DNA from: a virus
Reading direction: 5' to 3' (one strand)
IMG/VR virus record: IMGVR_UViG_3300045988_177631
DNA length: 39,491 nucleotides
Both the position numbers and the translations under genes were made by a program. A model generated the notes under the pieces. It had not been told where the DNA came from. It was given only the letters and a program-made list of their open reading frames with translations, and searched no databases. Shown one piece after another: positions 1 to 39,491 of the stretch (positions are counted from its first letter, which is position 1; every line of letters begins with the position of its first letter).

Positions 1-55
1 AGGAGACGAGTGAGGAAGTGCCTGACATCGAGGATACGGTGGCTGTGATCAAGAC
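1..55. repeat. 55-nt terminal direct repeat, exact copy of 39437..39491 (circular-contig overlap or terminal redundancy)
   Basis: Read directly: the window starts with aggagacgagtgaggaagtgcctgacatcgaggatacggtggctgtgatcaagac and ends with the same 55 nt. Confidence 0.95.
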
Positions 56-1400
56 GGAAGAGGTTGATCACGCCGGCCTGCCTCCGGGGTTGGCGGGGCA
101 GATGGTGTCGGATCTCGCCAACCACATCCGCGGCGAGATTCCGGTGGACTTCGCCTCTGGCGCCCTGCTGGCAGCTGTGTCCGGCCTGGCGGCTCGCAAC
201 TTCTCCAGCCCATCCGGTGACTCGTTCGGTATCACCAACCATGTCGTGCTGTGCGCCCCTCCGGGGTCTGGTAAAAACATCGCCAGCGTGATTGTTGGTC
301 TGTTCAGTGACACCAATCCAGATTGCGCCATGGCCGCGTCTGTGGTCGGCGGCCGTGCCGCTGTGGCCAAGATGCGGTCACAGGTCCCTGCGGGCGTGAT
401 CCACTGGTCCGAGATCGGTACCGACCTGGCTCGCTTGTCCACCGATCAATCCGGCTCGATTGGCTTGCGTCAGGTCATCCAGATGTTCGACCGGAGTCCG
501 TCGTCGCCCGCTGAGGCAGCCCTGACTCAGGTCGGCAGTCAGATCCCGCGTCACTACTACCTGTCGATGATCGCCGACACACAGCCGGCCTACATGGAGC
601 ACCTGCTGTCCTCGGATGCATCCGGGTCCGGCCTGCTGTCCCGACTGACGGTTGTCAACTGGTACGAAGGCATGCAGACGATCCGCGGGACCGGCACCCC
701 TCTGTCCGAATCGACCCTGTCGACGATCCGCAGGATCGCCATGCTGCAGGACCGTGTGGCCGGAAGCGATGCCCCGGCCTACCACCGCGTTCAAATGACC
801 AGAGAGGCCGAGCGCCTGATGCACGATCACGCCTCCAAGCGCGCTCGCCAGGCTGCTGCCTGGAGGCGGTCGGGTAAGCAAACCCTGGCCGATGCCGCTG
901 CCCGCGTCCACGCCCGCGTAGAGCGCCTGGCCACATCCGTGGCCATCATCAACAGCCAGACGAACCCAATGATCACGGAGAGCATCGCGACCTGGGCCAT
1001 CCGGTTTGTGGCCAAGCATCTGGAGGTAATGAAGCAGGACATCGCGCAGGCGGACAAGTCGACCAGCACGATCATCAGCGAGACCCTGCATCGCTGCATG
1101 ACCGATGCCGTCACCAACCCCGCCAGCGAGTTCACTCGCGGCCTGCGTCCTCAGGACATGCCGGTCGAGAATATGCTGCCAGCCTCGCTTGTCCAGACCA
1201 TCGTGGCTCGCAACCCAAAGCTGTCCCGCATCATCAAAAAAGCCGGCCAGGATGACCGCCTGATGATCAGTCGCGTGTTGTCAATCATGGAGCGTGACTA
1301 TGGCACGATCCATAAGGTGAAGCTTGGAAAACTTGGCGGGGGGCTTGGATACACGCTGATGACCCCCTACGACCCTGCAATGTACGGAACCACTGCCTGA
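3..1400 (+). CDS. Primase-polymerase/helicase fusion, C-terminal part (continuation of 38224..39491 across the circular junction); P-loop helicase-like domain
   Basis: ORF track 18..1400 is open upstream to nt 3 and is in frame with 38224 once the 55-nt overlap is removed. Walker A CAPPGSGKN. The joined protein is about 870 aa. Confidence 0.8.
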   Translation, partial: ETSEEVPDIEDTVAVIKTEEVDHAGLPPGLAGQMVSDLANHIRGEIPVDFASGALLAAVSGLAARNFSSPSGDSFGITNHVVLCAPPGSGKNIASVIVGLFSDTNPDCAMAASVVGGRAAVAKMRSQVPAGVIHWSEIGTDLARLSTDQSGSIGLRQVIQMFDRSPSSPAEAALTQVGSQIPRHYYLSMIADTQPAYMEHLLSSDASGSGLLSRLTVVNWYEGMQTIRGTGTPLSESTLSTIRRIAMLQDRVAGSDAPAYHRVQMTREAERLMHDHASKRARQAAAWRRSGKQTLADAAARVHARVERLATSVAIINSQTNPMITESIATWAIRFVAKHLEVMKQDIAQADKSTSTIISETLHRCMTDAVTNPASEFTRGLRPQDMPVENMLPASLVQTIVARNPKLSRIIKKAGQDDRLMISRVLSIMERDYGTIHKVKLGKLGGGLGYTLMTPYDPAMYGTTA

Positions 1401-1414
1401 CAAGGAGAAATGCA

Positions 1415-1825
1415 ATGGAAGCAACGAAGAAAAAGGCCGTGAATGGCCGCAACAAGGGCGCGGCCTTCGAGCGGCAGATCGCCAACGAGATCAAGGCGGT
1501 CACGGGGTTGGAGTGCAAGCGGTTGATTGAGCAGTACCGCAAGGGCTGCCTCCCCGGTGACCTCGAGGGGGCTGCCGTGGAGGGCTACGCCATCGAGTGC
1601 AAGCGGTACGCCAGGATCCAGCCAGCCCTCCTGGCCAAGTGGCGGGCACAAGCCCTCGCACAGGCGGGCGGACCGCACGAACCCGTGCTGATCTACAAAG
1701 CCGACCGCCAGCCCATCGTCGTCAACCGCTGGACGGACAAAACCGACCCTTCGTCGGTGTGGGAGCAATCCCTGCTTGACTTCCTCTTCGAGCTCAAGCA
1801 CAATGCATCCCATCGACAGCACTAG
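1415..1825 (+). CDS. PD-(D/E)xK nuclease, Holliday-junction-resolvase-like
   Basis: ORF track 136 aa. GAAFERQIANEI ... GDLEG ... IECK pattern typical of small PD-(D/E)xK resolvases. RBS aaggag upstream. Confidence 0.55.
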   Translation: MEATKKKAVNGRNKGAAFERQIANEIKAVTGLECKRLIEQYRKGCLPGDLEGAAVEGYAIECKRYARIQPALLAKWRAQALAQAGGPHEPVLIYKADRQPIVVNRWTDKTDPSSVWEQSLLDFLFELKHNASHRQH

Positions 1826-1884
1826 CGCGGTCGACACCAACGGCTCGGGTGGGTAAGACCCGAGCAACACCAAGGAGTCTCATC

Positions 1885-1986
1885 ATGGGAATCATACTGG
1901 CAGGCATCCAACTCACCTGCTTCGCAGCTCTCGCGTCAATCGCCCTGATTGTTGCGATCCGCTCAACCGATGACAAGGACGAATGA
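1885..1986 (+). CDS. Small membrane peptide (33 aa)
   Basis: Below ORF-track cutoff. aggag RBS 7 nt upstream of ATG. MGIILAGIQLTCFAALASIALIVAIRSTDDKDE contains one hydrophobic helix. Confidence 0.45.
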   Translation: MGIILAGIQLTCFAALASIALIVAIRSTDDKDE

Positions 1987-1989
1987 GTC

Positions 1990-2160
1990 ATGAAGATCGA
2001 ATGGATCACCTGCTCGACCCTGCTGGTCGAGATCGACGACCAAAAACGCATCTGGGAATGCGCTGACGCCCAAACGGCACTGAAACTGGCCATCGCCCTG
2101 AGGGCAACGGATGGCAGCATGCAAGCCGCCAACGCGGTCGTGAAGGAGTTCAAGAAATGA
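1990..2160 (+). CDS. Hypothetical small protein (56 aa)
   Basis: Below ORF-track cutoff. Fills the gap between genes on the coding strand. Its stop overlaps the next ATG (ATGA). Confidence 0.45.
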   Translation: MKIEWITCSTLLVEIDDQKRIWECADAQTALKLAIALRATDGSMQAANAVVKEFKK

Positions 2161-2510
2161 AAGTCTGGAATCGCGTCGAGTCATACGACCAACTGCCGAT
2201 GGCGGTGCGGGCGTCGGTGTCGGGCACACTGGCTGATTGGAGGTCCGAGGCCAACATCAAGCGCGGCTTTGGTCGCGTCTGGATCAGTCACTGCGGTGCA
2301 GCCTACGACCTGAGCGAGTTCCGTGGCGTCCCGCGCGGCACCGTACGGGCCATCTACTACACCCCGCGGAAGGAGGGTTGCGCTCACAAGCCGATCCTGA
2401 TCGTGTTCGACGGCGTGACCTATCAGGTGGATCCGATACCTGTGCGAGCCCCGATGGAGTTCCGCGCCGAGCGCCAATTGCTGGCACGGAACTACTTACT
2501 CCCCCTGTAG
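2157..2510 (+). CDS. Hypothetical protein
   Basis: ORF track 117 aa. Translationally coupled to the upstream ORF. No family recognised. Confidence 0.6.
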   Translation: MKVWNRVESYDQLPMAVRASVSGTLADWRSEANIKRGFGRVWISHCGAAYDLSEFRGVPRGTVRAIYYTPRKEGCAHKPILIVFDGVTYQVDPIPVRAPMEFRAERQLLARNYLLPL

Positions 2511-2524
2511 CCGATGAACGGGGC

Positions 2525-2553
2525 TTGACAGATCGAACGGCAAGCCCCATACT
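2525..2553 (+). promoter_or_regulatory. Sigma70-like early promoter TTGACA-N17-CATACT
   Basis: Hexamers and 17-nt spacer read directly. GAACGG lies 3 nt upstream of the -35. An 8-bp inverted repeat GGGGCTTG/CAAGCCCC brackets the -35. Confidence 0.55.
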
Positions 2554-2607
2554 GACTGCACTTTCACAACGCCGGCACAGCCCGGCAAAGCCTGGAGTTC
2601 AGGAATC

Positions 2608-3096
2608 ATGACTCAAATCATCGCATCACCGGCGGATCTGTTCGCAATCGCCCGCAGCCACAAACCCACAATCCTGATCGTTCTGCCTCACGCCTACGAG
2701 GCGGTTAAGTCCATTCGCAAGACGGGGGCTCAGTATCAGTTCATAAAGGCCGCCCCGTCAATCGCCGGCAAGATCGCCCTGCTGTCGCTCGAGGGTGCCG
2801 TAGAGACCGACGAGGATCTGGAGTTGTTTGAAACCCTCTCCCCGGCTTGTGGCATGAAAGATGGCCGTATCGTCAACACCACCGATCACACCCTCCCGTT
2901 CGATGACATCGAACTGATCTCGGATGAGCCGGATGTGCCAGCGTCGTACAGCACGGATGGCTACATCGTGCAGCGCGTCGACAATGAGTGGTACTACTAC
3001 GAAAACGTGGGCACGGCAGAGCAGGAGTTGGTGCTGAGCTACATCCACAGCCTGGCAACGCTGGCGGCAACCCTGAAATCGGAGCTGCCAAAATGA
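2608..3096 (+). CDS. Hypothetical acidic protein
   Basis: ORF track 162 aa. ggag RBS. Confidence 0.65.
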   Translation: MTQIIASPADLFAIARSHKPTILIVLPHAYEAVKSIRKTGAQYQFIKAAPSIAGKIALLSLEGAVETDEDLELFETLSPACGMKDGRIVNTTDHTLPFDDIELISDEPDVPASYSTDGYIVQRVDNEWYYYENVGTAEQELVLSYIHSLATLAATLKSELPK

Positions 3097-3440
3097 ACAA
3101 GGCAACCATCACCCGCGGCATCCGCGCCTACCGCGATCTGCTGGCCGAGATCGCCGAACGACAGGCCAGGGCCGACAAGATCCGTGAATGGCTGGCTGTG
3201 CATGCCGACCAGTTCGACGATGATGTAGACGGCCAGCGAGTCACCGTGAAGGCAGTCACGCGGGTCTCGGTTGACAGCCGGGCCCTCCGCGAGGCATCAT
3301 TGAACAACCCGGCCATCCTTGATGGCCTGTTGGCAACGTATTCGGTCCCCGCCAAGTACGAGCCGACGGAAGGGCAGAAGCAGTTCATCACAACTAGGCC
3401 GGCCCCGGCCGCAATCAAGTTTTACGAGGTGAAATCATGA
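3093..3440 (+). CDS. Hypothetical coiled-coil protein upstream of the Sak4-like gene
   Basis: Internal ATG of ORF 2988..3440 overlaps the upstream stop (ATGA). 115 aa. Confidence 0.6.
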   Translation: MNKATITRGIRAYRDLLAEIAERQARADKIREWLAVHADQFDDDVDGQRVTVKAVTRVSVDSRALREASLNNPAILDGLLATYSVPAKYEPTEGQKQFITTRPAPAAIKFYEVKS

Positions 3441-4114
3441 TCAAGACCACTGCATCCATCCAGCAATCCGCCAAGATCAACGCCCTGATCTACGGCGACT
3501 CGGGTGTTGGTAAGACCCGCCTGGCCCTGACGTGTGACCGACCACTGGTCATCAGTGCCGAGGGTGGCCTTCTCTCTCTGGCTGGCCACGACGTGCCCTA
3601 CATCGAGGTCAACGACATCAAGTCGGCCCGCGAGGCCGTCGGGTACGCCATCAAGCATGCCAGTGAGTACGGGACGATCATCTTCGACTCCCTGTCCGAG
3701 ATCGCCGAGATCGTGCTGGCCGACGCCCTGCAGAAGACCCCGGATCCGCGGAAGGCTTACCCGGAAGCCGAGGCAGCAGTCACACGGCTCATTCGCCAGC
3801 TGCGCGACCTGCCGTGCTCCGTGATCTGGATCGGCAAATCAACCGTCACCCAAGATGACATGGGGCGCCGCATCCACGCCCCCATGGTCCCGGGCTCGAA
3901 GTTCCAAGACAAGCTGCCGTACCTACTCGACCTCGTGGGACGCCTTGTGGTCGACACGGTAGCCAAAGAGGACGGTACGCAGCAGCTCCGCCGCACCCTG
4001 CGGTTCGTGTCTGACGGCTCTTTCACGGCCAAGGACCGCTCCGGCAAGCTGCCCGAACTGTGCCCGGCACACATCGGCAAGATCATCGAGCGGATCGGCC
4101 GTTCGTCGGAGTGA
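3437..4114 (+). CDS. Sak4-like RecA-fold ATPase (AAA_24 type) recombination protein
   Basis: ORF track 225 aa. Walker A GDSGVGKT near the N-terminus and Walker B IIFDS. Size and genomic context match Sak4. Confidence 0.7.
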   Translation: MIKTTASIQQSAKINALIYGDSGVGKTRLALTCDRPLVISAEGGLLSLAGHDVPYIEVNDIKSAREAVGYAIKHASEYGTIIFDSLSEIAEIVLADALQKTPDPRKAYPEAEAAVTRLIRQLRDLPCSVIWIGKSTVTQDDMGRRIHAPMVPGSKFQDKLPYLLDLVGRLVVDTVAKEDGTQQLRRTLRFVSDGSFTAKDRSGKLPELCPAHIGKIIERIGRSSE

Positions 4115-4124
4115 TGAACGGTAG

Positions 4125-4153
4125 TTGACATTGCCATGGTTGGGGCGTATAGT
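4125..4153 (+). promoter_or_regulatory. Sigma70-like promoter TTGACA-N17-TATAGT with a 9-bp inverted repeat around the -10
   Basis: Read directly. CCATGGTTG (4134-4142) and CAACCATGG (4156-4164) flank the -10. GAACGG lies 3 nt upstream of the -35. Confidence 0.6.
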
Positions 4154-4207
4154 TTCAACCATGGCGAGGGGCGCAAGGCCCCAAGCAAAACCCAAGGAAC
4201 CAAGATC

Positions 4208-4906
4208 ATGAAACGCACCATCCTCTCTCTGGCACTGACCTCCCTCCTGGCCGCCTGCGGCTCCGCCAGCAATCAGCAACCTGAAGCCCCGGTCACCCAG
4301 GTAGCGCAGCAAGAGCAGCAGCCTGCCTCCACGGAACTGCCTCCCACGGTTCTGGCTCCGACTGAGCAGGCCCCGGAGGTCAAGCCGGAGCCCCAGGTTG
4401 CCCCGCAACCGGAGCCCGTAGCCACGAAGATCAACGTCCAGAACGAGTCCGAGTACCTGGACCCAATGTCTGACACAACGGGCGTGCCGTTCGAGGCCCC
4501 CAAAGCCGAAGAAGAGCCGGTCCCCGAGTATCTGCTGAAGTTCCTCAACATGGGCGTCGCCCGCACTGTGGTCGAGTACCGGATGGTCGGTGAGAGCCTC
4601 AAGTTGGAACTGGCCGCCGAGATGGGGCACGGTGTGGATGCCTGGATCAAGAAGGACGTCGAGCGCTGCATCGCTGACACGGTCGAGACCTTCCGTCAGC
4701 AGACCGAGCTGAATATGGCTCAGTCTAGCGCCATGTGCCGCGGCCAGGCCTACGGCTACTGGGCCATCGTGAATGGCATCGCCGGCACGGAGGGCACCCC
4801 CCGTCAGTGCCTGGAGAAAGGCTACTGCGGCTTCATGTTCCGCCAGTATGACCTGACCGCCGATCCGGTCTTCCAACCGACGAACGGTCTTGACAGCGCC
4901 TTCTGA
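4208..4906 (+). CDS. Lipoprotein (moron-like), 232 aa
   Basis: Internal ATG of ORF 4136..4906. MKRTILSLALTSLLAAC has a lipobox LAAC, followed by a Pro/Gln/Glu-rich linker. Confidence 0.7.
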   Translation: MKRTILSLALTSLLAACGSASNQQPEAPVTQVAQQEQQPASTELPPTVLAPTEQAPEVKPEPQVAPQPEPVATKINVQNESEYLDPMSDTTGVPFEAPKAEEEPVPEYLLKFLNMGVARTVVEYRMVGESLKLELAAEMGHGVDAWIKKDVERCIADTVETFRQQTELNMAQSSAMCRGQAYGYWAIVNGIAGTEGTPRQCLEKGYCGFMFRQYDLTADPVFQPTNGLDSAF

Positions 4907-4918
4907 GCAGCGTATAGT
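4890..4918 (+). promoter_or_regulatory. Sigma70-like promoter TTGACA-N17-TATAGT
   Basis: Read directly. Shares 22 identical nt (4910-4931) with the 4145-4166 promoter/leader. Confidence 0.6.
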
Positions 4919-4977
4919 TTCAACCATGGCGGGGCAAAACCCTGCTCCACTCTCAACGAAATCAAGGAGTTGACACC

Positions 4978-5109
4978 ATGAACAACGGATCCGGCGGTAT
5001 CGCAGCAATCGCCATCGCCCTGACGGTCATCATGTTCGGAGGTGCTGAGTTCGGCCTTCTGGACGGGTTCAAAGACCTGGCAGAGCAAGTCATCAAAGCC
5101 ATCAAGTGA
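4978..5109 (+). CDS. Small membrane peptide (43 aa)
   Basis: Below ORF-track cutoff. aaggag RBS. The sequence MNNGSGGIAAIAIALTVIMFGG is hydrophobic. Confidence 0.5.
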   Translation: MNNGSGGIAAIAIALTVIMFGGAEFGLLDGFKDLAEQVIKAIK

Positions 5110-5123
5110 CCGACGAACGGTCC

Positions 5124-5152
5124 TTGACAAACAAGCAATAAAGCAGCACAAT
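5124..5152 (+). promoter_or_regulatory. Sigma70-like promoter TTGACA-N17-CACAAT
   Basis: Read directly. CGACGAACGG lies upstream of the -35, as at 4879. Confidence 0.5.
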
Positions 5153-5222
5153 ACACATCAGTGTCAATCACTGGGGTGGGTAGCCAAAGAGCCGAAACCC
5201 CAAACTCTCAAGGAGAAGTGCT

Positions 5223-5759
5223 ATGTCGTTCGTTTTCTGGTCCGAAGTCAACAGAGCCGACTTCCAAAACCAAGCCGCCGCCGAGAATGAGTCCGTCAGT
5301 AGCGGGTTCAAGAAGTTCGAGGAGTCGGGTGAGTATGACGTAACAATCAAGAACGCCGAAATGCGTCAAACCAAAGCCGGCGATCAGAAGCTGACGCTGC
5401 GTGTGCAGGCTGACAGTGGTGAGAGTGGCTTCTGGGACCTGTTGGTCGGCCATGGTGGGGGCACTAGCCAGGCCGCCAAGATTGCCAGACAGTCCCTGGC
5501 CCTGATCTTGAAGTACAGCGGAGCGCAGGCCTCGAGCCCGGATGATCTGATCAACCTCCGTGTGAAGGTCTGGGTCAAGATGGAAGAGCGAGACGGTTAC
5601 AGCCCGAGCCCGCGATTCCGTCCGATCGGGACGGTGAGTGGCGCCACAACCTTCCCCGTCAAGGCTGCTTGGATGACTGCGCCGAACATGGAAGGCCCGA
5701 CCCCGAAACAGAAGCCGACCCCGGACTTCAGCAAGGAAGACGACGACATCCCGTTCTGA
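5223..5759 (+). CDS. ssb: Single-stranded DNA-binding protein (phage type)
   Basis: ORF track 178 aa. The C-terminus DDDIPF is identical to the bacterial SSB acidic tip. Lies in the Sak4/exonuclease module. Confidence 0.7.
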   Translation: MSFVFWSEVNRADFQNQAAAENESVSSGFKKFEESGEYDVTIKNAEMRQTKAGDQKLTLRVQADSGESGFWDLLVGHGGGTSQAAKIARQSLALILKYSGAQASSPDDLINLRVKVWVKMEERDGYSPSPRFRPIGTVSGATTFPVKAAWMTAPNMEGPTPKQKPTPDFSKEDDDIPF

Positions 5760-5774
5760 TAGGAGTGCGGCCAG

Positions 5775-6002
5775 ATGTTTAACGATGACACTCTGGCCGC
5801 CATTGAGGCGGCCAGGATACGGTCCCGGTCCCGACTGATCGCGGAAGGCAGGACCACAGACGGCTACTTCGCCGTCTATCAGACCCCGGAGGACTCCTAT
5901 CCGACGGTCATGAGACACAAAGCCACCATCGGGGTAGACTACTGGTTCACCAAGTCGGCAGCCCTGATCCATGTGGCAGAGTACATCAAGCACTACGCGT
6001 AA
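5775..6002 (+). CDS. Hypothetical protein
   Basis: ORF track 75 aa. aggag RBS. Confidence 0.55.
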   Translation: MFNDDTLAAIEAARIRSRSRLIAEGRTTDGYFAVYQTPEDSYPTVMRHKATIGVDYWFTKSAALIHVAEYIKHYA

Positions 6003-6010
6003 CAACCACC

Positions 6011-6037
6011 GCCCCGGCAAGCCGGGGCTTCTCGTTT
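6011..6037 (+). terminator. Candidate intrinsic terminator
   Basis: GCCCCGGC/GCCGGGGC stem followed by the T-rich cttctcgtttc. Confidence 0.45.
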
Positions 6038-6046
6038 CAAGGGGGC

Positions 6047-6910
6047 ATGATCATGTTTGACGAGTTCCTGGCGCCGCAACCACAACGTTGCCGAGACATC
6101 GAGGAGAGGATTGACTTAGCCGTGGCCGCCGACCCGGCTGCCTGGCGCCGAGCACAGGCGGGGTGGCTGGAGCGCTGCACCGACTGGAGGGACGAGGTTA
6201 ACCGTGAGCGAAAGCACCTGGGCGCCAGTGCGATCGGCAAGGAGTGTCCTCGGGGCGTTGCGCTGTCATACCGCGGGGCTAGCCCAAACGCCGCCGCGAA
6301 CGGTCGGATGGTCCGACTCTTCAACCGCGGCCACATGGAGGAGGCTCGGCTGGCGGCCTGCCTGCAGGTGGCTGGCTTCCAGATCAAGCTGATCTCAAAG
6401 GACGGCGGGCAGATCTCCTACAAGACCGGCGACCTGAAAGGCTCTGTGGACGGCGTGATCCGACTGGACGATGGCTCCTTGGCCGTGCTCGAGTTCAAGA
6501 CCATGAACCGCAAGGCCTGGGACAAACTCGAGAAGGGTGGCCAAATCAAGCCCGAGCACCTGACTCAGATGCAGTGCGGCATGCACGGCCTCGGGCTGAA
6601 GAAGGCCTTGTATCTGGCCTCATGCAAGGACACGGACGCCATCCAGGTGTACGTCGTGGAGTACTCAGGAGAGCCGGTGGAGTCCCTTAACCTGGCAACC
6701 GACATCACTCACGGCTTGATCCCTCCGAAGTTAGTGGACACCGACTACCGCTGCAAGTTCTGCGATCACAAGGCCTTCTGTCATGGTGGCGCGGACCCGG
6801 TAGCCTCGTGTCGCACCTGCGTTCACGCGTCGTTCGGCGGCAACGGTGTGGTGACGTGCGGCATTGGCACCGGCGACTCTCTGTGTCACAATTACGCCCC
6901 AATCAAGTAA
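6047..6910 (+). CDS. Cas4/RecB-family PD-(D/E)xK exonuclease with Fe-S cysteine cluster
   Basis: ORF track 287 aa. D...LEFKT nuclease core, an N-terminal Cys (GKECPRG) and a C-terminal C-x2-C-x5-C (CKFCDHKAFC). Confidence 0.7.
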   Translation: MIMFDEFLAPQPQRCRDIEERIDLAVAADPAAWRRAQAGWLERCTDWRDEVNRERKHLGASAIGKECPRGVALSYRGASPNAAANGRMVRLFNRGHMEEARLAACLQVAGFQIKLISKDGGQISYKTGDLKGSVDGVIRLDDGSLAVLEFKTMNRKAWDKLEKGGQIKPEHLTQMQCGMHGLGLKKALYLASCKDTDAIQVYVVEYSGEPVESLNLATDITHGLIPPKLVDTDYRCKFCDHKAFCHGGADPVASCRTCVHASFGGNGVVTCGIGTGDSLCHNYAPIK

Positions 6911-6927
6911 GGAGGTGGGCATTCATC

Positions 6928-8697
6928 ATGGAATTGCGCTGGTATCAACAAGAGGCAATCGATGCCATCCGCAGCTACACCGGTCGGGCTGGCATCATCA
7001 ACCTGCCCACGGGGGCGGGCAAGAGCATCGTCATCGCCCACGCCGTGGCTGACACGCTGGGGCACGGTGGTCGGGCCCTGGTCGCCATCCACAACGGCGA
7101 TCTAGTCCGTCAGAACGGGGCTGCCATTGAGCGGCTGCTGGGGCAGCCTGTCGGCATTGTGTCAGCCTCTGTCGGTCAAAAGAACTGGGCGAGGCAGGCT
7201 GTTACCTGCTCCATTGGGTCGGCATTCCGCCACGCTGGCGCGGCGGGGCGGTTCGATCGCGTCATTATTGACGAGTGCCACCTGGTTTCGGCCGATCCGA
7301 AGACGATGTACGGACAACTGCTGGCTGCCATTCGTAAGACGAATCCAGATATCCAGCTGATCGGCCTGTCGGCCACTCCATGGCGGATGGACGGCCCCTT
7401 GATCGGCGCCGGTGTGTTCGATGACGAGATCTACTCGGCCGGCACCACCAAGGCTTTCGCTCGCCTGCTGAACGACGGCTACCTGTCGCCTCTGGTGGCT
7501 GGCCCCGTATCCGTCATCAACATGGAGGGCGTCAGGCTGGCGACCAACGGAGACTACTCCGAGGGTGATGCCTCGCACAGGGTTGAGCCGCTGCTGCCCG
7601 AACTGGTGCCGCAGATGCTGAAGGATTCGGAGGGGAGGAAGAAGGGCATCGTGTTTGCCCCCACGGTCCGGTGTGCGGAGATGATCGTGGAGCTGCTCAG
7701 GGGGTTGGGTGAATCCTGCGCCATCGTGACCGGCGAGACCCCGAGGGATGAGCGAAAGACCGTGATTGACGCCTTCCGGAACCAGAACGCCTTCCGCTGG
7801 ATGGTCAGCGTCTCGGCTCTCACGACCGGGTTCGATGTGCCCGACATCGATGTGCTAGCCTGCTTCCGGCCAACGAAGTCCTCGGCCCTCTGGGTCCAGA
7901 TCCTCGGGCGCGGCACCCGTGTCCACCCGGACAAGGTGGACTGCCTGGTGCTGGACTACACGGACAATGCCGGGCGCTGCGGCCCGATCGACGATCCGCG
8001 GATCCCGGGCCGCAAGATCAAGGGCGCCGGAGAGGCCATCAAGAAGTACTGCCCCGTGTGCGAGAGGGCCTGCCACGCCTCGGCATGGGTGTGCAGTGTC
8101 TGCGGCCACGAGTTCCCGGTCCAGACCAAGTCCGAGCACGTGCTGGCCAACGCCGAACCACCGATGACCGTGCACGCCGCCCGCACGATGACGGGCGCCA
8201 CCCCTTGCCTGCTACCAACGACCCGCCAAGCCCGCATCGTTATTGACAAGAATGGCCGCCAGTGGTGCCGGGTCAGCTGGACCGACAAGATCAGCCTCCT
8301 TGTCACGGACAAGTGGGCAGCGAAGCTGGGCATCCCGTGGGGGCAGGCCGAAGCTATGACAAACCACGTCATGGCCAACGGAACAAAAACCGTCGTGGCC
8401 ATGATCGACACATCGTCTCAGTACGCCAAGCTGTCAATCCCCCGGGAAGCGCCGCTTGTCCGCGACGTGTGGTGGCCTGTCACGACCACCAGCCAGCTCC
8501 GCGGCATCATGCGCAGACTGGTTTTAGGGGTCGACATGGACCAAGTGATCATGACCCGTGCATGCACGGCGGCGGGCGTCGGCTGCCAGTACGGCCACCT
8601 TCTCCCCATGCTGGCGTCGATCATCCGGGGTAAAATTGACGGAGATGTAACAATCGAGACCTTCGACCAATGGGTCTCTTCCCTCGAGAATCGTTAA
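6928..8697 (+). CDS. SF2 DEAD/DEAH-type DNA helicase with C-terminal zinc ribbon
   Basis: Internal ATG after a ggagg RBS. WYQQEAI, PTGAGKS, DECH, SATP and GRGTR motifs. CPVC...CSVC zinc ribbon. 589 aa. Confidence 0.8.
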   Translation: MELRWYQQEAIDAIRSYTGRAGIINLPTGAGKSIVIAHAVADTLGHGGRALVAIHNGDLVRQNGAAIERLLGQPVGIVSASVGQKNWARQAVTCSIGSAFRHAGAAGRFDRVIIDECHLVSADPKTMYGQLLAAIRKTNPDIQLIGLSATPWRMDGPLIGAGVFDDEIYSAGTTKAFARLLNDGYLSPLVAGPVSVINMEGVRLATNGDYSEGDASHRVEPLLPELVPQMLKDSEGRKKGIVFAPTVRCAEMIVELLRGLGESCAIVTGETPRDERKTVIDAFRNQNAFRWMVSVSALTTGFDVPDIDVLACFRPTKSSALWVQILGRGTRVHPDKVDCLVLDYTDNAGRCGPIDDPRIPGRKIKGAGEAIKKYCPVCERACHASAWVCSVCGHEFPVQTKSEHVLANAEPPMTVHAARTMTGATPCLLPTTRQARIVIDKNGRQWCRVSWTDKISLLVTDKWAAKLGIPWGQAEAMTNHVMANGTKTVVAMIDTSSQYAKLSIPREAPLVRDVWWPVTTTSQLRGIMRRLVLGVDMDQVIMTRACTAAGVGCQYGHLLPMLASIIRGKIDGDVTIETFDQWVSSLENR

Positions 8698-8709
8698 AGG
8701 ACGCAACCA

Positions 8710-10113
8710 ATGCCATATCAAAGCACAGTGCCGGGCGGCCTGATGGAGCTGAAGCCGACACAGGTTTTGGCGCCAAGACCCCGTGACACCTCGGGTCTTG
8801 TTCGAGCCACTGGCGGGCACAACACATGGAAGCTGGACGCACCCCAGTCTGTCGCAGGCCTTCGTGACCAGTTTGAGCTGGCCCGGCCAGGAACGACGTT
8901 CGACCTGACTGGGCAGCTCTTCCATATCCGCGGGCAGCAACTGGTGATCCATGACAACACGGTCGGCATCGTCGGCGGCGTGTTCGTCATCGAGCCGACG
9001 AAGGATGCCCGAGCTGGCCTGCTCCCCCGTGACCGAAAGAACGATCTGACGTTCAAGGACACAGTGTTCATCCTGAAGGGTACTGACACGGAGCACATGG
9101 AGGCCCTCCTGTACGCCTACGCCTGCGAAGGGAAGCTGATCCTCGAAGGCTGCCTGTTCGCCGGCGAGCCGAACTACCCAGGCGCCTGGAACACCCGTGT
9201 TGCTGGCAACTACAAGGTCCCAGAAGGCAGGAGTCGCTGCGTCAGCGTGAAGGCTTCGGGCACGGCGGGGTCCGGTGGGCTGGAGGCTCGTTGCTGCACC
9301 TTCATCATGGCCGATGAGCGTAACCAGCCCACGGGCGGGGCGGGCATCTCCTGCGTGGAGGTAGCTGGCACGCTGCTCAGCAACCAGCGGACACACTACC
9401 AGGCCAACAAGGTGCCGGTAGGTGTTCGCACCTGGGCCAAGGGCGCCTACCTCAAGGACTGCTTCATTCAGGGCGGCTACTACGGGGTCAATCTCGCGGC
9501 TGTGGACGGCTTCCGTGTGGAGGGTTGTGTCGTCACGGGCAACACCCGCGGAATCTCGATGCAGGACTCGACGACCAACGGTGAGATCGTCGGCAATCAG
9601 ATTGTGGACTTCAAATCCAGTGGCGTGCACACGGCGTACGGGACTGCGACCGTGGACGTAGTAGGCAACCACCTCTACTCGGCCGTGGCTGAGGGTCAGG
9701 GCTGTCTGCAGGCCTACTGCGGGACGAGGGACATCGCCTTCCTGGGCAACACGGTCACGTTGGCCGTTGGAACCACGGCCCAGGCCCACGTGTACATCGG
9801 CAACGACGCACAGTCCACGGAAGTGAGGGGCAACATGCTGACCGGCCCGTACCGGGTTGCCAATATCGCCGTAGACCAGTCGTGGACCAAGGTTGGCGAC
9901 AAGCAGTCCACCTACGGCAAGCGCTACGCCGCCGACGAGGTCCTCGGCGTCTCGGCCGAGATGCGTGGCACGGAGTTGCTGGGCAATAAGTCCTGCGGCC
10001 GGATGACCCTGTCCGTGACCGCCACGAATGGCGCTCTGTCGTTGATGACCGATGACATGGACGCCGACATCGGGGGCGTGCAACGCCGTATCGAAGGGCT
10101 GACGGTGGTGTGA
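8710..10113 (+). CDS. Right-handed parallel beta-helix repeat protein (depolymerase/tailspike-like)
   Basis: ORF track 467 aa. Repeated G-N-x-I/V-x-G-N beta-helix turns (VTGNTRGISM, IVGNQIV, VVGNHLY, FLGNTVT, VRGNMLT). Confidence 0.6.
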   Translation: MPYQSTVPGGLMELKPTQVLAPRPRDTSGLVRATGGHNTWKLDAPQSVAGLRDQFELARPGTTFDLTGQLFHIRGQQLVIHDNTVGIVGGVFVIEPTKDARAGLLPRDRKNDLTFKDTVFILKGTDTEHMEALLYAYACEGKLILEGCLFAGEPNYPGAWNTRVAGNYKVPEGRSRCVSVKASGTAGSGGLEARCCTFIMADERNQPTGGAGISCVEVAGTLLSNQRTHYQANKVPVGVRTWAKGAYLKDCFIQGGYYGVNLAAVDGFRVEGCVVTGNTRGISMQDSTTNGEIVGNQIVDFKSSGVHTAYGTATVDVVGNHLYSAVAEGQGCLQAYCGTRDIAFLGNTVTLAVGTTAQAHVYIGNDAQSTEVRGNMLTGPYRVANIAVDQSWTKVGDKQSTYGKRYAADEVLGVSAEMRGTELLGNKSCGRMTLSVTATNGALSLMTDDMDADIGGVQRRIEGLTVV

Positions 10114-10136
10114 GATTCGACCGTCCGTCGGGTCGA

Positions 10137-10159
10137 AGGGGCCGTCTGGCCCCTTTTTC
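10137..10159 (+). terminator. Intrinsic terminator
   Basis: AGGGGCC-gtct-GGCCCCT followed by a T run. Confidence 0.7.
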
Positions 10160-10181
10160 GTTTCCAGGGCGATCACGGCGG

Positions 10182-10210
10182 TTGACATGGAGGGGTGCCG
10201 CCTGTACAGT
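10182..10210 (+). promoter_or_regulatory. Sigma70-like promoter TTGACA-N17-TACAGT
   Basis: Read directly. Confidence 0.6.
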
Positions 10211-10301
10211 CACGTCCATCGACAGAGCACCAACCACCGCCGAGTCGAGACCATAATCCCACGGGGGTTGTGTGAACCGAAACAAACAAAGGAGCAGTAC
10301 C

Positions 10302-11153
10302 ATGAAGAAGACCATCCTCGCCCTGTCCCTGGCCCTGATCGCCGCCCCGGCAATGGCCACCAACACCCCTGGCGCTGACTGCGTTGGCGTCAATGCCTGC
10401 AAGACCAACTCGGACAACCGCACCACCAACACGAGCAACAACCCCGTCGCCTCGGTCAATGGCGTCAACCCAGAGGCCCATGCGCAGCAGCAGCAGCAGC
10501 AAGGCCAGGGGCAAGGTCAAACCGCAACAGGCGGCAGCGTCGGCGGGATCCAACTGGCTCCGCACACGTCTCTGGCCACGGGTGGGTACAGCTACAACAA
10601 CAAGAGCCTGTCGATCAACCCGGTCACGGTGCCCGCCGCCGCGATGGTAGCTCCTTCGGCTGAGATCTCCCGGGTGGCTGACCCCTACTGCGGTCCGCGT
10701 CAGAAGGTGATGTCGACCGACGTCAACGGCCGTGTGATCGGCCTGGTGTGGGACAGTAACGTCCCTCTGGGTGAGAATCAGTGGCTTGCCCCGGACCTGG
10801 ATGAGCCGTACCGACGAGTGGAAGTGATGCCCGGCCTGACTCAACTGATCGGCCACAAGGTGCACGAGACCACCACGGTGCTGACGGTCTCTACGTCTGG
10901 CTCCCTGGCCTTCGGGGCCAATGGCGGGTCCGGCTCCGGAGGTTCGATCGGGACCTCCCGGGGCGGCGCCCTGCAGCGGATGGTAACCACGATCCGTGTG
11001 CAGGAGTGTGTGGCCTACGAGATTGTGCCCAAGGCGATGGAGCTGCCCAAGGTGAAGGCCAAGCCCAAGGCCAGGCCCGCGAAGGTCGCGCCGAAGCCCT
11101 GCGACGTGTGCCAGCGCCCCCAGGTCAATCTGACTGTCAACGTCCAGAAGTAA
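10302..11153 (+). CDS. Secreted protein of unknown function with Gln/Gly low-complexity tract
   Basis: Internal ATG of ORF 10272..11153 after aaggag. Signal peptide MKKTILALSLALIAAPAMA with an AxA cleavage site. Confidence 0.65.
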   Translation: MKKTILALSLALIAAPAMATNTPGADCVGVNACKTNSDNRTTNTSNNPVASVNGVNPEAHAQQQQQQGQGQGQTATGGSVGGIQLAPHTSLATGGYSYNNKSLSINPVTVPAAAMVAPSAEISRVADPYCGPRQKVMSTDVNGRVIGLVWDSNVPLGENQWLAPDLDEPYRRVEVMPGLTQLIGHKVHETTTVLTVSTSGSLAFGANGGSGSGGSIGTSRGGALQRMVTTIRVQECVAYEIVPKAMELPKVKAKPKARPAKVAPKPCDVCQRPQVNLTVNVQK

Positions 11154-11200
11154 CCCAACCACCCCGGGGCTTCGGCCCCGGAAAACCCCAGAGAAAGACC

Positions 11201-11470
11201 ATGATCACGAACGTCATCTCCGAAGCCCACGATGTGCGGGCCCCTTCGTCGCAAATCGACTCAATTCTGCAGGACGCGAATGCAATCGAAGCAAGCGTGA
11301 TGCACACGGGGGCAAGACTGGCGCTTTACAAAATCCATGACGGACGATATGCCGTCGAGATAAAGAGGTGCTCAGAGAGAAGGCTATGGGTCGACGAATC
11401 CATCGCGAACATCAGGGAGCAGTACGAGTGGCTCAAGTTTTTGAACAGCGATTTCGGTGCCACCGAGTAA
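11201..11470 (+). CDS. Small hypothetical protein, paralog family member A
   Basis: Internal ATG of ORF 11006..11470. 89 aa. Aligns by eye with 11840 and 12102 products. Confidence 0.55.
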   Translation: MITNVISEAHDVRAPSSQIDSILQDANAIEASVMHTGARLALYKIHDGRYAVEIKRCSERRLWVDESIANIREQYEWLKFLNSDFGATE

Positions 11471-11481
11471 AGGAGGCGGCA

Positions 11482-11778
11482 ATGGAGTACGGATACCATG
11501 TGGTTCACTACGCAGCCCCAACCATCGACCTCTACGTGTGCGAGCCAGCCGGATCGAGGCCAGTGGCCCATTACGAGCGACTCGGCGAGGTCTTCTACGA
11601 CGGCACGCAGGCCATGTGCTCGGACTTTCTCGACGACCTCTGGTCCGAGATCGGCGGAGATCGAATCTCTGCGTGCGGGCGGGAGTCACTGGTGGTGACC
11701 TGTGCCCAGGGGGCCGAGCCACCCCGCCGAGACGGTATGACCTACCACTCGTCGGCAGAGCTTGACACGCAGGGCTGA
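11482..11778 (+). CDS. Hypothetical protein
   Basis: Internal ATG of ORF 11368..11778 after an aggagg RBS. 98 aa. Confidence 0.55.
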   Translation: MEYGYHVVHYAAPTIDLYVCEPAGSRPVAHYERLGEVFYDGTQAMCSDFLDDLWSEIGGDRISACGRESLVVTCAQGAEPPRRDGMTYHSSAELDTQG

Positions 11779-11790
11779 CCCCGTCACAAT
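11762..11790 (+). promoter_or_regulatory. Sigma70-like promoter TTGACA-N17-CACAAT
   Basis: Read directly. Overlaps the 3-prime end of the preceding CDS. Confidence 0.55.
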
Positions 11791-11839
11791 GCATCCAACC
11801 CAGACGCCATCTGGGTAGCTCGACAAAGGAAACCAGATT

Positions 11840-12094
11840 ATGCACACCATCACCGCATCCCAAGACCGTCCCGAGCAACAGGAAGAGGCTCGCGATATCC
11901 TGTCCGCAGCCCTCCTCTTGGAGGCCCGCGAGTTCCCGAGCGGCGTCGTCATTGCCCGCTTCGCCACCGAGCACGGGGGTTACGCCTGCACAGTGGAGCG
12001 CGGCCACAACCTCAAGCTGTGGATGAGCGACCGCTACGAGGACATCATCAGCAAGTATGACTTCCTCACTCACTCGAACCTCTACTCGGAGTAA
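11840..12094 (+). CDS. Small hypothetical protein, paralog family member B
   Basis: ORF track 84 aa. Starts MHTI like the next gene. Confidence 0.6.
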   Translation: MHTITASQDRPEQQEEARDILSAALLLEAREFPSGVVIARFATEHGGYACTVERGHNLKLWMSDRYEDIISKYDFLTHSNLYSE

Positions 12095-12101
12095 TCCAGC
12101 C

Positions 12102-12359
12102 ATGCACACCATCATCTCCCGCTCCGGCGACCTGAACCACCAAGAGCAACGCTCCTTCATCCGCGGAGTTACCGAAACCGCAGATGCACTCGAGGACGTC
12201 GACTGCTCCGACGGAGGTACGCTGACCCTCTACCGCGACCGCGAGGGCACCTGCGTGGTCCTGTACTCCCGACGGGATTACCTCAGGGCAGGCATCACCG
12301 ATTCAATCAGCGATGCCAAAGAACTCTTCGGCTTCCTGAAGCTGATCCACCTTGCCTGA
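12102..12359 (+). CDS. Small hypothetical protein, paralog family member C
   Basis: Internal ATG of ORF 12057..12359. 85 aa. Starts MHTI. Confidence 0.6.
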   Translation: MHTIISRSGDLNHQEQRSFIRGVTETADALEDVDCSDGGTLTLYRDREGTCVVLYSRRDYLRAGITDSISDAKELFGFLKLIHLA

Positions 12360-12380
12360 CACCATAGGACCCAACCTCAG

Positions 12381-12408
12381 AGGGCGCTTCGGCGCCCTTT
12401 GTTGTTTC
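12381..12408 (+). terminator. Intrinsic terminator
   Basis: AGGGCGC-ttcg-GCGCCCT followed by tttgttgttt. Confidence 0.7.
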
Positions 12409-12433
12409 TGCCCCTGCCGTTCGTCGGCCCGAT

Positions 12434-12462
12434 TTGACGAGCTCCAGCACACGAGGCATCAT
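12434..12462 (+). promoter_or_regulatory. Sigma70-like promoter TTGACG-N17-CATCAT
   Basis: Read directly. An inverted CCGTTCGTCGG motif lies just upstream. Confidence 0.45.
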
Positions 12463-12515
12463 GCACACCATGCCCGACACACTTCGTGTCCGGCCCCACA
12501 GAAGGAACCCAAGCC

Positions 12516-12857
12516 ATGAAACGCATTGCCCTCGCCGCCGCCCTCCTGCTCCCCCTGGGTGCCCAAGCACACGGCTTCCCCCGGGAGCAAGAAATGGAGG
12601 CCGCAGCCTTTGTCCTGGCCGTGACTGACGTCACCAAGGCCGCCGCCATCTTCATCAAGGACGTGAACCCAAGCCCGATGCTCCTTCTGAAAGAGCGCAA
12701 CAAGGCCCTCAGGGAGATCGAGAACGGGGAGATGGGCAAAGACAAGCTTGTCCACGTCTGCCGCGCTCTGGCAATGATCAATCCCAATGCCAGTTGCGAG
12801 CGAGCACACGAGTCATTCCTTGCGGAACGCAAAGCCGGCAACCCGCTGGTCCACTGA
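12516..12857 (+). CDS. Small secreted protein
   Basis: Internal ATG of ORF 12486..12857. Signal peptide MKRIALAAALLLPLGAQA. Confidence 0.6.
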   Translation: MKRIALAAALLLPLGAQAHGFPREQEMEAAAFVLAVTDVTKAAAIFIKDVNPSPMLLLKERNKALREIENGEMGKDKLVHVCRALAMINPNASCERAHESFLAERKAGNPLVH

Positions 12858-12890
12858 ACCATCAACCTATCACCAGGAGTGATATCAACC

Positions 12891-13184
12891 ATGATCTACG
12901 AAGCCCACCCCGCCCGCTGCCTGCTGGACATCCTGAACGCCTACGACCTGCGTGGCAAGAGCCGGAGCGACGCCGGTCAGATGCTGATCGAGGCTGCCTG
13001 CGGTAACGTCTCCACCTTCACGGCCAAGGGCCGGGTCTTCGCCGCCACACGGGGCAGGAACGGTAACCTGGTGGTCTCCGTTGAGGCCATCTACCCGAAT
13101 GGCCGGGAGCAAGCCAAGGCCTTGGCGCTGGCCTCCCTGGCTATGCGTGGCCGTGCCCAGAAGGTCAAGGAGGCCCTGAAATGA
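12891..13184 (+). CDS. Hypothetical protein
   Basis: ATG 12 nt inside ORF 12879..13184, with aggag upstream. 97 aa. Confidence 0.55.
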   Translation: MIYEAHPARCLLDILNAYDLRGKSRSDAGQMLIEAACGNVSTFTAKGRVFAATRGRNGNLVVSVEAIYPNGREQAKALALASLAMRGRAQKVKEALK

Positions 13185-13735
13185 TCACCTACGCCGACGC
13201 CTCGGGGCCGGTCACAGGGGAGCCCGGGGACCCCGAGCACGGCGCGTGCCGTGTGTGCATGTTCCATGACGCCCCCACGGGGGCGCTCATGTACCGGGTT
13301 GAGAAGGAGTCCTCGCTCCCCGCAGAGGAGGCGGAGCTCATCGCCATCCATGTGAACGCTGCCTACGCCAAGAGGTTGCTCTCCTACATCCAGTCACAGG
13401 AGGGCGGGGAACTGGGCGCCAAGGGCTGCATGCTCCTCGTCCGCGGGGCAACACTGGCCTCTGATACTGCCTCACACACCTCCTCCGGGGAGGTCCGGAA
13501 GGGCTTCCCGGACCCGAGGAGACCGACCTCACACAACCCGCAAGGGTCCCCTGACTGGCGGGCCGAGCACCCGGATTTGCACCCCGAGCCGCAGGCAGGC
13601 GACGCTGTGATCGCGTCCGAACACCTCCTCCCCTCGGTCGACCCGGATGCCTCTGAGCCCATGATCTCACTCTCCCGCACAGGGGTGGTGGGGGCAATCA
13701 CGGGGGGTGAGGAGGAGGAGCCGGAGCTCTTCTAG
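13181..13735 (+). CDS. Hypothetical protein with acidic C-terminal tail (EEEEPELF)
   Basis: ORF track 184 aa. ATGA coupling to the upstream gene. Confidence 0.55.
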   Translation: MITYADASGPVTGEPGDPEHGACRVCMFHDAPTGALMYRVEKESSLPAEEAELIAIHVNAAYAKRLLSYIQSQEGGELGAKGCMLLVRGATLASDTASHTSSGEVRKGFPDPRRPTSHNPQGSPDWRAEHPDLHPEPQAGDAVIASEHLLPSVDPDASEPMISLSRTGVVGAITGGEEEEPELF

Positions 13736-13742
13736 CGGGGAG

Positions 13743-13762
13743 TTATCCACAGGTTATCCACA
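13743..13762 (+). promoter_or_regulatory. Two tandem perfect DnaA boxes (TTATCCACA x2, 11-bp period)
   Basis: Read directly: agTTATCCACAggTTATCCACAgg. Matches the consensus DnaA box 9-mer. Confidence 0.75.
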
Positions 13763-13768
13763 GGCTAC

Positions 13769-13793
13769 GACCCGCTTCGGCGGGTCTTTTTTT
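13769..13793 (+). terminator. Intrinsic terminator
   Basis: GACCCGC-ttcg-GCGGGTC followed by T7. Confidence 0.8.
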
Positions 13794-13814
13794 GCCTATC
13801 TTCTAGGCAGTCAA

Positions 13815-14232
13815 ATTTGCTAAAAGTACCCTCAACTATCTGGGTAATTTGCTAAAAGTATCTGACCCCAATTTGCTAAAAGTGCCCAAACTATCCTCCC
13901 CAGCCCGGGGAGGATACTTTTAGCAAGTGCAAATTTGTTAAATCCTGAGACACAAAAGCTCATTTGCTAAAGGGTAGGATGAAGTCATTATCTACCCTTT
14001 AGCAAATTGTGGATTATCTACCCTTTAGCAAATTTGCTGAAAGATCAACGACTTACGTTTTAGCAAATATCTATATCGTGGTCATCTTATATGCCTGTAC
14101 CCCCCTAAAAACCAAGGTCCTAATAAGGGAGAAGATATTTGCTAAAAGTCCCCCGGGGAGGATAATTTGCTAAAAGTCCGAGGGGGGAGGATAATTTGCT
14201 AAAAGTCCCGGGGAGGATAATTTGCTAAAAGT
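13815..14232. repeat. Iteron array: 7 exact and 7 variant copies of ATTTGCTAAAAGT in both orientations within an AT-rich tract (candidate replication origin or operator array)
   Basis: Exact copies start at 13815, 13847, 13871, 14137, 14165, 14194 and 14220. Variant or inverted copies lie at 13916, 13933, 13962, 13992, 14018, 14032 and 14057. The last four copies sit in 26-29-bp GGGGAGGATA-ATTTGCTAAAAGT-CCC units. Confidence 0.85.
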
Positions 14233-14322
14233 CCCCCGGGGCGGCAGTGGCACCTCCCCGGGGTGGGCGGGGTGGTGGGGCCGGCTCGCCCCGAGCCCTT
14301 CTCGCCACCTGTGCTCGCACCC

Positions 14323-14352
14323 TTGACAACTGTGCGAGGGGCGGGCCATGAT
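14323..14352 (+). promoter_or_regulatory. Candidate promoter TTGACA-N18-CATGAT abutting the iteron array
   Basis: Read directly. The spacer carries TGTGCGAGG. Confidence 0.45.
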
Positions 14353-14386
14353 TGGCGTCACTCATCAACTGACACAAGGAGGTGTC

Positions 14387-15163
14387 ATGAGCAGTACGCC
14401 CTTCGCCCTCATGCTGTACCCTGTGCTCGCCCCGGCTGAGGCAGCCCAACCCGTCATCACTCGATCCGTTATCGAGGGCAACGCCATCGACGCGAGACCG
14501 GCCAAGGTCGATGGCTGGATGTTCCTGAGGATGAAGCTCAAGCCGCTTGAGCGGTTTGATGATCCGAACCGGTCCCTGATCGTGTCCCGGCTGGAGCCTA
14601 AGCAGCTCGGCGAGCTTGAGGGCTCGCAGGGTGGGTACCTGAAGAGCATCCGTGCACACACACACACGTGGCTGCAGGCCGGCGGTGACCTTGAGTTGGC
14701 GACCAAGAGGCTGGCCGAGTACAGAGCCATGGAGGCCGAGGCCGTTGCCCCAGGAGAGGAATGGGGGCCGCCTCGCCAACCAGGAAAGCAACAGCCCATC
14801 ACCCCCGCGATCGCCCCCTCACAGCCAGGCGTGCGTGGCAAGGACAAGGCCCCGCGCCAAAGGCGTCGTGACGAGTACGTGGCGTACACCTCGCCCCACG
14901 GGGAGTCGCTGATGATCTTAGGCAGCTCCGAGCTGGGCCGCGACCTGCTGGCGAACGGGGCGTACGTGCCGAATGGATGGAGCTGCCGGAGGGTGTGCTC
15001 CGAATCCCCCAAGGACGTGCGCTCGCTGCTCAAGAGGCTTGGTTCCATGAAGGCGGAAGGGGTGGCGGAGGAGAGGGCGCGCACAATGCTCGAGATCTTC
15101 CTGAGGGGTGACAATCCATCGGCTACTCGCACGCCGGTCACGCGGGCGACAAACGGCACTTGA
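14387..15163 (+). CDS. Hypothetical protein next to the iterons (candidate initiator or iteron-binding protein; speculative)
   Basis: Internal ATG of ORF 14348..15163 after aaggagg. 258 aa. No motif recognised; the functional guess rests on position only. Confidence 0.6.
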   Translation: MSSTPFALMLYPVLAPAEAAQPVITRSVIEGNAIDARPAKVDGWMFLRMKLKPLERFDDPNRSLIVSRLEPKQLGELEGSQGGYLKSIRAHTHTWLQAGGDLELATKRLAEYRAMEAEAVAPGEEWGPPRQPGKQQPITPAIAPSQPGVRGKDKAPRQRRRDEYVAYTSPHGESLMILGSSELGRDLLANGAYVPNGWSCRRVCSESPKDVRSLLKRLGSMKAEGVAEERARTMLEIFLRGDNPSATRTPVTRATNGT

Positions 15164-15188
15164 CCTGCCCCCTTGTGCGAGGCATACT
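15160..15188 (+). promoter_or_regulatory. Sigma70-like promoter TTGACC-N17-CATACT
   Basis: Read directly. The spacer ends with TGTGCGAGG. AAACGG lies 3 nt upstream of the -35. Confidence 0.55.
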
Positions 15189-15396
15189 CCACCTCGTAGC
15201 CCCGCGATACAAGGCAGAGCTGAATTCGACCGCACGTGCACCTGAGCTTGCCGAGCAAACGAATCAGCATCCTGCGGTCCCTGGCGCGGGCTACGCCCCC
15301 TTGGGCGCGTTTCATGGCATCGGTAAGGGGTAACACCATCCAACGCCTTCGCGAGCTCCTAGGGGCCTTCTAGCCCTTCCTAGAGGCATTCACATC

Positions 15397-15525
15397 ATGC
15401 ACCCCATCACAGTCCTTGTCCTCATCCTGATCGCCACGGCCCTGATCTTCATCCTCATGGAGATCAAGGCCCGGGCCGCGGTTCGCAGGTTCGAGAAAAT
15501 CACCAAACATTCACAAGGAGAATAA
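15397..15525 (+). CDS. Small membrane peptide (42 aa)
   Basis: Below ORF-track cutoff. The sequence MHPITVLVLILIATALIFILMEIK is hydrophobic. Confidence 0.45.
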   Translation: MHPITVLVLILIATALIFILMEIKARAAVRRFEKITKHSQGE

Positions 15526-15529
15526 TTCC

Positions 15530-15625
15530 ATGACCTTGATCGGTCTCATCTCCGCCACCCTCATTGCCCTGACCGGCTTCGCTGTCATCAGCTCAGGGCT
15601 CAGCAACCACAACGACTGGGAGTAA
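15530..15625 (+). CDS. Small membrane peptide (31 aa)
   Basis: Below ORF-track cutoff. aaggag RBS. MTLIGLISATLIALTGFAVISSG. Ends 2 nt before the next ATG. Confidence 0.45.
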   Translation: MTLIGLISATLIALTGFAVISSGLSNHNDWE

Positions 15626-15627
15626 CC

Positions 15628-16167
15628 ATGATCCTCATTGGCATCGCAGGCCCTGCACAATCGGGCAAATCCACCCTCGCAGGCGAGTTCCGCCGGCTCG
15701 TCGAGTTCCGTGGTCAGAAGTTCAGCGAGCAACCCTTTGCCGGGCCGCTGAAGCGGATGCTGGCCTCCATCGGGGTGGATGTGTCAGACCTATCGAAGAA
15801 TTGTCCCGTGCCCTTCCTTGACGGGAAGGTGACCCCTCGTGTCATGATGCAGACCCTTGGCACGGAGTGGGGGCGGGCCCTGCTGCCCCACCTGTGGCTG
15901 TGTGTCTGGCAGCATGAGCTGGATGATTCTGCCCACTGCGTGTGCGTGCCCGATGTTCGGTTTGACAACGAGGCTGGACTGATTCGCTCGCTGGGCGGAA
16001 CAATCGTCCACATCAGCCGCAAACCAACCGCAGAGATGCTCGCGGTACCCGCTCATGCATCTGAGACTGGTATCGCTCGTGCAAAGGGCGATATCATCTT
16101 CCGCAACGATCGGGGTATCGAGAAGATGTCCCAGTTCGCCGCATCTATTTTGGACAACGCCAAGTGA
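15628..16167 (+). CDS. Deoxynucleoside monophosphate kinase-like P-loop kinase
   Basis: ORF track 179 aa. GPAQSGKST P-loop, TLGTEWGR and DVRFDNE motifs resembling phage dNMP kinases. Confidence 0.6.
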   Translation: MILIGIAGPAQSGKSTLAGEFRRLVEFRGQKFSEQPFAGPLKRMLASIGVDVSDLSKNCPVPFLDGKVTPRVMMQTLGTEWGRALLPHLWLCVWQHELDDSAHCVCVPDVRFDNEAGLIRSLGGTIVHISRKPTAEMLAVPAHASETGIARAKGDIIFRNDRGIEKMSQFAASILDNAK

Positions 16168-16979
16168 AAGCAAAGAAACCTCATGACGCCCCGCGCGTCA
16201 TCGCCCTTGACATCGAGACTGCCCCATGTGTCGCCTACGTCTGGCGCACTGGCAAGCAGGTCATTGGTATCGACCACATCCAACAGGAGTCCACCCTGAT
16301 CTCATTCTCGTGGGCAGAATGGGAGTTTGGCAGGGTCAAGAAAGCCAAGTACCTCTCCACCTTCGAGCAGGCCAACCAGCGGGATGACAAGCGGCTGGTC
16401 ACAGCCCTGTGGGAGATCCTGAAGGGTGCCACCCATGTGATTGCCCACAACGGGGCACGGTTCGATTGGCCGATGATCAATGGGGCGTTCTATCGCTGCG
16501 GGCTGTCCCCTCTGCCCAAGCCCAAGATCCTGGACACGATGCTGATGGCTCGCCAGATCGGCGGCCAAGCCTCCTACAAACTGGCGTGGCTAACCAAGGA
16601 CCAGGCCCGGTCCAAGCGGTCACACTCCAAGTTCCCGGGGCTGCAGCTCTGGATCGAGTGGCTGAACCGCAATCCGGCTGCCGAGCGTGAGATGCGGCTC
16701 TACAACAACATGGACGTTGAGGCCATGTGCGAGCTGCTGAACCGTGTCCTGCCATGGGCTCGTGGCCCGCAGTTTGCTGGCCTGGTGCCGCAGTCCGAGG
16801 GTCGCGAAGAGGAGGCTCATCACTGCCCCCGCTGTGGATCGGCCGATATCGTGCCCCGCGGCTTCACCACCACCGTGGCCGGCCGTTACCAGCGATACCG
16901 CTGCTCCGACTGCGGTGGCTGGTCACAGTCCCGGTTCCTGGTCCATGAGAAGCGGAAACACCTACTGAAGACCATCTGA
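16164..16979 (+). CDS. DnaQ-like DEDD 3-5 exonuclease (RNase H fold) with C-terminal zinc ribbon
   Basis: ORF track 271 aa. ALDIET, HNGARFDWPMI and YNNMDVEA motifs. CPRC...CSDC zinc ribbon. Confidence 0.65.
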   Translation: MKAKKPHDAPRVIALDIETAPCVAYVWRTGKQVIGIDHIQQESTLISFSWAEWEFGRVKKAKYLSTFEQANQRDDKRLVTALWEILKGATHVIAHNGARFDWPMINGAFYRCGLSPLPKPKILDTMLMARQIGGQASYKLAWLTKDQARSKRSHSKFPGLQLWIEWLNRNPAAEREMRLYNNMDVEAMCELLNRVLPWARGPQFAGLVPQSEGREEEAHHCPRCGSADIVPRGFTTTVAGRYQRYRCSDCGGWSQSRFLVHEKRKHLLKTI

Positions 16980-16985
16980 TGAATA

Positions 16986-17001
16986 CCCCGCTCCGGCGGG
17001 G
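16986..17001 (+). terminator. Candidate terminator hairpin (weak T tract)
   Basis: CCCCGC-tccg-GCGGGG followed by ttgact. Confidence 0.35.
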
Positions 17002-17022
17002 TTGACTCATACGGGGTAGCAA

Positions 17023-17202
17023 ATGAATGCTGACGTAATCGCCTTTGTCCTGCTTGTGCTCGATGCTCTGCTGTTTGTCGCCGGCATCATCATTCTGACT
17101 GCAGCCAGGATTCATGACGAGGAGGTGAGGCTGGCGTTGTTGGCCTCCCTGCCCATTGTAGGCCGGCTGCTAGCGGCCGCCTACCGCCGGTTCGACCGAT
17201 AG
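17023..17202 (+). CDS. Small membrane protein (59 aa)
   Basis: One residue below the ORF-track cutoff. MNADVIAFVLLVLDALLFVAGIIILTAA. Confidence 0.5.
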   Translation: MNADVIAFVLLVLDALLFVAGIIILTAARIHDEEVRLALLASLPIVGRLLAAAYRRFDR

Positions 17203-17209
17203 ACGGTGG

Positions 17210-17238
17210 TTGATACGCGTGATGAGATGGGGCAAAAT
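17210..17238 (+). promoter_or_regulatory. Candidate promoter TTGATA-N17-CAAAAT
   Basis: Read directly. Weaker match than the other promoters. Confidence 0.35.
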
Positions 17239-17277
17239 ACACCCCATCGACACACCAACTCTTCAACGGGTTTCATC

Positions 17278-17526
17278 ATGGATCGTCAAATCGCCCGCGG
17301 CTACGCCACCCAAGCCCTCTGCGCCGTTATCAGCAACAACGGTGTGCTGTACACCCAGGACTTCCGTGGCCGCAAAACCCCTGTTGCACAGTTCACCAAA
17401 GGCCTTGACAAGGTGAACCCCCTGAGCTACGATGCACACACACAAGCGATGGCCATCCTCAAGGCTCACCGCTACCTGGGCATCACGATGCCGGTTTTCT
17501 TCGAAACCGAGCTGAGTGAAGTCTGA
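17278..17526 (+). CDS. Hypothetical protein
   Basis: Internal ATG of ORF 17206..17526. 82 aa. Confidence 0.5.
   Translation: MDRQIARGYATQALCAVISNNGVLYTQDFRGRKTPVAQFTKGLDKVNPLSYDAHTQAMAILKAHRYLGITMPVFFETELSEV
17405..17433 (+). promoter_or_regulatory. Sigma70-like promoter TTGACA-N17-TACGAT (inside the preceding CDS)
   Basis: Read directly. Confidence 0.45.
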
Positions 17527-17596
17527 ATGCAGCAAACATCGCGCCTCACACAGGCGTGTGAATTGAAACGACTCAACCACACTTGGAGCAAACACC

Positions 17597-17902
17597 ATGT
17601 TCACCAAACTCGTTCCCGACGCATCCTCGGTCCGCGTCTCCCCGTCCTCCGGCATCATCGACTCCGCTGAGCACGTTGTCATCCAGCCGGGGCAGGTTCA
17701 GAGGGTCGGCACCGGCCTGTTCACTGATCAGAGCCTGATCCTGGCCATCGACAAATACGAAGACGGCGTGCTCGATATGTGCGAGCTGCTGACCACGGCC
17801 GTCCCTGCTGACCGCGAGGTGAGGGTTGCCATCCTGAATCGCGGCACGGATCCCGTCACAATTCCGGTCGGCTACAGCTTCCTCGAGTTCCTCGAGATCT
17901 GA
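17597..17902 (+). CDS. Hypothetical beta-rich protein (faint dUTPase-fold resemblance, unverified)
   Basis: ORF track 101 aa. Confidence 0.55.
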   Translation: MFTKLVPDASSVRVSPSSGIIDSAEHVVIQPGQVQRVGTGLFTDQSLILAIDKYEDGVLDMCELLTTAVPADREVRVAILNRGTDPVTIPVGYSFLEFLEI

Positions 17903-17909
17903 TGCAACA

Positions 17910-17936
17910 AGGGCCCTTCGGGGCCCTCCCCTTTTT
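17910..17936 (+). terminator. Intrinsic terminator
   Basis: AGGGCCC-ttcg-GGGCCCT followed by cccctttttcc. Confidence 0.7.
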
Positions 17937-17954
17937 CCAAGGAGTCACTCAATC

Positions 17955-18383
17955 ATGATGACCACCACAACCTACGGCTTTCGGGCCGAAGAGGATCGGA
18001 TGCGGGACAGTGATGACCGCTCCGAAGCCCGTGCTCGCCGCGAGGCCCTGGTCTGGGGCGCTCTTCAGGCCATCAAGCAGCCACAGCTCCGTGAGACGGC
18101 CTACGATGCCCTGGAGCCCGAGATCAACGATAACGACGTCACCCCTGGTTGGTTCCAGGTTGGCCACTACATCGTCGGCGTTGATAATCACGATGGCCTC
18201 CGGGTTGCCGTCCACCAAATCCAACCCCATCAGCGAGACCTGATTGGCGCGGAGGGCTTGACACAGCGGCCCGGGGACCTTGGGGCCCAGGGCGGATTCA
18301 CCTGGAGCGAGCGGATCGGAAACGCGCAGTGTCACGCTCGATTCCATGAGAATGAGTTCATCGTCAACATCACCAGGAGATAA
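17955..18383 (+). CDS. Hypothetical protein
   Basis: ORF track 142 aa. aaggag RBS. Confidence 0.6.
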   Translation: MMTTTTYGFRAEEDRMRDSDDRSEARARREALVWGALQAIKQPQLRETAYDALEPEINDNDVTPGWFQVGHYIVGVDNHDGLRVAVHQIQPHQRDLIGAEGLTQRPGDLGAQGGFTWSERIGNAQCHARFHENEFIVNITRR

Positions 18384-18388
18384 GCCCC

Positions 18389-18781
18389 ATGTGCGCGCTT
18401 CGCCTCTTCCTCGTCTACGCAGCCATCGCTGCCTTCGCCCTGATCCATTCCTGCTCTGTGCGCGCCACCGAGTCGGCCCACCAGGGCGCTGTGGCCGCCA
18501 ACTGGTGCAACTACCTCGGTCCGGATTGTCAGCCGTATGGACTCTCTCCCAAGGGGTACATCGTGTTCCAGTACCTGACCTCGCCCGAGAGTATGCCGAG
18601 CAAGCACAGGAGCATTGCCTCTCACGAGCTCTCTACCGTCGAGACCGATGTGGCTGCCGGGGATCCCGCCACCTGTGCACGGGGGCGTGATATTGCCAAG
18701 GCCATGCGAGGATCCCCGTCGCCCGACATGAAGCGCCGTGGTCGAGAGCTGTTTGACCTCATCGGCGAGAAATGCGATTGA
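18389..18781 (+). CDS. Cys-containing exported protein
   Basis: ORF track 130 aa. N-terminal hydrophobic signal LFLVYAAIAAFALIHSCSVRA. Confidence 0.55.
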   Translation: MCALRLFLVYAAIAAFALIHSCSVRATESAHQGAVAANWCNYLGPDCQPYGLSPKGYIVFQYLTSPESMPSKHRSIASHELSTVETDVAAGDPATCARGRDIAKAMRGSPSPDMKRRGRELFDLIGEKCD

Positions 18782-18804
18782 ATGGAGTCAATGGATACGA
18801 GAAA

Positions 18805-18828
18805 GGGGGTAGTATTACCCCCTTTTTT
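18805..18828. terminator. Bidirectional intrinsic terminator at the convergence of the early and late arms
   Basis: GGGGGTA-gtat-TACCCCC flanked by an A tract upstream and a T6 tract downstream. Confidence 0.8.
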
Positions 18829-19286
18829 CATTTCTGGACCTGTTGCACGTACGCCCAGCAGGCATCCGCCCAGGCCCTCAGTTCGTCCGCTCTGTCGGCC
18901 TCTCCCCGAAGAAACGCTCCAGCCTCATCCGAAAGTCGCCATCCGGCGGCGCCTCCTGGAGTGCTGATGGTGTGACCGGTGCCACTGGCGTTGCGGTCGT
19001 GCAGGCTACCAGTGTGCTTGCCAGCATCAGCCCGCAGACGACGGAGCTCGGCCCGATACTTCCGGTCGATCTGCTGTGCACGCTGCAGTCCTGCGCGCTC
19101 AGCCCTGGCGATCTGCTCCAGCGCCCGGATGTGTTGGGCATCACTCTTCGCCTCGTGCCACTGGTGTATTGCCAGCATCCCCAGGATTGCCGCCACCCCG
19201 TGGGTCAGCGCCCACATGGGCAGGCGTCTGGCGGATGATGCGAGCAATGATGATAGCGAGGCCAATCCACTTGCCAAAGTCATCAC
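18828..19286 (-). CDS. Rz: Rz-like i-spanin
   Basis: ORF track 152 aa. N-terminal TM segment, then an Arg/Glu/Ala coiled coil. Last gene of the lysis cassette. The true start may be Met24 (19217). Confidence 0.65.
   Translation of the reverse strand: MMTLASGLASLSSLLASSARRLPMWALTHGVAAILGMLAIHQWHEAKSDAQHIRALEQIARAERAGLQRAQQIDRKYRAELRRLRADAGKHTGSLHDRNASGTGHTISTPGGAAGWRLSDEAGAFLRGEADRADELRAWADACWAYVQQVQK
18878..19027 (-). CDS. Rz1: Rz1-like o-spanin lipoprotein embedded in Rz in another frame
   Basis: Part of ORF 18878..19144. MLASTLVAC lipobox followed by a Pro-rich segment. The start codon is uncertain. Confidence 0.45.
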   Translation of the reverse strand: MLASTLVACTTATPVAPVTPSALQEAPPDGDFRMRLERFFGERPTERTN

Positions 19287-19404
19287 CCAGGTACTCCTTC
19301 AGTTCGGGCAGGTAACCCCCTGCCACCTCCAGTGCCACCAGTGCTGCAGCTACCTGCACGCTGAACAGCCTGTACGCTTGCTTCCAGTCATCAATCAGCA
19401 TCAT
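19141..19404 (-). CDS. Holin-like two-TM protein
   Basis: ORF track 87 aa. Two hydrophobic segments. Immediately downstream of the endolysin. Its 3-prime end overlaps Rz. Confidence 0.5.
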   Translation of the reverse strand: MMLIDDWKQAYRLFSVQVAAALVALEVAGGYLPELKEYLGDDFGKWIGLAIIIARIIRQTPAHVGADPRGGGNPGDAGNTPVARGEE

Positions 19405-19814
19405 CTTTCCACCTCAAAGTGCGGTCCATCGAAGAATTTGGCGGCCAGGAAGGGGTAATCACTGCACTTCGGCCCACTGATCCAGCGCCAGGAACCGCCC
19501 CAGCGTACCGGCAACCCGAACTCCAGCGCTACCTGTGCAAAGGTCCGTGCCAGCTCTGTGTAGGCCTTCGGGGTCCAGTCCGGCTTGCCACCCGGCATCA
19601 CAACCAGGTCCACTGCGTGGCCAGTCAAGTGCTTGCTGTCCAAGACCTTGGATTTGCCGGCCGCCACGAGCTCCTTCTGGCGAGCCGCTGTGCGAAGCCC
19701 TTCAGTCACATGGCACTCGACAGGGTGGCGCAAGATCACCTGCAGGGCCACCGCGGCCAGCACGGTATCCACGCCTTTGAGGCGCTCTAGGTCTCTCTCG
19801 TTCGGCTTAGCCAC
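19401..19814 (-). CDS. Endolysin, peptidase M15 (VanY/L-Ala-D-Glu peptidase type)
   Basis: ORF track 137 aa. SKHLTGHAVDL and DGPHFE zinc-ligand motifs. Confidence 0.8.
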   Translation of the reverse strand: MAKPNERDLERLKGVDTVLAAVALQVILRHPVECHVTEGLRTAARQKELVAAGKSKVLDSKHLTGHAVDLVVMPGGKPDWTPKAYTELARTFAQVALEFGLPVRWGGSWRWISGPKCSDYPFLAAKFFDGPHFEVER

Positions 19815-20088
19815 GGCGTTGGCTCTCCATTCGGTCCTCGAGGCGCGACAGCTGCCCCGTCTGTTGGCGCATCATTGCGATGACCTGCCCCATCTGGGCG
19901 GACAGGCGCTCGATCTCGCTGCGACTCACGGCCTCCTTCTGGGCCTCCACGCGGGCCTGCATCACGCGGCGCTCAAGATCGGACAGCTGATCAGACTGCT
20001 TGGTGATGCGCGCTTGAATGGTCGCCACCCACGCCAGAGCGAACGGAGTGAGGATTGATGCCAGACGCTGAAGGTCGTTGAGGTCCAT
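19807..20088 (-). CDS. Membrane-anchored coiled-coil protein (possible holin/antiholin)
   Basis: ORF track 93 aa. One hydrophobic segment ILTPFALAWVATI, then a coiled coil. Confidence 0.45.
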   Translation of the reverse strand: MDLNDLQRLASILTPFALAWVATIQARITKQSDQLSDLERRVMQARVEAQKEAVSRSEIERLSAQMGQVIAMMRQQTGQLSRLEDRMESQRRG

Positions 20089-20140
20089 CTGATGTCGCCT
20101 GTCGCGAAAATGACACGGGCCGGAGATCCCGGCCCGATAG

Positions 20141-20149
20141 ATTCTAGCA
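20141..20149 (-). promoter_or_regulatory. Candidate late promoter, extended -10 TGCTAGAAT
   Basis: The same 9-mer lies upstream of terS (36882-36890). Followed by a 7-bp hairpin at 20117-20135. Confidence 0.4.
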
Positions 20150-20159
20150 CAGGCGGGAT

Positions 20160-20870
20160 TTACGCCTGCTGGCCGATGGCCACCCAGCGCCCCGGCGGGG
20201 GCGAGTGGAACAGCGTGAAGCCGACCACGCGGTTGCCCTCGACCAGGAACTCGTAGCGGGGGTAGTTCACATCCCCTTGCAGCGAAAAGAAGATCACCGG
20301 GTCACGGGTCAGCGCCACTCCGAACCTGTGCGTGCGGTTTGTGATATCACCACCCGGCGGGTTCATCGGGCCGGCCTGCATGATCGGGTTGGATTCGTAC
20401 ACGCCGCCTACCACGCCGATGCGGCGCTCCAGCCCCGGATCCACAAACGAACGGCGCCAGTTCTCGAGGCCGGTGAGACGCCCGTTATGATCAGACCGCA
20501 GGTTGTTGATCGACGTCGTGTTGGCGTTGGCTGAGGCCTGGGCTGTTCTGCCCAGGTTGGCGGCGTCGTTGATCGGCGCCTGCGTCATCCGGGTGATCTC
20601 GGCGCGAGTCGCGTCACGGGTCATCAAGTGGTTGACTGCACTGGATGCCGAGGATGCGTTACCGCCGGTCACGTTGGCCAGGGTTGCCATCGTTGCAACC
20701 TCGTGACCGGTCGTTCGCACAAGACGGTTCCCGATGGACGAGATCCATTCCTGTGATGGCTGGGCGCCGGTCCATGCGGTCAGGTCGCGGGCCAGCTTTC
20801 CGCTGGACGTGACGTTTGTGCGACGCAGCAGCTCGCGCAGTTGATTCTCTTCGGTAGCGGTCAGCGCCAT
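20160..20870 (-). CDS. Tail fiber / receptor-binding protein (distal)
   Basis: ORF track 236 aa. Assigned from its position after the baseplate and fiber genes. Confidence 0.5.
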   Translation of the reverse strand: MALTATEENQLRELLRRTNVTSSGKLARDLTAWTGAQPSQEWISSIGNRLVRTTGHEVATMATLANVTGGNASSASSAVNHLMTRDATRAEITRMTQAPINDAANLGRTAQASANANTTSINNLRSDHNGRLTGLENWRRSFVDPGLERRIGVVGGVYESNPIMQAGPMNPPGGDITNRTHRFGVALTRDPVIFFSLQGDVNYPRYEFLVEGNRVVGFTLFHSPPPGRWVAIGQQA

Positions 20871-20872
20871 GA

Positions 20873-21346
20873 TTAGGGTGCCTCGGTCAAGGGTTGAATG
20901 AGTACGTGCTTGGACGCGCTACCACAGGTCGTGTTGACGTTGATGTTGATGACGTCCGCCGCCACAACTACCCCGTTGATAGGTGCGGCGGTACTGCCCA
21001 CGCGGTAGTTTGGCATCGGCACGAGCTTGCGGTTGGACAGCGAGCCATCGTCAGCAAAGCCGCGAATCTCGAAGGCCTTGATGATTTGAGTTGCGTCCAC
21101 ACGGTAGGCGAACAGGTTCGGGATCGAGATCTGGCCGGAATCCGGCTTGGCCATGTAGAACGGCGCGGACACGGTCAGCTGAGAGAACAGCCAGTTGAAC
21201 CACTCGGCCACCACGGGGGTTCCGATTCGCCCCGGGCGCGCCCCCATAAAACCCGCCGCCATGATCGAGCGCGGCGGAGTGCGGTGGTTGTTGTACTGAC
21301 TGTTCGCCGGATTCGACGATTCGTCACTGGGTGCGAAGTGTTTCAT
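20873..21346 (-). CDS. Tail fiber protein (proximal part)
   Basis: ORF track 157 aa. GTPVVAEWFNWLF resembles the conserved N-terminal fiber motif. Confidence 0.5.
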   Translation of the reverse strand: MKHFAPSDESSNPANSQYNNHRTPPRSIMAAGFMGARPGRIGTPVVAEWFNWLFSQLTVSAPFYMAKPDSGQISIPNLFAYRVDATQIIKAFEIRGFADDGSLSNRKLVPMPNYRVGSTAAPINGVVVAADVININVNTTCGSASKHVLIQPLTEAP

Positions 21347-21961
21347 TTAGGCCCTTCTGGTTTCAAATTCCGTCAACCACTGGATCGAGGTGAATCCGCG
21401 AGAGATTGGTTCCTCAAATGCCAGGGCGTCGGTCAGCAGGATTGTACCATCAGAATCCAGAAGAGCCGTCTCACCCTCGTTGGTCAGCAACCCGGGGAGA
21501 GAAGGTACGAGCGACGTGAACCCAGACAGTGACTCCCGTGCAATTGTCGGGTTAACGCGGGGGCGCACAGTGAAGGAGAACCGCGAGTCCGGCGTTTCGG
21601 TGTAGATGTTCCACGGATTCAGGTCATCTTCCCGCCAGACGATCCCGGAAAAGAATCCGTCGTTGGCAACTGTGACCTGGCCGCCCAGCACGCCGATATG
21701 GTCAACGCGCGGCCGCGCCCAGCCGTGGTTGACGTAGTTCCCACCGGCGTTCATTTCCCGGTACCGAAGAATGAATCCGGGGTACTCAAGATGATCGGGC
21801 GCCAGTTTTGATGCGCTGTTGTACGTACCACGGGAGGTGTCCTGGGGTCCGAGCGCAACGCGCGGGACACTCGACCGAGGAAACACCTCGGCCAAGGTAC
21901 GAGCCAGGGCCGAGAGCCTGGGCTTCTGCAGGCTCTGTTGCAGCCAGGTCAGCTGGTCCAT
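21347..21961 (-). CDS. Baseplate/tail protein, gpI-like
   Basis: ORF track 204 aa. Immediately follows the baseplate J gene. Confidence 0.5.
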   Translation of the reverse strand: MDQLTWLQQSLQKPRLSALARTLAEVFPRSSVPRVALGPQDTSRGTYNSASKLAPDHLEYPGFILRYREMNAGGNYVNHGWARPRVDHIGVLGGQVTVANDGFFSGIVWREDDLNPWNIYTETPDSRFSFTVRPRVNPTIARESLSGFTSLVPSLPGLLTNEGETALLDSDGTILLTDALAFEEPISRGFTSIQWLTEFETRRA

Positions 21962-23133
21962 GTGATGGTACCCACTTCGGAGGTTCTGGCGTCAGCCGGG
22001 AGACTCGGTGAGCCATTGAGAAGGATCGTGCAGTCCAGCAGCCACGGCAGTTCGTTGGCCAGCACAGCGGCGATCTTCTGGCCGTAGATGACGCCGGGCT
22101 TGACGACTTCGCGGCGGATGATGGCGTCGGCTGCCAGGTTGTTGCGAACTTGTCCGGGCACAACCGTAACCGCTTGAATGGTCACGTCCACCATGCGGGT
22201 GGCGGACACAATCCACCGCTCGCCTGAGTCTGCGTCAAAGTATCCGCCGGTTTCCGGGGCCCAGGTCGGTATGCCGGCAGGGCGTGCACGCTTGATGGCT
22301 GCACCCGCCTTGGCCGCATTCACCGGGGCGTGGAAAGCGATCGTGATTGTGCCCGGGGGTTGTCCTTGCGGAGACAAGGATGGAGCAAGCCACTCACCCA
22401 CCGTGGCCGGCATACCCTCAGCGACCAGGGCCGCCTCGATGGCTGCGATCGTGCCGCCGATCAACTGTGTCTGCGGGCGGACCCGGGCCCGAAGGGAGTC
22501 GTCTGACTCGTCGTCCACGTTACCAGATGACCGCATCGGCGGGTTCGGGGCCACGACCTGCCAACCGTCCCCGGTGACGTCAGACGGACGGGTGTCAAAC
22601 TCCACGTACGACAGGTCAGTGGCCCCGATAGCCTCCAGTGCCACGGGGGCGCCGTACACCGTGTCACGATGGATCAAGATGTCACCGCGAGCCACCAGAT
22701 TTTTCGATGACATCAGGGCGGACTCTGATGTTGCCGCGCCCGGATACCTAATCGATGACCTGAGGTAGCCAAACCGGCCCGCGGAGCGTTTGGTGATGTT
22801 GCCCGATGATCCGCTGTCAAACTTGACCACGTCCGGTGGGGTGCCAATCACGAATGCGGAGTACAGGGGCGTAGTGCCGCGCCGGCGCTGCACGTCGACA
22901 ATTGCGGCAATATCGTCCAGGGCTGCCCCAGTTGCCGTGGCCAGTTTGCTTTGCAGATAGGCGTGTTCGGCGTACTCGTAGGACAGGGCGGCCTCTTCGG
23001 CCACGATGTCCAACAGTTGCCCGAGAGCCGAATCTCTGCCTGTGTCTGCGTCGGGTATCGAAGCAACGATTCGCTCCGAGAGCCGCTGCCGGATGTCGGA
23101 GACGTTGGGCGCCCCTTGTGTCACATCAAACAT
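21949..23133 (-). CDS. Baseplate J-like protein
   Basis: ORF track 394 aa. Size and position match, and the N-terminal region is typical of Baseplate_J. Confidence 0.7.
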   Translation of the reverse strand: MFDVTQGAPNVSDIRQRLSERIVASIPDADTGRDSALGQLLDIVAEEAALSYEYAEHAYLQSKLATATGAALDDIAAIVDVQRRRGTTPLYSAFVIGTPPDVVKFDSGSSGNITKRSAGRFGYLRSSIRYPGAATSESALMSSKNLVARGDILIHRDTVYGAPVALEAIGATDLSYVEFDTRPSDVTGDGWQVVAPNPPMRSSGNVDDESDDSLRARVRPQTQLIGGTIAAIEAALVAEGMPATVGEWLAPSLSPQGQPPGTITIAFHAPVNAAKAGAAIKRARPAGIPTWAPETGGYFDADSGERWIVSATRMVDVTIQAVTVVPGQVRNNLAADAIIRREVVKPGVIYGQKIAAVLANELPWLLDCTILLNGSPSLPADARTSEVGTITWTS

Positions 23134-23449
23134 TGATCGTCTGTCCTGTTCCGTTGATCTGCACGTCCACAGAGACTATCCGTGTGGTCGGGTCAATTCT
23201 AACACCCGTGATACCGAAGGTTGACACCCCTTTCACACGGGCGATGGCCGCAATGACCGCGCTCACGGCGTTCTGCTCCCGGCCGTGGGAGGCCAGTCTG
23301 TGCCAATCGGTGCCGCGATCTGGCTGGAGAGGGGACTCCCCCTTCCAGGCCTGAAGGGCGATCTTGCATGACTGGGCAATGGACTCATCATCCTCGGCCA
23401 GATTACCGTCAGCCAGGTCCCCATCGGCGTTGAGCTGAAAGTCCTTCAT
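23126..23449 (-). CDS. Baseplate wedge protein, gpW/gp25-like
   Basis: ORF track 107 aa. Lies between the V and J genes. Confidence 0.6.
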   Translation of the reverse strand: MKDFQLNADGDLADGNLAEDDESIAQSCKIALQAWKGESPLQPDRGTDWHRLASHGREQNAVSAVIAAIARVKGVSTFGITGVRIDPTTRIVSVDVQINGTGQTINV

Positions 23450-23976
23450 ACTACCGCCCCCGTGTTTCCGTCCTGAGCCGTGCCGTTGCTGTGCCTGTGG
23501 CTGGCCCCGATGTTCTTGTTGCCGTTGGTCATTGCCCCGGACACCGAGAGGCTACCCGTCACAGTCACGTTGCCGCGGAGGCTGATTGAGTTGGCCCGCA
23601 CAGTGGCTGATGTGCTTGTCAATGTGATGGAGCTTGCCCCGGCCTGCGCCGTGATTGACGACTCGCTGACCGTTACGTGCGATGCGCCGTGTCGCAAGGA
23701 CACAACCCCGGGTGCCGACACCGAGCATGGCAGGCAGTATGGTGATGTCTTGTCCTCGCCCGCAAATAGCAAGAGACACTCGTCACCCGCCATGGCTTGC
23801 ATAGCCAGGGAGGCGGATCCGGCGGATCCGGTCAGCGTTAGAATCCGGCAATCTTGCACATCTGGCCACGGGGCCTGGTCGTCACCGCGGCCATTGGGTG
23901 TCACCACGGCCAGCGCCCCCTTCACGGACCGAATGACGCCGGTCACGATCTGAACATCACTCACGCTCAACCTCAA
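23446..23976 (-). CDS. Baseplate assembly protein V / central spike
   Basis: ORF track 176 aa. OB-like N-terminus and a C-terminal beta-helical repeat SSITLTSTSATVRANSISLRGNVTVTGSLSVSG. Confidence 0.65.
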   Translation of the reverse strand: MRLSVSDVQIVTGVIRSVKGALAVVTPNGRGDDQAPWPDVQDCRILTLTGSAGSASLAMQAMAGDECLLLFAGEDKTSPYCLPCSVSAPGVVSLRHGASHVTVSESSITAQAGASSITLTSTSATVRANSISLRGNVTVTGSLSVSGAMTNGNKNIGASHRHSNGTAQDGNTGAVV

Positions 23977-24706
23977 TGGTTGTCAAGGATTCGTGCCATG
24001 TTATCACGTGGGTGACCTTGGTAACCCTGCCGGCCACACCGATCTCGCCCACGAGGCCCGATACCTTTGCGCCCACGTCGCACGGCGTGAGGGGGAGGAC
24101 TACGGTGGCCTTGACAACAACAGAGCCGTCGTCCAGGCGCTCTCTGCGGACCTGCGTCACGCCGTAGGCCGTCCGGTCGTTGATAGTCACCGCCGCCGCC
24201 TCGCCGCCGCACACGACGCCGGACGCCGTGACCGCCCACTTCCGCCCAAAGGTCTGCCGCATGGCGTCCCGCCACAGGCAGCTGAATGTGCGGGGGCAGG
24301 TTGGCAATACAGCCGAATCGGCGCCAATCACTGGCAACCCAGCCGCAGCCGCCACGGTTTGGGCCACCTGCTGAACCGGCGTGCTTGACGGGAATGACAG
24401 GGCCACGCGCAGGGTGTTCCATGTGGCTGCGTCCTCCCCGCCCGAGACCGTCAGCTCACCTGCCGTGACATCCCAGGCCACATTGACAACGTCAGCCGAA
24501 ATCGGCAGCACCGGATGCTCGATCCTGACCGTGTGATAGGCCCCACCCGTCGATTGCTGGCCAATGGCTCGAGGCACGTCCTGCAGCTTGACTGTCACAT
24601 CGGAGGCCTTGCCGTCCTCTGCTCGCACGACCTCGATTGAACTACAGGCTCCGATGAGGCGGTAGCTGCCGCCCTCGCCGACCAGCGTGATCACCACGTC
24701 TTGCAT
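23957..24706 (-). CDS. Baseplate hub-like protein
   Basis: ORF track 249 aa. Assigned from position. Confidence 0.45.
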   Translation of the reverse strand: MQDVVITLVGEGGSYRLIGACSSIEVVRAEDGKASDVTVKLQDVPRAIGQQSTGGAYHTVRIEHPVLPISADVVNVAWDVTAGELTVSGGEDAATWNTLRVALSFPSSTPVQQVAQTVAAAAGLPVIGADSAVLPTCPRTFSCLWRDAMRQTFGRKWAVTASGVVCGGEAAAVTINDRTAYGVTQVRRERLDDGSVVVKATVVLPLTPCDVGAKVSGLVGEIGVAGRVTKVTHVITWHESLTTIEVERE

Positions 24707-24912
24707 TCGAACACCCCGTCACCGATGTGCTGGATAGAGGCCGTGGTCACCTTGGCTGACCCATTGCCCAGGGCCCGCCGCCCCTTGCGCTCAACAACCA
24801 CAGCCCATTGCCAGAGCACGCGGTTCCACCTGGCGTGGAACGTCGCCCCGCCCCACACCCATGTGTGCTGCTGCCCTTCTACGGTGTGATAACCCGTCAG
24901 AACGGATTCCAT
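24691..24912 (-). CDS. Small tail protein
   Basis: ORF track 73 aa. Overlap-coupled within the tail operon. Confidence 0.45.
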   Translation of the reverse strand: MESVLTGYHTVEGQQHTWVWGGATFHARWNRVLWQWAVVVERKGRRALGNGSAKVTTASIQHIGDGVFECKTW

Positions 24913-25517
24913 TTCAAGACTCCATTAAATGCACCAGATGCCGAGTCGACAATCTTGACCGCCAGACTGCGCTTGTCCTGCGGCGCATCGGCAGCCGGCT
25001 TTGACGCCGCCCTATCACTCTTGGCTTTGCCATTCAAAGCGCCGGATGGTTTATCCCCGGTTTTGCCGCCCTTCTTTGCCCGAGGAGGAGCCTTTTCGCC
25101 AGCAACCGATTCCGCCTCCACGGTGCGCACGGCGCGGATGGTCAGCTCCACATCCACGGCTGACACTCCGACCTGCGTGACAGTCACGCCGGTCAGGATG
25201 CCGCGAGGGATGCTGGCCACGGGGCTCACATAGGCCACCGGCTCCTGGGACTCCATCAGTCGATCCAGTGTGGCTCGAGTGCGGGCCGTGGCATCCCTGC
25301 TCAACAGGTCATTACTCACCCGGCCCTTGACCGTCAGTACGCGCTCGGTCGGCCCGATGCCCGTCATCACGTCGAAGCCACCCCAGGCACCGGCGTAGGT
25401 GGACAGCCTCCGCTGATCCTTGACCTCGAACGAGGTAACGGCCGTCAGCTGAATGTCGGCATTCAGGGCGCCCCAGCTTTTCAGGACGCCCGACCGTCCG
25501 TCAATCACGTAGTTCAT
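24897..25517 (-). CDS. Tail protein downstream of tape measure (distal tail/DNA-circulation-like)
   Basis: ORF track 206 aa. Assigned from position. Confidence 0.45.
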   Translation of the reverse strand: MNYVIDGRSGVLKSWGALNADIQLTAVTSFEVKDQRRLSTYAGAWGGFDVMTGIGPTERVLTVKGRVSNDLLSRDATARTRATLDRLMESQEPVAYVSPVASIPRGILTGVTVTQVGVSAVDVELTIRAVRTVEAESVAGEKAPPRAKKGGKTGDKPSGALNGKAKSDRAASKPAADAPQDKRSLAVKIVDSASGAFNGVLKWNPF

Positions 25518-26935
25518 CGTTTCGCAGCCTCAGACGCGGCCCCTCTGACAGATCGCTCGGTCACGCGGCCAATCTCGTTGATTGTAGCCTGATCAGCCTT
25601 GCCCTGAATGTTGATCGTCGTTGTGGCCGTCACATCCTGCTTGAACCCAAAGGCGCCTTTGATCGAACTCCAGGCCGATGAGGCTGTGTCTGCTACGAAC
25701 GATCCGGCAGCCGAGGCAACGCCAGACACCCCTTTGCCGACGGCTGAGGCGGCGTCGCTTGCCAGCCCCTTGAGGCCGCTTATGCTGGATACGCGCTTCC
25801 ACAGGTTGTCTACTGTGGTCATCAGGTCCGAGACCCACTGACGGACGGCGGCAATCTGCGCGCGAACGGCCTTTGCCACATCCTCGAACGGCCCGAACAG
25901 CCGGCCGGCCAGGGAGTCCTGTCCGTTGATCCAGGTGTACAGGTCCTGTACCACAATGAAGATGGCGGCGGCCGCAGCGATGGCAGGGGCGAATGGCGCC
26001 ACGAACGCCCAAGCAGCCCGCGCGGCAGCAGTCAGCCCCGCAACCACGGCAGGGAGATGAGCGGTCGCGATAACCCCGAGGGTTATCCCCAGCGTGTTGA
26101 CGATGGTATCCATTCCACCCAGAAACTGGACCCCGCGCTCGATCGCCCTGGACATCCAGTCCAGTCCGTCTGCCAGCCGCCTGGTGAACCCCGTGGCGGC
26201 ATCAAATCTGGCGATCACACGGTCGATCGTGTCCCGCAGCCCTTGCGTCGCCTGCCCGACGGTGCGCCCCATGCCCTCGGTCTGTGCACGCAAGCTCGGG
26301 CCGATCTTCCGCATGCCGGCCAGCACAACCTCCGTGGTCAGCTTGCCTTGCTCGGCCATCTTCTTGAGGGCCCCCACGGTGCCTTGAGGCCCGAGGATGG
26401 CTCGTGCCAGCTCACGCATCAGAACGCCGGCGCCCTCATTCATGGAGTTCAGTTCGTCACCACGAAGCGTGCCAGAGCCCAGCGCCTGCCCGAACTGACG
26501 CATCACGCCAGCAGCCGTGCCTGCATCGGCCCCGGATGCCTTCAGGCCGGCGTTGAGGGTATCGAGGATCTCCGTGACTTCCTGCTGGTTGGCCAACACG
26601 CCGTCCGTGGCGTTGGCCAGCATGATGTAACCATCGATGTAGCTATCCATGCCAGCGCCCAGCGATCGGGCGCGGTCGGCCAGCTGATCGAAGTCACCCC
26701 CTTGTGACAGCGACTTCAGGCGATCCTTCATCGTGTTGATGCGGTCACCCACCTCGGCCAGCTTGCGACCGAATGCGGCCAGGCCAGCCACACCCACAAG
26801 GGCAAACGCTGCCTTCATGGCCGTGGCCGCCCGCTCCGTGGAGCGCTTAGCCTGGTCAACGGCACCCTCGTACCTCTTCAAGGAGACTGTGTCCGTCTGG
26901 AATCCCAGTCGGGTCACGAGCTCACGAACGATCAT
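25514..26935 (-). CDS. Tail tape measure protein
   Basis: Internal ATG of ORF 25514..26980 after gagagg. 473 aa. Ala/Gly-rich and helical, with hydrophobic segments. Confidence 0.75.
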   Translation of the reverse strand: MIVRELVTRLGFQTDTVSLKRYEGAVDQAKRSTERAATAMKAAFALVGVAGLAAFGRKLAEVGDRINTMKDRLKSLSQGGDFDQLADRARSLGAGMDSYIDGYIMLANATDGVLANQQEVTEILDTLNAGLKASGADAGTAAGVMRQFGQALGSGTLRGDELNSMNEGAGVLMRELARAILGPQGTVGALKKMAEQGKLTTEVVLAGMRKIGPSLRAQTEGMGRTVGQATQGLRDTIDRVIARFDAATGFTRRLADGLDWMSRAIERGVQFLGGMDTIVNTLGITLGVIATAHLPAVVAGLTAAARAAWAFVAPFAPAIAAAAAIFIVVQDLYTWINGQDSLAGRLFGPFEDVAKAVRAQIAAVRQWVSDLMTTVDNLWKRVSSISGLKGLASDAASAVGKGVSGVASAAGSFVADTASSAWSSIKGAFGFKQDVTATTTINIQGKADQATINEIGRVTERSVRGAASEAAKR

Positions 26936-27131
26936 TGCTTGCCTCTCGTTGGATTGACGCCCGCATATCCAGCAGGCCATTCAGTTGCATCAGCCGTCCA
27001 AGTGAGACGGCCCCGGTTTCCACGGCCTCTAGAGAGACCATGCCCTCGAGGATGGGGCGCCAGATCACGAACTGCTCTTCCACATCGGCCCGGAGTCTTC
27101 CGGGTAGCGCCCCATCCTCGTGCCCCCTCAC
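26922..27131 (-). CDS. Tail assembly chaperone-region protein
   Basis: ORF track 69 aa. GTGA-coupled to the upstream chaperone. Confidence 0.45.
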   Translation of the reverse strand: MRGHEDGALPGRLRADVEEQFVIWRPILEGMVSLEAVETGAVSLGRLMQLNGLLDMRASIQREASNDRS

Positions 27132-27505
27132 GAATGGGCGCCAAACCGGGTGAGCGCCCTCGTGAAAGCCGGGCCCACCTGCTCCTTGATGCTGATCACG
27201 GCCAGCTCGTACAGGTCGCCGATGCTCTCGGCGGTGAATAGGGCGTTCACGTCGGCCTCGGAGCGCAGGGGCTTGCCGTCACACGTCATGGCGGCTTTCT
27301 GCCACATCGGCAGGGCGATATCCTGCACGGGGTCGCCAATCTCGGCCAGCTTGCCGATCAGAGAGGTCACATCAGCATCCATCGACACGGAGCCTAGCGC
27401 CGGCCCCAGGGTCTTCACCAGCTGGAGCACCAGCTTGTGAGCGTCGAATGCGTTAAGTTGCATGTAACGGTAAGTACGGCCGTTGATGATGGATTCGATC
27501 TGCAT
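27128..27505 (-). CDS. Tail assembly chaperone
   Basis: ATG inside ORF 27128..27520. 125 aa. Lies between the tube and tape measure genes. Confidence 0.55.
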   Translation of the reverse strand: MQIESIINGRTYRYMQLNAFDAHKLVLQLVKTLGPALGSVSMDADVTSLIGKLAEIGDPVQDIALPMWQKAAMTCDGKPLRSEADVNALFTAESIGDLYELAVISIKEQVGPAFTRALTRFGAHS

Positions 27506-27518
27506 TGTCTTGTTGCCC

Positions 27519-27548
27519 AAAAAAAAGGCCCGCCGAGGCTGGCGGGCC
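27519..27548 (-). terminator. Intrinsic terminator after the tail tube gene
   Basis: On the minus strand: GGCCCGCC-agcctc-GGCGGGCC followed by T8. Confidence 0.8.
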
Positions 27549-27567
27549 AGGGATGCTCTGAATTGTA

Positions 27568-27990
27568 TCAGAACGAGGTCAGCACTTGCTCAGCCAAGAA
27601 CTCCCACTCGCGGGAGCCCAGGGACTTGCTGATGCTCAGACCAGGGCCTTTGGACAGGTAGCAGACCGGGGCCAAGGCCAGGCGCGTGCCGCTCGACTTG
27701 TCGATCACGGTGATGGGGATTGAGGCCGTGGACAGGGCGGGCGTGCCGTAGCCGGTCAAGGCCTGCAGCGCCTTGTGTGTGTCAGACGTGGCCAGCACGC
27801 TGATCTTGATCGTGGCAGTCTGGTCAGCCGACAGCGTGGGAGCAACTTTGCCATCAAGGCCGACGGCAAACTGCATGCCATCCGACCGGCGCTCGATCAC
27901 GACGGCGTCGTCTTCCGACAGGTTGCTGACGGTCACGTGGCCGACGGTCACGACAATGTCAGCGGGGTTGAATGCTTGGGTGATTGCCAT
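27568..27990 (-). CDS. Tail tube protein
   Basis: ORF track 140 aa. Immediately downstream of the sheath gene. Beta-rich. Confidence 0.65.
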   Translation of the reverse strand: MAITQAFNPADIVVTVGHVTVSNLSEDDAVVIERRSDGMQFAVGLDGKVAPTLSADQTATIKISVLATSDTHKALQALTGYGTPALSTASIPITVIDKSSGTRLALAPVCYLSKGPGLSISKSLGSREWEFLAEQVLTSF

Positions 27991-28095
27991 TTTGAATCCT
28001 TTGAGAGGAGGGGCCGAGGCCCCTCAGAATCTGTCACGGTGTGCCGTCGTAGGTGTTTCAATCCATGGCCTCATTGAGGCTGACGGCGCATCCTA

Positions 28096-29151
28096 TCACA
28101 AGGCGCCATCGTAAGTGAAGGAGCCCGTCACCTCGATGGCGTGGATCGCGCCGGTCAGGTAGGCCGAGAACGACACGTGAGCGACGCGGGAGGCCTTGGT
28201 GTTGAATGGCACATCCTTGGCTTGCGGGACGGTCACGGTGTAGCCGCGAACCAGCTGACCCTCGCCGTTGTCGCGCCAGTCAACCACGCCGCCGGCCTTC
28301 ACGCCCTCTTCCAAGGACTTGATCATCGAGGATTCGATGACAGCCAGCCCCTCGTCCGTGTACGGCAGCTTCGGGCGATTGATCAGGGTTGCCACCAGGT
28401 TGGTCTGCATCACGTCCTGCAACCAGTCGCGGAAGCGGATCACGTCAACCCACTCGCCGCCGGCAACCTTGCCGCCACGGGTCAGGTTCAGGTTCGCGCT
28501 CATCCGGCTGAACACGGTGCCGTTGTTGTTCAGTACCTCCTGATCCTGTTGCGGAGTCAGTGAGGCAGGCCGCACGCCGGACAGCTGCTTCAGCGCCCAG
28601 GTCTCGGATCCAGCAGCATAGCCCAGGCACTTGGCAGCCCAGGCGCCGGCGGTCACGCCAGCCCCTTCGTCGCCAACGACTACGGCGGTCCGGTACAGGT
28701 TCTGATCCTTGGCGGCCTTGGGGGTAATCTGGTCGGTCACGAACAGGCGGCGCTCGCCCTCGATTGCTTTTGCGAACTCGATCATGTCGAGCGACTCGCC
28801 CGCAATCACAGCGGCGTACCAGTCAGAATCCTTCTGGATGGCCGTGGCCAGGTTGGCAGAAGTCCATTTGCCGGACGCGCCAAGCGCTGACATGAAGACC
28901 TTCACCGACCGGGGCCGCGGGGACTGCGAGAAGATCGCGGTAAGCACCCGGTGTGTAGGCGTGTTGATCGCCACCACGTTGTTGATGTCAGACAGGCGGT
29001 TGTAGGTTGACACAGAATCCGCGGCCGGAGCTTTGCCCGGCACGTAGTCCGTGTTGCGCGAGAAGACCATGATCGTGCCGAAGTTGGCACGGCCGATGCC
29101 GGTCGTGTTGAGGTGGATGTCCACCGAGACGATATCGTCCAGAGTTGCCAT
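28096..29151 (-). CDS. Contractile tail sheath protein (DUF3383-like)
   Basis: Met11 of ORF 28096..29181, overlapping the upstream stop (TGATG). 351 aa. MATLDDIVSVDIHLNTTG start typical of this sheath family. Confidence 0.7.
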   Translation of the reverse strand: MATLDDIVSVDIHLNTTGIGRANFGTIMVFSRNTDYVPGKAPAADSVSTYNRLSDINNVVAINTPTHRVLTAIFSQSPRPRSVKVFMSALGASGKWTSANLATAIQKDSDWYAAVIAGESLDMIEFAKAIEGERRLFVTDQITPKAAKDQNLYRTAVVVGDEGAGVTAGAWAAKCLGYAAGSETWALKQLSGVRPASLTPQQDQEVLNNNGTVFSRMSANLNLTRGGKVAGGEWVDVIRFRDWLQDVMQTNLVATLINRPKLPYTDEGLAVIESSMIKSLEEGVKAGGVVDWRDNGEGQLVRGYTVTVPQAKDVPFNTKASRVAHVSFSAYLTGAIHAIEVTGSFTYDGAL

Positions 29152-29603
29152 CAAGGCCTCCGTGAAATGAATGCGGGCCACTGCCGCTCATTGATGGTCG
29201 GCGTCGTGGATACAGTGTCAATGATACCATCCGCCTCGGGCGCTGTGACGGGCTCAATGAGGTGGTATGCGGCGTCGCACGTGGCTCGATCCTCCCACTG
29301 GATATCTTCCAGCGACGTCGGGATCCGTTGCACATCGCCAGTCCAGCGGAGCTGCGGGGCTTTGGTACGAAGGAGCGACAGGTTGATCAAGGCCCTCGCG
29401 CCGTGCCACTGGATCCGGCAGTTGACCGCGTACTCGGCGTATCTCCGGGCGTCCTGTGGGCAGTACTCCTCGCGCACGCCAGTCACACCGGTCTCCTCGA
29501 CCAGCACGTAGGGTGGCTTGGGTCTTGGGGCGTTCTGGTGACTGAAGATCACCTCTGGCGCCCCGGCGGCCTTCAGGTATGCGTACAGCTCATCGTGCGT
29601 CAC
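29151..29603 (-). CDS. Neck/tail terminator-like protein
   Basis: ORF track 150 aa. Assigned from position. Confidence 0.45.
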   Translation of the reverse strand: MTHDELYAYLKAAGAPEVIFSHQNAPRPKPPYVLVEETGVTGVREEYCPQDARRYAEYAVNCRIQWHGARALINLSLLRTKAPQLRWTGDVQRIPTSLEDIQWEDRATCDAAYHLIEPVTAPEADGIIDTVSTTPTINERQWPAFISRRP

Positions 29604-29953
29604 GGCTGCTGCTCCTCGACGGCCACCACACGTCGGGCGATCAGCTTCCTGTGCTCGATCACGCCGCCGAAGTGGGCCTCATCGCTGATCACGATCCATT
29701 GCTGGTCACGCCACGTGATCGTGACGCGCTCCTGGCCGTACCCGTGGACCGGGATCGTGTCGTCGTCGGTGTAGATCTTGATCATTTGGCCGAAGCGCTC
29801 GCCTTCAGGCAGGTCGTTGATGTCCTGCATGGCCGCGGGCTGAACCGACGCCTCGATCTCGCGATCAACTGCGGCGCCAGCAACCCACTGGCCGCGCTCG
29901 TAGCGACCTGGCTGGGTCCAGTGAAACATCACGGGAACTCTGAACTGGCTCAT
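29600..29953 (-). CDS. Head-tail joining protein
   Basis: ORF track 117 aa. Assigned from position. Confidence 0.45.
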   Translation of the reverse strand: MSQFRVPVMFHWTQPGRYERGQWVAGAAVDREIEASVQPAAMQDINDLPEGERFGQMIKIYTDDDTIPVHGYGQERVTITWRDQQWIVISDEAHFGGVIEHRKLIARRVVAVEEQQP

Positions 29954-30378
29954 TTACCATTCACCCTGTGTGTGATTGATTGCATCATCTTTCCGCTGTC
30001 GACCATGGTCTTCGCGTGGCCTTTGCGACGAACCGTTTCAACCTTCAAGGCAGGCGGGAAGTTGGCCGAGTTGACGTGCGCCCGCACGATGTCAGCCACG
30101 TCTGCCCCGAGATTGTCGACCGCCTTCTGCTTGCTGACTCGACCGTCAAGGATTGCGGTTGCTGTGGCCGCCATCGCAGCCTGCACGGCCATCCCGTTAT
30201 CCTCGATGCCCTTGGTCAGCCACCGGCGGGCCGGCGTGTGACCGTCACTGCTACCGAACTCATGCACAGAGGCGTAGACGGCCACATCCGGATCCAGTAC
30301 GCCGACATCGACCGTGGGCATCCGGAGGATGGACGCCTTGATCTTGTCCCACGTGGCCCGCTTATCGATTACAGCCAC
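29950..30378 (-). CDS. HK97 gp10-like head-tail component
   Basis: GTG at 30378 inside ORF 29950..30453 (an ATG at 30321 is the alternative). HEFGSSDGHTPARRWL resembles the gp10-family motif. Confidence 0.5.
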   Translation of the reverse strand: MAVIDKRATWDKIKASILRMPTVDVGVLDPDVAVYASVHEFGSSDGHTPARRWLTKGIEDNGMAVQAAMAATATAILDGRVSKQKAVDNLGADVADIVRAHVNSANFPPALKVETVRRKGHAKTMVDSGKMMQSITHRVNGK

Positions 30379-30742
30379 AGTTTGAGCCCTCTTCGTACGG
30401 CGACACCAGGAACCCGGGGGTGTGATACTCGGTCGTCTGCCCCTCTGCCTCAAGCAGATCCTTCAGCATCCGCCCCCAGAACGACCAGCCAAGCGGATCG
30501 CTACCCTGCATGTTGGCGTACGTGCGAGACAGGTCGCCTTCACGCTCCGTCAGAACCTGGGCCGACTGCGACCGCGTGGCCTTCAGGTGCAGGGCGTAGA
30601 GAGCGGCTGCAAATGCCACCTTCTCGGCCGGCAACTTCGCCAGCTTGCCCCACATCATCGCCAGCTTGATGAACAGGGTCATGCCAGCCGACGATTCGCC
30701 AAGGGCGGCGATCTGGTCAAGCACTTCCTGTTCGGTCATCAC
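30362..30742 (-). CDS. Head-tail connector/adaptor protein
   Basis: ORF track 126 aa. Assigned from position. Confidence 0.5.
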   Translation of the reverse strand: MMTEQEVLDQIAALGESSAGMTLFIKLAMMWGKLAKLPAEKVAFAAALYALHLKATRSQSAQVLTEREGDLSRTYANMQGSDPLGWSFWGRMLKDLLEAEGQTTEYHTPGFLVSPYEEGSNCGCNR

Positions 30743-30948
30743 TCAACCTCCGGCTCGGCAGCGGCTTTGCGGGCACGCTTGGGCTTGTCTTCGGTGGCAG
30801 GCTCTTCGGTGACCGGGGTGGAATCGTCTTGCACAAGAGTCAGCATCGAGCCGTTGTAACCCGCCAGTTCGATCGTGTCACCCGGTCGAACGGCATATGA
30901 ACCAATGACCAGCGTGAAGTCGTAGGGGTTGCGGTAGGTCTTCAGCAT
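30739..30948 (-). CDS. Hypothetical small structural-module protein
   Basis: ORF track 69 aa. ggag RBS. Confidence 0.5.
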   Translation of the reverse strand: MLKTYRNPYDFTLVIGSYAVRPGDTIELAGYNGSMLTLVQDDSTPVTEEPATEDKPKRARKAAAEPEVE

Positions 30949-30960
30949 TGCGGTATCTCC

Positions 30961-30986
30961 AAAAAGAAAACCCCGCCGAAGCGGGG
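30961..30986 (-). terminator. Intrinsic terminator after the major capsid gene
   Basis: On the minus strand: CCCCGC-ttcg-GCGGGG followed by ttttcttttt. Confidence 0.8.
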
Positions 30987-31006
30987 CTTTCGGACTACCG
31001 TGTAGT

Positions 31007-31921
31007 TTACACGATGCCGGTGGCGGTCACGACCGCCTTCGAGTTACCAATCACCAGGCCAGCGGTGCGGCTTTCGAAGATCGTCTTAACGCCAAGGCCA
31101 TCACGCTGCTCGGGGTGGCGATAGCCAAACATCGGCAGCCAGATACCGCCAACGGCGGCCGACTTGTACAGGGCCAGGATGTCTTTGCCACCCAGGGTCT
31201 TCATTGCCACGGACTCGGTCACGGTCACGCCGGGCATCGTCTCTGCGAACAGCTGCAGAGCGGTCTTGCCGTTGATGTTCTTCGTGGCAGCGATCTCCAG
31301 TGCTTCTGGCGACAGATAGACGTTGTCGGCGCGAACCAGGCCATTGGTCTGCACGGCGACCGAGCGAACCAGGGTACGCATGTCGCGGGCGATCTCAGCA
31401 GCACCTTTGGCTTCCCACAGTTTGCTGTTGCCGGTACCGTCACTCTTCACTTCGGCCTGGGCGAACTGGAAGTTATTGAAGCCAGTGATGCCGTACGAAG
31501 CATCGCCTTGCCAGAAGATGCGGTCGATCTCGGCAGCCTGGGCGATCATTGCGGCCTGGTGCTTGCCTTGATCCAGCGGGGAGCCGGTGCGGGCAGCAAC
31601 TTCCAGCTCCATCGTGCTAAAGCAGATGTAGTTGGCAATCTGGAACAGGTTGGCATTGCGGTTGATCTTGCCAATGTCAGCAGCCGGGATGTCCGTTGCC
31701 TTGTTGTGCACGATCTGGGCGCGACCGTAGGAGTCGTACTCACTCGACTCGACGGACGTGTGAGCCCCCATGCCTTGCCCCAGCACCGGGAACAGGCGAA
31801 CAGCCTCGGGTTGCACGGCCAGTTGCTGAAGCAGTCCGCCGTACACGGCTTGCAGTTTGCTCGAAACCAGGGCGCTACCAGCGTCATCCAGGTTCAGCAG
31901 GGATTTGATCAGGTCAGACAT
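31007..31921 (-). CDS. Major capsid protein (DUF2184-like)
   Basis: Met19 of ORF 31007..31975 with gagg upstream. 304 aa. Lies after the scaffold and decoration genes and is followed by a strong terminator. Confidence 0.7.
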   Translation of the reverse strand: MSDLIKSLLNLDDAGSALVSSKLQAVYGGLLQQLAVQPEAVRLFPVLGQGMGAHTSVESSEYDSYGRAQIVHNKATDIPAADIGKINRNANLFQIANYICFSTMELEVAARTGSPLDQGKHQAAMIAQAAEIDRIFWQGDASYGITGFNNFQFAQAEVKSDGTGNSKLWEAKGAAEIARDMRTLVRSVAVQTNGLVRADNVYLSPEALEIAATKNINGKTALQLFAETMPGVTVTESVAMKTLGGKDILALYKSAAVGGIWLPMFGYRHPEQRDGLGVKTIFESRTAGLVIGNSKAVVTATGIV

Positions 31922-31975
31922 TTCTACCTCAGGAGAAGAAGGGGTACGGGGCGCATTATAGCGCCCCTTTGGCAA

Positions 31976-32398
31976 TCACTTGACGGTGTTCACCTGCACA
32001 TCAATCAGGCCGCCATTGCCAACTGCGGTTTTGGCAACCAGACTCAGGAACGCCGGTTCATTGCCACCGGTAGCCTTGGCCATCACGGTTTTTTGCGAAC
32101 CGTGGTAATTCAAGCGGGCGTTGGCGTCAACCTTACCGGAGGCGCGAACCGTGATGGTGCCTTGCGTCAGCACGCCGACGGGCTGGCCTTTCAGGTACTT
32201 GCCTTGGCCGACACACACGTGCGAGGCGACCGCGAAGCCGATGACGTTGCCGTTGGTGGCTTCGGACACGGTTCCGTCGGTACCCAGCATCACGGCAGCG
32301 CCGAAGGGGATCTCGGCGCCGGCAGGGAACGTTTCGATGGCGGTCGGGCTGTATCCGTGCTGGATCATGCCCGGGGACGATTTGGGGATGTTGTACAT
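31976..32398 (-). CDS. DUF2190-like head decoration/cement protein
   Basis: ORF track 140 aa. Gly-rich beta protein immediately upstream of the capsid gene. Confidence 0.55.
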   Translation of the reverse strand: MYNIPKSSPGMIQHGYSPTAIETFPAGAEIPFGAAVMLGTDGTVSEATNGNVIGFAVASHVCVGQGKYLKGQPVGVLTQGTITVRASGKVDANARLNYHGSQKTVMAKATGGNEPAFLSLVAKTAVGNGGLIDVQVNTVK

Positions 32399-32399
32399 T

Positions 32400-33308
32400 T
32401 CAGACCCTCAGGAAAGAGAATGCAGTGGTCGCGACTTGCGCGGGGGTTGCTTCGGGCTTTGCTGGCTCGGCGCGAACGGTTTTCACGACGTCGAATGCGG
32501 CACGGATGTACTCGTCCGACTTACCGTCCAGTTTAACACTGGGCTGGGCATGTGCCAGCACGGCCTTCATCGTAGCGATGGCCGAACCTTCGGGCCTCAC
32601 GCCGAACTGTTTGGCCACGTCGGCGGCGGCATACTCCTCGGCGACATCGGCGCGCACAGCGGCTTCAATTTCGGCACGCAGAGCCGCCAGCTTCTCGCCA
32701 GTGAGCTCAACAGCCTTCGGCTCGGCCTGCAGGCGCTCAACTTCGGCCTGAAGGGCGTCGCAACGCGCTTGAAGTTGATCAACGGTCGGGGATTCGACCG
32801 GCTTGACTTGTTCATCCATTCGGGGAAACTCCTTGGAAAATCGGGCGTTACCAGCCCGCCCACGGGTGACAATTGAGAGGTGATTGCACCGGATGTTGCG
32901 CTGGACCGCGTCATACTTGACGCCTTCCGGGGTAATGCCGGGCTTCAACTCAGTTTCGACAGTATACCCCACCGATAGCTCGGCTTTCAAGCCGCGCTCG
33001 ATCAGGTCTACCGCCCGCTTGTCGTGAACCACGACGCGGGCACGGAGGTTCTGACCGTCCTGCCACGGCTCGCCCAGGATCGCGCCAACGACGACCCCCT
33101 TAACGTTCTCGGAGCGAACCATGAACGACGGGTGATCAATGGTCAGTGGGCGCCCCACGAAAGATGCCAGTGACTTCGGGGAGAACACCTCCTCGGGTGG
33201 GCGATACTCTGCCACATCCGCGCCATCGCGCCTGTACCACTGAATGCCTGTGCGAGCAATGATGGGTGTGTCGATGATGTAGCCTTCCGGCGTCTTGCCG
33301 ATCTTCAT
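32400..33308 (-). CDS. Scaffold / prohead protease-like protein (DUF2213-like)
   Basis: ORF track 302 aa. Globular N-terminal domain plus an Ala/Glu coiled-coil C-terminal half. Confidence 0.55.
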   Translation of the reverse strand: MKIGKTPEGYIIDTPIIARTGIQWYRRDGADVAEYRPPEEVFSPKSLASFVGRPLTIDHPSFMVRSENVKGVVVGAILGEPWQDGQNLRARVVVHDKRAVDLIERGLKAELSVGYTVETELKPGITPEGVKYDAVQRNIRCNHLSIVTRGRAGNARFSKEFPRMDEQVKPVESPTVDQLQARCDALQAEVERLQAEPKAVELTGEKLAALRAEIEAAVRADVAEEYAAADVAKQFGVRPEGSAIATMKAVLAHAQPSVKLDGKSDEYIRAAFDVVKTVRAEPAKPEATPAQVATTAFSFLRV

Positions 33309-34000
33309 TCAACCTCCACGGGGTTCAGGTTTCGGGGGAAGATTGGCTCGGCGTGACAGCGACACCTGATCTCCCATCCGGGGTTCGTCACTCCATTGTA
33401 GCTGAACACCTCACCGTCACGAGCGCGATGCGTCGGCCGAACACGGCTGTCGCGCTCGCTGATCCAGCGGTAGGTGATGGACCCCATGGCCTGGTACCGG
33501 GCGCGGTTGAGGACTTCCGTGCCCTTGTTGAACTGGTCCTCGGCGATCAGCTCGGCGCGGTTGTGGGCCATCCCTAGCACACGGATCAATCCTTCCTTGA
33601 TGGCCTCTGGCTGACCGGCGTACTGGGTGAGGATCTGAGTGGCTCGTTCGGCGTGACGGTCGGTCAGAGATCCGATGAGCCGCACTTGCTCAGCGATCCA
33701 GCGGTCGCGCTCGGCAGCCAGCCAGCGCTCAACTCGCACGCGTTGGTTTCCGTCCAGGCCTTTGAAGTCAGCCGACGGAGGTAGCTCAACGCCCGTGCGG
33801 GACTTGACCAACATCCGGAACTGGCGATCCTGGAAGCGCGAGAGGTAGATATGGAACCACTCCAGCTTGCCACGAACGGAGTCCACCTCGTCGAGATCCA
33901 CGAACGGCCACTCGGCCTTGACTGTCTTCTTCAAGGCCTTGGTGTAGTCGACGGCGCTTGGCCACTCGGCGTACTTCTTCCCTTGCTCACGCCGAGACAT
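33305..34000 (-). CDS. Head morphogenesis protein, Mu F / SPP1 gp7 family
   Basis: ORF track 231 aa. RVRPTHRARDGEVF motif. Confidence 0.7.
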   Translation of the reverse strand: MSRREQGKKYAEWPSAVDYTKALKKTVKAEWPFVDLDEVDSVRGKLEWFHIYLSRFQDRQFRMLVKSRTGVELPPSADFKGLDGNQRVRVERWLAAERDRWIAEQVRLIGSLTDRHAERATQILTQYAGQPEAIKEGLIRVLGMAHNRAELIAEDQFNKGTEVLNRARYQAMGSITYRWISERDSRVRPTHRARDGEVFSYNGVTNPGWEIRCRCHAEPIFPRNLNPVEVE

Positions 34001-34973
34001 CGAAGCCCTCCGCCGTCAGCAGGTTGCGGGCCTGTTCGTTGTCCAGCACACCGTGTGACAGCAGGCGATCCAGGGCGGAGGCGATGCGCTCCAGGCGCTG
34101 CGCGCGCTCGGCCTGACTCTCCCGTGTCAGGTCCTCGAACTCGACGGCCTCGCCGGACAGGAACTCCAGGACCGCCGCGACCTGCGTCTCCTGATACTGA
34201 CGAATCTGGGCGCGCCAGTTCTGACTTTCGCCGCTGTTGGCGCCAAGCCCACTGGACACGGCGTCCCCGAACAGGATGCGGGCGGGAATGCCCGAGGCTG
34301 CGCACACGGTCTCCCGGGCGGCCTCGATGGTTGACTGGGCGGCCGACATTTGCGCCGTCTGAATGGTGTAGTCCTCAGCTCCGTCGATCACGACCGTGTT
34401 TCGGACGCCACGAGCAGCATCCACGAGGGCGATTCGCTGCTCGACCAGCTGGCGACCGTTGGGTGTCTGCAGGTAGCGCGACAGGTCCGGGATCTTGTGC
34501 ACCGGTTGTTGTGACCGCTCCAGACCAGCTACGGCCATATCCACGGCCCTCAGGTAACGCTTGATGGCGGCCTTGATGCCATCACGGTCCATCAACCCCT
34601 TCAGCACCATGAACCCATCTTGTGCATACAAGACGTTGTCAACGATGATTTCGACCGGATCCCCCTTGCTCTCGCCGACTGTCGCCGAGCGGACGACTGA
34701 GCAGGTCGAGCGGTTCAGGACGCGGCCAGACTGCAGGATGATCGATTCGCCGTCGCGCTCGGCGCGAGCTAATGCACGAGCTACCGCACGGCTTAACTTT
34801 GATGCCAACTTGTGATTGGTCCTCCAGCCGCTCACAGCGGCCCACGGAAGGATTCCCCAGATACGGCCCAGTCCTTCGCCGCGGTCACGCCAGTCTAGGG
34901 GCGAAAGCCCGGTCTTCGTGAAGACGTCCTCGTAGGCGCCGTCTTGGGTAATGGTCGCAGTCGTATTGATCAC
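33987..34973 (-). CDS. Portal protein
   Basis: ORF track 328 aa. Directly downstream of and overlapping terL. Confidence 0.6.
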   Translation of the reverse strand: MINTTATITQDGAYEDVFTKTGLSPLDWRDRGEGLGRIWGILPWAAVSGWRTNHKLASKLSRAVARALARAERDGESIILQSGRVLNRSTCSVVRSATVGESKGDPVEIIVDNVLYAQDGFMVLKGLMDRDGIKAAIKRYLRAVDMAVAGLERSQQPVHKIPDLSRYLQTPNGRQLVEQRIALVDAARGVRNTVVIDGAEDYTIQTAQMSAAQSTIEAARETVCAASGIPARILFGDAVSSGLGANSGESQNWRAQIRQYQETQVAAVLEFLSGEAVEFEDLTRESQAERAQRLERIASALDRLLSHGVLDNEQARNLLTAEGFDVSA

Positions 34974-36397
34974 AGGAGTCCCTCGAGTTTGAATGCGGCC
35001 GTCTCAGTCAATCGGTTCAGGGCGCGCGAGATGGCGTCAATTGTATCATCGTGCTTGCCAACAGGGGCAGCGGCAAACTCATCCAGCACTGGACGGGCTT
35101 GCTCCGCCGAGCAGACCACGTGGAAGCGCCCGTCCTGCACGATCGAGGACAGTGGGCGAGCACGGGTCATCTTGTCTCCGGTCTCCCTGCTGGTGTGCAC
35201 GGCATACCCCGTGAGGGCGATCGAGTACTGGTCGGCCGCCCGTTTGCCGGCGGCACCAGGATCGATCGGCAGGGACTGCTCGACCAACGGCCCATCCATG
35301 GCGGCCGTCCGCTTGATGGTGGCGTCCACCTTGGCCGAGCCCCACTGGCCACGCACAACGTCCAGCAGGTAGACTCGGCCGGTGTCGTCGTGGATGCCAA
35401 CCAGTGCGCCCACGGTGTAGTCGCCCGCCCCCTCTGTGGCGGCCAAGTCCCAGCCCCGACACAGGCGCAGCTGCGGCAGGATCTCGCCATCCTTGACCAC
35501 CACTATATTAGAGGGGTCCAGATAGCCGCCGGACCGCGGGGCCGGCTGCTGCTGGAGCTGCGATGCCGAGCCGTAGGGTCCAAGCCGGCGCTCCAATGCC
35601 GCAACGGCGTCAGCATCGAATCTCTCCGGGAAGAAGAGCACCCCCTCCGGACCTCCCGTGCGCGGGTCCGTGAACCGCTGGGTGTTGTTGACGAACTTGC
35701 TGTCCCAGCGCATCGGGATGATCAGCTTCTCGTAGGTCGGGTCGGACAAGGCGATAGCCGCCGGATCCGACTCGTGGATCCGCTGCATGATCATCACGAT
35801 GGCGCTCTTCCGGTCATTGACCCGACTCGGAACTGTCTCGTTGAAGATCCGACCAGCCTCTTCGATGGCGGCGCGGCTGAACGCATCTTCCACGGTCATC
35901 GGATCGTCGATGATCACCCGGTCGCCCCGCTCCCCGGTCATGTTCCGGAATGCCATGCACACGCGTTGGCCGTAGGCCGTCGTCTCGAAGTTGATCTTCG
36001 AGTTCTGGTCCTTGGTCAGCTCAACGTGAGGGAAGAGGCTCCGGTACTCCGGGCTCTGCACCAGCCGCCGCATCTTGCGGGCGTCACGGGCCGAGAGCTG
36101 GGTGTTGTGGGCCACGCCGATGAACTTCAGGTTCGGTCGCCCGCAGGCCCACTCCCACGCTGGCCACATGACTGACACAAGCAGGCTCTTCATCGAGCCC
36201 GGGGGCACATTGATGACCAGACGCGTGATCTCGCCGCGTGACACGGCCTCCAGGTGCTCGCACATGGCGTCCAGGGCCCAACCCCAGGCGATCGGGCGGT
36301 CGTTCTCCAGGACCGGCCAGAAGACCCCCACGAAGTTCCTCAGGCTGCGGATAGAGTACTCCCGCAGCAACTGAGTGGCGAGCACATCAGCTTTCAC
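34970..36397 (-). CDS. terL: Terminase large subunit
   Basis: ORF track 475 aa. Walker A-like VPPGSMKS, Walker B RVIIDD and C-terminal nuclease motif GKHDDTIDA. Confidence 0.85.
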   Translation of the reverse strand: MKADVLATQLLREYSIRSLRNFVGVFWPVLENDRPIAWGWALDAMCEHLEAVSRGEITRLVINVPPGSMKSLLVSVMWPAWEWACGRPNLKFIGVAHNTQLSARDARKMRRLVQSPEYRSLFPHVELTKDQNSKINFETTAYGQRVCMAFRNMTGERGDRVIIDDPMTVEDAFSRAAIEEAGRIFNETVPSRVNDRKSAIVMIMQRIHESDPAAIALSDPTYEKLIIPMRWDSKFVNNTQRFTDPRTGGPEGVLFFPERFDADAVAALERRLGPYGSASQLQQQPAPRSGGYLDPSNIVVVKDGEILPQLRLCRGWDLAATEGAGDYTVGALVGIHDDTGRVYLLDVVRGQWGSAKVDATIKRTAAMDGPLVEQSLPIDPGAAGKRAADQYSIALTGYAVHTSRETGDKMTRARPLSSIVQDGRFHVVCSAEQARPVLDEFAAAPVGKHDDTIDAISRALNRLTETAAFKLEGLL

Positions 36398-36852
36398 AGG
36401 ACGGGCGCCCGCCCGATAGCGGCAAGGGCCTCCTTGATGTTGGCGGACTCCGTGTTCGACAGGTCCATGGCCTCAGCCTTTGTGGTAGCCCCACCAGTCA
36501 CGTCCAGCAACCTCCCCAGAGCCTGCAAGCGGACGGACTCGGACTCGGCTCCCAGTGCCAGCTGATACAGCCCCTGCATGGCCCGCGCACGGATGGCGGC
36601 CATGTTGGCCTCGGTAACCTCCAGCTGACGCAGCGACAGCTCGTTCTGCACGTCGTCGCGGTCGAGCAGAATCTCGGCCACCTGTGCCTCGCGCCCCTTC
36701 CACACGCCCAGCCGACGCAAGGCCTTCCTGCCGTTGTAGTCAACCAGGTAGGTGGCCACGAAGTCGTCCAGCGTCACCCCCTGGAAGATGTCTTCCCACG
36801 GATGTTCGCGAAGAGCCGTCTCGTTGATGGGAGGGAGATGCGGAGGTTTCAT
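36394..36852 (-). CDS. terS: Terminase small subunit
   Basis: ORF track 152 aa. GTGA-coupled to terL. Has an N-terminal helix-turn-helix-like segment. Confidence 0.6.
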   Translation of the reverse strand: MKPPHLPPINETALREHPWEDIFQGVTLDDFVATYLVDYNGRKALRRLGVWKGREAQVAEILLDRDDVQNELSLRQLEVTEANMAAIRARAMQGLYQLALGAESESVRLQALGRLLDVTGGATTKAEAMDLSNTESANIKEALAAIGRAPVL

Positions 36853-36881
36853 CGGGAATCAGACGTTCGGTGCTGCCCACA

Positions 36882-36890
36882 ATTCTAGCA
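36882..36890 (-). promoter_or_regulatory. Candidate late promoter, extended -10 TGCTAGAAT upstream of terS
   Basis: Read directly. No good -35, which suggests activator dependence. Confidence 0.4.
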
Positions 36891-36951
36891 TCTGGAGTGC
36901 ACGGCCTCGCCCGGGACGACCCGTGGTCGCGGCCAGGTCAAAGGCGCCGAA

Positions 36952-36967
36952 CTGTATGCGCATACAG
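36952..36967. promoter_or_regulatory. LexA (SOS) box CTGTATGCGCATACAG
   Basis: Perfect 16-bp palindrome fitting CTGT-N8-ACAG. As I recall it, differs at one base from the E. coli recA operator core CTGTATGAGCATACAG. Confidence 0.7.
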
Positions 36968-36999
36968 CTCCAAAATGAGAATGACAATCCTGATCAAGC

Positions 37000-37021
37000 T
37001 GTAACAAGGTGTATCGTTACA
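37000..37021. promoter_or_regulatory. Operator-like inverted repeat TGTAAC-N10-GTTACA in the AT-rich island
   Basis: Read directly. Further half-sites lie at 37038-37043 and 37094-37099. The 13-mer GTGT(A/G)TCGTTACA is repeated at 37009 and 37087. Confidence 0.4.
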
Positions 37022-37112
37022 ATTTGTAGGACTTTTTTGTAACAGAAATTTTGGACCTAAGTTATTGATTCTGAACGATTTAAAAAGTGTGTCGTTACAT
37101 TTAACGTAGGTA

Positions 37113-37167
37113 CCCCTCTTTGGAAAAGCAGACTTTTTATATAGTCTTCCCTAAAGGGGCTTTTGTT
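37113..37167 (+). terminator. Candidate compound hairpin/terminator in the AT-rich island
   Basis: CCCCTcTTTGG pairs with CCcTAAAGGGG around an inner AGACT/AGTCT stem, followed by cttttgtt. Confidence 0.3.
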
Positions 37168-37335
37168 AAATGAATGTCAAATCTAGATGAGAACAATTTA
37201 CTAAACATCCGGAGGTGACGCCCCTCTCTCGGGCCTTTGCCCCTCCCTTTGCCTCGCGCTCGAGTGACCGGTATGCCGTTCGCCGCGCCGTGGCCGCCGC
37301 TCATCAGCCGCCTTGCCCCCTTGTGATCGCAGGGG

Positions 37336-37364
37336 TTGACAACCGTGTGCGAGGCGTGTACAGT
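37336..37364 (+). promoter_or_regulatory. Sigma70-like promoter TTGACA-N17-TACAGT (P1 of the ORF-free region)
   Basis: Read directly. The spacer carries TGTGCGAGG. Confidence 0.6.
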
Positions 37365-37370
37365 TCACCC

Positions 37371-38150
37371 ATCGACAGCGACAACGCTGGTCCGATGGCA
37401 GGGTCGGGTCCCAGACGGGAGCAACCGCAGACCTGGAGCCGATGGCGGATAGAAGGCGGAGTCAAAGTCCAAGGAATCAAGGTGCTTGACAGCGTGCAGA
37501 GACTCTGTCACAATGCCAAGCATCAAGCGGTAGCACCCGGCAACGCGTCGTGTGTGGATTGAAACTGAAGGTGAAATCCCGGGTGCTTTGAACGAGATCA
37601 TTGAACGGCCGGTCGGGTACAAGGCGATGCGAGTCTCAGGCTAGAGCGCGAGGCCTCCTAACTCCGGCAATGCAGCACCAAACGAGCACAGAACGTGGCG
37701 GTAGGAACAATCCTTGGGGTCAGAGGCCCCGAGCTCTAAATCCGCCAAAAGGGCAGCACAAGCCGCAGGGACTGAGTCTGGCTACCCCCGAAAGGGGGCG
37801 CAGGGTGACAAGGGAACCTGGGACCGCGCGTAACGGCGGGCCTGGCGCGAAGTCAGGGATTCCGACGATTGTGGTAGGCTGTAACCGTGTATCCCGTCAC
37901 GGGGTCGTACCGCCGCCAGCATCGGGGGCTAGCGCTGGCGAGCATCAATCTCCGGACAGTAGACGTTGACGCGTCTACTGGCTCAAGCACAGAGGGGTGC
38001 ACACCACTGTGTCAGGCCTAACGGAGGCAGGTTAAGTGCGTAATACCCGGGACAAATGAGCGGCACACAGAGCCCTCCTACCACGTCAATGGCTGGAGGT
38101 GACGTGCAAAGCGCTGCGGCCCGGGTTTCCTGCCTTTCATCTCCACCGAC
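37371..38150 (+). ncRNA. Candidate large structured non-coding RNA or long leader, class unknown
   Basis: No credible ORF on either strand, two early-type promoters facing in, and many GC-rich hairpins including a GNRA loop. The boundaries are approximate. Confidence 0.35.
37486..37514 (+). promoter_or_regulatory. Sigma70-like promoter TTGACA-N17-CACAAT (P2 of the ORF-free region)
   Basis: Read directly. Confidence 0.6.
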
Positions 38151-38158
38151 GAGCGGTA

Positions 38159-38188
38159 TTGACGCGACACTCATCCATGCGTTATGAT
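38159..38188 (+). promoter_or_regulatory. Sigma70-like promoter TTGACG-N18-TATGAT for the primase-helicase gene
   Basis: Read directly. Lies about 35 nt upstream of ATG 38224. Confidence 0.55.
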
Positions 38189-38223
38189 TCGCGTATCGTC
38201 AACGCTCACATGAGGCCTTCGGT

Positions 38224-39491
38224 ATGAAACTGTCACAACTGATCAAACACTGGGGGGTTGCTCGCAATCCCGCGAATGGTGACAAGCGCCCCTGGGGCAT
38301 CTCTCCGTCATCGGGCGGATGGATGCCGCTCTCAACCACTGACTTGCGTGGCTGGATGTCCGCCAAGGACGCGTGGGCCGCCGCCAAGAAGCTCGGTCCG
38401 TCTGCCCGAATCGGCGCCCTGCTGACCCCGGGCTGCGGCGTAACCGTGGTCGATATGGACGAGGACTATGCCTCGGACCAGATGGCCATGGTCGAGTGGA
38501 TGGACTCCTACGCCGAGATCTCCTCGAGCGGCCGTGGCACGCACATCTTCGTGCAGGCCAACCTGGCAGGCGGCGTCCGCGACGCGAAGCAGGACATCGA
38601 GGTCTATGGCCAGGAACGGTTCATCATCGTCACTGGCAACGTGATCAACGGCTGGGACGTGGTTGAGCCGCGTCAGGCCAAGATCGACCGCCTGGTGGCT
38701 CGTCTGGGCGGCCTGAAGTCCACGGTCAAGCCGGTTGCAGCCACTGTCACGGCCGGGGCCTCCGATGAGGCCTGTCGCGCCGCCCTGCAACGCGTGTGGA
38801 AGCAGGACAGGATCAAGAGGCTCTGGAAGGGCGACTGGCAGGCCATGGGCTACCCGTCGCAGTCCGAGGCCGATATGGCTCTGATCGAGGCACTGTGCTG
38901 GGCCACGGAAGATGACGCTGTGGTTGCCGCGACGTTCCGGAAGTCTGGTCTTGGCCAGCGCCAGAAGGCCCAGACCAATTACGTTGAGCGGACGATCAAT
39001 AGCCTGCGGAAGCGCCGCGAAGTCGGATCCGAGTACACGGAGATGGCTCATGCCATCGCCGGTATGGCATACTCCGAGACGTTGGTTGCCAAGGAAGCCG
39101 ATAAGGCTCAGGAGGTTGAGGCTAGGATGAGTCAAATTGACCCGCGGGACGCAATGATCCAGCGCTTGCTGGATCAGGTAACGGCGCTCACGGCCCAGGT
39201 TGCCGAACTGACCAAGCAGCTGGCCGAGGCTCGCGCGCCAAAGCCGGAGCCCGAGCCGCCGTCACCCGCTCGTTACACGGTCGATGAGAACGGTGTGATT
39301 GAAGAGGTTGACGAGGCTGCTGAAGAGATCGGCGAGGAAGAAGAGGGCGAGGCCGTCGTCGAGCAGTCCGACTGGATGGACCGGATGTTCGCGCGCGCCA
39401 ATGAGATGGCTCAGTCCGGCGAGCTCGACGTCCTGAAGGAGACGAGTGAGGAAGTGCCTGACATCGAGGATACGGTGGCTGTGATCAAGAC
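38224..39491 (+). CDS. Primase-polymerase/helicase fusion, N-terminal part (open at the window end; continues at 3..1400)
   Basis: ATG with gagg 8 nt upstream. I translated the frame to 39491 without meeting a stop. Prim-pol-like VVDMDED and SSGRGTHIF motifs. Absent from the ORF track because it has no stop inside the window. Confidence 0.8.
   Translation, partial: MKLSQLIKHWGVARNPANGDKRPWGISPSSGGWMPLSTTDLRGWMSAKDAWAAAKKLGPSARIGALLTPGCGVTVVDMDEDYASDQMAMVEWMDSYAEISSSGRGTHIFVQANLAGGVRDAKQDIEVYGQERFIIVTGNVINGWDVVEPRQAKIDRLVARLGGLKSTVKPVAATVTAGASDEACRAALQRVWKQDRIKRLWKGDWQAMGYPSQSEADMALIEALCWATEDDAVVAATFRKSGLGQRQKAQTNYVERTINSLRKRREVGSEYTEMAHAIAGMAYSETLVAKEADKAQEVEARMSQIDPRDAMIQRLLDQVTALTAQVAELTKQLAEARAPKPEPEPPSPARYTVDENGVIEEVDEAAEEIGEEEEGEAVVEQSDWMDRMFARANEMAQSGELDVLKETSEEVPDIEDTVAVIK
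39437..39491. repeat. 55-nt terminal direct repeat, exact copy of 1..55
   Basis: Read directly. Confidence 0.95.

Follow-up and report, generated by a model that had tools for sequence, protein, structure and literature searches.

In the lambdoid phages (lambda, phi80, P22, and relatives), the iterons of the ori-O region co-vary with the N-terminal DNA-binding part of the initiator, and the rest of the replication module is conserved. In phage P4, a fused primase-helicase (the alpha protein) binds a repeat-containing origin that is distant from its own gene. Rep proteins function in both initiation and autoregulation. To our knowledge, uncultured phages almost never have an annotated replication origin, and initiators make up a large share of the viral "dark matter". 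DnaA boxes, iterons, an AT-rich region, and an adjacent initiator gene form the defining layout of the iteron replicons (PMC4980987; PMC7157519). The lambda ori is located within gene O, and extrachromosomal prophages characteristically carry parABS (PMC7157519). In the T5-like phages, DnaA boxes are described as "always in pairs separated by 3 bp"; the untranslated region around them is rich in repeats and palindromes, and the authors argue that these boxes are not origins (bioRxiv 10.1101/866236).

The window analyzed here is the whole stretch of 39,491 nucleotides of an uncultured human oral phage (IMG/VR record IMGVR_UViG_3300045988_177631). It contains a non-coding stretch of about 600 bp, in which a pair of DnaA sites and a repeat array adjoin the gene of a basic protein. 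The original prediction had read this stretch as a plasmid-style origin module. When the window was re-checked, every sequence element that it named was found at its predicted position. The features of the locus are:

13181..13735, plus strand: conserved "constant" gene, encoding a 184-aa acidic protein
13742..13764, plus strand: tandem DnaA boxes, two copies of GTTATCCACAGG, 11 bp start to start
13769..13793, plus strand: intrinsic terminator with a 7-bp GC stem, a UUCG loop, and T7, which ends the upstream operon
13793..13809, no strand: palindrome TGCCTA-N5-TAGGCA
13815..13883, plus strand: three exact direct repeats ATTTGCTAAAAGT, starting at 13815, 13847, and 13871
13892..13916, no strand: palindrome TATCCTCCCC-N5-GGGGAGGATA; GGGGAGG corresponds to the G-rich, conserved half of the bipartite repeat
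13916..14068: AT-rich central block; its seven variant repeats lie in both orientations, at 13916-13928 (minus), 13933-13944 (plus), 13962-13977 (plus), 13992-14007 (minus), 14018-14033 (minus), 14032-14044 (plus), and 14056-14068 (minus)
14043-14055: IHF-consensus-like ATCAAC-N3-TTA, inside the central block
14058..14147: perfect 15-nt inverted arms (14058-14072 and 14133-14147) around a 60-bp core (14073-14132)
14137..14232, plus strand: four tandem units (GGGGAGGATA)ATTTGCTAAAAGT(CCC) near the promoter, repeating every 26-29 bp; a repeat unit of 23 bp is GGGGAGGATAATTTGCTAAAAGT
14236..14322, no strand: GC-rich spacer, GC 0.805
14323..14352, plus strand: sigma-70-type promoter TTGACA-18-CATGAT; an equivalent promoter is kept in the relatives
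14376-14384: Shine-Dalgarno sequence AAGGAGGTG, with the ATG at 14387
14387..15163, plus strand: gene of a basic two-domain 258-aa protein of an orphan family

The favoured reading, at somewhat better than even confidence, is that the locus is an iteron-type replication origin. The initiator would be its cognate protein, probably autoregulated and of a new family, and host DnaA would assist it. Like the iteron theta origins (P1 oriR/repA, pSC101, F oriS/repE, RK2 oriV/trfA, and R6K gamma), the locus has DnaA boxes at its edge (tandem in P1), direct repeats, and an AT-rich segment. It also has an adjacent putative initiator gene with repeats near the promoter, and one cassette group has an IHF-consensus-like site (PMC4980987). 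Unlike in these origins, its cognate protein shows no detectable winged-helix, Rep_3, or other known domain; many of the repeats are inverted; and no partition or copy-control locus was detected. The phage also differs from these replicons: it is myovirus-like, 39 kb in size, and apparently lytic, and it encodes a primase-helicase of its own. The original prediction had called the layout "classic". The boxes, the repeats, the AT-rich DNA, and the adjacent gene agree with this description; the repeat spacing of 24-32 bp, which is not in phase at about 22 bp, and the position of the last repeat, about 90 bp upstream of the -35 element, do not. In the related loci L151-L156, the last repeat abuts the -35 element.

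The two exact TTATCCACA boxes (13743-13751 and 13754-13762) lie within an 11-bp tandem of two GTTATCCACAG copies, as predicted, and the window contains no other exact box. The box pair was found in 16 of the 16 related loci that reach this point. In an alignment of 12 loci, the box positions are constant save for one A-to-G change in L010. This constancy differs from the drift around the boxes: the terminator stem shows compensatory changes at 5 of its 7 pairs across the 12 loci, and the flanking proteins fall to about 53% identity. The predicted terminator was recovered as GACCCGCTTCGGCGGGTC followed by T7. Host DnaA boxes at the edge of the origin are a feature of the iteron-type origins, and the pair here occupies the corresponding edge of the putative origin. 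The TGCCTA-N5-TAGGCA palindrome belongs to the constant part of the locus, because variants of it are kept across the cassette types; additional copies occur in L011, L013, L148, and L153. A DnaA-trio or basal-unwinding-system reading of the sequence after the boxes was rejected, since the terminator occupies this position and no trinucleotide-repeat pattern is conserved there. Neither 13-mer-type DUE repeats nor DnaA-trios were recognised at the locus. There is also a weak third DnaA box on the minus strand (TAATCCACA, 14008-14016), which the original prediction had missed.

The repeat array is specific to this part of the window. At two or fewer mismatches, ATTTGCTAAAAGT gives 13 matches compared with 0.12 expected, and 0 of 100 shuffles reach 13. 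All of the 13 matches lie inside 13815-14232. The core TTGCTAAA at one or fewer mismatches gives 14 copies (9 on the plus strand and 5 on the minus strand), which are the same seven exact and seven variant repeats that had been predicted. The tract is AT-rich, as claimed, with a GC content of 41% (0.408 over 13790-14235) against 62% (0.618) for the genome. The GC content is 0.37 over 13916-14136, and the minimum of 0.30 for the element is at 14040-14079. The predicted inverted pair (13962-13977 and 13992-14007) is 16 nt long and 100% complementary. The palindrome at 13892-13916 was recovered as well, and the last four copies, described earlier as 26-29-bp units, start at 14137, 14165, 14194, and 14220, at spacings of 28, 29, and 26 bp. 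In other cassette types, the repeats close to the promoter also contain the G-rich half GGGGAGG. L010, L011, and L013 retain the TGTGG core and the ATCAA..TTA element.

An iteron origin is expected to have at least three replicon-specific direct repeats beside its initiator gene; here, 14 copies adjoin the putative initiator gene, and the motif is type-specific across the relatives. The start-to-start spacings of the window (32, 24, 28, 29, and 26 bp) and of the other types (about 27 bp) do not follow the helical phasing of iterons, which is about 21-22 bp or multiples of it. The four-unit expansion is specific to the window; the close relatives have 1 copy, and the other types have 2-3 copies at a period of about 27 bp. 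An inverted copy, an AT-rich core of about 55-60 bp, and direct copies follow one another in every cassette type. In the window, the element with the inverted arms (14058..14147) is a candidate unwinding or assembly site. The inverted repeats were also considered as RNA stems. This reading was rejected because the direct copies also change in concert. Rfam searches of the locus (gathering threshold, and E up to 5) gave noise only, consisting of miRNA-type matches far under the threshold, and searches for tRNA and tmRNA found none. The exact repeat unit had just 7 single-copy chance matches in IMG/VR, and megablast of the locus against the GenBank phages returned no match.

Related loci were recovered from IMG/VR using the conserved upstream protein as the query, and 16 related phage loci were compared. 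These loci keep the same DnaA-box pair, terminator, and flanking genes, whereas the repeat motif and the downstream protein change jointly, forming at least six motif types. These types include TTGCTAAAAGT (the window and L010), TTGGTAAAAGT (L011-13), ATCCTTAAGTCA (L051/L144), AATCCTTAAGT (L147), GGGACTCTACTAAG (L148/153), GGGTAAGGACTAAT (L151/156), and others. Each cassette contains 8-14 repeat copies and an adjacent basic protein of about 255-310 aa. The downstream protein falls to 24-30% identity or becomes undetectable, compared with 53-91% for its neighbours and 74-84% for the primase-helicase. In L051, the genes on either side are 74-91% identical to those of the window, and the downstream protein is undetectable by tblastn. 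It is nevertheless a collinear remote homolog of the protein in the window (hhalign probability 96.5%, E 7e-10). For locus pairs with unrelated motifs, which are not phylogenetically independent, the mean identity is 36-39% for the downstream protein and 66% for the upstream protein. The proteins of L148 and L154 share 93-96% identity in the C-terminal half and 46-66% in the first 60 aa; the repeats of these two loci differ solely in the variable half. Three parts of the original prediction are supported: an origin-like layout, an adjoining gene as the cognate partner of the repeats, and an undescribed family for its protein. The phage-plasmid option and a winged-helix Rep fold for either neighbour are not supported.

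This co-variation between related phages is like that of the lambdoid ori-O region; the behaviour is analogous, and the proteins are not homologous. Unlike in ori-O, the repeats here are intergenic and upstream of the gene, no Pfam Phage_rep_O match was found (E up to 1), the module contains an invariant DnaA-box pair, and no P or DnaC-like loader gene is adjacent. The phage resembles P4 in having a fused primase-helicase and a repeat-containing candidate origin away from that gene. Unlike in P4, the primase-helicase shows no co-variation with the repeat type. It was rejected as the repeat reader, being 74-84% identical whatever the repeat type, and it is unlikely to recognise the repeats in a sequence-specific manner because of this lack of co-variation.

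A repressor-operator immunity cassette, or a centromere and its binding protein, would be equally expected to show a protein that co-varies with its sites. The main rival explanation, which is considered unlikely, is a type-specific transcriptional switch. The 258-aa protein would be an autoregulated repressor or activator of the operon that it heads (its own gene, small ORFs, dNMP kinase, DnaQ-like exonuclease, and downstream genes), and the repeats would be its operators. The cassette would then set regulatory or immunity types, as in the lambdoid imm regions, and the DnaA boxes would couple read-through or promoter activity to the DnaA status of the host. Besides the co-variation, which is also a hallmark of immunity cassettes, this explanation agrees with the terminator ahead of the array, the conserved sigma-70 promoter after it, and the last repeat abutting the -35 element in several cassette types. 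Junctions between the units of the window also resemble promoters (TTGCTA-16/17-GATAAT). However, an array of 8-14 sites that extends across 350-450 bp, reaches as far as 500 bp from the promoter, and contains an AT-rich core between inverted copies goes far beyond the requirements of promoter control. The 258-aa protein shows no detectable HTH or other regulator domain, no lysogeny genes are present, and an invariant DnaA-box pair is not a known property of immunity regions.

The GC-rich block and the promoter ahead of the 258-aa gene were both confirmed, as was the claim that this protein has no recognisable family. No match was found in Pfam (E up to 1), NCBIfam, PHROGs, or a PDB profile search, and tblastn against phages and plasmids returned none. 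A search of IMG/VR for related loci with the 258-aa protein alone gave nothing. The downstream family has only 10 clusters among 1.84 billion proteins. All types encode a strongly basic protein, with pI values of 9.5-10.9 and net charges of +7 to +19. Its N-terminal part, of about 110 aa and with a beta-alpha module, precedes the C-terminal domain, and the AF2 model gives the N-terminal domain at moderate confidence only. The winged-helix Rep fold suggested for either neighbour was not borne out: structure prediction followed by Foldseek gave no significant match (best E 0.16 and 0.44 in PDB, and 0.04 in BFVD), and PADLOC, like the family searches above, gave nothing. No winged-helix domain of the Rep_3/RepE/pi/TrfA-like Rep initiators was detected in the 258-aa protein. 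Its position, charge, and co-variation suggest that it may be a repeat-binding initiator and autoregulator.

The upstream 184-aa protein combines a folded N-domain with the motif GFPDPxRPTxHNPxGSPDW. Its acidic tail is variable and terminates in ...ELF or ...GELPF; the predicted EEEEPELF end is present in the window. All of its 69 homolog clusters are within this phage group. The AF2 model of the N-domain has a pLDDT above 90 and no fold match. The protein is acidic (pI 4.3-4.9), its identity across the repeat types is 53-73%, and it does not co-vary with the repeats. These properties are contrary to its proposed role as a DNA binder. It is probably a replisome-interaction adaptor and not a repeat binder.

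Under the iteron-origin explanation, the module at 13742-15163 would consist of a constant half and an exchangeable half. The constant half, shared family-wide, would comprise the 184-aa protein gene, the DnaA-box pair, the terminator, which would insulate the module from upstream transcription, and the TGCCTA-N5-TAGGCA palindrome. The exchangeable specificity cassette would comprise the repeats in both orientations, the AT-rich core (about 60 bp, with inverted copies on both sides), the promoter-proximal direct copies, and the basic-protein gene. The basic protein would bind its own repeats, and its N-terminal part would probably read the variable AT-rich half-site. It might oligomerise on the array and, together with DnaA at the box pair, distort or open the AT-rich centre. 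The phage primase-helicase and host replisome parts would then be loaded. The host parts might be recruited via the DDDIPF tail of the phage SSB, and perhaps via the ...ELF/...LPF tail of the 184-aa protein. The promoter-adjacent repeat copies would allow autoregulation by the basic protein.

The module is located inside a replication and recombination block, which contains the primase-helicase, RusA, Sak4, SSB, a Cas4 exonuclease, a helicase, a dNMP kinase, and a DnaQ-like exonuclease. GC skew showed no inflection at the locus. The 258-aa protein might instead bind the array as a pac recognition site or as a plasmid-type centromere. Short-repeat arrays with a small basic protein also fit pac (TerS) and parC/parS, which are likewise type-specific. 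However, TerS (36394-36852) lies about 22 kb away, contrary to the pac reading named in the original prediction as its own counter-explanation, and TerS and TerL together occupy 34970-36852. Moreover, no partition NTPase is found anywhere, the module lies within the replication block, and the DnaA boxes would be left unexplained. The pac or centromere explanation is the most improbable of those considered.

The genome assembles as a circle of 39,436 bp without a defined terminal repeat. The original prediction had offered an episomal phage-plasmid lifestyle, and the locus could accordingly be read as the maintenance origin of a plasmid-prophage, a low-copy episomal lysogen like P1 oriR/repA or the mycobacteriophage RepA phages. 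The P1 oriR-like layout, the circular assembly, and the lack of a detected integrase agree with this reading. It is nonetheless regarded as very improbable. No ParA/ParB/ParM or other partition gene, integrase, repressor, or anti-repressor was found in the scanned ORFs or in the precomputed Pfam annotations of the relatives. The cognate and upstream proteins have no copy in 72,556 plasmids (PLSDB) or 185,579 species genomes. TerL and MCP have only distant matches in these plasmids and species genomes, and the TerL relatives in genome contigs (Sutterella, Kaistia, and Deinococcus) share no more than 44% identity. All of the relatives are metagenomic viral contigs of about 38-40 kb.

Tandem boxes were found in more than 120 IMG/VR contigs and in 93 cultured-phage records. 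They are widespread in the non-coding DNA of phages, including the T5 injection-stop region and the Microviridae, and in cultured phages they are often near the record ends. Since they are so widespread, also in T5-like phages, tandem boxes alone are not diagnostic of an origin. Unrelated viral contigs have their own repeat arrays (at least 4 copies) beside the tandem boxes in 13% of cases, compared with 1.5% in control DNA (p 2.5e-7, exact-8-mer statistic). Among 10 sampled neighbours of tandem boxes, 5 are replication or recombination genes (three primase-helicases and two Holliday-junction resolvases) and 3 are terminases.

The locus resembles the T5 iss in its paired consensus boxes with a 2-3-bp gap, and in a conserved untranslated region with direct repeats, inverted repeats, and palindromes (10.1101/866236). 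A non-replicative DnaA site is therefore another explanation: membrane-associated DnaA would pause DNA entry or anchor the genome, or the site would titrate DnaA and perturb host replication. Three near-full-length contigs of this phage family end within about 300 bp of the locus, which would agree with such a site, as would the frequent location of tandem boxes near record ends. However, these contig ends were not accepted as a physical terminus, because their positions are inconsistent and the region is repeat-rich. Assembly breaks are the simpler explanation, since the array holds the main exact repeats of the genome. T5 has about eight boxes in four pairs, IRC/IRD inverted repeats, and a terminal repeat that enters first, unlike the one pair and one weak box here. 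The T5 region also has no adjacent type-specific protein gene, and both the T5 model and its membrane DnaA tether are themselves hypothetical. The type-specific protein and repeat cassette would be left unexplained, and the Microviridae with tandem boxes have no two-step injection. Such a role is very improbable for this locus.

A broader proposal can be made tentatively, and is less probable than the origin itself. The basic proteins of 255-310 aa may be an unrecognised phage initiator family without a winged-helix or other known DNA-binding fold, which would read bipartite repeats whose G-rich half is conserved and whose AT-rich half varies. The protein and its repeats would form an exchangeable origin-specificity cassette on an invariant host-DnaA landing pad. 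The tandem GTTATCCACAGG pair would be a widespread and essentially unannotated DnaA-recruiting cis-element, from the Microviridae to the 130-kb Streptomyces phages. If this is true, the new initiator family comes with a natural experiment, in which at least six repeat/protein specificity types are placed on a conserved backbone, and protein-DNA recognition would be open to dissection by cassette swaps. A lytic-looking phage with its own primase-helicase would retain a docking site for host DnaA, implying dependence on, or sensing of, the host initiator. Tandem DnaA boxes could serve as a sequence flag for candidate origins or DnaA-interaction sites across phages. The compatible and orthogonal ori/initiator pairs would also be potential vector parts for a currently intractable oral bacterium.

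A second AT-rich island, missed by the original prediction, is located at 36.9-37.2 kb and adjoins TerS and TerL. A type I-C-like repeat lies at 37530-37565. An SOS-box reading of CTGTATGCGCATACAG at 36953 was not used, as this sequence is not conserved (3 of 11 genomes). The island could be the real origin or a second one. It is slightly more AT-rich still, and it is kept in 9 of the 10 relatives examined.

The repeats, DnaA boxes, terminator, inverted pair, palindrome, tandem units and promoter all lie where the original prediction had placed them:

13742-13764 (+): two exact TTATCCACA DnaA boxes in an 11-bp tandem (GTTATCCACAG x2), the sole exact boxes in the window
13769-13793 (+): terminator with a UUCG loop, following the DnaA boxes
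13892-13916: palindrome GGGGAGGATA
13962-13977 and 13992-14007: inverted repeat pair
within 14137-14232: four tandem repeat units of 26-29 bp each
14323-14352 (+): sigma-70-like promoter TTGACA-18-CATGAT, upstream of the 258-aa ORF
14387 (+): start of the 258-aa ORF, preceded by a strong SD

A scan of the window for ATTTGCTAAAAGT gave 13 matches at up to 2 mismatches, all inside 13815-14232 (expected 0.12). The 8-mer repeat core occurs in 14 copies (9 on the plus strand and 5 on the minus strand), which agrees with the seven exact and seven variant copies predicted. The GC content is 0.408 over 13790-14235 and 0.805 over the block 14236-14322; that of the window is 0.618. The four-unit tandem expansion is specific to the window phage. 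The junctions of the tandem units (14139-14195, +) also carry a promoter-like TTGCTA-16/17-GATAAT directed at the 258-aa gene.

The window represents a 39,436-bp genome assembled as a circle, as indicated by an exact 55-bp terminal direct repeat (1-55 and 39437-39491), which is an artefact of that assembly. PHROG and Pfam scans of the window identify a contractile-tailed phage. Its source is human oral metagenomes, and no close relative was found among GenBank phages. The genome is organized as follows (PHROG/Pfam, with the Pfam annotations of relatives for the first line):

36852 down to 19401 (-): TerS, TerL, portal, protease, major head protein, sheath, tape measure, baseplate and lysis genes
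~37.3 kb through the junction to 19.2 kb (+): early and replication block
38224..1400 (+): 870-aa primase-helicase of this block, crossing the circle junction
5223-5759 (+): SSB-like protein (DUF669 / PHROG SSB matches), C-terminus ...KEDDDIPF, the same tip as canonical bacterial SSB

The block also encodes RusA, a Sak4-like annealase, a Cas4-type exonuclease, a DEAD/ResIII helicase, a dNMP kinase and a DnaQ-like exonuclease. A 467-aa right-handed beta-helix/NosD-like protein with weak tail-spike-like PHROG matches is found amid the replication and recombination genes (8710-10113, +), an odd position for a depolymerase or tail-spike-like protein. Conservation of this protein is 90% in the related loci L010 and L013, and only 51% in L011.

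Homologues of the two neighbouring proteins form 18 close clusters for the 258-aa protein and 69 for the upstream 184-aa protein, all unannotated and on viral contigs of about 38-40 kb. Sixteen syntenic loci were compared (L010, L011, L013, L012, L051, whose contig also appears as L144, and L145-L156). Each locus that extends this far has a single DnaA-box pair, located 7-10 bp past the stop codon of the upstream gene. Among 12 aligned loci, the boxes are constant save for one A-to-G change in L010, whereas the adjoining terminator stem drifts with compensatory changes at 5 of 7 pairs. This shows that the terminator is a genuine RNA hairpin and that selection on the boxes as DNA sequence is strong. 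A TGCCTA-N5-TAGGCA-like palindrome is also conserved. Downstream of it the architecture is kept: upstream repeats, an inverted-copy pair, one inverted copy, an AT-rich core of about 55-60 bp, then one to four direct copies, and finally promoter and gene. What changes is the motif of the repeats:

window and L010: TTGCTAAAAGT
L011-13: TTGGTAAAAGT
L051: ATCCTTAAGTCA
L147: AATCCTTAAGT / AATCGTTAAGT
L148/153: GGGACTCTACTAAG
L151/156: GGGTAAGGACTAAT
L154: GGGTAATGACTAAG
L155: GAGATAGGACTAAT
L150: a further motif type

Repeats close to the promoter have two halves: a G-rich one (GGGGAGG), common to several types, followed by a variable AT-rich one. A simple RNA-stem reading of the repeats was excluded, because direct and inverted copies vary in concert. 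Most of the other cassette types (L144, L147, L148-L156; e.g. L148 at ~4090-4110) have a conserved element of about 20 bp, ATTGGCTCTACAAGCCAT, directly upstream of the inverted repeat copy, reversed in L144 and L147. It takes the position held in the window group by an IHF-like ATCAAC..TTA element.

The downstream protein varies with the repeats. In L051, the flanking genes to either side share 74-91% identity with their window counterparts, and the protein at the 258-aa position gave no tblastn match. Profile comparison identified it as a collinear full-length remote homologue (probability 96.5%, E 7e-10, 29% identity), and the downstream proteins of all cassette types can be aligned end to end. 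Identity to the window protein is 59, 49 and 48% where the motif is the same or differs by one base, and 24-30% or undetectable where the motifs are unrelated; the upstream protein keeps 53-73% identity across all loci. Since the locus pairs are phylogenetically non-independent, the statistics are supportive only: shared repeated 8-mers correlate with downstream-protein identity (Spearman rho 0.32-0.38, p 0.004-0.0006) and more weakly with upstream-protein identity (rho 0.22, p 0.054), and unrelated-motif pairs have a mean identity of 36-39% downstream vs 66% upstream. The analogy with P4 makes the primase-helicase the obvious alternative reader of the repeats; its identity is 74-84% regardless of repeat type. 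Between the closely related L148 and L154, the downstream proteins share 93-96% identity in the C-terminal half and 46-66% over the first 60 residues, while the repeats differ only in the variable half. This weakly suggests that the N-terminal part reads the variable half-site.

Downstream proteins of all cassette types are basic (pI 9.5-10.9, net charge +7 to +19). In the AlphaFold2 model of the 258-aa protein, a C-terminal alpha/beta domain is predicted with high confidence (pLDDT ~90) and the N-terminal domain with less; the linker is basic and disordered. As predicted, the protein belongs to no recognised family: no match was found in Pfam (E up to 1), PHROGs, NCBIfam, PADLOC or a PDB profile search, and Foldseek gave nothing significant (best E 0.16 against PDB and 0.04 against BFVD). 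All 48 clusters from a profile search of 5.8 billion proteins came from this phage group, and an exhaustive HMMER scan of 1.84 billion representatives gave 10 clusters of the family. The winged-helix Rep fold suggested earlier was found in neither neighbouring protein (AlphaFold2 models, Foldseek).

In lambdoid phages, ori-O forms specificity units with co-varying origin and initiator, which the repeat/protein co-variation of the present family mirrors. Unlike O, the downstream protein has no Phage_rep_O domain, and the window repeats lie outside the gene. The locus combines an invariant DnaA-box pair, a replicon-specific array, an AT-rich centre, a type-specific basic protein immediately downstream, repeats near its promoter and a location in the replication block. 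DnaA boxes, repeats, an AT-rich region and an initiator gene together define the layout of iteron replicons (PMC4980987), and replication origins are typically linked tightly to the initiator gene (PMC7157519). The window differs from iteron replicons in lacking a winged-helix Rep and in its repeat spacing (24-32 bp, not helically phased). By layout and co-variation, the locus appears to function like both systems without belonging to either. Because of this iteron-type layout and ori-O-like co-variation, a replication origin is somewhat favoured, for which the downstream protein would act as cognate initiator, regulate its own gene and represent a new family. The chief rival reading, a type-specific transcriptional switch, would account for the co-variation and the promoter-proximal sites but leaves the invariant DnaA boxes and the extent and geometry of the array unexplained; it is considered unlikely. 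The original prediction of an origin module thus stands as to the origin-like layout with an undescribed cognate protein, but not as to an episomal phage-plasmid. A phage-plasmid maintenance origin is improbable, as every expected correlate is missing: no partition gene, integrase or repressor was identified among the scanned ORFs and the relatives' Pfam annotations, and no copy in PLSDB or among 185,579 species genomes. The at least six natural specificity cassettes on a conserved backbone are most worth following.

The DnaA-box pair appears to be a widespread phage cis-element, and its breadth in phage non-coding DNA also deserves to be followed. More than 120 IMG/VR contigs (GC 0.33-0.66) contain the exact 21-mer TTATCCACAGGTTATCCACAG, often in clusters of 2-6 boxes. 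In the 350 bp beside the boxes of unrelated contigs, repeated 8-mers with at least 4 copies were found in 13% of loci vs 1.5% of controls (Mann-Whitney p 2.5e-7). Ten sampled neighbours comprised 3 primase-helicases, 2 Holliday-junction resolvases, 1 ParB-like protein, 3 large terminases and 1 without match. The pair is also present in 93 GenBank cultured-phage records (T5-like, large Streptomyces, N4-like Pseudomonas phages and Microviridae) and nearly always falls in intergenic DNA that carries no annotation. Tandem consensus boxes (GTTATCCACAGG x2 or more) across IMG/VR loci L024-L143 and these records often lie beside their own repeat arrays. For T5-like phages, a preprint reports paired boxes in a repeat-rich untranslated region; a membrane-DnaA injection stop was proposed there without tests, and an origin role was argued against (10.1101/866236). 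Because the pair is so widespread, including phages in which an origin role is disputed, it alone is no proof of an origin. A T5-like DnaA tether is distinctly improbable here, and a pac site or centromere is extremely improbable. Three near-full-length contigs end within about 300 bp of the locus, which is read as an assembly effect, since their positions differ and the array holds the main exact repeats of the genome.

The upstream protein is acidic (pI 4.3-4.9). It contains a conserved GFPDPxRPTxHNPxGSPDW motif, and its acidic tail, otherwise variable, always ends in ...ELF or ...GELPF. Its N-domain is confidently folded in the model, and a fold search gave no match. The tail end resembles beta-clamp-binding motifs and the SSB C-terminal tip. 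The DDDIPF tip of the phage SSB-like protein suggests recruitment of host SSB-interacting proteins. Because of these two tips, the 184-aa protein is read as a possible replisome adaptor rather than the repeat binder.

A second AT-rich region was found near the early genes:

36.9-37.2 kb: AT-rich island (GC about 0.33-0.41), conserved in 9 of 10 relatives examined
37336-37364 (+): conserved strong promoter TTGACA-17-TATAGT/TACAGT beside the island

No DnaA boxes or multi-copy repeats were found in the island. It looks like an early regulatory region, and an origin or second origin there is conceivable. Between the TerS and primase-helicase starts, about 1.37 kb (36853-38223) contains no credible ORF and consists of the island, the promoter and a normal-GC non-coding leader of about 860 bp. 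A leader segment of about 143-150 nt (37605-37750, +) is ~90% identical across relatives. It has a multi-stem consensus fold with compensatory changes at 4 pairs; its single-sequence MFE is no better than shuffled (z 0.27), and Rfam gave no match. The leader also carries a solitary CRISPR-repeat-like GTAGCACCCGGCAACGCGTCGTGTGTGGATTGAAAC (37530-37565, +; Rfam CRISPR-DR9, 31.4 bits, E 5.7e-5, below the gathering score of 45), single-copy with no array in the window and absent from 10 relatives. The 3' end, GTGGATTGAAAC, is one typical of type I-C repeats. The element is a candidate solitary repeat of the RNA anti-CRISPR-like kind and could hint at the host. The perfect palindrome CTGTATGCGCATACAG (36953-36968) fits CTGT-N8-ACAG, the SOS/LexA-box pattern of beta- and gammaproteobacteria; its significance is doubtful, since 3 of 11 genomes, the window counted, have an equivalent site. 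The 9-mer TGTGCGAGG (14331, 15174 and 37346, +) lies in the spacers of three sigma-70-like promoters (14323-14352, 15160-15188 and 37336-37364) and may be a shared regulatory element of early or middle promoters.

Follow-up and report, generated by a model that had tools for sequence, protein, structure and literature searches.

The window, by which we mean the whole stretch of viral DNA that was analysed (39,491 nucleotides), carries in the control region between its two transcription units a short palindrome that resembles a bacterial SOS box. This raises the question whether a phage without a recognisable repressor or integrase could be controlled directly by the LexA protein of its host, and which of its genes would then be the target. 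In the initial annotation of this DNA the palindrome was taken as part of a switch, in which an episomal prophage is held silent by host LexA. Below we examine the box itself, its conservation among related phages, its position relative to the promoters and the regulators encoded by the phage.

The window is a circular assembly of 39,436 bp, with 55 identical bases at both ends (a 55-bp terminal overlap). Domains were annotated with Pfam or PHROGs on about 45 ORFs, and about 20 ORFs stay unannotated. The plus-strand and minus-strand units diverge from a non-coding region of 1.37 kb (36853-38223) that has no coding signature and that holds the box, see Table 1. The identified neighbours of terS in the late operon are Terminase_6C, portal, Mu_F, major capsid and tape measure (TMP) genes; the minus strand also contains a tail fibre gene, and an M15 endolysin gene closes the unit. 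None of the ORFs near the box is conserved, and no small regulatory gene adjoins it. A search of Rfam at gathering thresholds gave no match, and at an E-value threshold only a weak match to CRISPR-DR9 was obtained, which is not common to the relatives. The context given by the initial annotation, i.e., terS and an extended -10 element on one side of the box and the AT-rich island with the early promoters beyond on the other, agrees with this layout.

Table 1. Features of the control region and of the two transcription units. Positions are those of the window; promoters are predicted.
Feature	Position	Strand	Remarks
LexA-type SOS box CTGTATGCGCATACAG	36952..36967	.	perfect 16-bp palindrome; 20-mer AACTGTATGCGCATACAGCT at 36950-36969
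Predicted late promoter, extended -10 TGCTAGAAT	36882..36890	-	no -35; TGGTAGAAT in relatives
Second copy of TGCTAGAAT	20141..20149	-	upstream of lysis cassette; GC hairpin follows
Spacer from box to late promoter	36891..36951	-	GC-rich, hairpin-prone; 61 nt here, 40-53 nt in relatives
AT-rich island	~36970-37200		
Conserved AT-rich block with TGTAACA/CGTTACA repeats	36993..37110	.	candidate origin or regulator-binding array
TGTAACA/CGTTACA repeats in the block	37000-37006, 37015-37021, 37038-37044, 37093-37099		
Early promoter P1, TTGACA-17-TACAGT	37336..37364	+	conserved; TATAGT in relatives
Promoter-like P2, TTGACA-17-CACAAT	37486..37514	+	TG-extended; window and L004 lineage only
Promoter-like P3, TTGACG-18-TATGAT	38159..38188	+	just upstream of primase gene
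Primase/helicase ORF, 870 aa	38224..39491, across junction to position 1400 of circle	+	start of plus-strand unit
PDDEXK, AAA_24, DUF669, Cas4-like exonuclease, DEAD-box helicase		+	follow primase/helicase
Beta-helix protein, dNMP kinase, many unannotated ORFs	to ~19.4 kb	+	further plus-strand genes
terS	36394..36852	-	Terminase_2; first gene of late operon
Late operon: terS, terL, portal, Mu-F, capsid, tail, lysis	down to ~19401	-	

The sequence and position first reported for the palindrome are exact, and it fits the CTGT-N8-ACAG pattern of the beta/gamma-proteobacterial LexA operators, here within a 20-bp TACTGTATATATATACAGTA-like site. A pattern search finds no second CTGT-N8-ACAG in the window, as had been seen by eye, and the single base by which the box was said to differ from the E. 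coli recA box, TACTGTATGAGCATACAGTA, was verified against PMC3009722. The bare pattern is not significant, as 0.55 matches are expected per window and at least one is found in 40% of shuffles. Because the pattern alone is unremarkable, 20-mers were scored by a Lewis-type heterology index (HI). One matrix was built from Table 4 of PMC3009722, whose 18 E. coli LexA boxes themselves score between 1.8 and 12.2, and a second one from 27 sites.

With the 18-site matrix the box has an HI of 10.0, within the range of the real sites and well apart from the genomic background, although the matrix is that of E. coli and not that of the host. The runner-up among the 20-mers of the genome is at 17.7, and none of 1000 composition-matched first-order Markov genomes reaches 10.0. 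With the 27-site matrix the HI is 8.0, the next best 20-mer in the genome is at 14.0, and 1 of 500 random genomes contains a site as good. Because the interior of the box is GC-rich, its score on the E. coli matrix lies only in the weak-to-middle range. Its flanking positions are A/T as in known LexA sites. We regard the probability that such a palindrome arose by pure chance as very low.

To study its conservation, relatives were collected with TerL and TerS searches and with DNA-pattern searches of IMG/VR, metagenome contigs and a protein collection, which gave more than 30 loci of the same family. TerL identity ranges from 83 to 96% and TerS identity from 82 to 94%, but between the genes the DNA matches that of the window at only about 70-75% of positions. 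At the homologous position, in the stretch between the TTGTTACAACT block and the late promoter, a CTG-N10-CAG is found in 19 of 20 distinct haplotypes, and in every locus of 4-13 kb that was examined this site is the top match to the LexA matrix. The match to a beta/gamma-proteobacterial LexA box is thus both statistically exceptional and phylogenetically conserved. Among the variants are CTGTACGCACATCCAG, CTGTACGCGTATCCAG, CTGTAGAGACGAACAG, CTGTACGGGCATACAG and CTGTACTGTTGCACAG, whose interiors and flanks diverge, and the boxes of several relatives score 12-16 on the E. coli matrix.

The outer tetranucleotides have an information content of 1.85 bit and the flanks one of about 0.8 bit, a comparison with some selection bias since the boxes were found via CTG-N10-CAG. 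The most frequent variation in the outer tetranucleotides is ACAG/CCAG, and the real E. coli sites show the same one (26 A to 10 C). The LexA-contact positions are the ones that are kept in orthologous regions of diverged relatives. Such a footprint would be expected if purifying selection acted on the bases contacted by a dimeric helix-turn-helix protein. A hairpin or cruciform would leave a different one, since the inner part of the palindrome is not preserved.

The exceptions show how far the phages can do without the box. In one relative (L010) it is lost by a deletion, and terS, the promoter and the AT-rich block are retained. Two lineages have a weaker box with CTGC, namely L013/L132 and L002, the latter with an additional change. 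In a rearranged sub-lineage, the B-type (L009/L131, a 33.2-kb genome, and L116), terS comes immediately after the beta-helix gene and is read in the same direction; TerS and TerL are near-identical. The B-type keeps GATGGTAGAAT before terS and has a different repeat block, CTTTTAGCA, in seven copies upstream of the primase, and a LexA-like site is absent throughout the sequence examined. Taken as a natural test for a link of the box to either the origin or the late promoter, the B-type points to neither, as it has another repeat block and no box. The box is dispensable within the family, as L010 does without it, L002 and L013 carry degenerate forms and the B-type has the late promoter but no box. 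Together with the lysis promoter that has no box (see below), L010 and the B-type show that the box is not an essential late activator site, an origin element or a pac site. It rather looks like an accessory input.

In the most distant A-type relative, L014 (TerL 83%, TerS 50%), terS is preceded by a tandem pair of CTGA-N8-ACAG boxes. An extended -10-like element, TGGTAAGTT, puts the predicted transcription start inside box 1 of the pair. Tandem boxes on and just after the predicted start would be the classical promoter-operator layout of a repressor. A search for relatives of L014 recovered L014 alone.

From the box of the window to the terS ATG, 100 bp downstream, only the spacer and the late promoter intervene. 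The start of transcription from this promoter is predicted near 36875, 24 nt before the ATG. Its consensus (TGSTAGAAT) is conserved in all relatives, including the B-type L009 and the box-less L010. The exact 9-mer TGCTAGAAT has two copies in the window, each on the late strand, and it is predicted to be the late-type promoter of the phage. Near the second copy, neither matrix detects a LexA-like box.

On its other side, the box is separated from the edge of the TGTAACA-repeat block by a fixed 27-29 nt. The spacer towards the late promoter cannot be aligned between lineages, and its length is quantised in steps of about one helical turn. Counted from the predicted late start, the centre of the box is at -63.5 or -64.5 in 6 haplotypes, which represent at least four lineages, at -73.5 or -74.5 in 10 haplotypes and at -84.5 in the window, with outliers at -66.5 and -76.5 among the relatives, i.e., it lies about 64, 74 or 84 nt upstream. 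For a period of 10.5 bp the helical phasing has R = 0.80, with a Monte Carlo p of 0.001 for 10 lineages and 0.008 for a conservative set of 7; shared ancestry inflates this statistic, and the start is predicted rather than mapped. This suggests a face-of-helix relation between the late promoter and whatever occupies the box and the block. The phasing could equally well be a matter of the adjacent conserved block and not of the box. Such phasing is seen with upstream activators more than with LexA.

Classical repression by LexA does not involve a box centred at -64 to -85. The box of the window overlaps no -35, -10 or start, and only L014 has a predicted overlap. The initial annotation had placed no convincing promoter over the box, and this was borne out by scans and by-eye alignment of both strands in the window and in close relatives, which gave no sigma-70-like match there. 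Candidates such as TTCGCA-16-TACGCA were rejected as they are without the -7 T, and a sigma-54-like reading was rejected as the GC dinucleotide is absent. The early side is equally free of sites. P1, P2 and P3 are strong, sigma-70-like and 370, 520 and 1190 bp away from the box, and none of them has a LexA-like site; across the rest of the genome the HI is at least 14.0 (27-site matrix) or at least 17.7 (18-site matrix). A LexA half-site (ACAGTTC, inverted repeat I4) in the -10 of P1 was rejected because relatives carry TATAGT there.

What could bind the box? That the phage has no recognisable repressor, antirepressor or integrase is upheld by the Pfam and PHROGs annotation of its ~45 ORFs, some 20 of them without annotation. 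A phmmer search with E. coli LexA against all 642 six-frame ORFs found no LexA homologue, and no partition, maintenance or lysogeny genes were found among the annotated ORFs. Each genome has one box, as would be expected for a hijacked host factor. A single site that matches a global regulator of the host at its contact positions is, as far as the sequences tell, best explained by host LexA.

The host itself can only be approached through relatives. Megablast of 35000-39491 against phage records found no match, and tblastn with TerL and primase gave relatives at no more than 43% identity. The primase has its relatives in lytic Pseudomonas, Stenotrophomonas and Variovorax phages, whose replication modules resemble that of the window; for TerL, relatives were found in phages of Rhizobium, Paracoccus, Aeromonas and Bordetella and in a Sutterella prophage. 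From these two sets of relatives and the sigma-70 promoters, the host is likely a proteobacterium; Lautropia, Cardiobacterium and Ottowia would be mere guesses for it. However, the alphaproteobacterial phages (Rhizobium, Paracoccus) among the nearest TerL relatives count against the CTGT-N8-ACAG motif class. Alphaproteobacterial LexA uses a different motif, and with an alphaproteobacterial host the motif class would be wrong. A protein with a transmembrane segment and a coiled coil resembles an i-spanin, which hints at a diderm host; a lipobox o-spanin, searched for as further backing for a Gram-negative host, was not found.

The family was found in metagenomes only, from the rheumatoid-arthritis oral/gut cohort of Zhang 2015, the HMP and other human samples. 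Searches with the endolysin, TerS and tail proteins returned metagenomic relatives only. For these three proteins the homologues form well over 100 clusters; nearly all of the longest contigs in them measure 37-40 kb, and the family was never seen integrated. The one exception in length is a TerS homologue on a contig of 101.8 kb, scaffold_106 of ENA ERZ28634799 with 101,853 bp, which may be an integrated copy or an assembly concatemer. It follows that this is not a family of integrating prophages, and contigs of this size would fit either a virulent or an episomal lifestyle. A scan of 185,579 representative genomes with TerL detected no close prophage, the best matches being at 42-44% (Sutterella, Kaistia).

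Other explanations of the box have to be weighed against that of an operator for host LexA. The box could be the site of another dimeric regulator, a phage protein or a host factor, which acts as a class I-like activator and whose likeness to LexA is coincidental or convergent. The late promoter is indeed an extended -10 without a -35, the box centre steps by the helical turn and is within 2-3 bp of the classical class I positions, and about 20 unannotated early ORFs could hide such a regulator; in GIL01, a LexA-like protein of the phage activates the late promoter (PMC6182141). However, the site is gone from L010 and the B-type, which both have the same late promoter, and the second TGCTAGAAT promoter has no site, so that late activation does not generally or essentially depend on it. 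The phage encodes no LexA-like protein, and the match to the LexA matrix is far above chance and kept across lineages at exactly the LexA-contact positions. We consider such a regulator unlikely. We give a still lower probability to a structural or cis-acting element of the origin and packaging region (a cruciform, an initiator site, a TerS/pac site or an origin boundary) with no link to LexA. The fixed spacing to the TGTAACA-repeat block would fit such an element, as would a position 100 bp upstream of terS, where some pac phages, e.g. SPP1, carry pac elements, and the TerL/portal/Mu-F set suggests headful packaging. On the other hand, only the outer CTG(T)/(A)CAG is kept, and the interior changes without preserving the palindrome, e.g. 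in CTGTAGAGACGAACAG; conservation of the outer parts alone points to protein contacts one helical turn apart and not to a hairpin. The element is also lost in L010, where block, terS and promoter are kept, and is absent in the B-type, whose TerS and TerL are near-identical.

The model that we started from, an episomal prophage without a repressor of its own whose whole lytic programme is silenced by host LexA at the box until the SOS response, as in GIL01, is very unlikely in our view. It is true that no repressor or integrase was found, that the family appears as contigs of ~39 kb and was never seen integrated, and that LexA could conceivably gate the firing of the putative origin from a fixed distance of 27-29 nt to its block. 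But the single box is on no early promoter, P1-P3 being 370-1190 bp off and free of LexA-like sites, and GIL01 requires boxes in P1 and P3 plus gp7 (PMC6182141). Moreover, members of the family can do without the box, genes for partition or maintenance were not found, the replication module is like that of lytic phages and none of the 185,579 representative genomes holds a close prophage relative. With one dispensable box on the late side that overlaps no promoter, and with site-free early promoters, the data give no support to this part of the initial annotation, in which LexA is the repressor of an episomal prophage. A reading that keeps LexA and changes its role is that host LexA is a phased upstream co-regulator of the -35-less late promoter, an anti-activator or activator rather than an occluder, in a phage without detectable lysogeny genes. 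Such a phage would be apparently virulent, at most in a carrier state, and the cleavage of LexA, set off by damage or by the replication of the phage itself, would time or boost late expression. We regard this role as doubtful. If true, it would be a non-canonical, position-dependent action of LexA and a new use of the SOS response outside lysogeny.

Several known systems share parts of this arrangement. The 16-bp core has the form of an E. coli-type operator, one base off the recA box and with an HI in the range of real sites. It differs from these operators in its GC-rich interior, in being carried by a phage and in lying off any -35, -10 or start. LexA of S. aureus represses operon I of SaPIbov1, which contains a terS homologue and capsid-size genes (Ubeda et al. 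2007, summarised in PMC11442139). The window likewise has a putative host LexA box just ahead of an operon that begins with terS. Placed before the packaging genes of a mobile element, such a box would tie packaging to the SOS response. However, SaPIbov1 is a satellite island of a Gram-positive host, in which a Cheo-type box, AGAACTTAAGTTCG, is the operator of the promoter. Here we have a complete phage, a box of the proteobacterial type, an upstream position and a putative operator.

In GIL01, a Bacillus phage, LexA and gp7 repress P1 and the late promoter P3, and the LexA-like gp6 activates P3 (PMC6182141, PMC4551915). Both phages are without a classical CI repressor or integrase and have LexA boxes, here a putative one, in control regions, including that of the late promoter. 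The differences are that GIL01 is a proven plasmid prophage with several boxes within its promoters, the gp7 co-repressor and the gp6 activator, whereas the present phage has one box, upstream of the late promoter only, and no gp6 or LexA homologue; gp7-like proteins are not recognisable by sequence. LexA boxes in the early and replication promoters, as GIL01 has them, are not found here, where P1, P2 and P3 are all free of sites.

A different use of LexA is made by coliphage 186 (tum), Gifsy and Fels (antirepressors) and CTX-phi (rstA), in which LexA boxes overlap the promoter of a small regulatory gene. Host LexA is the SOS sensor of these phages, as it would be here. Those phages have a repressor of their own and the regulatory gene at the box; here there is no such adjoining gene. 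In class I activation, CRP sites are at -61.5, -71.5 and -82.5, and Mu C and P2 Ogr are phage late activators that work on promoters without a -35. The common points are a dyad site upstream of a -35-less promoter and a distance that varies in whole helical turns, and with the predicted start the box centres at -63.5/-64.5, -73.5/-74.5 and -84.5 fall on one face of the helix, as class I sites do. In contrast to these activator sites, the present one has the sequence of a LexA box, is dispensable and is missing at the second late-type promoter. An activator site would be needed wherever the promoter is used, and the late promoter is found without a box in L010, in L009 and the B-type, and at 20141-20149. 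Since LexA control of a terS-led operon is known from SaPIbov1 and of a late promoter from GIL01, control of the kind proposed here would be a known one, with an unusual geometry.

We suggest that the box is a genuine operator for host LexA, which modulates the terS-led late operon in a group of non-integrating ~39-kb phages of the human mouth, a proposal to which we would give an even chance. That the box is of the LexA type is well supported by the statistics and the conservation. The host LexA would presumably be of the beta/gamma-proteobacterial type. The late operon is the probable target because it is the only transcription unit on that side of the box and because the boxes of L014 cover its predicted start. 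As the centres are phased about 64, 74 and 84 nt upstream of a -35-less promoter, we infer modulation from upstream, most simply a negative one.

The scenario would be as follows. The phage family could have acquired the box, and kept it, at the junction of the TGTAACA-repeat control/origin block and the late operon. As long as the cell is undamaged, the box would be filled by a LexA dimer, which could act from upstream on one helical face, e.g. by hindering an upstream contact or an activating complex; a classical occlusion of the late promoter would not be involved. When RecA is activated by DNA damage or by intermediates of phage replication, LexA would cleave itself and leave the box, and the interference would be relieved.

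If LexA does bind, an abundant uncultured family of oral phages would sense the SOS response of its host directly at the packaging/late operon. The geometry, with a single upstream box on one helix face beside an extended -10 promoter that lacks a -35, is unlike that of normal LexA repression, and both an ordinary borrowed operator and a new mode of LexA action are conceivable at this box. In either case, antibiotics and other DNA-damaging stress in the mouth could, if LexA binds, alter the output of these phages without classical prophage induction.

The stretch between P1, the conserved early promoter, and the ATG of the primase gene consists of approximately 850 non-coding nucleotides, with conserved blocks and clear covariation. 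The covariation was analysed on a part of this stretch using RNAalifold on an alignment of nine sequences, and 14 of the 58 predicted pairs show compensatory double changes. Among these are CAGTAGAC/GTCTACTG alternating with CAGCAGCC/GGCTGTTG, and GGCC/GGCC alternating with TCTGA/TCAGA and GAGC/GCTC. No Rfam family matches the non-coding stretch at gathering score. The stretch probably encodes a structured leader or non-coding RNA of this phage family that has not been described before.

Directly 3' of P2, a promoter-like site within the same stretch, Rfam reports a match to CRISPR-DR9 (31.4 bits, E = 8.7e-5), which is below the gathering score of 45. The matched segment ends in GTGGATTGAAAC, as type I-C repeats do. 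None of four relatives has the match at E <= 0.01, and it could be either a chance similarity or a solitary repeat-like RNA. In the AT-rich region, a short palindrome adjoining the conserved TGTCAAA direct repeat also shows compensatory substitutions between lineages, reading CCCTAAAGGGG in the window, CTCTATAGAG in three related loci (L001, L003 and L012) and CACTCTATAGAGGTG in a fourth, L006. Possible readings of this palindrome are a protein site and a hairpin of the origin region, in DNA or RNA.

Coordinates of the features discussed here, in window positions
Feature	Position	Strand	Remark
Terminal overlap	1-55 = 39437-39491		exact, 55 bp
Second exact TGCTAGAAT	within 20089-20160	-	between last tail gene and lysis cassette
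Distal tail-module protein	20160-20870	-	236 aa, strongly diversified in the family
Neisseria DNA-uptake core GCCGTCTGAA	34354-34363	+	one copy
Palindrome in AT-rich region	37146-37160		compensatory substitutions
P1-to-primase stretch	37365-38223	+	non-coding
CRISPR-DR9 match	37530-37565	+	sub-threshold
Segment analysed for covariation	37942-38141		9 sequences

On the late side, the second copy of TGCTAGAAT, the extended -10 late promoter, is followed on its 3' side by a GC hairpin (GGGCCGG-GATCT-CCGGCCC), a T-rich run and then an ATG at 20088. This region may be a lysis promoter under separate control, or an attenuator. The neighbouring distal tail protein falls into more than 100 clusters with identities of 43-100%, almost all from contigs of 37-40 kb. 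These matches show that human metagenomes contain the family in abundance, and the high diversification of this protein across the family suggests a host-range determinant.

The exact overlap of its termini shows that the window closes into a circle of 39,436 bp, and the primase reading frame crosses the circle junction to give 870 aa. A second architecture exists within the family, represented by L009, L131 and L116. In 33.2-kb genomes the late operon comes after the beta-helix gene and shares its strand, and the AT-rich block that precedes the primase contains other repeats, with seven copies of CTTTTAGCA. The LexA-like box is absent from genomes of this type. Two perfect CTGT-N8-ACAG boxes, 46 bp apart, are found at 800-815 and 846-861 of L047, a locus from a distantly related group (TerL identity approximately 41-42%). 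Among genomes, the closest relative of this group is a Sutterella prophage.

The single Neisseria DNA-uptake core in the window does not count as evidence for a Neisseria host; 0.14 copies are expected by chance and 12% of shuffles carry at least one. L116 (ENA ERZ28634799, scaffold_106, 101,853 bp) is the sole family member on a contig far exceeding the genome. Integration of the phage, concatemer formation or a chimeric assembly may each account for this contig, and it could point to the host.

Follow-up and report, generated by a model that had tools for sequence, protein, structure and literature searches.

Between terS and the primase-polymerase gene, the window (the whole 39,491-nucleotide stretch of viral DNA analysed here, IMGVR_UViG_3300045988_177631) carries a structured non-coding RNA of about 770 nt (37367–38137, plus strand) that is homologous in 22 contigs. 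Its 5′ end was placed from a promoter, P1, and its predicted 3′ end from a terminator-like stem and U-rich tail near 38135, both being read from the sequence. We consider it highly probable that this segment is a real structured RNA gene. The best explanation overall, to which we give a probability of roughly 0.4, is an RNA gene with loop-dependent control of read-through into the replication operon. A first-pass annotation of this DNA had proposed a large structured RNA belonging to no known family, and this proposal was right, because the synteny and promoter are conserved, base pairs change in a compensatory manner, G-U pairs are of a kind tolerated on the plus strand only, no ORF is conserved and no Rfam family matches.

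The gene-free stretch in front of the replication gene extends from 36853 to 38223 and lacks a coding signal, the three codon positions differing in GC content by at most 0.13 across 36850–38223 compared with 0.3–0.5 in the flanking terS and primase genes. The first-pass annotation had seen no credible gene in this place and had dismissed two ORFs (37215–37562 and 37601–37969). Both are present in the window and neither is conserved in relatives, where the longest ORFs of 20 homologues vary in strand, frame and position. A conserved ORF or a codon-like substitution pattern in relatives had been named as the observation that would speak against an RNA, and neither was encountered in the 20 homologues: variable alignment columns across the RNA region show no 3-base periodicity (110/102/118), while the primase gene, used as a control, has 65/47/153 variable columns at codon positions 1, 2 and 3. 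A small ORF starting from an AUG near 38056 was rejected as unconserved, having by eye 43 codons in the window and 14 and 5 in two relatives. Long ORFs arise by chance in the GC-rich sequence of the RNA region, and in one relative (L128) an automatic gene caller put a 225-amino-acid minus-strand ORF over the homologous region; such spurious assignments call for caution in annotation.

Three promoter-like sites of the sigma-70 type were found, against 0.6 expected from shuffles, and all three lie where the first reading had placed them. P1 (TTGACA-N17-TACAGT, 37336–37364, plus strand), from which the RNA is predicted to be transcribed, has an equivalent in all relatives according to alignments and promoter scans; its spacing is unchanged there and its hexamers almost so, TTGACA-N17-TATAGT being the usual form. 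A separate promoter for the primase-polymerase gene lies at 38159–38188 (plus strand), as had been claimed; it forms the right-hand boundary of the RNA unit and its equivalent is present in every relative scanned. The idea of two promoters facing into the segment holds for P1, conserved throughout, and fails as a family feature for the P2-like site (37486–37514, plus strand), which is limited to the window and its closest relative, L002. The left boundary initially set at 37215 was too far left: positions 37215–37335 precede the conserved P1 and thus fall outside the transcript. On the minus strand, promoter scans revealed no antisense promoter in the window or in three relatives.

At the other end of the unit, a simple terminator scan found nothing in the window and nothing in three relatives, since an insert (18–70 nt, about 70 nt in the window) separates the two strands of the terminator-like stem. 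By reading, the closing stem runs straight into a U-run in L116 (AUUUUUG), L003 (GUUUUG) and L005 (UUUUG), and in most lineages of the main family it is followed by an interrupted U-tract, UUCCUGCUUUU. This tract can also pair with an upstream purine run, an arrangement that fits a stable 3′ end as well as it fits a regulated terminator. The RNA measures 0.45–0.75 kb in relatives, compared with about 770 nt in the window. Of the earlier alternatives, a large structured RNA or an unusually long leader of the replication operon, the structured RNA is well supported, and a discrete RNA is favoured over a leader by the terminator-like 3′ end and the separate, conserved primase promoter.

The homologues comprise the 22 copies plus two divergent ones (L003 and L005), all in metagenomic contigs of uncultured phages, and every one sits between terS and the primase gene wherever its contig reaches that far. 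L002, L003, L005 and L116 all come from the same metagenome (IMG sample 3300045988), one sample thus containing several members whose loops differ. The covariance-model search against Rfam suggested in the first-pass annotation matched no family in the window or in five relatives: Rfam 15 gave 0 matches at the gathering score in the whole window, only a sub-threshold CRISPR-DR9 hit and a chance sRNA match at E values up to 10 over 36800–38400, and nothing relevant at E values up to 1 in the five relatives. The models included GOLLD, ROOL, OLE, HEARO, raiA, C4, pRNA, RNase P, tmRNA, introns and riboswitches. Motifs resembling RNase P, rRNA or a CsrA sponge by eye were discarded, being without model support, and ARAGORN found no tRNA or tmRNA in the window. 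There is no DNA similarity to GenBank phages, and 185,579 reference genomes scanned both by RNA pattern and by primase profile yielded no locus. Cultured phages with primases about 32% identical have no equivalent gap and lack the RNA, which is thus accessory. Two protein-database searches with the primase returned few relatives only, three of which led to new RNA-bearing contigs. A covariance model of the 3′ domain (37944–38140) finds one copy in the window, at 163 bits, and fails to reach the L003 and L005 RNAs; a scan for further RNAs of their type gave chance matches only. The kinship of these two with the main family is suggested by their position, promoter, a shared CGGCCGGUC...CCGGC helix and an analogous loop pair.

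Comparative analysis gave strong support to the fold, answering the call in the first-pass annotation for a covariation test. In the 3′ domain, 94.5% of cells pair, compared with 38–44% when partners are slid by 1–3 columns; changes on both sides affect 24 pairs (7–11 in the slid controls) and 74 cells (7–19), and 0 of 500 shuffles reached the observed values. In the central and 5′ domains 88% of cells are paired, against 25–61% in slid controls. G-U pairs, tolerable on the plus strand only, occur at many positions in nearly all sequences. Folding energy, also proposed earlier as a check, gave a lower z-score for the plus strand (−1.8) than for the minus strand (−0.7), and is weak evidence for an RNA by itself. 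Helices that had been paired by eye at 37376–37389, 37532–37540/37579–37587, 37785–37798 (with its GNRA cap), 37824–37839, 37841–37857, 37914–37920/37934–37940, 37957–37980 and 37988–38011 have covariation support in relatives; the one drawn at 37893–37903 is probably replaced by CCGUG/CACGG, according to RNAalifold on six members.

All domains lie on the plus strand. The 5′ hairpin (37371–37396), in which AUCG/CGAU closes CAGCG-ACAA-CGCUG, is a shortened form of that of the family, whose orthologous helices are 99% paired over 16 distinct sequences. It is followed by a 5′ insert (37397–37600) found in the window and L002 and missing in the other 20 members, which contains the P2-like site, a CRISPR-DR9-like 36-mer (37530–37565) and the helix 37532–37540/37579–37587, kept paired in the L002 alignment by A-U to G-C and C-G to U-G changes. 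Further on, the invariant central helix GCCGG/CCGGC (37608–37668, 97.5% paired) surrounds a replaceable insert, which in the window contains the palindrome GAGGCCUC at 37650–37657 and in the alignment of other lineages gives way to a plain hairpin capped with UUCG, GCAA or UUUA. This local helix is better supported than the long-range GGCCGG pairing first proposed by RNAalifold, which we rejected. A second outer helix, GGCGG/CCGCC (37697–37746, 100% paired), encloses a hairpin (37713–37733) with five pairs changed on both sides, one of them occurring as C-G (10), G-C (5) and U-A (3). In the variable peripheral domain (37747–37950), compensatory changes affect 13 of the 40 pairs predicted by RNAalifold from the six members sharing this domain type. 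It consists of a long GNRA-capped hairpin (about 37763–37827), CCGC/GCGG (37824–37839), CCUGGC/GUCAGG (37841–37857), CCGUG/CACGG and CGCCAGC/GCUGGCG (37914–37940), and elsewhere in the family it gives way to different modules or, in L004, to almost none. Taken as a whole, the RNA comprises several domains; many of its unpaired nucleotides are conserved, and its peripheral modules are swappable.

A three-way junction closed by UCCG/CGGA (37951–38025) and supported by covariation (helices 1–4 of the 3′ analysis) bears two hairpins. Hairpin A (37958–37979) exposes the loop UUGACG at 37966–37971, while hairpin B (37980–38018) ends in the palindrome GUGCAC at 37997–38002. All 22 members of the main family keep a self-complementary apex on hairpin B despite its changing sequence: the window has GUGCAC, L002 has CUGCAG, and the remaining 20, L008 and L116 among them, have CCGGCCGG or its CGGCCG core. 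The 3′ domain (38026–38137), whose helices 5–11 all have compensatory changes, comprises an outer stem (38026–38031/38129–38134), the terminator-like stem (38045–38051/38120–38126) and, inside the latter, an inner hairpin (38074–38099) with the apical loop CGUCAA at 38084–38089; the U-rich tail stands at its end.

The loop of hairpin A is exactly complementary to this 6-nt apical loop within the terminator hairpin, allowing a 6-bp loop-loop pairing. Counted directly in the 22 copies, the pair is UUGGCG/CGCCAA in 21 and UUGACG/CGUCAA in one, the window, and all six base pairs are formed in each of the 19 distinct sequences. The window is the one main-family member with a compensatory loop change (G-C to A-U at one pair). 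The divergent RNAs use other pairs at the same locus, UGGCGG/CCGCCA in L003 and UGGCAC/GUGCCA in L005, located on the orthologous hairpin and the terminator apex, and in both a second hairpin bears the same complementary loop, so that one loop has two complementary partners. The loop-loop pairing is very likely to be real. A further CGUCAA in the primase 5′ UTR of the window (38199–38204) was rejected as a third kissing target after reading the 5′ UTRs of relatives: by eye, the lineage-specific hexamer is missing from those of a majority-type member and of L003. The 6-nt loop pair, complementary through four sequence versions and with one partner on a terminator hairpin near replication genes, offers an experimental handle.

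We propose that the host sigma-70 RNA polymerase would start at P1 and transcribe the non-coding plus-strand RNA of about 770 nt, which would fold into the 5′ domain, two invariant central helices bracketing swappable inserts, the variable peripheral domain, the three-way junction and the 3′ domain, whose closing stem and U-rich tail would resemble an intrinsic terminator whose loop is large and elaborated. The functional core of this self-recognising RNA would be the kissing contact, made either intramolecularly or by accumulated RNA pairing with the 3′ domain of another copy as it is being transcribed. This contact would decide whether the composite terminator forms, and the terminator would in turn set read-through from the strong P1 into the primase-polymerase/helicase operon, the remaining fold serving to stabilise the RNA and present the loops. 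Such a device would amount to specificity-bearing RNA control like that of the P4 CI and P1/P7 C4 immunity RNAs and of IncI/IncB antisense replication control. Taken on its own, the regulatory role in read-through into the replication operon is put forward tentatively. We judge it unlikely that the RNA goes further and acts as a self-recognising specificity determinant or RNA-only multimer, conferring RNA-based incompatibility or immunity in apparently lytic phages; the RNA that one phage has accumulated would then target the 3′ domain being transcribed from its own genome or from that of a related co-infecting phage, and the window, L003 and L005 would represent specificity groups separate from the UUGGCG/CGCCAA majority.

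Several observations speak against a regulatory role. Control of read-through from P1 may be unnecessary, because the conserved promoter of the primase gene itself lies downstream of the terminator-like element. A conserved structure of 450–770 nt far exceeds the needs of known kissing-loop attenuators, and the loop pairing could be a mere intramolecular tertiary contact of a trans-acting RNA. Loop compensation within the main family comes from one sequence only, that of the window. Neither a leader peptide nor an RNase P-type processing signal was found at the RNA locus; we found no repressor, integrase or partition gene pointing to an immunity or plasmid lifestyle, and the scans for antisense promoters were negative, as reported above.

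The main rival explanation, possible if somewhat doubtful in our view, is a trans-acting "ornate" RNA with no part in primase regulation: a stable early RNA that would form dimers or rings, assembled head-to-tail through its complementary loops in the manner of phi29 pRNA or through the hairpin B palindrome in the manner of a retroviral dimerisation site, and that would serve as a scaffold, decoy or anti-defence factor, as proposed for ROOL and GOLLD. The large, multi-domain architecture with conserved unpaired nucleotides and swappable modules agrees with this explanation, as do the discrete promoter-to-terminator unit with its separate primase promoter and the accessory nature of the RNA, missing from cultured phages with a related replication module. 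The hairpin B apex, palindromic in 22/22 members, adds −13 to −19 kcal/mol to the predicted homodimer, yet a stem lengthened by a few pairs under a GGCC or UGCA tetraloop would account for it equally well, and what the sequence shows is a potential for oligomerisation. One loop with two partners, as in L003 and L005, fits a network of contacts. ROOL, GOLLD and OLE are reported as RNA-only homo-oligomers (PMC12286853), but neither these RNAs nor pRNA matched in the Rfam searches. Finally, a trans-acting RNA gives no reason for the terminator hairpin always supplying, with its apex, one of the kissing partners.

It is rather improbable that the RNA is an origin transcript, in which transcription from P1, running through a purine-rich template beside an AT-rich region of iterons, would serve to activate or prime replication, as an R-loop or pre-primer for the primase-polymerase/helicase comparable to ColE1 RNA II or the T7 primary origin. 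The setting would suit such a function: the RNA lies between the replication gene and, on its opposite side, a conserved AT-rich region in which TGTAAC inverted repeats recur; across the RNA both GC skew and AT skew are positive; the adjacent gene product has an NrS-1-type primase-polymerase helix-bundle domain; and the early operon revealed no separate DNA polymerase gene. However, R-loop primers need neither hundreds of nucleotides of covarying helices nor a loop-loop contact, the 3′ end of the RNA appears to be a structured domain of terminator-like form instead of a hybrid-forming tract, and purine richness is typical of structured RNAs generally.

Less probable still is that the 36-mer at 37530–37565 is a solitary CRISPR repeat transcribed from P2 as an RNA anti-CRISPR, mimicking a host repeat ending in AUUGAAAC, with the large RNA as its carrier. 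The segment matches CRISPR-DR9 over the full length of the model (E = 9.6e-5 in a 1.6-kb search), including the 3′ GGAUUGAAAC, begins about 9 nt past the predicted P2 start site and, when the window is compared with L002, has diverged faster than the sequence on either side. Its score is nevertheless 31.4 bits against a gathering score of 45, and the repeat-type hairpin contains mismatches and is not kept in L002, which has GGAUAGGUUC instead of GGAUUGAAAC, while the alternative helix 37532–37540/37579–37587 covaries. Moreover, the remaining 20 members do not have the segment, the window shows no enrichment of GGATTGAAAC-like strings and a similar repeat was not found in plasmid records, so that the likeness is probably due to chance. 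That there is no RNA at all, the region being a decayed protein gene or acting at the DNA level, for instance as a packaging site or an array of protein-binding sites, would fit its position next to terS and the minus-strand ORF called in L128 (long ORFs being expected by chance in such GC-rich sequence), but it hardly deserves credence and is already largely refuted by the lack of codon-position GC signal, of any conserved ORF and of 3-periodic substitutions, by dozens of compensated pairs with G-U tolerated on the plus strand only, and by the bracketing promoter and terminator-like end.

Few large, elaborately folded bacterial or phage RNAs are known to us, most of them without an assigned function, and the present RNA adds a further family whose comparative support is unusually clean for a small sequence set. 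With GOLLD, ROOL and OLE it shares the 0.5–0.8 kb size class, a multi-domain fold with many covarying helices, phage origin and an unassigned function. The first-pass annotation had proposed the GOLLD/ROOL-type size class, which holds; a relationship beyond size is not supported. The present RNA matches no Rfam model in sequence or structure, is fixed between terS and a replication gene and not beside tRNAs, and comes from a GC-rich phage clade with proteobacterial-type promoters. A further shared trait is the presence of loops that could mediate RNA-RNA contacts.

The 36-nt segment is repeat-like and follows a promoter-like site, as would a CRISPR repeat or RNA anti-CRISPR, but it scores below the family threshold, is unconserved in L002 and overlaps a covarying helix. 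The pRNA of phi29, about 170 nt long, occurs in phages that package protein-primed genomes without TerS/TerL. It resembles the present RNA in being a phage-encoded structured RNA with two co-varying complementary loops, near packaging genes; the window phage, however, has both terS and terL, and its RNA has no Rfam match.

Parallels are also offered by RNAs that control replication. For ColIb-P9, the literature names UUGGCG as the loop motif in the binding of Inc RNA to its target, and in I-complex plasmids the kissing of RNAI with stem-loop I is described as the key step in rep control (PMC10724649). Likewise, in 21 of the 22 members a hairpin ahead of the replication gene bears UUGGCG in its loop, and a CGCCAA loop accompanies it. 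In contrast to the IncI/IncB/IncK systems, both loops lie here on the same strand of one transcript, with no antisense promoter in the window and three relatives and no conserved leader peptide found; the complementary loop caps a terminator hairpin, some 130 nt before the start codon, and does not lie at the RBS, and divergent lineages use other hexamers.

The P4 CI and P1/P7 C4 RNAs, which derive from the leaders of early or replication operons, are 70–80-nt, RNase P-processed species in which a loop is complementary to one or two later sites on the same transcript; loop and target co-vary, and the outcome is premature termination or a translational block ahead of replication or antirepressor genes. 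The present RNA differs from them in its length of 450–770 nt, in having no Rfam hit, C4 included, and no processing signal found, in the separate promoter of the downstream gene and in showing no sign of a temperate or plasmid lifestyle. It shares with them a loop complementary to a target on the same transcript, co-varying between lineages, and in L003 and L005 one loop faces two partners, as seqB of P4 faces seqA and seqC. If this contact does control read-through or RNA recognition, it would represent plasmid- or P4-style replication control carried by a much larger RNA in an apparently lytic phage.

At ~39.5 kb, the window appears to be a complete genome of siphophage type, with early and replication genes on the plus strand (~1–20 kb) and structural genes on the minus strand, terS (36394–36852) being the last of these. 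The following gene starts on the plus strand at 38224 and its product carries an NrS-1-type primase-polymerase helix-bundle domain. The first-pass annotation had described the intervening stretch (36853–38223) as gene-free, and this holds: the codon-position GC difference is at most 0.13 across 36850–38223, against 0.3–0.5 in genuine genes of this GC-rich genome, and relatives display neither a conserved ORF nor a codon-like pattern. No ORF over the RNA region keeps its position, frame or strand among homologues, and substitutions there lack the 3-base periodicity that the adjacent primase gene shows. GC content is 33–45% over 36900–37200 and 57–66% from 37200 rightward. A promoter scan returned exactly the three plus-strand sites that had been proposed (37336–37364, hereafter P1; 37486–37514, P2; and the primase promoter, 38159–38188), for 0.6 expected.

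The early operon encodes the primase-polymerase/helicase, a PDDEXK nuclease, a Sak4-like ATPase, a DUF669 protein, a Cas4-like exonuclease, a SNF2-type helicase, a dNMP kinase and an RNase H-fold exonuclease. No reverse transcriptase, Cas protein, repressor, integrase or partition gene was found in it, leaving no obvious protein partner for the RNA. Given the NrS-1 helix-bundle domain and since none of the early genes was recognised as encoding a DNA polymerase, the primase-polymerase may be the replicative initiator or polymerase. Its ORF (38224–39491) runs past the window end, and an ORF at the window start (1–1400) may be its continuation, though the frames join inexactly.

No Rfam 15 family reached the gathering score anywhere in the window, and five relatives were likewise blank. 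A permissive scan of 36800–38400 gave only a sub-threshold CRISPR-repeat match and a chance sRNA match; no tRNA or tmRNA was found, nor any DNA-level similarity to GenBank phages. Homologous sequence was found in 22 distinct contigs, collected through searches with the neighbouring primase gene, two short conserved DNA motifs and protein look-ups, and confirmed by nhmmer and a covariance model. Members share 50–99% pairwise identity, the most distant being the metagenomic contig L116, and every sufficiently long contig has the order terL, terS, AT-rich region, promoter, RNA, second promoter, primase. Two further loci, L003 and L005, whose primases are 76% and 50% identical to that of the window, have an RNA of another kind in this position, ~450 nt long and behind the same promoter. 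Cultured phages with ~32% identical primases have no such gap and no relative was found in reference bacterial genomes, which points to a small, uncultured clade. In one homologue (L128:2096–2773) the source's automatic call is a 225-aa minus-strand ORF without Pfam match lying over the RNA; annotations of GC-rich phage contigs are thus likely to show the RNA as a hypothetical protein. In another (L119:753–3328) the gene call immediately past the RNA divides the primase between two ORFs (290 and 568 aa); a frameshift or a misassembly may be the cause, or the gene may be truly split.

Pairing is conserved far beyond expectation. RNAalifold predicted 90 pairs from 16 sequences, 28 of them with compensatory changes, and nearly all sequences have G-U at several positions, a pairing tolerable on the plus strand only. 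In the 3' domain (37944–38140, 20 sequences) 94.5% of cells are paired versus 38–44% in slid controls, with changes on both sides in 24 pairs (7–11 in controls) and 74 cells (7–19), values reached by none of 500 shuffles. The central helices (88.6% paired versus 26–61%) and the 5' domain (87.6% versus 26–42%) each have five pairs changed on both sides, and 13 of 40 pairs are compensatory in the window-type variable domain (six sequences). Folding energy (z = -1.8) is unimpressive alone. The proposed reading as a large structured RNA of no known family is thus supported by both homologues and covariation, and we conclude that these large structured phage RNAs form a real family not catalogued before. 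The earlier extent (37215–38223) was accurately described, except that its first 120 bases (37215–37335) lie upstream of the conserved promoter.

Most helices previously paired by eye were recovered, including the GAAA-capped hairpin at 37785–37798, whose stem sequence varies among lineages. The first element after P1 is a 5' hairpin (37371–37396). A 200-nt insert with the P2-like site follows in the window and in contig L002 only; the other 20 members have there a compact 5' domain of ~140 nt. Just past this promoter, a 36-nt segment (37530–37565) resembles a CRISPR repeat and is matched by the whole Rfam CRISPR-DR9 model (E = 9.6e-5 within the searched region; 31.4 bits, under the threshold of 45). 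L002 keeps neither the 3' GGAUUGAAAC nor the hairpin of this segment, an overlapping helix (37532–40 with 37579–87) covarying instead, and the rest of the family lacks the segment, whose resemblance is probably due to chance but is noted as a lead. The invariant helix GCCGG/CCGGC (37608–37668) surrounds, depending on the lineage, either a simple tetraloop hairpin or a 45-nt insert; a second one, GGCGG/CCGCC (37697–37746), encloses a covarying hairpin with a lineage-dependent stem. Of the peripheral domain (37747–37950) there are four or more versions with no relation to one another, and contig L004 has hardly any of it; the way in which versions are combined suggests that lineages have exchanged them. 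In the divergent L003 RNA, the 5' part contains a direct tandem duplication of ~44 nt (L113:2503–2578), GCGATGGCGAGCGAAAAATCTCGGCCTGC being present twice; L005 is without it.

The conserved 3' third comprises a three-way junction with hairpins A and B (37951–38025) and, directly after it, the 3' domain proper (38026–38137). There, the stem ACCCGGG/CCCGGGU (38045–51 with 38120–26) encloses a branched insert and precedes a U-rich tail, which could alternatively pair with GGCAGG (38026–31). Since a U-run directly follows the equivalent stem in L116 (AUUUUUG), L003 (GUUUUG) and L005 (UUUUG), we read it as a putative terminator with an elaborated loop, to which a simple terminator scan is blind. 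A separate primase promoter lies downstream of the RNA in every lineage scanned.

Hairpin A has a 6-nt loop whose reverse complement is exactly the 6-nt loop at the apex of the hairpin inside the terminator stem. These loops are UUGGCG and CGCCAA in 21 main-family members, and UUGACG (37966–71) and CGUCAA (38084–89) in the window, by matched G-to-A and C-to-U changes. In this region no alignment of the L003 and L005 RNAs with the main family is possible, yet their arrangement is identical (UGGCGG with CCGCCA and UGGCAC with GUGCCA, respectively), in orthologous hairpins whose stems covary too, and a second hairpin bears the same complementary loop (CCGCCA in L003, GUGCCA in L005). As four loop sequences are complementary each time, the terminator apex always being one partner, and two random 6-nt loops match once in 4096, the predicted contact, within one molecule or between molecules, is very probably real. 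The apex of hairpin B is self-complementary in 22 of 22 main-family members despite sequence differences: GUGCAC in the window, CUGCAG in L002, and CCGGCCGG or its CGGCCG core in the other 20, L008 and L116 included. This palindrome, contributing -13 to -19 kcal/mol to the predicted homodimer, might serve in dimerisation, or just as well amount to a few additional pairs under a GGCC or UGCA tetraloop.

The flanks also carry candidate regulatory sequences. A perfect palindrome, CTGTATGCGCATACAG (36952–36967; CTGT-N8-ACAG), lies upstream of terS, ~100 nt from its start; the window has no second site of this kind, and relatives have similar sites at the equivalent place, two in L005. Such a palindrome has the form of a proteobacterial LexA box; it could place the late operon under SOS control and is a hint of a host among the beta- or gammaproteobacteria. 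The late promoter must lie within the AT-rich block (36990–37210, 33–45% GC), which is highly conserved among relatives. Four TGTAAC(A/G) copies alternate in orientation at 37000–37099 (seven in the whole window, 2.65 expected), and relatives have perfect inverted repeats, GTTACAAC...GTTGTAAC; all of these probably serve as operators, an origin or terminase-binding sites. Just upstream of P1, the GC-rich 37215–37335 holds repeated (C/T)GTGA(T/C)(C/T)GC motifs (e.g. TGTGATCGC at 37323–37331), which may be regulator sites for P1; they recur in relatives within otherwise variable sequence, together with alternating purine-pyrimidine runs (GCGCGCGTATGTGTG...). In members resembling contigs L049 and L069 (about half of the 22), a 7-bp inverted repeat absent from the window, ATCCATG-N11-CATGGAT (L049:990–1014 and equivalents), straddles the -10 box of the primase promoter and could be an operator or a 5'-UTR hairpin.

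For the well-supported kissing-loop contact, we tentatively propose, with a probability of about one in three, control of read-through: the contact would govern the composite terminator, whose state would set read-through from the strong P1 into the replication operon, possibly also in trans between RNAs of the same specificity. This is favoured by the terminator apex always being one loop partner, by loops that differ among co-occurring lineages, by one loop having two targets in two lineages and by the position immediately upstream of the replication genes. Against it, a promoter of its own serves the primase, such a switch requires a far smaller RNA, and neither an antisense promoter nor a processing signal was found. 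Almost the same likelihood attaches to an 'ornate' RNA that acts in trans and may be oligomeric, itself a doubtful reading; an origin transcript is improbable. Read-through control would liken the mode of action of this RNA to that of P4 CI, P1/P7 C4 and plasmid antisense systems. The majority hairpin A loop, UUGGCG, is the loop motif that reference titles and text of PMC10724649 name from classical work on the Inc RNA of ColIb-P9, one of the I-complex plasmids, in which a kissing complex controls rep expression (PMC10724649).
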